From NCBI GenBank assembly GCA_964199315.1, contig OZ116702.1:20522001-20586000 (forward strand): a DNA stretch of 64,000 nt, given 5' to 3'. Shown here in pieces: positions 1 through 64,000 of the stretch. Source of the stretch: Orbicella franksi (taxonomy: Eukaryota). The first letter of the stretch is position 1. Each line of letters opens with the position of its first letter. The position numbers were made by a program, and so were the translations under genes. The notes under the pieces are model-generated. The model was not told the origin of the DNA and made no database searches. It saw only the letters and a list, made by a program, of their open reading frames with translations.

Positions 1-265
1 GTTAAAGCTTGTCGGTAAAGAAAGGCTTTGTAGCTGACATCTCCAAAATGCTATCCAGAAATCACAGAACTAATGAAAGACGTCATTACAGTCTTCAATA
101 CCATGCTTTGCTTATCGCGAAGTAGGGGATATTCATTTAAAAATTAACATGCATGGATGGGATTTGGGGGTACTTGTACATAGGAGTATGCATTTTCCCA
201 AGTCTCAGTTTATTGATGGTTGTCAAATCTTGGAAAACATTTAGAATCTTCAAAATAGTAATATT

Positions 266-312
266 AATAATAATAATAATAATAATGATAATAATATAAT
301 AATAATAATAAT
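266..312. repeat. (AAT)n microsatellite, imperfect
   Basis: Direct run of aat units with two interruptions. Confidence 0.9.
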
Positions 313-875
313 ATTTATACAGGGGGCGATCTCACATAAAGTGGTTTTCAGAACGACCCTGTGGAAAATATTTATTTACGACTGATCAATCCATTTGAAG
401 AAAATATTTGTACTTGCCTTACAAAGTAGCTTTAAGTATTGTCGCGAACAAAAAAATCACTGTGTTGATCATGATTTTAATATTAATAAAACTAGGCATT
501 AATTATATTTTTACCTAGATTCATTTTAATGAATTTGTGGAGATTATCAATTTGTTTTATTGTGACCTGAATTCGTGTAACCGGATTTGTGAAAATAAAG
601 TATATGAAATAACGCTATAAAGTTTGGCAAATTGACTGACCTGTTTAAAGTGATCATAGAACAACAAGATGAAAATTAAGTGACGTGGTGAAGGAAGAAC
701 ATATTGTAATTGGTTTTAATGGATTTTTCCAATACACAGAGAAAAACTTTGAAAAAGTCTACCAGAAGTTTTAAATTTGACATCACAGCTTTGTGCATGC
801 GTAACCTATTAAATCACTCCTTTTATAGCTTCCGTGCCTTTATATAGCAATATTCAACAAAACTAGACCATAAAA

Positions 876-1358
876 CAGTCGAAACTCTAATAACGGCACC
901 TCTCTACAATGGCTACTTATTTTTGTCCCGGCGGACGGTCCATACAATCACTCGTATTTTACCCTCCCTACGACGGCCACCTCTCCACAACAGCGACAGC
1001 CTCTAAAGCGCGTTCCAACTGTCAAAATAACTTCTACACAATGGCCAGTTAATCAACGACGCACGAAAGGCGCATAAAAATCGCCATCGTAAAAGGTGCA
1101 AAAGGTGTAAAAGGTGACGAAAATTGACCATATTGCGCGTCGTTAGTCTCTGCTTCTGTTTGGTTTGTGTTGTATCGATATATTTTGAATGTGTTAGGTA
1201 TTTGCATTCTAGAATAAGCATTTTTTAAAGATAAAAATGTTGCACCCCAGAAAAAATAAAATTGTCATATTACACCCGTACCTCCTCATAATGGCCACCT
1301 CTCTACAACGGCCATTTTCCTCTGTCTTTATGGTGGCCGTTGTGGAGAGTTTCGACTG
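876..1358. mobile_element. Tc1/mariner(pogo)-type MITE
   Basis: 13-bp TIR cagtcgaaactct (876-888) / agagtttcgactg (1346-1358). The internal motif ggccacctctc(t/c)acaa recurs. Same family as 17389-17686. The TA TSD is not preserved, so the superfamily is inferred from TIR style. Confidence 0.65.
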
Positions 1359-1922
1359 CATTTTAATAAGATTTCAATCAATCAAAATATGTCTTTTCGG
1401 TTTTACTTTAGAGAGTTAAGCTGATGATAGTGTCCCTTGAAATATCTCCCTGTCTCCAGTTGCCACGTCATCATTTCATTACTTCAGCGTGCTGAAAGAC
1501 ACTCTATTCTCTCCTCACCAGGTTTTGGGAGAGTATCAATAGTAAAAGCTATAGTGTAGTGTTACGTTGTTTGTTATCCAGGAAAACTGCGACACCAAGT
1601 AGCATTTCGATACGACAAGTTTTGAAAACGCCAACTTGTGTATTTGTCGATTTCCATTTTAATACAATAACTCAAATGTTAATCTGAGGTGTTCTTATCG
1701 CTTTGTATCAATCAGCAATCAGATTGATTTCTGCACTAGAAAGGATTGATCATATGCAGTTTAACTTACACTTAGATGACAACCGTAGTTAATGAAAACC
1801 GTCATTTTTCAGGACCACGATCAGGAAACACTTAGCAAAATAATGATTACCTGTCAGAAGGTACCAAATTATTCTCCTCAGTTTTTGCGTACATATAGCC
1901 ATTATGTGAACAATATAACAAA

Positions 1923-2228
1923 GCTATGAAGATGCGATTGATCATCGCAGTTATACACACAACTTCTAAAAAGCAGTTGTGAAATTAAAGCCTGAAAAAA
2001 AAAATTCAGGCCTGAACGGGATTCGGACCCATGACCTCTGCGATACCGGTGCAGTGCTCTACCAACTGAGCTATCAAACCAACTGGGAACTGGTCACATT
2101 GTGAGTTCTAAATATACCCGTAGATGGTGAAGGATACAAGTGAATATATGAAAGACCCATCTACGGGTATATTATCTTCATATCTTTCTCCGCAGTTCAA
2201 ATATATGGTCTTTCATATATTCACTTGT
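1923..2228 (-). mobile_element. tRNA-cored retroposon-like repeat with internal inversion (copy A)
   Basis: Flanked by an 11-bp direct repeat aatataacaaa (1912-1922, 2229-2239). Contains a tRNA-like core on -. Bases 2157-2228 are inverted fragments of the same unit. Homologous to 43727-44049. Confidence 0.8.
2009..2080 (-). pseudogene. 72-nt tRNA-like cloverleaf (Thr-GGT-like) inside the repeat
   Basis: Minus strand GGTTTGA TA GCTC AGTTGGTA GAGC A CTGCA CCGGTAT CGCAG AGGTC ATGGG TCCGAAT CCCGT TCAGGCC. A-box intact, B-box has TTC>TCC, acceptor stem pairs with two G-U, and a T-run follows 4 nt downstream. Confidence 0.7.
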
Positions 2229-2928
2229 AATATAACAAAACTAACCTCCTTGTCTCCATCATAAACTCTCTGACTTTGAGAAAAGGAAAATCACTTTTCG
2301 TTCAAGGGCACTCAAATTGGCTAATTTGCTATCATAAATCCTCCTCGAGGCCGGAAGCCACATCGCACAGAGCCGTTTGAAGTATTTTTACCAACAGAAG
2401 TACTAGTTTTTCTTCACTATACATTTTATCGATAAATGAGAGACTGAAAAATTATAAATCTCTAATTGTTGTTTCAAAGACCTAGTCAGGGGCACTATTG
2501 ATTGGCCTAGCGACTACTGGATATCAGCTATTATTAAATTCTCAACTTTGAAGACCTTTGAAGGGTGTTTTTCTGATTGATTCACTGAAACTCGATGTCA
2601 TTTGGTATACACCGTAGCTCGGTTGGAAAATGACGTCGGAAAGTATCGCTTAGCTTAATATTTTGCTCGGGAAGCGAATGTGCAAAGCGAAAACGGCTGA
2701 AAACAGCAAATATGGTTGATCAAAATTTCCCAGTTATTTCCCAGATATATGTGTTACTTGTGATATATAAAAGTAATGTGCAGCAAAACGAACACTGCGC
2801 CACAAATTTTTCCGCCTTTTCAAACCATCACTTCGTTTAGATGAAACTGAAGCGCCCACTACTTCCAGAAAATAAATAATAATAAAACAATTACTGCACT
2901 CGCCTCTGCTGTTGGATACATGCATTCA

Positions 2929-3003
2929 TTTTTTTTTTTTTTTTTTTTTTTTTACTATTGCATACAATACTAACATTACTTACACTACTAAGACTTCTTA
3001 CAA
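2929..3003 (-). mobile_element. 5'-truncated non-LTR retrotransposon tail with poly(A)
   Basis: T25 run (2929-2953) plus 50 nt, flanked by the exact 16-bp direct repeat tggatacatgcattca (2913-2928, 3004-3019). Confidence 0.8.
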
Positions 3004-3258
3004 TGGATACATGCATTCAACGTGAGCCTTTGGAACAATAGTTAACTACCATGTTCGATAAATGCGGCTCTACAAAAATTTGGAAGATCTACCGATGTTT
3101 GGGGTTGTTTTGAATGAACCAAGTATTTCACTCGCCCGTCATAGATAATTATAGCCGACTTGGCGAGCACAGGCCTCGTTGGCGGTCCAGCATGCGCTCT
3201 AGAAATAATTGTTAACTACGCATCGTGCTTCAAGATTGTTACTAATAAAGTTAGAAGG

Positions 3259-3428
3259 TAAATTTAACAGTAAGTGTTGTATTGTAAGTATAGTATAGTA
3301 TTGCTAGTAGCGTATCCCACATTGTAAGTAAGTACTGTTTTGTAAGTAGAGTATAGTATTGTTAGTAGCTTAAGTATCGCACATTGTAAGTAAGTACTGT
3401 AAGTTTTTGTATTGTAAAGAAAAAACAA
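3259..3428 (+). mobile_element. 5'-truncated non-LTR retrotransposon tail with internal tandem duplication
   Basis: Flanked by the exact 12-bp repeat aaagttagaagg (3247-3258, 3429-3440). A-rich 3' end. An internal ~50-bp unit gtatagtattg...cacattgtaagtaagtactgt occurs twice. Confidence 0.7.
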
Positions 3429-3477
3429 AAAGTTAGAAGGATTCTTGAACTACAAGAGACCAAAATAATATGGAACA

Positions 3478-3625
3478 CTGGGCCGGGTTGTTCGAAAGTC
3501 GGTTAACGCCAACCCAGGATAAAAAGTTAACAAGTACTTTCCTTTTTTGTATAAAAGTGTTTTTCACTGCTTATGTTTTGTGCGCGCAGTTCAGGTTTGA
3601 GAATACTCAAACTCAAAACTGTAGA
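3478..3625 (+). mobile_element. Left half of a Harbinger-like MITE
   Basis: Starts ctgggccgggttgttcgaa, which matches the reverse complement of the end at 57746. Shares tgtttttcactgcttatgtt with 57589-57746. Confidence 0.55.
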
Positions 3626-4767
3626 ACAAACAATAAAAAAACCCCTAACAACGCTCCATTCAATTTGTTTCCTTAATTATTTGTTCCGTGTCTGAATATG
3701 ACTAACAACTTAGATCCCAGCAAGAGTCTAAAACTATAGTTCCTTCCCAGTCTCCCAGCTGTTTATTTCTATCCGAGTTAATGAATAACAGCCACCTTAA
3801 TTAAACGGATCCAAAGGACGCACTTACCGCTGCGAATTCACGCATCTGCACGCAGGTAGAACTACATGGTAGATTTAAAATGAGATTCAGGTCATAAGCA
3901 TGGCCGCGCACAGCGGTTATAAGTGAGGCAACGTGACCTTTGTCGGGGTCCGCATTACATCATCCCAAAGTGACTGTCTGAAAAATATGGCTAACGGACG
4001 GGAAAGGACTTTTATGATAAGCTGATGAATAAAAGGGCTAAAGGTAAGGTCAATGTTCAAATTGAACAACATTTTTCTCATCAATTGATGAATGACCGGA
4101 TAAAGGCTAAACTGTCACTAACAGTTAATTTATTGTTATTTGTTATTGAATATTACTCTGTCGCCACCCCACCACAGTAATTTTGCTCAGTCATATTACC
4201 TGGCGAGAATCATTTGTTTTGTCTGGTCAACACTCCGACGTTCATTTGTTGCTGGTTTGTTTTAGGGACACGCATTATCCTTTAAGAAACATAGAAACAT
4301 GATTCACAATTTTCGAAAAATAACTATACTGCCACCAAATTCCGAACTTGCGGATCAAGGCAGACAAACGAAGGATATTAAAAAGAGGTGCTTTTGTATA
4401 GTCACTCCCATATGAAACAGAAAATTTAAATTAAATTGCCTTTACTTGTAATTTGGGTTTATCGCTTTGATACTGAAGCAAGGACAAGATTAACAAGATA
4501 ACAGGTGATATTTTTACAGCGAAAGGAAATTTGAGCTAACCACCTGCCGATTTCATACATGGATGGCTTCGATTGCTCTCGTTATCTTCATTTTTCATTC
4601 CTACAAGAAGGCTTTTCTTTTCTTTACAGCTTTTCTCGTAGCTTTCTTCTGGTTAACTGAATTTTAACTCCATTACCTGTTGTACTCTTGCACATTTTCT
4701 TTTCTTTCAGTTGTAGTCAACTGAAGACAAATGTAACCTCACTGAATGTGAAGCGGATAACACAGAC

Positions 4768-7643
4768 ATGAGAGTATTGTCGCTCGCCCTTGTAATATTT
4801 CTACCAACAATTTGTGCTTTCCATTCAGGTAAGAGTTTACAGAATGCTTTGTATGCTCTTTCAAATAAAATTTATCGCTAGAAGTCCTTGATTGTATCGC
4901 AAATCGCGGTGTTTACTAATCAGTTGCACCAATTAACTGCATGATTGCACTGACTGTAGTGAATGTTTGTTACCATTTGTGTCAACAACCATGGAATATA
5001 ATGTTATTCCAAATCACCAAGTAAGAATTACTGTGATACCGCTTTAATTTAAATAACTTCAGAATATAAGTCACAAATAAGGAAATAGCAAACGATATGT
5101 GTATTTATAGGTAAAGAGGAAGCTGCAATATTTGTTTTGAATTCTTCAAACAAAGTTTAGTCCCGGAAGCATATTGGTTAGCAAATTCTTTTAAACCACA
5201 AGAGTGTATATACCTAAGATGGCATTCAAAAACAGGAAGCGAAATGAAACACATTATGATGAACCTTCAGTCTCGTGGGCGTGCATGCAATAAATCAGGT
5301 AGTAACCACAAACCGCACAGCAGTTTGCCCTACCAACTGTGCTACCATGCCGCTGTAAAAAGCAAGTTGTATTCAAATCCGTAATAGACTAAAGTGATTC
5401 AAACTCATGACCACTCTGTGTTACTCATTCAATTAGGGAACGCCAAGCCAAAGGAAAGCGATGACAAACGGGATTTTCTCGCTGATGCTATGCGTGAGAT
5501 GGAATCTGGTGGAAAATCGTCGAATCTAGCATCTGCTGTCAGAAGAGTTCCAAACGTAATCAGAGTGGTTATGAGACCGGAAATTCCCCCGACCCGTCAC
5601 CACCACCGTGGACACCGACATCGACACAAGGGTGGCCTTGCCTCTGTTTTCAAATTAGCCGAGGGATTTAACAAACTATCTATGCAACTCCCCGGTAGTC
5701 TCAGAAACAAGACAGCTCGCTTATTCAATACAGCAAACACATTTAAAGAAACTGTTCGATTTCTCGAAAGAGTCAATAACCAACTGGACGATATGTCAAG
5801 ATCTCAAGACAAGACAAATAGACTGACAAAAACAGTTAAACCTGCAAACGCTACCCTAAAAGGTGACGACGAAGTCATGGTGACGGATTCTTTTCCATTA
5901 TTTCCAGAACTGAGAAGCATCGTTGAACATGGGAAGCCATTTGATCCGGATGTAACAAGAGCAGCGTTTGCGAGAGCAAAGCAAATTGTCTGGGATACCG
6001 TTGGGCAGGATCCGACAACCACTTCAGAGATTGGTCACTTGAATAACACTAAATTGACTAATGCTGTAGCTCTGCTTGAAATGGCTGTCCGAGAGGCCGA
6101 GAAAATGGAAAGAAATAAGACAAAAACTGTCGATCAAGAAACAAACCCCATCAAAATGATCCCTAAAACCTCCCAAACCAATACGAAAGTTAATCGATCA
6201 AAACAGGATGCAGTGCAATTAAAGATCTTAAAGAATATTCTTTTACAGGAACTAAAACAAGCAAACTACACTAAAGAAAAAGCTGGCATTCTCATCAGTG
6301 ATATCCCATTTCAGAAATTAAGAAACGAAGAGCAAAGCAGCTTAATGCAAAAACTTTCTCCCTCAACAGCCAATTCTTCTGTGGATTCAAACATGAATCC
6401 CGGCAAAGGAAAGCCAGTCGGTGACACCCAGGCTCTTCTCGAAAACTACACTTCGTTTATAACCAATATATTGAAGGCTGCCCATCTTAGTGTTTTAAAG
6501 AACTTGACAGGTGCGGATTCATCAAGTTCACGGGAAAACAACGCTACAAACTTAAACCGGAACACCCAACAATCAAATACTAAGGAACAAAGTGCGCAAA
6601 ATATTTCTCTTCAGCAGTCAAGTGCAGTCCAACACCTGAATCCGACAAAGGAGCAGCAAAAGGGGCAGCAGTTATTCTTTGCAAATGCAGCACAGGAACA
6701 ACAACAACAACAACTACAGAAGCAACATCTTCGGCCAGTCATTTTGTCTAAAGAACGTCTTGCGGCGCGAAAGGCTTTTGGTACAGCGCAAAAGTTGGTT
6801 AAAGCATTCCTAGCACGACAAGAACTCTATAAAGCAGAGAATGAGTTCTTCAATAAGATTCACGAGATGTTGAATAAAACAACTCCAAATGGTCCTTTGA
6901 CTGCAGGTCAAGCAAGCGACGCAAAAAATTCTAAGATCACTAGTCAGCCCACAGCTGCAAGTCCAATTCATTCTCCACTGAGTCAGTCTCCAATAAACAC
7001 TGCAAGCAGCCCATCCACTGGCGAAGGAGACAATCAGAAACAAACATCGGAGGCCCAGAAAAAGTTTGAAGAGGCAGCTCACCTTGAGGAAAAAGTGGCA
7101 GCCCAACAGGATGAGATGTACGACGCATTAATGGGCCATACAATTGGAACTGTTAAGGGTGGGGGAGATGGGGCATTTGATGAGGAAGGAGCCATTCGCG
7201 AAACTCCAGAACAAGACGGAGTAGAAGACTCTTACAACACGGAAGACTATGGCGATTTCAAGGATAGTGATGAAGAAGCAGAGAAAAAGTTCTATCACGA
7301 CCATAGTCAAGGCGATTTGGAGGCCGACGCAGTGGGGGAAAGTTCTTTAAGCCTTCGTAGCAGAATCAGCTCAGCGAGGTCAGAACAGTCTGGAAGCGCA
7401 GAATCTAGTGGAGTCGCCATAACTACGTCTAAAAAAGACAAAGCGTTCAATAATAAAAACATTTATTCCACAACTGAAACGAGTGGAGAAAACTCTGGTG
7501 ATGGTAATACCGAGGAAAAGCAGTTCAATATGTACTTGGTTTCAAATTCCTTCAGAACAAACAGACATAAAACCTTTCGGAAGATCGCAAAACCCCTTAG
7601 CCAAAGAAGAGAACGAAAAAGGAAGACTCATTACAAAAATTGA
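4768..7643 (+). CDS. Secreted low-complexity protein 1 (~755 aa; His/Arg patch, Q-rich, acidic block, basic tail, Cys-free mature part)
   Basis: Exon 4768-4828 encodes MRVLSLALVIFLPTICAFHS+G|gtaag (signal peptide, phase 1). Acceptor ttag|5437 joins in frame to the 749-aa ORF ending TGA 7643. A 5'UTR intron is likely (acceptor tttctttcag 4710). No recognisable domain. Confidence 0.85.
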
Positions 7644-8676
7644 ACTTTTGGCATACGGTTAACAGATAACTGAAGGCAGGGTTTTGTAACGTATTAACAG
7701 GCGCATGTGAAAAAACCGGGTCCTAAATCATAACGCCAATCTCAGGTTGCTATTTGGAGCAATTATTACTGAGAAAGTTAAAAGGGCCAATTCCGCAAAA
7801 AATAAAGGATATCCGTTGTTCTAGTCACAAATATTGTAAAAAAAAATCAATTATAATTCATAATCAGAGTAGATGATCTTTGACGAGAGATTAATGTTGG
7901 TTGTCAGAGAGCGGCTTACTAGAAGAAGAGTCCACGTGTTTCCTGAATTAATCAAAACGGTTACCTAACCGTTAATGGCTTTAATGACATTTCTTCTTTC
8001 AAAAAATGCCTGATTGTTTAGTATCTATCAATATCAGTGTAACGTCCCTCGCTTACTGTCATCTTCAGATAATTAAGAAACTGAAAATAGCAGATGCATG
8101 ATATTCAAAGTACTCCGCCTTAAAATGATATTTGTTTGTTTGTTTGTTTTTTCTAAGTAAATAGTATTATCATAATTTATACCTGGCGAGGGTTTATTAG
8201 CCATTAACCTGAATTAAGCTAATCCCGGCGCGGATCGATGATTTCTAGTATAATGCCTGAAATAAAATTTTATTCTGTGATAGTCATTGTTTTTTGTTTT
8301 TAATGCCTTTTCTTGAATTGTCTCAGGCTTACCCTTACCCTAGTCTATTAAATTTAAAATAGAAATAAGTTGAACATGTTGAAAGAGTCTTCAAATAACA
8401 AATATATAGAAATAAAGAAAATAAATTGAACAAGTTGGCTCATCGGTGTCAGCAGTTGAATACTGCTACTTCCCCCGAATGGTATGCTAGTCTATTGCAG
8501 GTAGAATCGCATAGCTCAGAGAATTCTTGCACCCTGTTTGGTTACTTAGGCGAGATATTCAGCGTGGAATTGCGACTCTTGAAAGCGAAACACGTTGAAT
8601 ATTGCAACATATTCACACAGACTAGACTTAAATGAAAGAAGAATTAAAAGAATTAAAAGAAGGCTATGCGATCCAT

Positions 8677-8821
8677 GGAAAATTCATAACCTGACTCGTG
8701 AATTCCACGTTAAATTTCACTTGAAAAACCAATATCGCACTCATCGCTTCGCGATTCATGTGATAGCGGTTTTCCGCGTGAAATTTAACGTGGAATTCCC
8801 TCATCAGGTAATGAATTTTCC
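8677..8821. repeat. Foldback (hairpin) core of an interspersed repeat
   Basis: ~45-bp imperfect inverted arms ggaaaattcataacctga...ttaaatttcac / gtgaaatttaac...tcaggtaatgaattttcc. Confidence 0.7.
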
Positions 8822-10513
8822 TATAATACCACACCATCACTTCACCCCAATCAGTATTTTGTTGGCTTTCTCCTACAATAGGCCCTGAAATGACCAGATG
8901 TGTTATCCAAAAACACATAATAAGGAAACCAACTGATCCACGAATGTTGAGTGTTATAATTCCTGTTTTCATTTTCCGTAACCTCTATTTAGCCCCGCTT
9001 GCTCCCCCCTTTTCCTCTTCAGGTCTTTTCTCCTCGGTATGTTACGGTAACGAGATCATGCTTGCAATATGAAACTTCACGGACCATCGAAGTTATTTAT
9101 TTAAATAATAAGCCAATTATTGAAAACGAATGATGGATAGTCAGGGCATTATTCATTTGCCATAAAATTAAAGAAAACTCATAAATGTAAATAGAGCTTT
9201 ATCTAAGGATTGTCAGCGCAACTCTTAGATACGTAGCGATCTGGTAAATGTAAATTATGTCAGGAGCAGTGGTGGCCATTCAAAGAGGAATTGGTTGAAT
9301 TCTGAAATATCACACTAGACATTACTATGGCATAGTGAATTGAATTGAAATTTCCTTCTGTCTCCTACCGCAATGTTAGGTTTGTTTTTTGATTCTTTTT
9401 CGAGACATGCAATTTATATTAGCAGTGCACTAGAGTTGGATCAGCAGGTATTAATTGTGCGACCCAATTGAGGTTAATGCCTGCCTTCATTAACCTCAAA
9501 AACACAAATTTAATGGTTCAATACTTCAAATAGTTCATTTAGCACATGAGACCAATGAGACCTTTAACCTTCTGGTAGTGCTTTACCTGAGTCGGAGAAG
9601 GAAAAATTATATTTAGCCTATCTATCACATCAATTTTGAGTGATTTAGCTTGGAACAAACTTTTAGCCAAATGTACTTTTCTACTTTAAATCTACCATCA
9701 AATCGTATGTCCCTAACAACAGACGAAAAATATTTTGGACTGTTAATGTAAATATTTAATTGGTCAATAACTGCAATTTTATGATCCGGGTTAGCAAAAT
9801 ATTTTATTCTTACATCAGCAGCCGAGATTTGATCTCTGGTGATTTGGGTGCAGACTTCTTTCACCAATATCGTCAAGAGTACCTCAACCTGCGGTAAGTT
9901 GCATATGACCCAACTGTCTTAGATAATCCCCTTTACTTTAGTCCTCCTAGTTTATGATGACTTACCATTAAATAATTGTTTTGATAAGGTTTTATTTGGA
10001 GCGTCTTTGGTGATAATATTTTGACATCCTTTGAGAGTTATAGTAAGTTTCGTTTAAAACGTAAATAATGTTAATTATATCTTGTAACACAGTGCAAACG
10101 CTGAAGCGAACGATTTCGTTTTTATTCTTGTCTTATGGTTAGGTTAAGTTAAAAAGCTACGATAAAAACACGTCAACAAAAGCAATTCCGAAAGCGAAGG
10201 TAAACCTGTAATGATATAAACATTGCAGGCAAGATAATCATGTTACGATGAACTTGTATGCTGCCTTTTTAAATTAAATTTACTTATTTCTCCGTTAATA
10301 AATGACCTGGAGTTTTCTTTGATCTGGGATTCGAGATGTATTCTGGTTTCTTGGCCTTACGTTTGTCTCGCTAATACTTGTCATATCATGTATTCGGATG
10401 TTTGTTTTGGTGTCATTTAGGTGGTCAGTGATATTACAGTAGACACATCGTAAAGTATTTTGTCCTTTACTTTTTTTCTCAGCCTTTCTAAAGCAGATGC
10501 AAGGAATTGAAGA

Positions 10514-20698: not shown

Positions 20699-23600
20699 TC
20701 CCTTGTAAACATGGCGTGCAACTCAATCTTTGTACCCTAAATCGAAAGTAAATCAGCTTTACATAACAACCAGTATCAAATGAAGAAACGAAATACGTGT
20801 GTTTAAACTTGTAAAACCGTTGTCCAAAACCTTTTCTCTACTGTAACATTGGCTAGTGCTCGACAACAAATCTTCATGGGTCGGAAACTATCACGCATTG
20901 ATAGTTTTGAATTAAATTGAACCGATTGAAGTAAGTAGAGGGAAAACGGATACTTATTCAAATTACCTGCCACCAAAAAATGATGTCAGTTACACGACAT
21001 AAAGAAGTACTTCCACTTACCAAAACGTTTTCCTTCGTCTAATCGAAGTGTAGTCGCTTTCAATACATAACCGTAATCCCAAACACTGTCATGCCTTCCT
21101 TTACGTTTTGCGACATACCGGCTACTTTTAGACCCCGTAGTTTATATGACGTAATGTTTTGCCACCACCACAAGCCAGTTGCTGATTTTCTCTCTTTGTT
21201 CTGGTTACTTTTGAGCTTTATTGCCCTTAACTGGTTCTTGTTTAGCTCAAACTAAGGTGCAAGTCGTTCTGTCTAGGTTTGGCCCTCGTTTTTCCATTTG
21301 ACTTGCTATCAATTGGGGGCGTATGAACCCTGGTTTCTATTATGGTACACCTTACAGTCATACCTGCTTCAACCTGTTGTCATTATTCATATATATAAGC
21401 ACCAATCCCCAGCTCCCCAAACAACTCCCTTGCGTTCCAACCCAAAACGTTTCAATTTTTCCTGCTGACATATGTTTTGGGCCTGAACATGTATTTCCCA
21501 TACGCATTTCCTATAGTTCACCTATATTTGCTTCATCTGTATAATCCAAGCTTCTTTGATGCCTTTTTGGGATAAAATTAATATGTTTTGTCCATAATAA
21601 ATATACTTCTTCTTAAAGTTATATGATCTAAAGTGTTTTCTCCATCGGTAAAGTGATAAGACGTCTGAATGCGAAAGCGATGCTCATTGATTTTGTAAAA
21701 GCAATAATCATTCACTTGAACCAACAGACGTGAGCTTAAAAAAATTTTTTTTTTTGTCTTGTGTAATCATAATTACTCAAAACAGTCAGCGTTAGAACGT
21801 TCTGTCAGACAATATGATTTAGCGGGAGTTACGCACTACGTTCACCTATTGCCCAAATTATACAACTGTTATGACGGGTTGTACAGGCTAATTGCTTTTA
21901 CCCTTTCACACCCCCTAACGTAAAATAGGGAAGAGACCCATCTTTTTGGCAACGAAAAACCTTATTTCGGTAATAACGCTCTCCACCGGCATGTTACGAG
22001 CCCTTATGGAGGTGGCCGTAAGGAGAAGCCTAATTGTATTGACTTGCTAACGCCATCGCTGGATATTGCATTGAATTGTACTTTAAGTACAAAAAGGCAG
22101 AGAATGATAGAATGTAGATCAAAGGGTTTAATCAGGGTTGCCTCTGCATATATTTGGTCGTTTCTTGTCAGCTCATTTTCACGCGGTTTTGAATGGCTTA
22201 TAATCCCCCCCCCCCCGCCCTCCCCTTGGCTCCTACCCATGCCAACTGCCGATTTGACTTAAAACTTGTTTATGTTTTTAATTATATTGCTGGTAATTAA
22301 CTCTAGTAATTTAGGTAGCAAATATTGTTGGGAACGACCATACGGTTCTCCTTACCTTTAAATGGCATCAAGTCCAGTAATATTATGTTGAAGTACTATA
22401 CGATACCCACTATAACATCCAAATTCCAATTCAGCCAGGATAGAGGACCCAGAAGAAAACCAGCCAAGGCTGATGTGACTTCCTCGCGAAATGTTGATTT
22501 TTTTTTAAATTCAAGTCGTCGCCTTGAGTCACTGACCCAGATCACGTTTTTGTTTATGTTGAACTTTACAAATGATGAAAAGATAAAGCTTGTAGTTTAA
22601 TATGGGTCGAGGGGTTGAGGCAAATAGCCACAGTCGCTGAAAGTAAACTTAAAAAAACCGATGCTTAAACGATAAAGATCTTTATCGGGCGTTTACCTTG
22701 CAACAAGTAAGGTGAGGTCAGTTTTTTAAGTTGATTGGTTAGGGAAAAGAGATCTATCTCAGAATGGCGATCTTTTTCTACACGTATATTTGAAGTTTTA
22801 AATTTGAGAAAAGTTTCTCCTGAAAATTGAACACGCGCAATTTTTCATCTGTCACATTTCTGACACATGGCCATGTGACCAAGACGTTTTATTTCGAGGA
22901 TTGAGGAGAACTGCACAGGAGATTGTGCAAACATTCAACACTCCAATATCTGAGCTATTAATGAATCCAGCGGAAGTAGATTACAATTAATCCAAATGAT
23001 GGGTAGTGTACATGCTGTTCAGATGTCCATGGTCGGCAGAGTGAAAACAAAGGCAACCAATTTCTTCTTCTGTTTAAATCACACTCGTCGATTACCGCAC
23101 CTGTAATCTCCTTAAGCAATCCTTGTTTCGCATGTCAGAAGTATTGGAGCATCTCGGAAGCGAGCTGATGAAGCCGTTTATCTGCAAGAATGGTCATAGG
23201 TTTTTAAGTTTGAAGCTAGCAGGTGAGAAATCACGAGACAATGAGCACAGTTAAAGTGTTGCTAAAGCGTAGAAACCAAAAATACTACCGCAATTAAAGT
23301 AATTTTAACAATTATCACCTTAATTTCTATTGATTTTGATAACACAGTTGCCATCGATGTTTTGCTATTCTCAAGCTATAGAGCTGATATTTTGTAAACT
23401 CGATAAGGTGCAGAGTGGTAAATATTTAATCTTGCTTAAGTTTAAAGACTTTCTGGGTTCTTATGACGTCATTTATCGGAAATGACCAAATAGGAAAAGT
23501 TTACAGGCCCCCTTTGATTTGGATTTTTATTTTTTGAACGGTAAGTCCCTATTTTATTGACGTTTTGACCACACAAATGTATTTTTAGTTATGAACATTA

Positions 23601-23931
23601 CGCTGTGGTCGTTCGCAGTGAAAACAAGCTATATTATTTAAACAATGAACGGTCATTACAAACAAAGTAAGAAGACCTGCTTCTCTTTGTCAATTTGGTG
23701 TAGAAACTGAAAAAACAGAGTAAATTTCTCTTAAAAATCCAAGATTTAGGAAGTATTATAGGCTTTTCGCCGATGCCGTTTGTTTTCACTTCAAATTGGT
23801 AAATGCTCTTGAGTAAAATCATCCACTACTTCGCAACAGATTCATAACCTTTGGTGATAAACTTCTGTCGTTTGCCTAGCAGGTACAAATTTGGGATAAA
23901 TAAACAATATCGAACAAGGAAAGGCTGTGGA

Positions 23932-26900
23932 ATGAACAACAGACTTCTTCTAACGTGCCTTACATTATGTTTGTCGCACACAGGTGAGTTCAACGATAGT
24001 CGATATTCAACATCGTTTGGCTAACAGTATATTGGCATAATGGCAGATTTGTTTAAGACATGTTCCTTTTCCTTCCTGCTGTGCGCCAGGTCTCAACAGG
24101 TTTGATGTGTCTTCCATGGCCCATATGTGTCTTCTGTAATTTGTTTTTGTTTATCTCTTACAGAAAATTTCATTTGCATTTTAGGAAAGCAACGTTGAAG
24201 TAGCAGTTTTCCTAATCTATCCATTCGACATCATTTGAGTTGTGATTTGACTTCCTGTTGACCATGTCAGAACTTAGTAACGTGTACTGAAGATTTTATC
24301 AGTAATTCAAAAGCTTTTAAACCGATTATATTGTGAACCCGTTTCACACTTTTAAAAATAATTTTATTTGCCTATTTTTAAAATAAAATTGTTATTCTTC
24401 GACTCGACTGAGCCAACATGGCGTACGTCGACGGGATAGAATGCAAATTTCCAACATCCACCTGAGTATCAGTTATTTTATGTAATAATGCAATGATTCA
24501 GACGTGTTTGAAAGTAAAATGAACCTCAAAGTTTTGCTTGTAAATGTATATCGTAAAGAGGTGCAAATGTCATTGCACCACTTCCACGGGAAACCTGCAT
24601 ATATGGGTCAGATGTCCATTGACCAGTGTTAGTAGCAATCATAAATTGCACCCAAAAAGTTAATTGAGAGTGAAACAGGTGTTACATTGTGTTTTTTACT
24701 CAAGGACTACTACTGTCTTTCTTGATTCGCGGTGGCTTTACTTACTCACGACAAAATTCAAAAAACAAAAAACAAAAAACAAAACAGATTGAAGGCTCCA
24801 AGATATTTTTCTTCCTACAGATATTTTTTTGTAGATTACGCCAGCAAAATAAAATAGTGGCTCATGGACCTTATTTTTGATTTCCTAACTCGGAAGCAAA
24901 AGACTAGCATCACAGTTTAAACATTAGCTAGTATACCTCTACCTTTTAAAATGTTGAACTGTACGATTTAACTGATTAGTAGCTTTATCGGCATGCAAAG
25001 CTGTCGATTGAACAGTCAATTACTGTACAAACTAAGATTTATTTCTACCGATCGCCTTGGTACAGGTACCTTGAATTGGGCGACTTTGGTGGCAATAGAG
25101 CTAAACTTTTCGCTAAAAAATTAGGGTGGAAAAACATTTTCCAACTGGTACATGTTATAAATATACAGAAGCACGTTAATTTCTCTTAAACTGATTTGTT
25201 TACTTTATTCTTCCGTTGGTTTCTCCAGCTTGTTTGGTTGTCGGTTTGTTTGTTTGCTTGTTTGTTTGCTTGTTTGTTGGCTATTTGTGGGCAAGGTTTC
25301 AATTATCAAAGCAAGTGTATTTTGTCCATGTGAGTTCTTGTCAAATTGTTCTCATTAATCTTTTTATCTTTAGTCTTCTCCGCTCCTCTCGAAACTTCTA
25401 CTGTGAAGTCTGGAGCAGAGGAAGGTACGTTTCTAGATAAGTTTGTCTTTGAAATGCAAGATTGATTAAAGATTTCAGAGGTAAGGCCAAGACCAGTCCG
25501 GAAAAGGACCATTCGTTGAGGTTACCAGTATAAGTTGACCGTCGTATGAAAAGACAAGCAATCCGTTTTCTTAAAAAAACTGGAATTTGTGGGTTGGTTA
25601 ATTTAGATAACCGTTTTCATTCGAACAGGCCAAACAGCGGTTAGCGTTTTCTCAGAGATCAACAAAATACAAACATTTTCATTTAATTCGTTCTTAGCGC
25701 ATCCGGCGACTCCAAAGTCGGTAAATCTGGAAGATAAAGGTGAGTGGAATTTTCAAACGATGCATGCGATTTGTCCGTGCATGGTCTGGAAAACACTGAA
25801 TCACCAGAGAAGAAACAAATGCAGAGAGCATTTCCAGTTACACACTATTGTGGCACACAGTTGCCGTTTATTTCCTTTATGACGAAAAAGTCAACATCAC
25901 AGCTTTGATTGTAAATATAGTCACCTTCCAGGGATTCAATGACGCTATACAGTACATAAGACGTGGAATGCCTCCAAATTTTACTGCTTTGCATTAGGTG
26001 TTTACATTGTTTGTTTTTCTGTTGGCAAGCCTATGTGCCATTTGCGTTTTCCTGCCCGAAAGATAAACCTCAAGTGTGAGAGTTACATTGTAATGTTTTT
26101 TTTTATGTTATTACTCCGCACTAGACACCGTTGATTTTCAAGTTTTAACAACCTTATGTTTTATATTTTTAGTAAAAGAAGCAGTGCAAAAAGCTGAGTT
26201 AGATGCTAGCCTTGCTGCTCAGGATGCAGTGAAGCATGGGCATAAGGCCGAATCAAGAGTTGAGAGAATCAGAGGGTCGGCTGAGCCAAGTCATGAAAGT
26301 AATGATGAGACTGCAGACGACAAGCCAAATCAAACATCCAGAAAACATGCGACTTTAGGCACGCTTTATATGTCTATTTAGTTTATCTAAAGGAAGTACT
26401 TTTCATGTTTTGAGATGAGGTCTTATTGGGACGATTTTAAATTGAGAGGCGAGGGTAATCTGACATTACTTTGGTTTTTCTATGCTCATGGTATTTTTTC
26501 CTCTTGGCGCCATCGGGAATTTACGAAACAAAGTTAGGTACATACATGTACGTATATATAATTTACAAACTTCCAACTGAGACAATTTGCTTCCCTCATT
26601 GTTAACACACAAGTGGAAGTGCGCAAAAGGCTACTTCTTTTGGTTTGGTTTCTTGATAGGTTTTGTGAGGTCTTTGCCTTTTACTCCTTAATGTGTAGGA
26701 CCTAATGAAATGCTAACTGCTTGTAATGTTTATCGTATTGCTAAAATTATTATGGCTATACACTTTTTCAGTAAGTGACATCGACGAAGGACCTCACATT
26801 AAGCGAGTAAAAGAACATAAAGTGAACCGAAAGCCAGGTGGTATAGGCAAAATGATGGGATTGGGTGAGCTAGGAGACCTCGGAGGTAATAACAATGATT

Positions 26901-29900
26901 ACAAAGAAGACACCAGATTAGAGGATCGTTTAGCTATGGAAGCTGAAGAGGAAAAGAAATACGAAACAGGAGAGGGGTACGGCGGTGGAGGGGGTGGAGG
27001 AGGTGCAGGAGCAGGGTGGGAAGATGGGGGAAAAGGTGTCAACTGGGCCACAAATATACAAAGACAGGACGCTGCAGAGGTACGGAATGGAGATTTTAAA
27101 ATGCTGTCAATTTAATTTGTTTTATCCCTAGGGCTGGCGAAGAACTACAACCAACCATTCTGCCAACCTGCGTCTTTCTAAAGCACTTTTCGCACACACA
27201 ACCTAAATTTATTGTTTCTGTCAGGATGTGGAGAAATCCTTAAATAGTGAGGTTAAACATATTCATATCGCATAGTCGTACTAACAAAGAACACTTAAAG
27301 AGAGATGTAGCAATTTAGCTGTCACGCGATAACTTCTTATATCTAACACAGAAACAAAGCATTCAGGCCCAGGTCGCCTCTGAAAGTGCTCATGAGCTGG
27401 ACGAGATTCAACGTGCAATCGCGGCAGAGTCCCAGTCCTCTCGTGGTTCTGCTTCCATTGGCAATGGAGGTGCTTCTGTGGTTGGCGGAGCTCCTGCAGG
27501 GGTAAAGAGACATTTTCATGCTGTTGGCTGTTTTCGCCGCAGTAGAGGGACTGGTTTTGCTGTAGTTGTTACAATAATTCAATCAAAGCAAAAGCTGTTC
27601 AATCAGCTGCCATCGTGTATTTATCTGACTGACTGCTTAGTTGACAAATGCACATGCTTACATCTACGTACTATGAATAGCCTCTATAGGTACTTTAGTA
27701 ACACCAAAAGGTTGCCGTTTTCTCACGAATCTTGTTGCAATTTCTTTGACACAACAGATATAAAGAGTTTGCGATGATCTCGACTATGGTAAATGTGACA
27801 AAGAGGACCTTGAAGCTTCCTCATATAATTTCGCATAATATTTCTTAGGGTATAAAAATGCATCTAGCATTGCTTACAGAGCAGAGATGGGAAAGATTTA
27901 CTCTTATCATCAAAAAGCATAGAGAGCTTTACAATATCACAGATGAGTCATCACGAATGGTGACGGATTATAGAAACATGTTTTGCGCAATTAAGGTCCT
28001 AAGCTCTCACGAAATGTAGCATGCAGAGGCCACTGAAGTAAACGGATGTCTGTTAATTTATACCTTTTTAAATAAACAGGCACAGCAAGAAGGTATACAA
28101 CCGAGAATATCTAGCCCTCAAGAAGAAGGAAGAGGAGGTCAACCAGTGGCCTTTGGGGGAGGTCAACAAAGAGAGAACCAAGGTAAGCACATCACTTTCT
28201 TTATGGATTTCTGGTGACTTTGTGGACAAGCATAGGTCTTACTCTCCGTCTTACCCTGTGTTTTCGTTTAACTATTTTCGCGCTTCTCTTGACCAACTCT
28301 TTATCTAGCTAGCAAATTTCTTTCTGCCAAATGTTATTCAAGGAGAAAAAGATCAAACCCATCTCAATAACAATGATGTATAAATAAAGTGGAGGTAAGA
28401 GTACGACTAGATGCTGAAGAATTTCCTTCAGCAGAATGTCCCCGGACCGCCGAACAAGGACGTTAACTTCTATGTGAATTTGATCACATACGGGAAAAGA
28501 TAGTGTCCATTGTAGCATGCTGTTTGAGCTGGCTGTTTGACTTTCTTTAAGAAATTCTTTCCGTCGAACAAGATTAGGAAATAGTTCTATCTATAAATGA
28601 ATTGCGTTACTGCATTTGCATGTTCTAACTGGACGTCTTGTTGCACGTGTCTTCCTTTTGCATGCCTGCATGATGACGGACACAATAAAATCCCGGCCAC
28701 GTAGACGAATTTCAGGAATATGCTTCTCCTTATACATCCCAACAATCATCTTTTGTTCAGCCAGGTTGGTTTAACAGACCTTTCATAAAATTTATAACAA
28801 ATTTGGTTTACCTTTTTATTAGGTGGTTCTCTACTTTCTAACCAACAAGAAAATGTGAGAGGTGATTTCAAATCATTTGCCCCTCCTTTTGGCGTCCTAC
28901 AGCTTTGAATAATTCTCGTTTAATTGTAGTGCAGTAACAGAAGTAAAAGAAGTAAATCGAATACGAAGAAGCCCTGGCACTTTTGATAAATTGTTCAAAT
29001 TCATTGTTAAGTGGCCCTTTCTATCATTTTTTTGTTTACTGAAACATTGCCTCGCAGAGATTTCAAGCCTTATTCACCAAGCAGACAAAATGTTGCCAAA
29101 CGAAATGAGAGGATCTTCACAACAAAGCAACATGGAACTCGGTAGTTTGGGAGCACGTGGAACTCAATCTTTAAATGGTGGCATGGAAGGCTTTGGAGGC
29201 CTTGAAGGAGCGCAACAACTAGGTGGACAAGGTCAGGCAGCACCAGTGGAACAAGCTCCCATGGGAGGATCAGAGAGAACGGGATTTGGAGGGGCCATGG
29301 ATGCAGGTGCGATGGGACAGGAGGCGATGGGACAAGGGGCGATGGGAGGAGGTGGAAGATTGAGTGAATCTGCGGTAAGCCGCATGAGTGAAGGTTCCCT
29401 TGGAGGTGGTGGTTCTTTGCAAGGAATGCAAGGTGTTCAGAGCGTTCAAGGAATGGAAGGAATGCAGAGCATGACATCTGCTTTTACAGGAGGACAGCAA
29501 GTTCAAGGAGGGATGTTATCCGATGGTGGTGGTGTTAATGCTCTACAAGGGCAAGGAATGATGGACGGTAGTCTTCAAAGTAACAGTCTTCAAGGAGGCG
29601 CTCTCCAAGGAGGTCTACAAAGCATGATGGGTGGAGGACTAGCGGGACTTCCGGCCATGGGCGGTGGGGGAGAATTTGGACAGCAACAAATGGCATTTAA
29701 AAAGGTAAGTGACTAACAATACATCAGCATTAAAAATGCCCACATGGAGATGCAACATCTTCCTGCCACCTGACGCGCTTCAAAGGCATACTGCTGCTGT
29801 TATTTTTGATTAAAGCTTTTCTAAATGCACATCTCTTATAATAGTCACAGTATTTCAATTCTTTGATAATTGATAATAATAGGACCAAGCGTATAAAAAT

Positions 29901-31459
29901 CATTAATGCCTCTTGTATTGAAATTTGGTGTCCGGTTAAAGACCTGTGAAAAGATGCAGATATGATACATTAAAATTCTGCTATAAGCCCTGGCTTATAG
30001 AACTAGTAAAAGGGGTTGGGTTGGCTTACAAACAAACTCAGTGGGAGGTTTACAACATCCAATAGTATCAAAACGTGTTTTCCATTTAATGGTTTTAAGC
30101 TTTTAACCCCAAAAGTAAGAAGACATACGGCGAGGCACAGAGGTCATTGTATGGAGCTTCCTAATAATGACAAAGACCAGAAGTTGCGCTGTATATGTTG
30201 GATTTTATGGTATTGCGGTAATTTTGTATTCCACGGTTTGTATTCGCCGTTCGATGATGGTTGTCCGCACAATAGAGAGGCATACCTGATATTCTCACAT
30301 AAAATAGCTCGATTAACCCATCACTTGTTTCCTGAGAGAAAAATAAAATATTCCACCCATATCCATAGCGTTTGTAACAAAGGCAATTAACAATTAATCC
30401 AAAGCTCAAGATTTTAAAAATACAGAACCCTCAAACATTAGCAATTCTCTTGTGTCCAGTTAAGAGATACAAAGCTTTGCAGTTTGTTCTCTTTTAATAG
30501 TGAGCTTTAAGACTGATAAAATTGCCCCCAGACTGATGCATTAAGCTCCACTCCTTCTGCTTTTCAGGCTTACGGCCATGAGACTTAATCGTTTTTTACT
30601 AAATATTAACAAATGGACAAAGCAATTACCGACTGACGACTTACTTTTATCCTTAAACAGTCAACAATAGCAAGACCAAGTGATTTCCAGGTAACGACAT
30701 CACTTTATTCTACTGACAGTACCGCTACCTACACATAACATCACGAACGTTACTGGACGGCGTTCTCATAATACATAACTTTTAAACGTAAAGTTAAACC
30801 TCTGTTGGGCGGACACCATCATCATCTTTTATAATTTAGTTTATTCTTTAACATATTTATCATTTTCGTCTCTTGCTCCATTATAAAGCGGTAAAACCTC
30901 AATTAAAATATCCCTCTTTCGTGGAAGTTCAGTAAGATTACATCAATGAAATGAGTCAGCTAAATTACTAGAAAGACCCCAGTCGTGGAAGGGAACATGT
31001 AAAAATCTCGCTATTAACTTGATTTGTCAACAAACAAGCGTATTTCAACATTTGAGACATTTTGCATAGCTGTTCTAATCTAAGTTTATTTCCTAGCGCT
31101 CCAAGACACATCAGAAGGAAGAAAGCAAACGTAAACTAAAGAAGACCTCACAAGAATACAAAGATGCTACTGCAAAGGGTTCAACGCCAGCTAAGCATCT
31201 TTTGGAAGACAGAAAGACTGTACCGGTAAAAAAGGTTGATGCCATACTCTTATTACATGTGTTGATAAAAACCAAAACTTAGTAATAATGATTATACATT
31301 CACACTTAATGAGCCCTTCCCCCATTTTTAAGCAAGAAAGGGTCCTTCTCAATTTCAGCGTTGTATCTATGACCATCTATCTAAAATTTGTCTCTTTCTT
31401 GTCCTCTCTAGAGTAAAATGACAAAAAGGCAACATTCAAAACACTCGAAAACGCAGTGA
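23932..31459 (+). CDS. Secreted Gly/Gln/Met-rich protein 4 (~563-583 aa)
   Basis: Exons 23932-23983 (MNNRLLLTCLTLCLSHT), 25374-25424 (VFS|APLE...), 26173-26358 (or -26298), 26772-27079, 27352-27501, 28080-28182, 28823-28861, 29058-29704, 30661-30690, 31097-31234, 31412-31459 (TGA). All junction phases are compatible. Probable 5'UTR intron (acceptor 23882). Confidence 0.75.
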
Positions 31460-32160
31460 AGCTGATTAACTTGGTCGTAGTCTACTATTGCCGCTACTTG
31501 GAATGCATCCAGGAAGAGGACATAAAGCTTGGACTCTTACGACACACACTGCAAGATGATAAACAGTTTTTTTAATAACAATTGTCTTGGAACAATCGTT
31601 TAAGAAGCACTCGAATAAAAAACAACTCTTATCCGTAGGAAGCAATTCATAAATGTAATAAACATAACCCTTGTGTGATCACCCAGCGTATTTCAAGGAC
31701 TAAATGTTTAAACGTGTGATATTTTTTATTTGATACTGTCTTAGAGAAGAAATAACGTGTATAAATAAAGAAAAATACAGAAGAAGTCTTTGTTGGGGGG
31801 TTTATTGCGGTTTTAAAAAGAATCTCGAAAGGTGAAAACCCTCAGCCGTCTTGCTACAACACAACGCTCGCAAATGTCTGCTAGGCCTTGATACATTTTG
31901 GCGCTATCCATGATTTAATATACCCTCTACTGTAATCAGACTCCTTCCGCACTCAAAGTGTCGGCCATTTTTCCATGCATTGTAGCCTTTAGAGCGTGTT
32001 GTGGACACAATGGCAACCTTAAAATAGCGAAGAGAGGCGTACTTTCCATATCCTCATTGTAGCTAATAGTGGGGGTATTGACGTCGACCCGAATGATGTG
32101 TTATTCGCTTGATTGCGGGGTTTCCATGAACGTGATTCCTTCGAAACAAGAGAGGATGTA

Positions 32161-32434
32161 GGATAAGAAAGTTTATCACTCATATAGGCCCTATATTCTC
32201 AAGGTAATCCCTCTCAGGTTACTTTTAGATATGGGATCCAGTTCTCCGCGTATAATGCGGCCACGCAGTTGTTTTTTTGGAGGATGAAAATGCATAAAAA
32301 GCCGCTTGAGATGTCCATCACAGGATTGGTTGCGGGACCATCCCGGTTTTAATGAAGCCGGGAGTGATCTAAATAAATCTTGAGGGCTATTACCTTGAGA
32401 ATAAGCCCTATATGGGCGATAAACTCTCTTATCC
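32161..32434. repeat. Foldback/MITE-like element with ~57-bp imperfect TIRs
   Basis: ggataagaaagtttatc...ttctcaaggtaat versus attaccttgagaa...gataaactctcttatcc. No TSD found. Confidence 0.65.
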
Positions 32435-33775
32435 TTCCAGCATCCTCTCTCGATCAAACTCGTTTCTTGTCCACTTATTTAATCAAGTTTTCAACGCACT
32501 TTTCTCGCAATAAAGCAATGACGACGAGCGCCAAACATATATGGAGGATACGTTTAGAATAGCGTATGGGAAGTGTGAACAAAGTCTCTGAAATGAAATA
32601 CGTCATTTTTAGAGATAATTATATCACTTTTCAAAGTAGAAGCTAAGAACAGTCAGAAATCTGATTTAATTTTTATTGGCGGCGATCTCTGGTAAACATC
32701 TCAAATGACAAAACTAACACAAATGAATAATCTGCTGATGTAAAATCTGAATACACAGCATATCTGCGTGCTTCAAAGAAGAATGTCATCCTGATTCCGG
32801 TTTGTATCGATTGATCAAAAGATTAAGAAGGCTTTTTATTTCATCCCTATAAAAATATATAATAACCAGCTCCTTCGGAAAAAGGAAAATAAAGTTTAAG
32901 ATTAAACAAAGTTAATGAAAACGACTCTAATCCCCATAACTTCATGTACGACCATGACATGTCCGACTTTTCGTAGACCCACATCATATCCTATGTACAT
33001 AAAAATTTAGCCATCTAATATTGCAAGGACAACTCCAAAATTTTGTAAGCATTAATGTGAAATACGCAAAGCTATTTTTATAGCTTTACTTCCTGATCAT
33101 GCAGTTTGTAAATAAAGATTTCCCTGTTCAGTAAAAGCAAACAGTTCAAGTGCGCCCTCTCACAGCTAAATGCAATGTATCTAATCACGGGATTTTGGTT
33201 TTAATTACTCGTCTGAAAGCAGGTGTTTCGGAAATTTTGTTTTACATCTCGGGAAAAAAAACGACTTACAGATAAGACCACACGCTTCTTAAAATATTTT
33301 AATTTCTGCAAATCAAATTACAGCCCCAAATTAGAGAAAATTTAAAACTGTATCTGCAAATCACCAAAATTAATCAATACTAAATATAGAAATTTCTCAA
33401 TTGCAATCACGCCCCCAAGTTTGCTAAAGCTTCTAAAGAAGATCCAAGAAGACCTTTGTAATTTGATGATATGTCAAAAGCGATTGTTGGCGAAACAGTG
33501 TCATTATTTGCGATCAAAGTAGCCGCCTCAATTATGCCACAGCCGTGCTACAATTTCTCTTTCCGGATGTAGGCGTCATAAAAACATAAACAATTCTTAA
33601 AAGGCGTTTATTTTTTTCTTTCATTCAATTCAAGTAGTGCTTTTTTGGGGGAGAAAGCAAGTATCGAAAATCTTAGAAGCAATAGACGGCTACTGTTAAA
33701 GCCCAGACGATAAAACCTTCCATCTTAGGCATGAGCTTGGGAAAAACAATCTGTCAGAGTTACTGTTGATCAGCC

Positions 33776-36700
33776 ATGATTTACCAAGCCAACTCTTTCC
33801 GGATCGCCTTGGCTCTGCATTTAGTACTGTCATCGACCTGTAGTCAGCAATCAAGCCAAAGCGAAGCTTTCCAAGCAGGAGATCTCATCCTTGGTGGTTT
33901 GTTTCCTGTTCATTCGTATTGCCCGAGTTCTTGTCAAGACAAATGCGGTGATTTGCGATCACGGGATGTAGTTTATTTCACCGAGGCCATGATTTACGCC
34001 ATCGATCAAGTAAACAAGAATTCAAACATTCTTCCAGGAATAATTCTTGGATTTAAAATCCTCGATTATTGTTCAAAAGACGTCATAGCATTAGAAAAAG
34101 CGTCTTATTTTCTCCCTTCATGCTCGACCTCAAAACCACCGCCAATCGTCGGAGTTGTGGGACCATACTCAAGCAGTGTTGCTCTTCAGGTTTCCAATCT
34201 CCTCGGACTTTTTCAGGTGCCGCACATAAGCTACGGCGCTACCAGTCCTCTCCTCAGCGACAAAAACCGTTTCAAGTATTTTGTACGAACAGTACCGTCT
34301 GACGAGGTGCGCGCAAGGGCCCTCGTTGATCTTTTACTTTTAAACGGCACAAAATATGTGTCTGTCGTTTATTCGGACGATGAATTTGGCAGAGAAGGAA
34401 GTAAATACTTCACACAACAGGCAAACAATCGCGGCATCTGCATTGGTACAATAAAGGCACTTCCACAAGGTGATGCAGTGTTAACTTTTGATGAAGTAGT
34501 GAAGGATATAAGTCAAAAAACGAATGCCAAAGTTATCGTCCTCTTTTGTTCCAAAAGTGATATAAGTTTACTTTTTAATGCAGTAAAAGAGCTCGGAAAA
34601 CAGAGCGTCTTTCGATGGCTTGTCGGAGGTGATTCGGCTGAAATGTCGGTTTATTTAACTGGAAACGAAGACATGGCGAATTATATGGTGTTATGCTCTC
34701 CTCAGAATGAAAAGGCGACACATTTTGAAAAATGGAGAGACGAAAATAACGGAAGTCGCAATCCATGGATTTCAGAAATGAAGCAGCAAAGGAACAGGTC
34801 AAAATATCGTTCAGAAAATCCCCTTGATACCTTTATTAAACGAGAAATATTTTATGCAGATATGTACATTCAAAGCGTGATTAACTCCGTGTACACTTTT
34901 GTTAACGCACTGGACAAAATCTTCAAACTCTCTTGCAAAAATTCTTCAAATACTATATCGTGCTTGCAAGAACAATCACAACAGCGAAAAGCTTTGCTTG
35001 ACACTATTCTTGATGTAAAGTTTGAGACTCTAACCGGAAGGCAAATTGAATTTGACGAAAATGGAGATATTTCAGCAGAATATGACTTGTTAAGACCACA
35101 GAAAGATGCCTCTGGAAAAACGTGGAGGCTCGTAACGTTAGGTCACTGGGGTCTTGAGAGAAATGGTTCAGGTCCTGCTAGGATGAAGCTATTTCAGCAC
35201 ACCAACATACTGCCCCGTACATTCTGCAGTCGTCCCTGTAAAAGAGGAGAAAGAAAAATTACCATCGAGCCTTGCTGTTGGAAATGTGATCCGTGTAAAC
35301 CCAATGACGTCACGAATAGCCAGCAAACAGGATGTACGCCATGTGCCCGAGGTTTTGTGGTGAGCTTGAATTAAGTTATGTGAATGAAAGCAAGTTAAAA
35401 TGAATAGTTGTATTTATTTTGTCATTGGTTTCAATGAGTTGACCCGGAATTATATCATTTACCTTAATTTTTACCATTTATTCTATTATTTACTCCGCGC
35501 CCGGAAAGGCTTGCCATTAAAATTGTCACGGCTTCATTTTGATCCAGTACTCGATGTTAGCTGTTTTCAGGGGCGGATCCAGAAAATTCAGAAGAGGGGG
35601 CCGAGTCTCTCACCCTTCCTCCCCCGAATGAAAACTTCACTTTTCAGGAGATATGCAGCATACATGATTGTGGGTGTATTCGGGATGCAAAGTAAAGTAA
35701 CGTTAACGTTTCGGAAGATAGAATTAAAGAGCATTTTATAAAAACGATTTTCAAAGCAAAATCGTAGTGTTAGTGGTAGGCGAACTGTTAACAGAGTCAT
35801 TGCATTGCATTTATACATCCAGTATTAATCGAAATAAATCACTGCAGTGGTTTGATAAATGTCATCCTTTTCTGGTTTCGTTTGGCGTACTCGTCAACAG
35901 CTGCATTATAATTTAAAGGTATGTCTTTGTGAATAAAGAGCAACAACAGTGCATTTAGACGTTCTTCTCCCATGGTGCTGTGATAAACATTCTTCACAAA
36001 GCGCAGTGAAGAGTTGTTATGTTCAACAGTTGCACTTGTGACTGGGGTGATTAACAGGAGGCGCAGAATTGTATGGACATTGGGGTAGAGGCTTGACCTG
36101 CAGGCTTTCAATCTCTTGTAGTGTCGTGAATTTTACGGTAGCGTTGTTCCTAAAAATAAAAGCAAGAATTAACATATATTTCAAGACAAGGTATAATCGG
36201 TTTTTTCAGCTTATCACAGTTTCATATAAACTTGGTAACCCATGTATAGTATTAACGCAGAATAACATACCAGAAGCACTTCCGCACTGCTTGGGGACGG
36301 CAGATCAGGGGAATAATGCTGAATAAGTTTCTCTTGAGAAGACTCGTTAAGCTGCTGTAAGTTGGCAGGTATCAGTAGCAGTCCAAGCAATGCCGCTTCT
36401 GATCGTCCATTAAAGCGGGTATTTATTTACTCCAACAAGTTGTCAAGGAAAGGAAGAAATATTGCCCGTCGAAAGTAGGCGACTGGTGTCCTGGCATTAC
36501 CGGGTGTTGTTTCTTAATGTCTGCCTACCAAAAGTTCGAGGGATGCTTACCTTGACGTTTGCCTTCTTAGCCATCTTCTTGATCTTTTCATACACAGAAC
36601 TTGCAAATGTTGTTTTAGCATTCTTGCGCATACCTTTCAGCTGTTCCTTCACAACGTTAACATGCTTGCTGCCTCAATAACATTCAGTGTGGAACCCTGT

Positions 36701-39700
36701 AACGAACGGCTGAGTCCTACAGTGAAACGTTCCAGAAGGGAAACGTTACTTATCATAAAGACAGCGAATGATAATCAAACTTGCTCTTTAAAACTCGCTT
36801 TCACCTGGCACAAGTAGAAACAACTGATCCATTTTTATAACATCGTCAGCAAACTGTTATTGCTGTAATGATTCTAATCGTTTCTGTCAGAATTTTCTAT
36901 CGAGAAATCAACTCAGGATTATAAATCAATTTACGCAAAACCCTTTGCGACAAATCATTACATTGAGTGCTTAATATAAGCTAAAGTTTAATATTTTTAC
37001 TTCATTTGCCTTTTTGCTGGGGCGGATGATCACCAAACAAAGTCTCCAAGGCAGATACAGATCTAAAAAAAAACCATTACGTTTAACTTAGGTCAAATAA
37101 GTAACGTACTCACCTGGTTCACGATGAAATGTAAACAGTGTCTTCTTTGCTTTCCTCGAAAACTTCAGAAAAATATTTCACTCTTCAGCAGTGCAGCAAG
37201 GGACACGGCGTGACAATATTCGTGTCCGGTGTTACTCGTCATTTCAAACCGAAAGAAACGCATGTTACATTTGGCGTTAACAATGAGCGCGAATTTTAAT
37301 TTTTGGGTTAAGTTTGTTTGAATATTTGATAATATATTATAATTGTTAACACAAAATATATTTTAACTAAGGAAAGCTCCGAAATTGAATAAAATTGGAA
37401 CCTGATTGTATAATTATAACAACACTCAAAGGACGGTTTTGAAAATACAAGAAAATACAAGAAAAGAAAGGGGGGGCCGCGGCCCCCTCAGCCCCTCCCC
37501 TAAATCCGCCTATGGTTTTGTTTTAGGTTTTGGTTTGCTTTTTTTTTTTTTTTTCTTTGGACCGATTTCACTTTTTGCGCATTGTAGAAACCAAATGAAA
37601 ATCTTACTTTCTGCTGTCCGTAGTACCTTAACTGCAACCAGGGTATCGGCCTTTTCTCTTTGTTGCAGAAAGTCTTTGATAAACGAAAAATCTCATATCA
37701 GCAACTTTTCCTGGCAAGGATTTTGTCGCAACAAATACGTTAGAGCTTACAATATTCACATTTACTGAAATTGATCTTCTGCCAATTTCATGATGTCATT
37801 AGTTTTTCATTCAAGTTCTTCAGATCTCAAAATTATTTATACGACTGAAAATCTAAAAGTTAAAAATCTGGGAAGATATCCTTGTTCGTGACAGGCTAGA
37901 AACACCCTCATCCAGGACGTCACAAACAGGCCACGTTCGAACATCAATATTCTAACATGGCTTTCAGGACAAAATTTGCGAATGTTCTAAGTTTCTTTCG
38001 TCCATCAATTCCCAAAAGAAACTTGGATACAAAGGAAACACAACCAATTTAGAAGTTTGTCTTGAAAGCCTGAGCCATGTTAGAACATTTATATATTTGA
38101 GCACTCGGCCAGTTTCAAATAATTGTTCTGGTTCCGAAACAAAGCATTGAATCAAGACCAAATTTGCGTAGCGATAAAACGTTTTTGTCCGATTTAAAGT
38201 TTAGTTGTTTGCTAGAAATTTGATAATGTAAGACACGACATACCCACTAATTCTCTCACTCGCCCTCATCATATCAGGAGGGAAAAAGGCTTTGATTTAT
38301 TTGTTTACCTTTTATTTTTTTAGCCAGATGTCAACAAAACAAAATGCCTGCCTCAACCTGTTGCCAATGTGGACCCGTCGCCATCTTTCATCCTGGTTAC
38401 CTTGTTGTTCTCAGCGGCTGGACTCGTCTGTACGTTGTTAACTCTGATCGTGTTTGTCACTCTGAAGAATCATCCGGTCATCAAAGCGTCCAGTCGCGGA
38501 CTTAGTTGTGTTTTATTGGTGGGAATAATGGTATCTTATGGCGAAAATTTCTTAGATCTCATAGCACCAGGTAATTTCTGCACACACGGGAAAAAAGTCG
38601 AAAAGCCTTAAACAACACAGGAACAAATAAATGCTATTGTGAGCTCATGATTTAAGTATAAGATGTAGGCTAGGGAACTCGCCGAGCCCGTAATATACAC
38701 AACATCATGGTTGGTACGTATTAACTGTTAACAAAGTCAAAAGAGAGCATAGCACCTTTTGTCCCGATGGTGACTCCCAAATGATATCGTTGAAAATATA
38801 ACTGTTATTTCTTCATACAGATAAACGCGTGTGTAGCATGAGAGGGTATACCTGTCTTGGCCACGTAACTTGTTATGCTGTGATGTTTTCGAAAACCTTG
38901 AGAGTGAATCGTCTATTTAACTCTTCCCTCCGTGAAACTATGAATCCAACATTTGTCAGCACGCGATCGCAGCTACTGGTGATTGGTTTCATCTTAGGAC
39001 TAAGTATAGTTTTCTCGACAATTTGGGGTTTTTTCACGTAAGTATCTGTATTGTCTACATATTACGGTGGTTTAATTTCACTTGGCACTTCACTTACATC
39101 TTACAGCGATTTTCACTTGAGTGTAGAAAGCAATTCGCATTTGATTTGGTTTTACATTGCTACGCTAAACGATTGACATCCAATCAGAAGTGAACCAAAA
39201 CATGAGAAACTGCCATTTCACTCGCACACGTTTCCTGCGTCTTGTGTCCGCCACATGAGTGTATTTGCTTCGATTTTGATTGGTTCTTTGGATTGTTTGT
39301 GTACTTTGTAATTAGCCAGATTTCTTTGGTTTTGGTTATACGATACTCAGATGAAAACCTCTCCATACTGATACAGTTTTGACTCTTGATTTTGTTTTAG
39401 ATACCAAGACAGTGTATTGAGAATCTACACACCAGAACAAGTCGTCGTGCAGTGCAGTGTTACAGATTTGTGTGTGTTGATCACAAATTCATTTTATCTC
39501 ACCCTACTTGTTTTGTGTGCTGTCTACACATTCAAAACCCGCAAACTTCCAAAGCAGTTTCGAGAAACTAAAGGTTTAGCTTTCACAATTTATTTAGCTG
39601 CCACATTGCATCTCATTGTCTTATCCATTGTTTGCACCATGGACGAGCAGAATTTGGTTCGAGGAAGAGCGGTCAAGTTAAGTCATCCGCTGGCGGCCTC

Positions 39701-40112
39701 GGTTGTGCTTTTCCCAATTTTCTTACCGAAATTGCACAGTGTAATTTGTCGTAAAGAAAAGATGGTAAATAAGATAGAGAGAAGCAAATATTTATCTGGA
39801 AATGTTGTTACGGATGGTTGCTTGTTACGAATGAGTCAATCAACTCCAGATCTTCTCCGCCGACGACTTGATAGTGCCACCAACAATCTTCATTTAGAAG
39901 GGTTACCTGGTAATTCAAACCGAAGCCATGCTGAATCATTAGCGACACTCGTCGAAGATTCCCGTACAACATCTATCGATACATTACGAAGTAACATTGG
40001 CATGCTGGACCGAAGTATATCAGCAAATGAACTGAACAAAAGGGTAGAAAGAAGTGATCGTTCATTGTTGGAAAATTACGCCAATCATTCCATCTATTCG
40101 ACTTGGTTATAA
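33776..40112 (+). CDS. Class C GPCR, metabotropic glutamate/CaSR-like (~919 aa)
   Basis: Exons 33776-35359, 38324-38570, 38821-39037, 39401-40112 join in frame. Signal peptide; Venus flytrap motifs (GDLILGGLFPVH, VVGPYSSSVA, ISYGATSPLLSDK, FVRTVPSD); 9-Cys NCD3G domain; 7TM with KTLRVNRLF, KTRKLP and FLPK. Confidence 0.92.
35568..37514 (-). mobile_element. Degenerate hAT transposon (THAP12/PRKRIR-type transposase remnant) in GPCR intron 1
   Basis: Minus ORF 36111-35839 resembles the hAT C-terminal dimerisation domain (YPNVHTILRLLLITPVTSATVE...STMGEERLNALLLL). Upstream frameshifted segment reads GRQTLRNN...YFRRAIFLPFLD. Imperfect termini caggggcggatc / aatccgcctatg; no matching TSD, so boundaries are uncertain. 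Confidence 0.65.
39102..39365. mobile_element. Old MITE in GPCR intron 3
   Basis: Degenerate TIRs tacagcgattttcacttgagtgt / atactcagatgaaaacctctcca. Confidence 0.45.
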
Positions 40113-40359
40113 GTTGCATATCAAAGAGGTTCAAAACTGACTGCCACAAATTTGTATGAGTATACAGCCATGAGTCCTCTCACAACAAACCACACTAATG
40201 GAGTAAGAACAATTAATTTATCTATATTTTTTATTTATTTTGGTGTTTTGAAACAAGAAAGTGGACTTACTAGGCATATTTATCTACTAAAACATCATTT
40301 TCTTTATTTGCATACGGGAAGTATTGATAGAGATAGAGTTACCAGTTCTAAGAATATAA

Positions 40360-40542
40360 GGATGCGTTCCTTTGGGGTGATCAGGATCAGGATCAGTGAT
40401 CCAAGATCACTCAGATCATGGTGCATCTAAGGAATCAACGAATCCACTCTGGTCACGGATTCATCGGTTCTTTTGATGAACTACGATCCGAGTGATTTTG
40501 GATCACTGATCCTGATCCAGATCACCCCAAAGGAACGCACCC
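40360..40542. mobile_element. Tourist/Harbinger-type palindromic MITE
   Basis: Near-perfect foldback (ggatgcgttcctttggggtgatc... / ...gatcaccccaaaggaacgcaccc) with TAA at 40357-40359 and 40543-40545. Confidence 0.85.
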
Positions 40543-41533
40543 TAAGAATACGAAAATTCAGCGGCTGCTACTCCAGTGCTCTAGTGCGTCTGACGTTTGA
40601 GCTTTGACAAACGCCTCAGAAACAAGGACTGCTTTTTATATTTCATATATCAGACTTGTTGTACTCAGCTTACAAAGAACCTTGATAGAGTTGTCGCTAT
40701 CGTGCTATAGACCTCATCAATTATGAAGTTTATTTAACCAATAAAAAAGAGTGTCTTTAAAACACGTGGATTTGTCTGCGAGGGACGTACGTTTCAGAGA
40801 AGTTTGAGGTTATCTGGATCAAGACAAGATGACGGGCAAGAAGAGAAAGGGAGGAAATACCTTAGAGAAAAGCACAATATCTCACTAAACTATATTGCCT
40901 TCGTCTGGGGTCTGATCGACAAAGGAATTTTAAATATAAAGTGGATTCCCGATTTCTCGAGTCCGCCGGTTCGATTTTTCAGACTTCCAGACAACTCGAA
41001 CCAAAGGTCGTTTCCCTCCCTTCTGTCAAACGTTCTGATTTTCGTTTCCTTTGGAGACTCGAAAAATCAGGGAACTTCATTGCATTCGGTGATGTTTAGA
41101 CCAAGCTTCGCTACAGTTTAGTCACTGTTTATTACACTCGCCATTTCTATTCGTTTAGCGACTATTGTCTATAAGAATCATCTGCTATAGCATGAAACAC
41201 CATAGACTTAAGAGATTGTAATAGCGATTAATATACCAGAATGAGGAATTTAGCCCTTAATTCTAGCAAGCTTTCATACATTAGCTACAGGTCAAATTTA
41301 GCTTGGCAAATTTATGTTCACTGAGACAAAACAAAATGAATATATTTTTATCGATTTTTCAGCATATTACCTATGGCAACCAGTTAAATGTACAATTCTG
41401 AAAACGCTGAAAGAAACTGAACGAATTGAATATTTCAAGTAGATTTAACTATGCTATTCAGTTAAAAAGCACACTCCGATATTGGATGAAGTCTAATTTC
41501 CTGAATATTCTCCAGTTCTCGCAGCTCAGCTAA

Positions 41534-41772
41534 AAGAGCTCAGTCACGGTATTTTGAGTTATTTTGGCCACATACAAAATTACCTCTAAATGGTAGGAAA
41601 CCTGAAAATAACAGTTTAATAAGATAGAAAAACACCAATTGAAAGAGATAATGATAAACCATAAAGGAACAAGGATGGCTAAGGATGGAGAAGATTGACA
41701 CGGATTACAAACAACGAATTTGAAAAATTGAGGCTAAACTCTTCAATATGCGCAAACCGTGACTGAGCTCCT
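41534..41772. mobile_element. Kolobok-type MITE
   Basis: TIR aagagctcagtcacgg / ccgtgactgagctcct, flanked by ctaa and ttaa. Confidence 0.65.
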
Positions 41773-42616
41773 TTAATTTCGACTAAGTTGTTTAGTTCTA
41801 TATATCTCCACATTGTTTAGTCGTCTTGTCAAGAACTCGTGATATTTAATTTCCTACTGAGGTCGCCATTCTCTCCAAAGTTTCCTTTTGTCAATACAAG
41901 AAGAGCCTTTGTTTATTGGTTGGCTTGTAGGCCAGGTTCGTAATGTAACGGCCAGCTCCTTCATAACCAACATTTTAAATGGTCTTCCATTTTTCCTGAA
42001 AACGCTTCTTGTTGTCTTTCTCTGATAAAACGAGCGTCTTCGAACGTGTTGGAGCTGGGTTTGTTCCTTGGTCAGCTGATAGTCACTCAAAACGTAGCCC
42101 ATTCGTCTATTGTAATCTTTCCTCTAAAGCAACAACATATTCACTGAAACTGGCGAAATTTCACGAACAAACCAAAATTAATTTCACTAAGAAGATTCAT
42201 CTTAACGTAGAAAAAAAATTTGGAAAGGCATCGTGTAAAATGAACCTAAGAGGCTATTTCATTCATTTTTCAAATTCACCAAAGTTCAAAAACACCCCAC
42301 CTTTCCTTCTTACACATATATCCACAATTGAAGTAAAAATAAAGTAACTGTTAAAGTCGTACCTCAGTAACACACCTTTGATACTCAGACGAGAAAAGTC
42401 AAAACGTATTTTCAGTCGCTTTTAGTGGCAGTGTTGGTCCTTGGCGAAAATCGAATGTATTTCCTTGATCGTTTCATTCACTTATAATTAGTCCCAAATG
42501 TGCTATTACAACAGATATTGACTCCTGACATGATTTTATACCGTTGAATAGTGCAATTATTCCAGCTTGGTTCCTGGGGTGATAAAAACAATAGTTCTTC
42601 TTTGAAACCCTTGGCC

Positions 42617-42746
42617 NNNNNNNNNNNNNNNNNNNNNNNNNNNNNNNNNNNNNNNNNNNNNNNNNNNNNNNNNNNNNNNNNNNNNNNNNNNNNNNNNNNN
42701 NNNNNNNNNNNNNNNNNNNNNNNNNNNNNNNNNNNNNNNNNNNNNN
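42617..42746. other. Assembly gap (130 N)
   Basis: Run of N. Confidence 1.
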
Positions 42747-43726
42747 TTTATTTAAGTGTCAAAGTGTTTAGCTGATATTATTTAATTGTGGACACTAAAA
42801 GAACATTCCAAATAGAAAATGAAAAAATTGAAATAGGGATGCAACTAATGTTAATAGTCTGTTTTAAAATTTACAATTTTGATTGTTGTTTTTTTAAGAA
42901 TATTCACAAATTTATTATTTTTTTTACAAGGTAATAAAATTCAGTTGTAAACGTGGTTAAGAGATAAATAAGCTACAATTGATTCACGTGCCCTCAATAA
43001 AATGAGTCAGGTCTTTCTTTCTAAGGCTCTTTTTTTAATTTTTCCTACCGCTGGCCTCAAGTTACAATTTGTTCTTGTCACTAAGGCTAAAATTCAGTTA
43101 AACTGTTAGACAAAAAAAATTGAATGAACATTAGCACCGCAAATAATAATTTAAACAAATCAAGACTAGAGTGATAAATTGAGCTATTAAGGCTCAACTG
43201 CAGTCATTTTGAGTCTACATAGACAGCTTTAGAATTTCATTTGCAAAAATAGTTTAAATTAATTACAAAGGGATCGGAACGGCTCTTATTCAAGTTGAAC
43301 CACAAAAATGCCGGTTAAAAATTCGGCTATCGAGCAAGTACATATTGGTTTTTGACTTGAAAATCTTTTAATTTCCTCAAGATTATCGATTCTCTTGCGT
43401 TTTTTTCTTCAATTAAGACAAGTGTAACCTGTCAAAGTTGTTGTATGTCAAAAGAGGCCCTGTTTGCCTTCAAGAAAACAAACTTAATTGGAGAGCAAAT
43501 GGCTCAAAAACCTCTTTGAAAAGTTTCCCAATAAAATTAGAGGATTGTTCGGCTTTCGAAATGCGAGCTCTCCGGGAGGAAAACTCGGAAATTTTAAGGG
43601 AGAGGAAACTCAAATAGAACGGAAATTCCTTGTAAGATATTCTTGACAATCTGGGTATACGTATACCTAACAAGGATGTCCTGATGCAAAGCTATATTTA
43701 GCCTTTTGGTCCATATACAGATACAA

Positions 43727-44049
43727 TACAAGTGAATATATGAAAGATCACATGTTTGAACTGCAGAGAAAGATATGAAGACATGAAAGATCGCCACAGT
43801 TGTACACACAATTTGTTTCAGTTGTGAAATTAAGGCCTGAAAAAATTCCAGGCTTGAACGGGATTCGAACCCATGCCCTCTGCGACACGGTGCAGTGCTC
43901 TTCTAACTGAGCTATCAAGCCAACTGGAGCTGGTCACATTGTGAGTTCGTAATGTACCCGTAGATGGTGAAGAATACAAGTGATGATGTCACCATCTACG
44001 GGTATATTACGAACTCACAATGTGACCAGCTCCCAACTGGCTTGATAGC
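43727..44049 (-). mobile_element. tRNA-cored repeat, copy B, with 60-bp inverted duplication
   Basis: Full monomer on - (43727-~43982, tRNA-like core 43851-43921), then an inverted copy of 43911-43970 at 43989-44049. Confidence 0.8.
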
Positions 44050-44514
44050 CATCTGGGAGGAATTCCGAGACAGACCAGGAATTCCGAGACGGACCAGGCA
44101 AGAGTCTCAACTTCGATTATTGGCACCGGCCGGCCGACAATTTTTAGCAGAATGCAATGTGTCAAGATTTCATCAATCAATAATTTTAAACCGTGAAGAA
44201 GAGTAAGAGTAGCAAGTCACAGGACTAACATTAAGGTAAGAGAAACAATTCACACGTACGTTTCTTCCGGATAATAAAGACTTTTATTATTATATTAGCC
44301 ACGAAGAGTGTCCGCCTTGAAGTTTACCTTTAATATTCTGATCGCTTATTTGATACTTTTATTGACCTTAGTTACATCACCTTGGTTCAAAGGCAATGAG
44401 CAACTTGCACCATTTCCCTTACAACTGATATTGAAAATAAAAGGAAGTTGTTTAATAGAATAATCAGTGACAACTGGTCAAGTTCAGGTCTCAGAAACTC
44501 CGCTTCATCTCTCA

Positions 44515-46422
44515 TTATTTCACCTCTTTCTTGGCTAGTGACATACAAATTGGCACTAAAGGAGAACTGTATGACGGCAAAACCATTTTCTTTACTTGCA
44601 GCGATCCCCCAGTAGTGTTTTTTGATGGGATGTAAACAATTCCACGTTGGCTGAAATCGAAAATTTCATCTTCACTGTAGCTGGAATAATCATCCTCATC
44701 TGTGAGGAAGGGTATGGTGTCTGCTTCAGATGGAAGAGTCTCGTACTCTGATGACGGCTGAATCATCACGAACAACAGGCACGTCAATACACTGACAAGA
44801 CCAAACAGACGGAAGGTTACATTGGTGTCATAACCCTGGATTAAGATCCCACCAATTATCCCTCCGAGGCTTCCTCCTACCCCTAGATACAAACCCTGGA
44901 GTAGAAATAACCCTGTGGGAAAGGTAGATCTCGGAGTGTAGTTGGTGATGTACAAGAGAAATGCTGACCAGGCAGTGGAATGGGAGATTCCTTGCAGAAG
45001 CTCAACCGGTGGGGTAACCCACGCGGAATCTGGGGTGCTCAGCCACGAGTAGATCAGAAATCGTAGGGCATACGAGGCAAGGCCGAGATAAACCATTCCG
45101 ATATACCCCATGTACATCATCAGTATCGGAGCTGACAGGGACATAATGGTGTCGGAGAGATACTGACTGACCACCGTCAAGCCTACCACGAGATCTGAGC
45201 CACCTATATCCACGATATTCCAGTAAACAAAGTTGAACAGGACCCCCCGGAGAATACCCATGATAAGTACTATGAATAAAAACATGACGTTGCCCACTGG
45301 TATCAATTGCCCCAGTGATTCTTTTATTTCGAAGCTGCGACGGCGCCTTCTGTATGTGAAATCAAATTTGATTGAGATCACTAGGGCTACGGCCATGAGC
45401 AGTGAGAAGATTATGAAGGCGATATGGTAATTGGCGTATTCGACGTCACAGATTGTTATTTTAGGTGCGAAACGGAGCGTTAAACCTGTAGCAAAAGCTA
45501 TGAGTCCAATACCAATAGAACTGTAGATATTGTTGTTAATAACATTTTGATATAGGACCCCCAAGTGTTCCAAGAAAGTTCCGTCAAAATGAGTGTTGAG
45601 ATCATCTGTTGGCGACTGAAAGATTTCACTGGCGAATACAATAAACAGCAACTCGGTGAATATTGTATCAGAATAAGGGTTCTTTCTCTTGTTGTAGTAT
45701 GGCGCACCTCGTGATTTAAAATCAAATGGTTTTCGTTGACTTTTTGCTGCGTTGTTGCTCGTCACAACTTCCAATTTCATTCCCGATAAACTAAAACTAT
45801 TGACAAATGACCTTTTTAAAGCAGCAAATCGTAAATGGCTTGATGAGGATCTACTTTTCACGTAAGTATGTCCAACGTCTCTTTTGGATGCCCTTCCATG
45901 TAACCTTTGTCCTTGGAAATTGCGACCGTTTTGTTCGTGTTCTGGCAGATCGTTAGGTTCCTCAAACGAAACTAGTCGATAGTTTACAAGCGAAATATTC
46001 TTTAGCTCTCTCTTTTCAAGATCTGTCAAGGAATCTTCATCTGTAAGGCTAAGTTCCGAACTGGTGTTATTTCCTTGATTGGGACACTGATCACTTGCAA
46101 ACGAATGTGGCACAAGCAAGAGTGGAACAGTGAAAGCAATCCAGCTCACCAGCGAGAAAACAAGTATAATTTTTCTTATCTTATACTTATTGGACACAAA
46201 GCTCCATATTGGAGCACAGAGTAAGGCGATGAGGGGCCGAATTCCTCCGAGGATTCCGATTTGCCATGGGTCCATTCCAACAGCTCGGTAGTACAAGTTC
46301 AGAAACGGGAAAAGAGATCCCAGTGCGCCATAGAAAAAGTAATAATATGCAGTGGGTAGCCATGTTTTCAATTGTGCCTTGTTTACTTTCCAGTGTCCGC
46401 CTTTTAGAATTTTCCCCATCAT
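44515..46422 (-). CDS. MFSD6: MFSD6-like major facilitator transporter (635 aa, single coding exon)
   Basis: N-terminus YYFFYGALGSLFPFLNLYYRAVGMDPWQIGILGGIRP, a long loop after TM3, and C-terminal helices with VELLQGISHSTAW and LQGLYLGVGGSLGGIIGG are typical of the MFSD6 (MFS_1_like) family. Family-level call, not proven orthology. Confidence 0.85.
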   Translation of the reverse strand: MMGKILKGGHWKVNKAQLKTWLPTAYYYFFYGALGSLFPFLNLYYRAVGMDPWQIGILGGIRPLIALLCAPIWSFVSNKYKIRKIILVFSLVSWIAFTVPLLLVPHSFASDQCPNQGNNTSSELSLTDEDSLTDLEKRELKNISLVNYRLVSFEEPNDLPEHEQNGRNFQGQRLHGRASKRDVGHTYVKSRSSSSHLRFAALKRSFVNSFSLSGMKLEVVTSNNAAKSQRKPFDFKSRGAPYYNKRKNPYSDTIFTELLFIVFASEIFQSPTDDLNTHFDGTFLEHLGVLYQNVINNNIYSSIGIGLIAFATGLTLRFAPKITICDVEYANYHIAFIIFSLLMAVALVISIKFDFTYRRRRRSFEIKESLGQLIPVGNVMFLFIVLIMGILRGVLFNFVYWNIVDIGGSDLVVGLTVVSQYLSDTIMSLSAPILMMYMGYIGMVYLGLASYALRFLIYSWLSTPDSAWVTPPVELLQGISHSTAWSAFLLYITNYTPRSTFPTGLFLLQGLYLGVGGSLGGIIGGILIQGYDTNVTFRLFGLVSVLTCLLFVMIQPSSEYETLPSEADTIPFLTDEDDYSSYSEDEIFDFSQRGIVYIPSKNTTGGSLQVKKMVLPSYSSPLVPICMSLAKKEVK

Positions 46423-49300
46423 AAAATATTTTGAGGAGAAAGTTATAACAGCAGCGAGATGTGACGCTTATTTTTCAATTTCGTTTGATTGAATACGTTT
46501 GGTATATCCTTCCTCGAAGTTTCAACCCTAACTCATGATATGGTTCTTGTTAAGAAATCATCATGGGCTCAATCTAGAGGCAATAAGTCAATTCCACGGA
46601 GCCAAACACCACCTTAACATGCGTTCCAAGAAGATTTTCACAATCCAAATGTCCTTTTTTCGCGGTACGATTTTAAAATATTATTTCCTTGATTGTAGCA
46701 GCTAAGAACGACGTCTTAGAAATATAAGAAGAATAAAGAATATATTAACAGCCACACTGTATATAATCATCAGATTTTTGTCGATTGCTTTGGTTGCTAG
46801 GATTGACAAATTAACATAAGTGAAAGTAGAATTGAGTGAAAAAAATATTAGACTTTGAACTGAAATCTTCTTTGTATTTAAATATATTTTTGCATTTCTA
46901 GATTTTTATTTTTTCCCTCGAAACTTTTGGTTCCATAAACTGAGCTTGTAATCAACAAAAAAGAAAATATGCAAGATTTCGGTTTAACGTTAAAAAGCTG
47001 GTGCAGTTTAAATCAAAATAAAGTGGGGTAACATTTGTCTGATGCAAATTTTTAGACGCCTGTACAAATAATACTTCGACCAACTGACAAATTGCTTTGC
47101 GAATGAGTCACAGAAAAAAACATTTACTCCAAGACTGCTTTTTATCTGTTTACTTTCGCTCTTTTTCAGCTTCTTTGCTTTAGGTTATTTTTGCTCCGTT
47201 ATGCTTCAGTTTTTCGACCATGAGCCGGGTCACTTCTAACAGGACAAGTTACCCGCATTAAGCAGTATTCGCGAGACTGTCACGCAAGCTTTTGCTATGA
47301 GTTTGGGAGGGGGGCTTAGTGACTCATAGGCATAAAAAAAGACACCTTTTACAGATAATAACGTAAATACTGGCTTAAGCACATTGTTGGCATCCGTGAT
47401 ACATCTATGTTGTTTTAATAGCGAAACAATACCCGTAAGGTTTGCCTGTCGATCAGGGGATTCATATATAGACACCTTTTATGACGTTTTGAAAATTAAG
47501 GTGGCTATGAACCCTAAGTACAGGATTTTTTAAACTTTGCCACAAGTTGCGTCTTATCCTGCCAGGGCCCATGATCCTGCTTATCAAAATTTGGTAGTAT
47601 AAAAAAATTTCATCGTGCCGTTTTTGAATTATAAGCGCTTAAGGTGGCCAAACTCAGTGTTTCATTCATCTTTTCCTCCAAAACCCTTGATCCTTTGGTC
47701 GCCAAAAATGGCAACACGCAAGTTAACAAAAACTTTGGTGTTTTGATAGTTATGGCGTACGTCCCATTGCCATGGCAACATATATAAATAGAAACAAGCC
47801 TTAAAAATCAGTTTTGTTTATTTGCAGAAAATCGAGTCATGAGGTTTTCTTTGTCATTTGCATGCAACAAGCTTGTAACGATGCTCACAAGTTAAGACTA
47901 TTTGAATTTATATTAGTTTAACACAGCAATCTTTAATCACCTTGTTGAAGGATAACTGGAATATCTAGGATTTTCTCTGTTAAATTTCAAAAAAAAATTC
48001 ATACTCCAGGTACTTATTTCCTGAGGCATTTTTGTGCCAAATATCGTGAAATGAGTGGTTCCCACTGATTGACTAAAAAAGATTCAACGAAATGAAACTT
48101 CATTTGGAGGCTTCCAAGATCTAACCAATTGCAGCCATACAGCTCTGACAAGCTCTGAAGGTCGAAAAAAAAATAGTGACATTTTTCATGTCATCATCAT
48201 TACTTTCGGCGGGTGCCTTTCGCGAAGAATTCTTACGCGCGTCAGTTTCAATAAAACGAGGAAGCATGTTTCCAGAAACATTCACAGCGCGTGCGTATGA
48301 GTGCATGTTTCCCCAACGTTCCCGGTTTTGCCATACGGAAAACATTGTTTCCAGCATCAAATTTTGCTTCCAAGATGCAGATTATGCTTCCGCTACACGG
48401 CAGACAATTTTAACGAGAATTCGAACTGGCGAGCAGTTAGAAAAATTGTGCGAGCACGAACAAGTGAGCACTCATCTAATTTTTGCGAGCGATTCGAGCA
48501 AAGGCAAAATTTTGCGGGCACCTTTATATTGAATAGGACCATTCTATACCCTTAATTAACGTTCGCACACGTATACTTGCTCGCGTCTAGTTGTCGTGAC
48601 ATTATTCTGAGCAAGAAAATGCGTATAAAACTGTGAGAGTCGATCAAGTTCTTGGCAGTGTACATTAAGCGCCTCAGCCAGCAAGATCTGGGAACATTTC
48701 ATCGTCAGGTTTGATCGACCGGCGAGTCTCCAGCGAAGAATGAGTAATAATGAAATAATAATTACAAGGGATTTGGTTCGTTCGGGTTACAGAATTTTTG
48801 TAGAATTCATCTTGACGATTTAAAATATTATCTTTATTTGAATTCATTAAATGATTCTGGTGATCGCTGCCGATTTGAGTCGAAGTTTGAAATCGTTCTT
48901 AGTCTGTTTACACGTACTTCGCGAACGATCGACTCGATTCGCGGCACTTCGCATTTGTGTATAGTCTACTGATCTGAACGAATAGCCACCGCAAAAATTA
49001 ATATGTGAGACTTTCGTCGGCGAATTGCCATCCAAATAGTTATCCCAAGTCATGGTATTGTGAAATTCTTTCTTCAAATCTTCGAAGCGATTCCGGTTTA
49101 TTTAGGTCAGCTTTGCATTCCCTGTGGAATGAGTACGCTACATCAACTGGAGTTTACAAGCTCATGGAAACATTATTTCAGAGTTAAGAATCTGAAGAAG
49201 TTTGGATGATAAACGTGCAATATAGCTAAACAACTTTAAGATCGCCAAGAAAAGATTATTTCATTGACATGTATATGTTATTGGCCGGCTGGGAGGTCCA

Positions 49301-49390
49301 TATAGTGAAAAACTGTGACCGAGGTCTTGAAAACGATGCCCGAGGCCCCAGGCCCCATTTTCGAGCCCGAGGTCACAGTTTTTCACTATA
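49301..49390. repeat. Hairpin within an interspersed repeat
   Basis: Perfect 20-bp inverted arms tatagtgaaaaactgtgacc / ggtcacagtttttcactata. Confidence 0.75.
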
Positions 49391-50423
49391 CGAACCGACC
49401 CAAAGCCGGACAATAACATTTCTATCATTTTTTCTTGCGGTAAATTGGCTTACAAGTGCGTTTGTTTACGCAACTTTGTCATTGAATTGGCTTACGCGCC
49501 GTGCACAAACCATTCGAAAATAAATCTAACGAGCGAACGAGCGAGTAACTCAGGTGCTAGGCAAAGAAAGATGTATTAAAGACCATTAAAGTACAGATTT
49601 ATTTCGAACTAGTTTATGTTAGTTGCATGTAGTTCACTAGTTAAGTTCTCCGAAAATGTTTTTCCGATGTGAAATTTCGTTCAAAGATTGAACTTGTACT
49701 ACAAAAACAATTTCTTCAGTCGTTGCGAATCACTCGAAATCAGAGTTTTCTACCGTAAATCGAGTAGCACATAGCGAGGAAATTCGTTAAGTATATTCCA
49801 CAGAAATTCTTTCAAATACAGCAATGATCATAGAGATAAACTCAACGGCAATTGACTCATTTTTTTACTTAAAATTGTACAGAGAGACAGGATTACGCGC
49901 CATTACAGCGCCGAGCTTCAAAGAGCCAAACAAACTCTCAACCTCAAAAAACTCAATTGAATTTACTTACTGTGACTTTCCTTGCCATTTAAAGTGAATA
50001 GAGATAAACTTGCGTTGATTAATTGTCGATGGAAGTGTAAAAAGGGCGAAAGATTGACCATTACCACTAATTCGTTCACGAAAATAAACTGATCAACTTG
50101 ACGGATTCCGCCCGCTCCAGCAACCAATCAGATTGCAGGATTTGTTGAATTGGGCCTGCTCATGAACTGAGAAAAAGATAAACTACGGAAATTCATTAAA
50201 GTGCCTATGAAGTGAAAATTGTTTTTGTCTAGTTATAATATTTACCTTTTGAAAAACAAGATTCTAAAGTTTGAAACGTCTAGCTTAAAAACTAACGATT
50301 TTATAAGCGCTCAAAGTTGTACCATTTTGACCTCAAAAATGGTCTTTGAATACACACTTACGCCATAAGCCGGAAGTTACATGAAAGCGAGGCCTAAGGG
50401 CCCTTCAGTCGGCGCGAGTAATT

Positions 50424-51893
50424 ATGGCGGATGCTATGTTAGAAAGTGCAAGATCAAATAGTGCTGCACAAAAGACCCCGCATAAGTGTTGTGTCGCAGC
50501 ACTATGTACTAATAGGTCGGATAACAGAAAAGACCTCACGTTCCACACATTTCTGAAAGATTCTCAACGTAGGATGGAATGGGCAGTGAAAATGAAACGA
50601 TCTGACAGCAAGTTTAAGTCGAACACGTCTCTGTTTTGCTGCTCCGAAAATTTTGTTTCTACAGACTACAAGCGCAGTTTAACTGGGAAAAGGAAAGATC
50701 TTTTGCCTACTGCTACTCCTTCACGGTTTCAGTGGACCAAAGCGTCAAGTCATGAGATCGAAAGGGCAAAGCGATGCGAAAGAAGAGAGGCGAAATCGAC
50801 AATCACATACTCGGTTGCATGTTCAGAGAAAAAAGGTGATCCACTGGAAACCAGCGAAGTAAAAATTGAAAACGAGCATCAAAATGAAGATTTGGCAGAA
50901 GTCGTTGCAGATTTAAAACGTCAACTGTTACTTTCCAAGTTTTGTATAGAAAGATTTAAGAATAGTGATGATGATACTTTCTTTTGTACGGGTTTTCCAA
51001 ATTACAATACTCTAATGGCATTGTGGGAGTATGTTAAACCCTGTGCAGAGTCTTTAATTAGTTGGAATTTTGCTCGAAGCAAAAGCGAAGAGAACTTTAC
51101 CGCTACATTTCCATATCTACATGAAGTAGACAAAGAAAGGGAAAGGAGCCGTATTATTGATCCAATAGATCAGCTATGGATGTTTTTGACCAGAATTAGA
51201 TTAGGATTATTTGAAAGGGATCTGGCACACAGGTATGGCGTTTCTGTAGCTACAGTTTCTGATATTTTAGTGACATGGGTAAACTATCTGTACATCATGC
51301 TGGGAAGCCTGCCAATATGGGTTTCCAAGGATAAGATCAAGAAGTATCTGCCTGAGGGATTTAAAGGCCAGTATCAAGATATCCGAGGGATTTTTGACTG
51401 CACAGAGATTAAGTGTGACATGCCAAAGGACTATCAAACACATTCTGAAATGAACTCTGACTACAAATCCCACAATACATATAAAGGCTTTATTTGCATC
51501 ACTCCCAACTGTTGGGTGACTTTTGTCAGCCACCTGTATCCTGGGCGCATAAGTGACAGAGAAATTGTGGAAAAGAGTGACTTCTGTAGTCTTGTGGAGC
51601 CTGGGGATAAATACCTTGCTGACAAAGGATTTGATGTACGCGATCTCATGGCCTTGAAGGGTGCAGGTTTGTATATTCCGCCCAAAAGACAGGATCAATT
51701 CACAAAGGACGAATGCTTTGAGACTATGAGCATTGCTAATGTGAGGATCCATGTGGAAAGATCAATCAAACGGGTGAAGGCATGGCACATATTTGATCAA
51801 GTAGTACCATTGTCTATGCATGGCTGCATAAATCAGTTGTGGACTGTTGCATCATTAATAGTCAATTTTCAAAACCCTATTCTTTCAGTCTAA
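50424..51893 (+). CDS. THAP-HTH-DDE_Tnp_4 (HARBI1-like) transposase, 489 aa
   Basis: THAP-like N-terminus (CCVAALC...HTF...W...CSENF), HTH (LFERDLAHRYGVSVATVS) and the catalytic triad motifs IFDCTEI, LADKGF and RIHVERSI. Confidence 0.9.
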   Translation: MADAMLESARSNSAAQKTPHKCCVAALCTNRSDNRKDLTFHTFLKDSQRRMEWAVKMKRSDSKFKSNTSLFCCSENFVSTDYKRSLTGKRKDLLPTATPSRFQWTKASSHEIERAKRCERREAKSTITYSVACSEKKGDPLETSEVKIENEHQNEDLAEVVADLKRQLLLSKFCIERFKNSDDDTFFCTGFPNYNTLMALWEYVKPCAESLISWNFARSKSEENFTATFPYLHEVDKERERSRIIDPIDQLWMFLTRIRLGLFERDLAHRYGVSVATVSDILVTWVNYLYIMLGSLPIWVSKDKIKKYLPEGFKGQYQDIRGIFDCTEIKCDMPKDYQTHSEMNSDYKSHNTYKGFICITPNCWVTFVSHLYPGRISDREIVEKSDFCSLVEPGDKYLADKGFDVRDLMALKGAGLYIPPKRQDQFTKDECFETMSIANVRIHVERSIKRVKAWHIFDQVVPLSMHGCINQLWTVASLIVNFQNPILSV

Positions 51894-51978
51894 TTTTGAC
51901 ATTTTAAAAGTTACTGTGATTACTTGAGGTCAGTTCATGTGAACTAAATTCATTGTACAAGAACCAAATTCCTCAATG

Positions 51979-54222
51979 TTAATAAGTTTTAGGTTCATTG
52001 AACAAGAAAAAATCCAGAGCATGGTTGAAATAAAATGATTTCAATTTAGGAACCATAGTTTTGGACCACAAGTCTTTGTCAGGAAACACTCGTTGTTTGA
52101 ATATGTCTCCTATGCCTGAATGTGCCACAAAGTCAATCCATGAGAGCACAGAAAGGCCCAACTGACCCTGAAGTTGATAATAGTATGAATGGTCAGTGTT
52201 CAGAAAAATTTGCCATCTTTTGAAACCAAAAAATGGTTTGCTGAGTTTGAGCTATTGAGAGACCCATGGATCCTGCCTTTGGGTTAGTTTTTATCTCCAC
52301 TCCTCCAAACTTATCATTTGACATGGGATCAAAAACAACACGATCTAGAGATGCCCCTAAATGAGGTAGGAATGGGTTGACACATAAACCAACTTCTGCC
52401 ACTCTCAGTCCAGTATTCCCTTCCTCATGCATTTTTTGGACATACATATCTGCAACTTTGTCCTCATTTTCTCTGCCATATTTAACAAAGGGCAAGTTGC
52501 TGATATCAACTTGGTCACAGATTGCTCGGATGAATTCAGGTGTTGGCTGACTCTTTCTTTTCAAAATTTTGCCCAACTTTGACGCTGTGATGCGGTGTTT
52601 TCTCTCTTCATACCATACATTGTTATTTGCTTGATCAGTTGTCTAGGCGTAAAGCTACTGTGCTGCTTGAAGGGATACTTGAACCTTATTCAAGATGGTT
52701 GGAGCATTAGCAACAGTTTCAACAGTTTCCTCGCAACATTTGTTGGGTAGTAGAGGAAAATTAGTAAAACCGTGGCTGGGGCAACTGTTGTTGAGACACT
52801 CGGGTTCAATGGGTGTATGCCTGAGCTGACTGTCAGTAGAATTTTCTGAGTGGTTGGTAAAATGACCATCAGTAACATTTGAATTTGTTTGGGTAGGAAC
52901 TTTCATTACCACTTCCATTCATTGCTGCATTGGGTGACTGGTAAGAAATTGGATCACAGGAGGTGACAGGGTTTGTGCTACCCATTTGAAATCATTGAAG
53001 CTGTTTGTGGAGCACTGATCCTCTTGCCACTAGCCCAATCAAGGTGTTTACAGTAGGAATATTTCTGTCTTCTGGCACCATCAAAGCAAATGGAAGTTTT
53101 GGATTGATCTCTTGAAGATTTTCCTTTAATTTAACTATGGAGTCAGGGTCAATTTTTGTTGACTTCACCGGTCTAGGATCATAGAATTGATTATGTATCC
53201 CCCTTTACCTTTTACCTGGCCCATCAGATGCATGCCTTGGTTTTACAATACTTGTAGTCATTACCGGTGAACAGTTAACTTCTCTTTTTCCTCCTTTGCC
53301 CCAATGTTGCGGTTTTGACGTACATGCTCTATTGTCGCACTCTTTCAACTCTCCCTTTCTTGTCATGCCTTCCAGTTTCCAAATAACTGCCATTATATGA
53401 CAGCAGCATTCGCTTTTGGATGCTGGGCACTGACGATCACAGGATGCTGATTTAATTTTATCAGTACACGTACTGCCTTCTTGCACTGTTAATTTAATCT
53501 TGTATTTACGATCTCTCTTGTAAAAGGCCCAACAACAGGCTCTCACAAAGACATAATTTTTTTGTGGATCCTTATACACTTGTCATGGACAAATCTCATC
53601 ATTCGTAACCCTTTGTCATTTGAGTTCACAACAACATCAACATTATCATACTTCTTCATAGACTTGCCGGAATTTTTGATATGCTGAAACGCATCCATCG
53701 GAGCAAAATTTGGAAGAACTGAAAAGTTATTGTTGAAAACTTCATTCGCCACTTCATCCGTTGGAAACAAAACCTCTGGATTTTCGGCTGACGAAGAAAT
53801 CGACAAATTATCTGCCACGTTTTCTTTAACATTTCCTAAATGTCTTCGAAGTTTCGCCTTTGTGTAGCTCTTTTCTGGGTCTGGGTCGTAAACATTATCA
53901 CGGTATTTCGGTATGGCCTTGAATGCCAGCACTCTGTCATAAAAAGGAATAAAAATGAAACTTCAAACGTAAGTGCATTAAATAGCAGCAATAGTAAAAT
54001 GTAAACATCAACCTGCAGCTGTCACTGGCCGAGTTATTACTTTTCTAACAATTGCTTCTTATTTCCTTGCTGGTTTAGGCGTCTACATTTCAACCAAAAC
54101 TTTAATTTTTCCACTGTCCACTTTCCAATCTGACTTTCATTTTCTATGACTGCACCAGGAATATCTTCTGGTTTCAACTTTTCCACTTCTAAATTGCGAA
54201 TTGAAGAGGTTTCTGCCTCCAT
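51979..54222 (-). pseudogene. SAP-SWIM-YqaJ exonuclease gene of the ISL2EU element, disrupted
   Basis: ATG 54222; SAP-like (WTVEKLKFWLKCRRL); intron 54040-53934; SWIM (SASCDRQCPASKSECCCH); YqaJ motifs (HRITASKLG, GASLD, GVEIK, YQLQGQL, W.DFV). Split over several frames by frameshifts and stops. Confidence 0.85.
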
Positions 54223-54378
54223 GTTTACTCTTTCAAAGTTCGCGGGAAACATCTGGAGGGCCCTTAGGCCTCGCTTTCATGCTACTTCCGGCTTACGGCG
54301 TAAGTGTGTATCGCGCGGTCAAAATACCACGGGATAATAACCTCTGACGTCACTTTGGTGCCTCAGTCAGATCTTACA

Positions 54379-54712
54379 ATGGCGGACGTAAAGAAAGCTA
54401 AGAGAAACTGCGTGGGCGATATTGCGTTGCTGGTGCCTCTAACCAGCAAAGTTGCCGTAATACTTCGTTCACGTCTGGTACAAGAATGTATCAGTTCCCG
54501 TCTGATCCGGCTGTGAGGGCAAAATGGGTCCAGTTTGTCCGTAGACACAGACACGATTTCAAAGATCCTGCCTCAAAATACACGTCGCTCTGTTCGGTAC
54601 ACTTTGAAGACTCGTGCTACGTGCGAAGCCCATCGATTCTTAGCAGCATGGAAGCTCAGGGGCTAAAGATGAAAGCCATTCTTAAGAAGGACGCTGTGCC
54701 AACGAGGGATTC
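54379..54712 (+). pseudogene. THAP N-terminus of the Kolobok transposase, frameshifted and truncated
   Basis: ATG 54379 shifts into the frame RGRYCVAG...SCRN...YQFPSDP...W...LCSVHF (C2CH). Similarity stops after KDAVPTRD, and no DDE core remains. Confidence 0.75.
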
Positions 54713-55358
54713 TGAAATCGTCGTGTTGTGTTCTACAGGAATTGCTTTCAATCGATCCATCGAAGGTCATTTTACCAGACGCATTGGCGACTTCCCTACA
54801 GCAACGAAACTCGCGCGCACCGACTAAGTTTTCGTCATTGCATAGTTCACATTGGCACCTGAAAGACAAGTGGAAGTCATACGATGGAAGTGAGCTTAAC
54901 GCAAAAAAAGAAAAATTGAGAGATTCATGCCGAAAGATCCTTTACTTTCGGATGGAGAAAGAAAGCGGGAAGTGTAAGTTAAAAGTTCGATCTTCTATGA
55001 TGTAAATATTGACATGCTTGATACAGCAAGTCGGGTTTGTCTTCATGATTTCGCAACTTAAAGTCGGGTATTACAGCGTAAAAGTCTACGATAAAAAATA
55101 CTGTATACCAACCACGAGTTAACCGGAACTTCTCTTCTCTTCTCTTCTCGCTTCCAGCGCCGCTGGTGTAAGGCCATCTTCATCGACTTCATTTTCTTCT
55201 GTGTTTTCTTCGGCGTCTTCTGCTGGAGGTTCGTCTTGGTAGAGCCTAATTTGGCTGTAAATTACCTCGAAGTCTTCTTCCTCTCCCTCACTGGTTTCTT
55301 CGTCTTCGGGGCTGCTAGATATTTCTGAAATTTCGCTCATTTCTGTATCGCTCGACAT
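54712..55358 (-). pseudogene. P2X7 C-terminal (ballast)-like / KolX-like Cys-rich gene remnant
   Basis: ATG 55358 starts an acidic N-terminus. A frameshift lies in an AGAAG run. The donor near 55093 and acceptor at 54859 give ...NSW|CQCELC...REFRCCREV...SCRTQHDDF, the WCxCxxC...ExxCC...CxxxH pattern. Confidence 0.65.
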
Positions 55359-55618
55359 CTTTTCGTACTGAAAATACTCATTGGATACAAGAAACTCTGA
55401 CTGTGAAAACAAATGTGAGGCACCAAAGTGACGTCCTGGTATTTTTGGATTAAACTCGACCCATTCCCCTGACCATTTTTGAGGGCAAAATAGCACAACT
55501 TTGGGCGCTTGTAAAATCGTTAGTTTTAAAGCTAGTCGTTTCAAACTTTGGAATCTTGTTTTTCGAAAGGTAAATATTATAACTAAATAAAAACAATTTT
55601 CACTTCATAGGCACTTTA

Positions 55619-55912
55619 AGGTCGGCACACACGAGGGGACTAGTCCCTGCGACTTCTCCCCTGAAGAGTTTACAAGAAGGGACTGGTCGCAGGGACTTGT
55701 CACACGCACAGTTCACACGAAACGTTTAGAGGAGCAAGTCGCAAGGACTTGTCCCAAAAATTCAAACTGGTTTGAATTCGTGGGACTAGTGGCACAGACC
55801 AAAGTTAGTCCCTGCGACTCGATTTTGAAGCAAAAATGGCCAGTTCACACGATGGGACTTGTCCCCGCGACTCGTTGCAGGGACTAGCTAGTCCCCTCGT
55901 GTGTGCCGACCT
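55619..55912. mobile_element. Tourist/Harbinger-type MITE
   Basis: TIR aggtcggcacacacgaggggactag / ctagtcccctcgtgtgtgccgacct, TTA at 55616-55618 and 55913-55915, internal agtccctgcgac / gtcgcagggact repeats. Confidence 0.8.
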
Positions 55913-57588
55913 TTATTACTACTCTTCAATATCTACTCCTCTTCACTTCAGTTCAAAACTGGCGCCAATATCCTTGTTTGACGTCACTAGCCCCGATCTC
56001 CGTTACCCTCAGTCGTGTGCTAAATAATTAATAAATTCATGAAAAATCGCGGTTTTGACCAAAAACAAAACTTTTTGCAACATTTTTCTCCATACAATAC
56101 AAAGATTTAATCCCGCTAAAAATTATATTTTGAAGTTATAGGTATTTTAACGTCTTCCATCAGTTTAAAAACGGGTGGCTACCCCTACATTTTATGTTCT
56201 GAAATGGAAGTGGCAAGCCTATTCAACAAGTGATTAGTTTCTGTTTGTGAGGAAAGGCTATTTAGACTGTACTTTGGCTAAACCAGAGGAAGGCTGTCGC
56301 TAAAAGCGCTGCTGCGACGATTTTCTAATTAAAAGCATACCAAAAGTGGTTTTTATGTTACCATTTGCCATGTAGTTTAAAGATCTTTATAAATATGTTT
56401 GCATTTCTGTGTGTAAAGGCGAATTCTATGGAAATCTGTGAAGAAATATCTTTCCCTTCTTTTACAGAAAAATAGACGTCAGCATTCAGGGCTAATTATC
56501 TCAGAAAAATGCGTGTCTACCACTAGTTTTCTTTGTGGATTCCAATAACCCTTGATAAGATCTACTTTTTCCATTTAGTCTAAATTTGGCGAAAAGACCT
56601 TTGCATTGAGAAAGACACCGTCCTTAAGGGTGTTTTAAGTGTGTTGCTATGGTAACCTATTGCGTCACGAAACGTATTGCAACGTGTTTATCAATGTTTA
56701 GGCAGTTTTTTGCTACCATGATTGTAGCATCAACTGATAACGAATGGTTATAATGGCCCATCAAAATCTAATACTTGGAAAGTGATGGAAACTGTTTTGA
56801 ACCACCTTAAGTCCGAGGTTGTCACGTCAGGATATTTCTAAGCCTCCATCTGAGTTTCACCGTCCACTGACCTGTAAAGTACAAAGGCCTCGGTGTTCAG
56901 TGGAAACCATCACTCTTTTAATATTGAATTTAACAAAGTAAACTCTCCATTTTGAACTTCACTGGGAAAAGTGAAAGCGTTATGAGCATTTTACACAACT
57001 TGGACTACGGGTAGTTGGGTTTTGTTCCGGAAATCCTGGACACGTGGGACTGAGTTAAGAATATGCAAATTTAATAGGGAAAGAAACGAGGAGAGAATAC
57101 CCGCGCCCCTCATCACTCACTCACTCGTCGCACCCTAGGAAACGAAACTTGTTCAACGCCAAGAATAATAACAACTTGTTTAAGAACTCTTGCCACAAGC
57201 GGAGTACCATACTCATGGGAACCCGTGTATCGCTTCTCTCATCGTCATTTTGGCAAGCGGTATTGCTCGTGGGCGCGTACGCACGACGACGACGACGGCG
57301 ACGTCGCGCAACGTGGCAGCCATGCCCCAGCTAATAGGTTGACCGAGCTTTGGCATGGATTATAGCGAACTTCCTTGATATTGGACATCCATGTCATGGT
57401 CAATTGAAACCTGTAATATCAAGGTATCCGCTGACCTGTATCACGAGACCATATCGCGGGTTTATCATCGTTATTAATCGGGAACTCAGTGAGATCACGT
57501 GTTTTTTTAAGTGGACCGCTGTCCAAAATACTGGCTTTTGATTAGGTGGCGGCCTCAAGGTTAAGTATAAATATTTCTTGGATATAAA

Positions 57589-57746
57589 TGTTTTTCACTG
57601 CTTATGTTCTGTGTAGTTTGAGGTTATTCAAACTCAGAAAGCTAAACAATATAAACAGAAAACCTCAACGAAAGGTTAAAAAACTGAAATCAAAATTCTC
57701 GCTTATCCTGGGTTAGCTTAATCACACTTTGAAGAACCCGGCCCAG
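57589..57746 (+). mobile_element. Right half of the MITE family seen at 3478
   Basis: Ends ttgaagaacccggcccag and shares internal sequence with 3478-3625. Confidence 0.55.
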
Positions 57747-60001
57747 GAACTCCGCTTTTAGGCTTGACTAAATCTTTATATTATGAGTGGCCGTTCTGTG
57801 TGGGTAGCTACAACAATGGCGAGCCCAATTTTGGAGGATTTCAAGCTGCACATGCAAAATCCATATTATGTGTAGGGGTTAACAGTGCGTTCACCTAAAA
57901 AGCGAATATTCATAAGATCAACTTTATAAGCACACTGTAGCTTTTTTAAAATAATTCACGCCTAAAAATGTTACAGACTTTCCAGTAAAACCGTGAACAC
58001 CACCAAAAAAGTTCCAGTGTATCAATGCTAATGAATCTTTCGAATAAAATTGTTAATATTATCAGGCATGCATGGTTAACGTTTTAAAAAAACCTATTAA
58101 GCCGTTTTCAAGATTTTCGAAAAAACGCTTAAAATAGAAAATTGTTCTAAATTTATTATGGAAGTGACCTTGAGAAAAAGTCTCGTTCTAGAGATCAAGA
58201 AAATACAAATCAACAAAACTCTCACGGCTTCAAAACAGAACTTTAAGACACATTTTGGTGTCTTTTGGAGCAATTTCATTAAAATAGCGTTCTCCTTTCA
58301 GTCCATTTAAGTTCATTAACCAAAAAAGCACGGTTTAAAATGTTTTTGCGACTTATTCGAAATCAACCATACAGAATTGTTTTATTCTTGCATATTCCCC
58401 TTGCCATACATCTTAATTTCAGAAATTGGCATCAGATTTTCCACAACAGAGCTGGTTCGTACAAAATTCATGCTTTACCGATTTTCATATTTTTGGTTTC
58501 TCGTTTCCATGGAAATATCGATTACCTTACAAAACACATTCAACCAAACTTCAATCTTTTTCCAAAAACTTGTTTTATTTCCACGTATCGATCAGAGTAA
58601 GGGAAGGCTGGTAAAACGCCAATTGAAAATGCTAGGTATGGTCCAGAAAAAAAAACTGTATCGAACCATCTTAATCCATGTTGCGGTTTGGGGGTTATCT
58701 TTTTACAGTTTCATCTCCCATCTGATTGGTCGCGAAACAATAAACATTCCAGAAATTTTCTCTGGTGTTCTCGAAACCAAAGTTAAAAAATTGCGGAAAA
58801 CCTGAAAGTCAGCCGGAAAGAAATTTAGAATAAATGGTTCTCTTAAATCAATAATTAACCGCAAGACTGGCGAAGGCTTATACACAGCCTTTTAATAACG
58901 TGTTTAAGATTTGGTGTCACTGAAGCAAGACAAGACAAGACAAGATAATTGCTGCCGCAGTGAGTGAGCCTGAAGCGAACGAACGAGACAGCTAATCGGG
59001 AAAAGGTCACATTGTATTGGCCTTGAACACGTTTCTGCGAAGCGCAAGGAATTGTGGTTATGCGCGAATGGAAGAATTGTGATGCGCAGTCTGATCTTGT
59101 GCTCTTTCTCGTGTATCGTTGGTCGCAGTGTAAGTGACAGTTTTCTGCTGTGTGTATTGCTATTTTTGGCGCTTCTTTTATCGTTCCTCTTTTCTTTGTA
59201 AACTTAGTCTGCGCTGTTTTCCATGTGCTCTAGGTAAAGGTAAGGTAAACTTTACTTGATAAAGTAATCGATCGATGAAACTGAATGAGGAAGAAAGCTA
59301 TCGGTAACAACAAGAACATCAGTCCAGAATATCACTCTTGTGGAGTCTCATCTAATACTATAACAGAAGTCATTTGAAAAATTACAGAAACGAAGAGGTT
59401 AGTGTAGGTCAAAGGCGCCCGCCGCCGGATAGAGAACCAAGTCAGTTCAAAATTTTATCGTCAGCTTACCGTAAGTGTTAAAGGTCTCAAAACCAGAAAT
59501 GTAGAGGTAAACCAGTTGTAATCACTCGTTGAAAAGGTTCAACGTTATATTGTTCTATTGATGATGTTTAACTGTGTCAATTGCCACAACAGCAAGCAAA
59601 ATTTTTATTTTTAACCAGGCATCTGTTTTATAGTTTGAAGCAGAGTTCCCTCTCAGCAAGTGTTATTTGCGATCTGTTGAAGTTAAAATCATTTTAAAAA
59701 TCACAGATTGTAGTGGTACCGTTTATATTTTTTTATCTGCACAACTGTAGTCAACATTTTGGAAATCACACGGGGGAAGAATATACTTCATTCCAGTCCT
59801 TCGCAAAATACGGCTTGTTGCTGTTATTTAAAATCTCGAACTGGAAGTTATTCATCCGTGACCTAAAACCTTCTGGAATGTTCTATTTCTCAAGTAATGT
59901 TGGAATTTAGAAACCTTGCACTAATGCTATTTTTAAATTCTTTAGAAAAGTTTCCTGAAAATTCCGGTTGTACTTGTATAAGAGGGCCGTCGATAAAACC
60001 A

Positions 60002-60056
60002 GGAACATAGAACATTTCGGAACATTCCGGAACATTCCGGAACATCCCGGAACATC
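60002..60056. repeat. 10-bp tandem repeat (ggaacattcc)-like, ~5 units
   Basis: ggaacatagaacatttcggaacattccggaacattccggaacatcccggaacat. Confidence 0.8.
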
Positions 60057-60901
60057 GAATAATTATCATAATTACGAGAAAAATATGTAAAATAAAATTT
60101 TAAAAAATTAAATCAAGCAAAAATAAACTGGTATCAGCTCGGAAAATAGAAAAAAACAAAAACATAAAAAAGGAAAAAAGAAAGAAAAAGGAAAGTGACT
60201 GCAATGAGTGAAGGCTAGCAACTAAGAAGAGTAATCCATTCCTTCCAGTCGTTCACCGTCAGTTTAATCACGTGACTGTCCTTTATTCCCAGATTTCGTT
60301 CTTCACAAAACACTAAGGTGGTGGCGTTCGAACTCCTTAATTAGACCTAAAAGTATGGGTACACGAGTATGATTTCTTTATTCAATTCATTTCGTCAATA
60401 CGAAGATATACGTATACACGATTTCTCATGAAGAAATAGTTTCTCCATGAGATAGAAATAGAAACTCTTCGGTGTCGAGTTTCTTGTCTAAACTAGTTCT
60501 GACTGCTCGACCTCTGATGATAGTGTAAACAAATACAAACACAAAATTTAAAAACATTTGGCGACGCGCGCGCTGTCTTGCGGAGTCGCTGGTCAAAACT
60601 TCATTGTCTCTAGAAATATTTGTTACAAGTGTTGGCGATCTGAAATTGAATTCTAAGTGTCGCCAACAGTTCAAATGCATCTCCTGGAAAATGTTTGTCC
60701 GGTACAAGTTAATACTTAATTAATTCAAAATACTTTTACCGCAGGTTATAATCTATTCATCGCAAGTTCCACTTCACGTGCAGATCGTTATCTGACATTC
60801 GATCAAACTTAGTTTTCTATCGAGCTATTCGAACACCACCAAAGTAAACCAGACATGCGAAAACCTCGCGTGAACGCGTTGCTCTATAAATCTTTGATTA
60901 C

Positions 60902-61017
60902 TGTGAACATATCAGGTTTTGAGCATGCGCAGTAGGAGGAGACAGAATATACACGTGTGCTTGTACTCGTTAGCTGGAATAAAAAGTTATCCTTCTGATC
61001 TCTGCCATAACATTACA
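60902..61017 (+). repeat. Putative short 5' LTR of the Gypsy element
   Basis: Ends in ACA immediately before the PBS and contains aataaa. The TGT start at 60902 is a best guess because the 3' LTR lies outside the window. Confidence 0.5.
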
Positions 61018-61035
61018 TGGTGTCAGAAGTGGGAT
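61018..61035 (+). promoter_or_regulatory. Primer-binding site (tRNA-Leu type)
   Basis: TGGTGTCAGAAGTGGGAT is complementary to the 3' end of eukaryotic tRNA-Leu(CAA). Confidence 0.85.
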
Positions 61036-61137
61036 CGCGAAGTAACCAAACATACCATTTAGCTCGATACACTGGAGAAGGTGGAAGAGTGAAGTAATTT
61101 CCGAACGACACGTGTACGATCGATTCAAGAAAACAAC

Positions 61138-64000
61138 ATGGACGCCAGCGCCTCATTCATTGACAAGGGTCCAACCATGGACTGGAGCACGGATGAAAAC
61201 CTATACTCACGCTTCAAAATGTGGAAACAACGCTGTGAACTGCTCTTTACGGGGCCGATGGCCAAAATTGACGAAGAAATTCATTGTAAGCACCTGCTTT
61301 ACTGGGCCGGTGAGCACGGCTTGGAGCTGTTCAACAGCTGGGGCCTCTCGGCAGACGAACAAAAGAAACTGGAAAACTACTGGAAGAAATTCGAAAACTA
61401 CGTGAAACCTCACTCAAACGAGCTGATCGCCGCCTGGGAGCTACACAATCCTCGACAAGGTACACTATCGTTAGAAGAATTTATTGCAAAGCTTAGAATC
61501 CTTGTCAAAGAAGCCAACTATCCATCGGAACATCATGATCGATTCTTGAGAGACTTCCTTGTACTCGGCATGAATTCAGACCATGTCAGAAAGGAGTGTT
61601 TCAAAGAAGCAAATGCTCTGACATTTAGTAAAGCTAGAGAAATGGCAAAAGCAGACGAATCAGCAGACAAGCAGCTTCAGCTAATGAACCCAGTAGTGTC
61701 AGCAGTACACCCTGTTAGCTCAACCAGGAGAAACCAATTCCAAAGCGACCAGCTGAACCCAGTAGCCGGTGGATCAAGGCAAAACCCAAAAGGCAACAAG
61801 TCAGGAAAAACGCAGCTCTGCAGGAATTGTGGTTGGGGCCCTCACTCTCATGAACAGTGCCCAGCAAGAAATGCAACGTGCCATTACTGCCAAAAGGTGG
61901 GACACCTTGCCAAGGTATGCTTTTCAAAACTTAAAAAGAAGGATGTGCATGAGATTGAAGCTACTAGTAATAACAATGCCATACCTGAGTCAGAGCCTAC
62001 CCAATCATTAGATGATTATGTGTTCCTGGGCCCAATTGAAGCAACACCCCTGGCCATGAGTGTAAACGTTGTATCCTGTAGAGAAAAGGCTCTGCTAGAA
62101 GTCTCCTTGGCACTGAAGCCAGAAGGAAAACAAATGAATGCACTCTGTAAGATAGACTCAGGTGCTGAAACAAACATTATACCCAAGTCCCTATACAAGC
62201 AACTAAGCCCTGAGACACTAAGCTTACAACAACCTACAGTGAAGTTAACTGCTTATGGTGGAGCCGAGATCCCAAATCTTGGATCTTGCCAAATATATGT
62301 GAAGGGTCCTAACAATTCCAACCCCAGAGTTATCCAAGCAGAAGTTGTTGACGTTGATGGCCCTGCCATAATTGGTAACATGTCTGCACAAGATCTGAAC
62401 CTCCTAAAGCTCAACTGGCCAGTCACAGCCAGCACAAATACAACCACCCAGAATGTTGCACAAAGTGAAAAGCCCATGCCCAATGCAAATACTGTCAAAC
62501 TATTTGACATCAGAGGCAAACAACACCCCTTCCCACTGACAAAGGACTATTTGTTGGAAGAATATCAGGATATCTTTACAGGAATTGGCTGCTTTCCAGG
62601 ACCCCCGTACCACATCGAAACTAACCCTGACATTCCCCCAGTACAGCATGCTCCAAGACAGGTTCCAGTACAACTACAGAAAGCCTACATAGAAGAGCTA
62701 GACCAGTTAAAAGAATCTGGAATTCTGGTTGAGGTCCAAGATGAATATACCCCTTGGGTTAACTCTGCTGTGGTCACCATCAAACCCAACGGGTCGATCC
62801 GTCTGTGCTTGGACCCTCGGAATCTCAATAAAGCAATCAAGCGCAACCCCTACTATGTGAGAACCATAGATGATGTGATACCGAAAGTCAGCGGCTCCAC
62901 CCACTTCAGTATCCTTGATGCACGCAGTGGATTTTGGCAAGTTAGTCTTGACGAGGAAAGCAGTAGGCTGTGCACCTTTAACACCCCATGGGGAAAGCAT
63001 AGATGGACAAGACTTCCATTTGGCCTTACGTGCAGTGGAGATGTGTTTCAAGAAAAAATGGATATGGTCTTTGGCAGACTTGAAGGGCTCAGCGGTATTG
63101 CAGATGACACATTTGTCTATGGCACGGGCGAAGCACAACATGATCAGCACATACTAACTGTCCTTGACACAGCAAGAGAGAACAATGTGAGATTTAACCC
63201 GGACAAATTCCAGTTTAAAGTGAAGGAAGCATCCTTCTTCGGGCTCACATGGACCCCCGACGGGATCCGCCCTGGCAAAACCAAAATCAAAGCAATCCGT
63301 GATATGCCATCCCCGAAGAACCTTACAGAGCTGCAGTGCTTTTTGGGCATGATTAACTACCTGAACAGGTTCTCACCCATTCTAGCCCAAGTGTCAGAAC
63401 CTGTGCGACAGCTGATGAAAAAAGATGTACCATTCGTGTGGCAACCAGAACACCAAAGGGCATTCCAGAACCTCAAACAAGCAATCACTGAAGTACCAGT
63501 CCTAGCCTATTACGACCCAGAAAAGGAGAACCTAATCCAGTCTGATGCAAGCCTTAAAGGCATTGGATGTGTGTTGACGCAAGAGGGCAAACCAGTGTGC
63601 TATGCCAGTCGATCACTAACTGAAACTGAGTCTCGATACAGCAACATAGAGCGAGAGTTACTCGCTGCCTGTTGGTCGCTTGAAAAGCTTAACCATTACG
63701 TATTTGGTAAGGTGGTCATCGAAACTGACCACAAGCCGCTCGAAAGCATCTGGAAGAAGAGCATATCGAGCGCACCACCACGCCTTCAGAGGCTCCTACT
63801 TAAAATGGCCAAATACAACGTGGAGATCAGGTACATTCAAGGAAAAAGCAACGTGATAGTAGACGCCCTTTCCAGGATTAGCCACATGGAGCCCCCTGCA
63901 GAAGACAACGAAGTCCCCGTGGTGGAACTGGACACAATCTCTCGAACACTGCCAGCCAGCCCTGCCAAACTAGATGAAGTACGAGAGTACACTGATCAAG
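61138..64000 (+). CDS. Ty3/Gypsy gag-pol polyprotein, open to the window end
   Basis: Single uninterrupted frame (absent from the track, presumably because it runs off the end). Gag; Cys/His knuckles (CRNCGWGPHSHEQC, CHYCQKVGHLAKVC); protease KIDSGA; RT (LDARSGFWQ, RLPFG, GIADD); RNase H (QSDAS, YSNIERELLA, ETDHKPL). Confidence 0.95.
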   Translation, partial: MDASASFIDKGPTMDWSTDENLYSRFKMWKQRCELLFTGPMAKIDEEIHCKHLLYWAGEHGLELFNSWGLSADEQKKLENYWKKFENYVKPHSNELIAAWELHNPRQGTLSLEEFIAKLRILVKEANYPSEHHDRFLRDFLVLGMNSDHVRKECFKEANALTFSKAREMAKADESADKQLQLMNPVVSAVHPVSSTRRNQFQSDQLNPVAGGSRQNPKGNKSGKTQLCRNCGWGPHSHEQCPARNATCHYCQKVGHLAKVCFSKLKKKDVHEIEATSNNNAIPESEPTQSLDDYVFLGPIEATPLAMSVNVVSCREKALLEVSLALKPEGKQMNALCKIDSGAETNIIPKSLYKQLSPETLSLQQPTVKLTAYGGAEIPNLGSCQIYVKGPNNSNPRVIQAEVVDVDGPAIIGNMSAQDLNLLKLNWPVTASTNTTTQNVAQSEKPMPNANTVKLFDIRGKQHPFPLTKDYLLEEYQDIFTGIGCFPGPPYHIETNPDIPPVQHAPRQVPVQLQKAYIEELDQLKESGILVEVQDEYTPWVNSAVVTIKPNGSIRLCLDPRNLNKAIKRNPYYVRTIDDVIPKVSGSTHFSILDARSGFWQVSLDEESSRLCTFNTPWGKHRWTRLPFGLTCSGDVFQEKMDMVFGRLEGLSGIADDTFVYGTGEAQHDQHILTVLDTARENNVRFNPDKFQFKVKEASFFGLTWTPDGIRPGKTKIKAIRDMPSPKNLTELQCFLGMINYLNRFSPILAQVSEPVRQLMKKDVPFVWQPEHQRAFQNLKQAITEVPVLAYYDPEKENLIQSDASLKGIGCVLTQEGKPVCYASRSLTETESRYSNIERELLAACWSLEKLNHYVFGKVVIETDHKPLESIWKKSISSAPPRLQRLLLKMAKYNVEIRYIQGKSNVIVDALSRISHMEPPAEDNEVPVVELDTISRTLPASPAKLDEVREYTDQ

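What the first reader, a model, noticed from the sequence alone, without database searches (positions are those of the whole stretch)
4768..31459. Cluster of four orphan secreted genes with shared architecture: candidate extracellular structural or self-assembling protein system
Seen: four consecutive genes each start with a 52-61-nt signal-peptide exon ending in a phase-1 intron, and none has a recognisable domain. Genes 1, 2 and 4 are co-oriented, nearly Cys-free in the mature part and low-complexity (Q-rich, GGM, G/Q/M-rich). They carry acidic segments and end in K/H/R-rich tails, and each appears to have a 5'UTR intron just before the signal exon. Known: Gly/Met-rich abductin (scallop hinge) and Gly/Gln-rich cnidoin (Hydra nematocyst) are elastomers, and biomaterial genes often cluster. 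Inference: a co-regulated kit for a secreted material (cnidocyst or spirocyst tubule, mucus or adhesive, mesoglea, egg coat or skeletal matrix). Paralogy between the genes is NOT demonstrable by eye.
Basis: partly seen in the sequence, partly recalled or inferred. Interest (0 to 1): 0.75.

Follow-up and report, generated by a model that had tools for sequence, protein, structure and literature searches.

The report
Conserved coral array of secreted disordered proteins
Four neighbouring stony-coral genes for secreted, mostly unstructured, cysteine-free proteins are real, expressed, selectively constrained and kept in the same order across distant corals. One is a glycine/methionine "rubber-like" protein that alternative splicing builds with one or two modules, but their cell type and job are still unknown.

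Summary
Four single-copy genes (Orbicella-type genome) each begin with a 52-61-nt signal-peptide exon ending in a phase-1 intron. None has a Pfam domain. Genes 1, 2 and 4 are co-oriented, Cys-free when mature, low-complexity, with acidic blocks and K/R/H tails.

Corrections:
- RNA reads show gene 2 has an extra 27-nt exon and two alternative 5'UTR exons.
- An internal donor 26 nt before its stop joins the first GGM module to a second one (15168-15931). This gives 598- or 844-aa isoforms in roughly equal amounts, and the donor is conserved in a distant coral.
- Gene 3 is a different kind of protein: 152 aa, helical, with a KR site.
- The four genes are the 3' end of a longer array; at least four more such ORFs lie just upstream, already noted by this scan.

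All exons are under purifying selection (dN/dS 0.00-0.29). The order of genes 1-2-3 is kept in a coral only 49% identical in gene 1, and an Acropora protein matches gene 4. Apart from the two GGM modules, no similarity exceeds shuffled controls. All homologues found are scleractinian.

A shared secreted material is plausible but untested, because no cell-type data could be reached. The closest analogues (abductin, cnidoin, the vertebrate SCPP cluster) match in design only.

The parts
4768..4828 (+). Gene 1 signal-peptide exon (MRVLSLALVIFLPTICAFHS, phase-1 donor GTAAGA)
   Evidence: The Stylophora and Montipora RefSeq orthologues carry the equivalent signal.
5437..7643 (+). Gene 1 main exon. 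The full protein is 755 aa. Features: a conserved K-R site after G.AK.K..D, a His/Arg run, 12 NxS/T sites, a Q-rich stretch, an acidic block and a basic tail.
   Evidence: There are 43-44 homologues, all from stony corals where named. dN/dS is 0.23. AF2 pLDDT is 41, showing isolated helices.
9863..9892 (+). 3' end of one alternative gene 2 5'UTR exon, spliced to 10482
   Evidence: The loose-end consensus of the RNA reads was located in the window.
10168..10197 (+). 3' end of a second alternative gene 2 5'UTR exon, spliced to 10482
10482..10571 (+). Gene 2 exon holding 32 nt of 5'UTR and the 58-nt signal-peptide coding part (ATG at 10514; phase 1)
   Evidence: The junction 10571|11170 has 26 reads in X24 and also appears in X3 and X1 contigs.
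11170..11196 (+).
   Evidence: Junctions 10571|11170 and 11196|11917
11917..12633 (+). Gene 2 N-terminal, non-repetitive exon (239 codons). A minor in-frame alternative acceptor lies at 12202.
   Evidence: The exon is 80% identical in L001/L003 and 49% in L002/L004. dN/dS is 0.15.
12896..12925 (+). Gene 2 30-nt exon
   Evidence: Junctions 12633|12896 (56 reads) and 12925|13024 (55 reads)
13024..13988 (+). Gene 2 GGMa module: QMQQQAM helix, a (GGM)n core (G 52%, M 30%), an acidic block and a basic tail. It carries its own stop at 13986-13988 (short isoform, 598 aa) and an internal donor after 13962.
   Evidence: The donor AG|GTAAACAACAC is conserved in L003 and in the distant L004. dN/dS is 0.11.
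15168..15931 (+). Gene 2 GGMb module, the alternative last coding exon (long isoform, 844 aa). It is a paralogue of GGMa.
   Evidence: The junction 13962|15168 has 38 reads in X24 and an X3 contig. GGMa versus GGMb scores z 8.6-13.9 above shuffles. GGMb is conserved in L003 and L004. dN/dS is 0.29.
20644..20698 (-). Gene 3 signal-peptide exon (55 nt, phase 1)
   Evidence: It matches the N-terminus of P0048.
19773..19835 (-). Gene 3 exon 2 (GSSRRAQKR|EIKIDRQRPWEY), with a conserved K-R site
19219..19257 (-). Gene 3 exon 3
18336..18637 (-). Gene 3 last coding exon. It holds two invariant Cys, and the C-terminus ends in G or G-K/R.
   Evidence: It is 76% identical in the distant species. dN/dS is 0.13.
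23932..23983 (+). Gene 4 signal-peptide exon (52 nt, phase 1)
   Evidence: It is 100% identical at protein level in L003/L006.
25698..25739 (+). Gene 4 exon 2 (42 nt)
   Evidence: The exon and its splice sites are conserved in L006. The model is in frame and colinear with P0077.
26173..26298 (+). Gene 4 exon 3. The donor is GTAATG here but GCAATG in L006, so this boundary is less certain.
26772..27079 (+). Gene 4 exon 4 (acidic part plus a poly-Gly run)
   Evidence: dN/dS is 0.03.
27352..27501 (+). Gene 4 exon 5
   Evidence: All 50 codons give the same amino acids as L006, so dN = 0.
28080..28182 (+). Gene 4 exon 6
28705..28764 (+). Gene 4 exon 7
29058..29704 (+). Gene 4 G/Q/M-rich exon (core G 32%, Q 12%, M 9%)
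   Evidence: Only 6 representative clusters match it among 1.84 billion proteins. dN/dS is 0.17.
31097..31282 (+). Gene 4 last coding exon as modelled (K-rich tail). The 3' end is uncertain, because the Acropora protein has 10 extra residues before it and a different end.

Best explanation
The region is the 3' part of a conserved, stony-coral array of single-copy genes. They encode secreted, cysteine-free, intrinsically disordered proteins (genes 1, 2 and 4), with one small helical secreted protein (gene 3) embedded in the opposite orientation.

Shown:
- the gene models;
- transcription of gene 2, and probably of gene 1;
- purifying selection on every exon;
- deep synteny among corals;
- the absence of any known domain or confident fold;
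- two gene 2 isoforms, carrying one or two [Q/M helix - (GGM)n - acidic block - basic tail] modules.

Inferred:
- The proteins enter the secretory pathway. Genes 1 and 3 are trimmed at a conserved Lys-Arg site just after the signal peptide.
- They act outside the cell, or inside a secretory granule or capsule, as non-covalently assembled material rather than as enzymes or receptors.
- The Gly/Met and Gly/Gln/Met cores would give flexible, hydrophobic, elastomer- or condensate-forming chains.
- The paired acidic blocks and K/R/H tails would give electrostatic self-association, or binding to polyanions such as sulfated glycans, mucus or capsule matrix.
- Alternative splicing of gene 2 would set the number of elastic modules per chain.

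Which material is involved is not determined. Candidates are cnidocyst or spirocyst content, mucus or adhesive, mesoglea, and skeletal matrix.
For: - Signal exons and gene models.
- No Pfam family. AF2 pLDDT 41-43 with isolated helices.
- Composition, charge blocks, Cys counts and tails.
- dN/dS 0.00-0.29 at dS 0.4-0.66, including the GGM exons.
- Single copy in the 497-Mb genome.
- Order and orientation of genes 1-2-3-4 kept in L001/L003/L006, and of genes 1-2-3 in L002/L004, which is 49% identical in gene 1.
- In Stylophora the gene 1 and gene 3 orthologues lie on contigs of the same length (699,694 bp), and in Montipora capricornis likewise (54,133,718 bp), which suggests one scaffold or chromosome in each.
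- Gene 4 has an orthologue in Acropora muricata and a 603-aa product on a 2,252-nt Logan contig, which must be a cDNA.
- In one more species a minus-strand MFS gene follows gene 4, as in the window.
- RNA: exon-limited depth of about 40-100 in the raw reads of X24; Logan word depths of 1,400-8,900 in X3 contigs (a poor measure of expression); 38 reads across 13962|15168 against about 44x read-through.
- RNA libraries hold 0.33-0.52 of 4700-14400. Gene 2 alone can give only about 0.24, so gene 1 mRNA is probably there too.
- The K-R site is conserved in gene 1 (K-K in Montipora) and in gene 3.
- Upstream on the same strand lie further domain-less, Cys-poor ORFs, two with 58- and 73-nt phase-1 signal exons.
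- Cnidoin shows that a Gly/Gln/Met-rich disordered chain (17% Met) can serve as a cnidarian elastomer (PMC4321713).
Against: - There is no direct evidence of secretion, assembly or location.
- No cell-type or proteome data could be linked to any of the genes.
- No pair of genes is demonstrably related, so a 'kit' is inferred only from adjacency and style.
- With no cysteines, the proteins cannot join the disulfide-linked capsule wall as cnidoin and minicollagens do.
- Gene 1 has many conserved amphipathic helices and looks more like a specific binding or scaffold protein than a bulk material.
- Gene 3 does not fit a matrix role.
- One polyA RNA run carrying the same species label (X22) gave no reads at all on gene 2. 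It was not tested whether the organism is present in that run.
Confidence: 0.5

Rival explanations
1. Cnidocyst or spirocyst cargo. The proteins are made in cnidocytes, trimmed at the K-R site like other capsule proteins, and fill or line the capsule or tubule as non-covalent elastic or polyanion-binding matrix. This is a specific version of the main reading.
For: A signal peptide followed by a short propiece ending in Lys-Arg is called conserved among nematocyst proteins in PMC4321713. Genes 1 and 3 have such a conserved site. The Gly/Gln/Met-rich composition resembles the elastic domain of cnidoin. Basic tails could bind the anionic capsule matrix (inference).
Against: There are no minicollagen-type Cys-rich domains and almost no Cys. 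Genes 2 and 4 lack an evident K-R propiece. All homologues found are stony corals, although cnidocysts are shared by all cnidarians. K-R processing is common to many secretory proteins.
Confidence: 0.2
2. Skeleton-related matrix. The proteins are stony-coral-specific calicoblast products that condition the calcifying space or anchor tissue to skeleton.
For: All detected homologues of genes 1, 3 and 4 are scleractinian. There are Asp/Glu-rich blocks (DDDDD in gene 2; EDYGDFKDSDEE is nearly invariant in gene 1) and S-x-E sites. Expression is strong in adult colonies.
Against: Overall acidity is modest compared with SAARP/CARP-type proteins. The text of the Acropora millepora skeletal proteome paper mentions no Gly/Met-rich component.
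Confidence: 0.12
3. Precursors of processed peptides. The acidic blocks neutralise the cationic C-terminal tails, which are cut off as antimicrobial or signalling peptides (the arminin-like layout, recalled from memory). Gene 3 would be an amidated hormone- or toxin-like peptide.
For: The order 'acidic block then K/R/H tail' recurs in gene 1 and in both gene 2 modules. Each protein has many dibasic sites, 10-11. Gene 3 ends in G or G-K/R in all species, which resembles an amidation signal.
Against: The proteins are very large (557-844 aa), and selection acts on the whole length, including the GGM cores. The tails are among the least conserved parts of gene 1. No cleavage products are known.
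Confidence: 0.1
4. Functionally unrelated neighbours. The genes share only generic properties of fast-evolving secreted proteins, and stay adjacent through shared chromatin or by chance.
For: No paralogy is detectable between genes. A phase-1 intron after a signal peptide is a generic bias (my recollection, not checked). Gene 3 is of a different kind. Coral genomes keep much microsynteny: the MFS neighbour is also conserved.
Against: At least seven adjacent co-oriented genes have the same unusual style: Cys-poor, domain-less, with a large low-complexity exon. At least five of them (genes 1, 2 and 4 and the two upstream ORFs on L013) also end in a basic tail. Genes 1 and 2 appear in the same RNA libraries.
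Confidence: 0.18

Closest known systems
Abductin (bivalve hinge-ligament elastomer)
   Same: Both are secreted, and both have a Gly+Met-dominated repetitive core. The GGMa core is 82% G+M with a 9-nt, 3-residue repeat period.
   Different: As I recall it, abductin is a small protein built from Phe-containing FGGMGGGNAG-type decapeptides. Here the unit is GGM without Phe, embedded in a 598-844-aa protein with a long non-repetitive N-terminus, acidic blocks and basic tails. No sequence comparison with abductin was possible, so the resemblance is in composition only.
Cnidoin (Hydra nematocyst elastomer; PMC4321713)
   Same: It has a signal peptide, a propiece ending in K-R, and a disordered Gly/Gln-rich core with unusually high Met (17%). 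Gene 4 (G 32, Q 12, M 9%) and gene 2 are similar in composition, and the QMQ motifs of gene 2 recall QMQGCGQQ.
   Different: Cnidoin has minicollagen-type Cys-rich domains at both ends and Cys inside each repeat (GCGQQ). The coral proteins have 0-2 Cys. No homology was detected.
Vertebrate SCPP gene cluster (caseins, enamel and SIBLING proteins)
   Same: Both are tandem arrays of genes for secreted, Cys-poor, disordered proteins. In both, members are no longer alignable and are recognised by position and 5' gene layout: a non-coding first exon followed by a signal-peptide exon. Here that layout is shown for gene 2.
   Different: SCPP introns are phase 0 (from memory), whereas here the signal exons end in phase 1. 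There is no conserved N-terminal SxE cassette, and no evidence of descent from a common ancestor. The lineage is unrelated.
Coral skeletal acidic proteins (SAARPs, CARPs, acidic SOMP)
   Same: They are secreted, have low-complexity Asp/Glu-rich stretches, occur in stony corals and lack known domains.
   Different: In the genes here the acidic blocks are short parts of otherwise neutral or basic proteins. They were not found among named skeletal proteins in the homologue lists.

Membership tests
Cnidoin / minicollagen-linked capsule proteins | Minicollagen-type cysteine-rich domains at the termini | tested here: not met
   Mature Cys count is 0 (gene 1), 2 (gene 2) and 0 (gene 4). The feature is as described in PMC4321713.
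Cnidoin / minicollagen-linked capsule proteins | Repetitive QMQGCGQQXP motif in a Gly/Gln/Met-rich core | tested here: not met
   The composition is similar, but no GCGQQ repeat is present (sequences).
Cnidoin / minicollagen-linked capsule proteins | Signal peptide followed by a propiece ending in Lys-Arg | tested here: inconclusive
   A conserved K-R lies shortly after the signal in genes 1 and 3. None is evident in genes 2 and 4.
Cnidoin / minicollagen-linked capsule proteins | Location in the nematocyst wall or tubule | not testable with these tools
   No cell-type or proteome data could be linked to the genes.
Abductin | Gly- and Met-dominated composition | tested here: met
   GGMa core is G 52%, M 30%; GGMb core is G 38%, M 24%.
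Abductin | Phe-containing decapeptide repeats; a small protein made almost only of repeats (recalled from memory) | tested here: not met
   The repeat unit is 9 nt (GGM). The cores contain almost no Phe, and they make up only about 15-30% of a 598-844-aa protein.
Abductin | Sequence homology to molluscan abductin | not tested
SCPP-type cluster | Tandem array of genes for secreted, disordered, Cys-poor proteins | tested here: met
SCPP-type cluster | All introns in phase 0, and descent from one ancestor (SPARCL1) (recalled from memory) | tested here: not met
   The signal exons end in phase 1. Gene 4 phases run 1,1,1,0,0,1,1,0. No paralogy is detectable.
Coral acidic skeletal matrix proteins | Strongly Asp/Glu-dominated sequence | tested here: not met
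   D is 7-8% and E about 6% overall in gene 2. The acidic blocks cover only about 60 residues.
Coral acidic skeletal matrix proteins | Detected in a skeleton proteome | not tested
   Accession searches in full texts gave nothing, and supplementary tables were not held.

The most novel reading that the evidence does not exclude
The four genes and the ORFs upstream form one ancient array of eight or more genes, analogous to the vertebrate SCPP cluster. It would have arisen by tandem duplication and diverged beyond sequence recognition. It would encode a self-assembling, non-covalent (coacervate or elastomer) material of corals. The abductin-like Gly/Met protein would have its number of elastic modules set by a conserved alternative splice. 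The embedded, highly conserved small helical protein (gene 3) would act as a dedicated secretory chaperone or assembly factor for its aggregation-prone neighbours.
Probability: 0.12. Interest if true: 0.8.

Novelty: new variant of a known kind. Interest (0 to 1): 0.5.

Why it matters
Stony corals build reefs, yet many of their lineage-restricted genes have no known function. This locus holds several such genes, and they are clearly not junk. They are under selection, and they have been kept in the same order across corals that are only 49% identical in gene 1. At least one gives abundant exon-limited reads in adult colonies.

If they prove to be components of one secreted material, they would give a genetic handle on a coral structure that proteomics probably misses: the Gly/Met cores contain no tryptic sites. 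They would also add a Cys-free, Met-rich elastomer-like protein with splice-tunable module number to the few known animal elastomers.

The locus would also be a non-vertebrate case for asking how arrays of disordered secreted proteins evolve, with conserved position but unalignable sequence.

Tried and rejected
- Pfam on ten exon translations and on the upstream ORFs: nothing.
- AF2 on gene 3 (12 sequences) and gene 1 (12 sequences): pLDDT 43 and 41. Fold searches were therefore not run, as they would be meaningless.
- ESM Atlas look-alikes for gene 3 and gene 1: no usable hit.
- A separate 'gene 2b' for the second GGM exon: rejected. No signal exon lies between 14000 and 15167, and reads join 13962 to 15168. 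Direct splicing from 12925 to 15168 (skipping GGMa) was not seen.
- Paralogy between genes 1, 2 and 4 and the upstream ORFs: Smith-Waterman scores against global and 15-residue local shuffles give z <= 2.8. The tblastn E-values of 1e-11 to 1e-15 between gene 4 and the GGM exons come from composition alone.
- Further GGM copies in the genome: none.
- Sea-anemone or other non-coral homologues of gene 1 (single sequence and 12-sequence profile), gene 3 and gene 4 exon e: none found. The word-index and length limits mean this is not proof of absence.
- Gene 4 beyond gene 3 in the most distant species: not found within 10 kb, where a Pao-type retrotransposon sits.
- Context look-ups for RefSeq proteins of Stylophora, Montipora and Acropora: not on record. 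One ENA place came without DNA.
- Literature: accession numbers, 'secreted protein C-like' and methionine-rich+cnidocyte+coral gave no paper. The supplements of the Stylophora cell atlas that are held do not contain the gene.
- Run X22 gave zero reads. This is uninformative without a control stretch, and no read-laying run was left.

Full report
**What is there**

The window is from a stony coral of the Orbicella type: gene 3 encodes exactly the O. faveolata protein LOC110051140. They lie at 4768-4828 (61 nt), 10514-10571 (58 nt), 20698-20644 (55 nt, minus strand) and 23932-23983 (52 nt).
- No exon translation matches any Pfam family.
- Each gene is single-copy in the 497-Mb genome.

**Gene 1** (4768-4828 | 5437-7643; 755 aa)
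- The mature protein has no Cys and 12 N-glycosylation sequons.
- It has a His/Arg run, a stretch with 35% Gln, an acidic block (-10 and -7 net charge per 30 residues) and a tail that is 50% K/R/H.
- Alignment with 11 homologues shows it is more than low complexity. A K-R (K-K in Montipora) follows the signal peptide, and many amphipathic-helix blocks are nearly invariant, for example ARKAFGTAQKLVKAF, EEKVAAQQ and EDYGDFKDSDEE.
- AF2 predicts isolated helices with no fold (pLDDT 41).
- All 43-44 homologues are strong. Those that carry a name are from stony corals (Stylophora 63%, Montipora 52%). A profile search adds nothing beyond them.

**Gene 2, resolved by RNA reads** (raw polyA reads of X24, Logan contigs of X3 and X1)
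- Two alternative 5'UTR exons, ending at 9892 and 10197, are spliced to 10482.
- The exon chain is then 10482-10571 | 11170-11196 | 11917-12633 | 12896-12925 | 13024-....
- The large exon from 13024 (GGMa) either runs to its own stop at 13988, with a 3'UTR to about 14400, or uses a donor after 13962 and joins 15168-15931 (GGMb).
- That junction has 38 reads against about 44x read-through, so the 598-aa and 844-aa isoforms are about equally common in that sample.
- There is no separate gene for GGMb. No signal exon lies in between, and the junction is in frame.
- GGMa and GGMb are true paralogues (z 8.6-13.9 above shuffles).
- Both modules, and the donor sequence AG|GTAAACAACAC, are conserved in a moderately distant coral and in a very distant one. 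The two-module splice choice is therefore old.
- The cores are 52% G + 30% M (GGMa) and 38% G + 24% M (GGMb).
- Exon-limited depth is about 40-100 in X24. Logan word depths reach thousands in X3, but those are a poor measure of expression.

**Gene 3** (minus strand; 20698-20644 | 19835-19773 | 19257-19219 | 18637-18336) is of another kind.
- It is a 152-aa protein with a signal peptide and a short propiece ending in a conserved K-R.
- It has two invariant Cys, predicted helices, and a C-terminus ending in G or G-K/R in all species.
- It is the best conserved of the four, at 76% identity where gene 1 is 49%.
- AF2 gives no confident fold (pLDDT 43).
- Full-length spliced products on 1.1-1.3-kb Logan contigs show that orthologues are transcribed.

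**Gene 4**
- I built the model from conserved blocks and splice sites shared with locus L006.
- It has nine exons, all AG/GT, and an open 557-aa frame. Cys occurs only in the signal peptide. Composition is G 18%, A 9%, Q 9%.
- An exhaustive search with its G/Q/M exon finds only six representative clusters among 1.84 billion proteins.
- One of them, Acropora muricata XP_067022522.1 (automatically named 'secreted protein C-like'), is 566 aa and colinear with my model over every exon.
- A 603-aa relative sits on a 2,252-nt Logan contig, which must be a cDNA.
- The 3' end of my model is uncertain.

**Are the genes real and constrained?**

Against the species about 75% identical in gene 1, dS is 0.40-0.66 and dN/dS is 0.00-0.29 for every exon tested. 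That includes both GGM exons (0.11 and 0.29) and two gene 4 exons (0.03 and 0.00).

**Synteny**
- In one species (L001/L003/L006) the order and orientation gene 1 > gene 2 (N-terminal exon, GGMa, GGMb) > gene 3 (minus) > gene 4 is kept.
- In a far more distant species (L002/L004/L005) genes 1, 2 and 3 are kept.
- In Stylophora the gene 1 and gene 3 orthologues lie on contigs of the same length (699,694 bp), and in Montipora capricornis likewise (54,133,718 bp), which suggests one scaffold or chromosome in each.
- In another species gene 4 is followed by a minus-strand MFS gene, as in the window.

**The array is longer than four genes**

Both foreign loci have a domain-less open frame upstream of gene 1 that runs off the start of the locus (products on record 1,496 and 1,572 aa). 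In the window's own genome the same ORF (1,493 aa) ends 713 bases before the window. Further upstream on the same strand lie:
- a 627-aa ORF preceded by a 58-nt phase-1 signal exon;
- a 700-aa Cys-free ORF ending in a run of 14 His, preceded by a 73-nt phase-1 signal exon;
- a 398-aa Cys-free ORF with poly-Gly and GM-rich stretches and a basic tail.

I confirmed the ORFs but could not test the anemone claim.

**Relatedness**

Apart from GGMa and GGMb, no pair among all these proteins scores above composition-matched shuffles (z <= 2.8). As I recall (Tordai & Patthy 2004; not checked here), phase-1 introns are favoured just after signal peptides in general. The shared 5' layout is therefore weak evidence for common descent.

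**Expression together**

RNA libraries from several studies hold 0.33-0.52 of the words of 4700-14400. Gene 2's exons can account for only about 0.24. The excess in the best runs (about 2.5 kb) matches the gene 1 mRNA (compare). This is consistent with co-expression in adult colonies, but it says nothing about cell type.

**Interpretation**

What is shown is a conserved array of expressed, constrained genes for secreted, disordered, Cys-free proteins, with a splice-tunable Gly/Met protein.

What is inferred is a role as non-covalently assembled secreted or granule-stored material. The G/M and G/Q/M cores would act as flexible hydrophobic chains, and the acid-then-basic ends would drive electrostatic association or polyanion binding.

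Cnidoin shows that such a composition can make a cnidarian elastomer (PMC4321713). But its defining Cys-rich domains and GCGQQ repeats are absent here, so this is not a cnidoin. The abductin and SCPP-cluster resemblances are likewise in design only.

The specific material (capsule content, mucus or adhesive, mesoglea, skeleton) could not be decided. No accession, name or supplement search linked these genes to a cell atlas or proteome.

Rival readings (processed peptide precursors, unrelated neighbours) remain open.

**Verdict**

This is a new variant of a known general kind, namely arrays of secreted low-complexity proteins. Interest is moderate, and the decisive experiments are clear.

Noticed in passing
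G000:C5:20500608-20521288 (L018:7609-8802; L013:2058-4160 and 7652-9535; L014:3808-8289), just upstream of the window: Four more large, domain-less, Cys-poor ORFs lie on the same strand. One is GM/poly-Gly-rich, and one ends in a run of 14 His. One is 1,493 aa, with an RGD in a C-terminal block that is conserved in two other corals. Two of the four are preceded by 58- and 73-nt phase-1 signal exons. The array therefore extends well beyond the finding.
   Followed up: partly
window 11196 -> 12202: A minor in-frame alternative acceptor inside gene 2's N-terminal exon removes 95 codons (5 junction reads against 20 for the main form, X24).
   Followed up: no
window 10400-16399, run X22: A polyA RNA-seq run with the same species label gave zero reads on gene 2 out of about 10 million records, while X24 gave 1,271. 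This could reflect a stage or tissue where the gene is off, or a run without this organism. No control could be laid.
   Followed up: no
window 28594-28704: A non-coding block just upstream of gene 4 exon 7 is about 86-95% identical to the other species. That is far above the surrounding intron, so it may be a regulatory or splicing element.
   Followed up: no
window 33776-40112, 44515-46422 (-), 50424-51893, 42617-42746: Downstream of the array lie a class-C GPCR-like gene (ligand-binding exon plus a 7TM exon) and an MFS-type transporter gene on the minus strand. That neighbour is conserved next to gene 4 in another coral. There is also a THAP/DDE transposase-like ORF and a 130-N gap.
   Followed up: partly
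L005:1-3256: In the most distant coral examined, a Pao-type retrotransposon ORF (1,893 aa; DUF1759, Pao_retrotransp, rve) lies about 7 kb beyond gene 3, where gene 4 would be expected.
   Followed up: no
window 20566-21361 and 23075-24754: The divergent intergenic region between gene 3 and gene 4 aligns at 71-72% over long stretches with the other species, which is compatible with a shared bidirectional control region.
   Followed up: no
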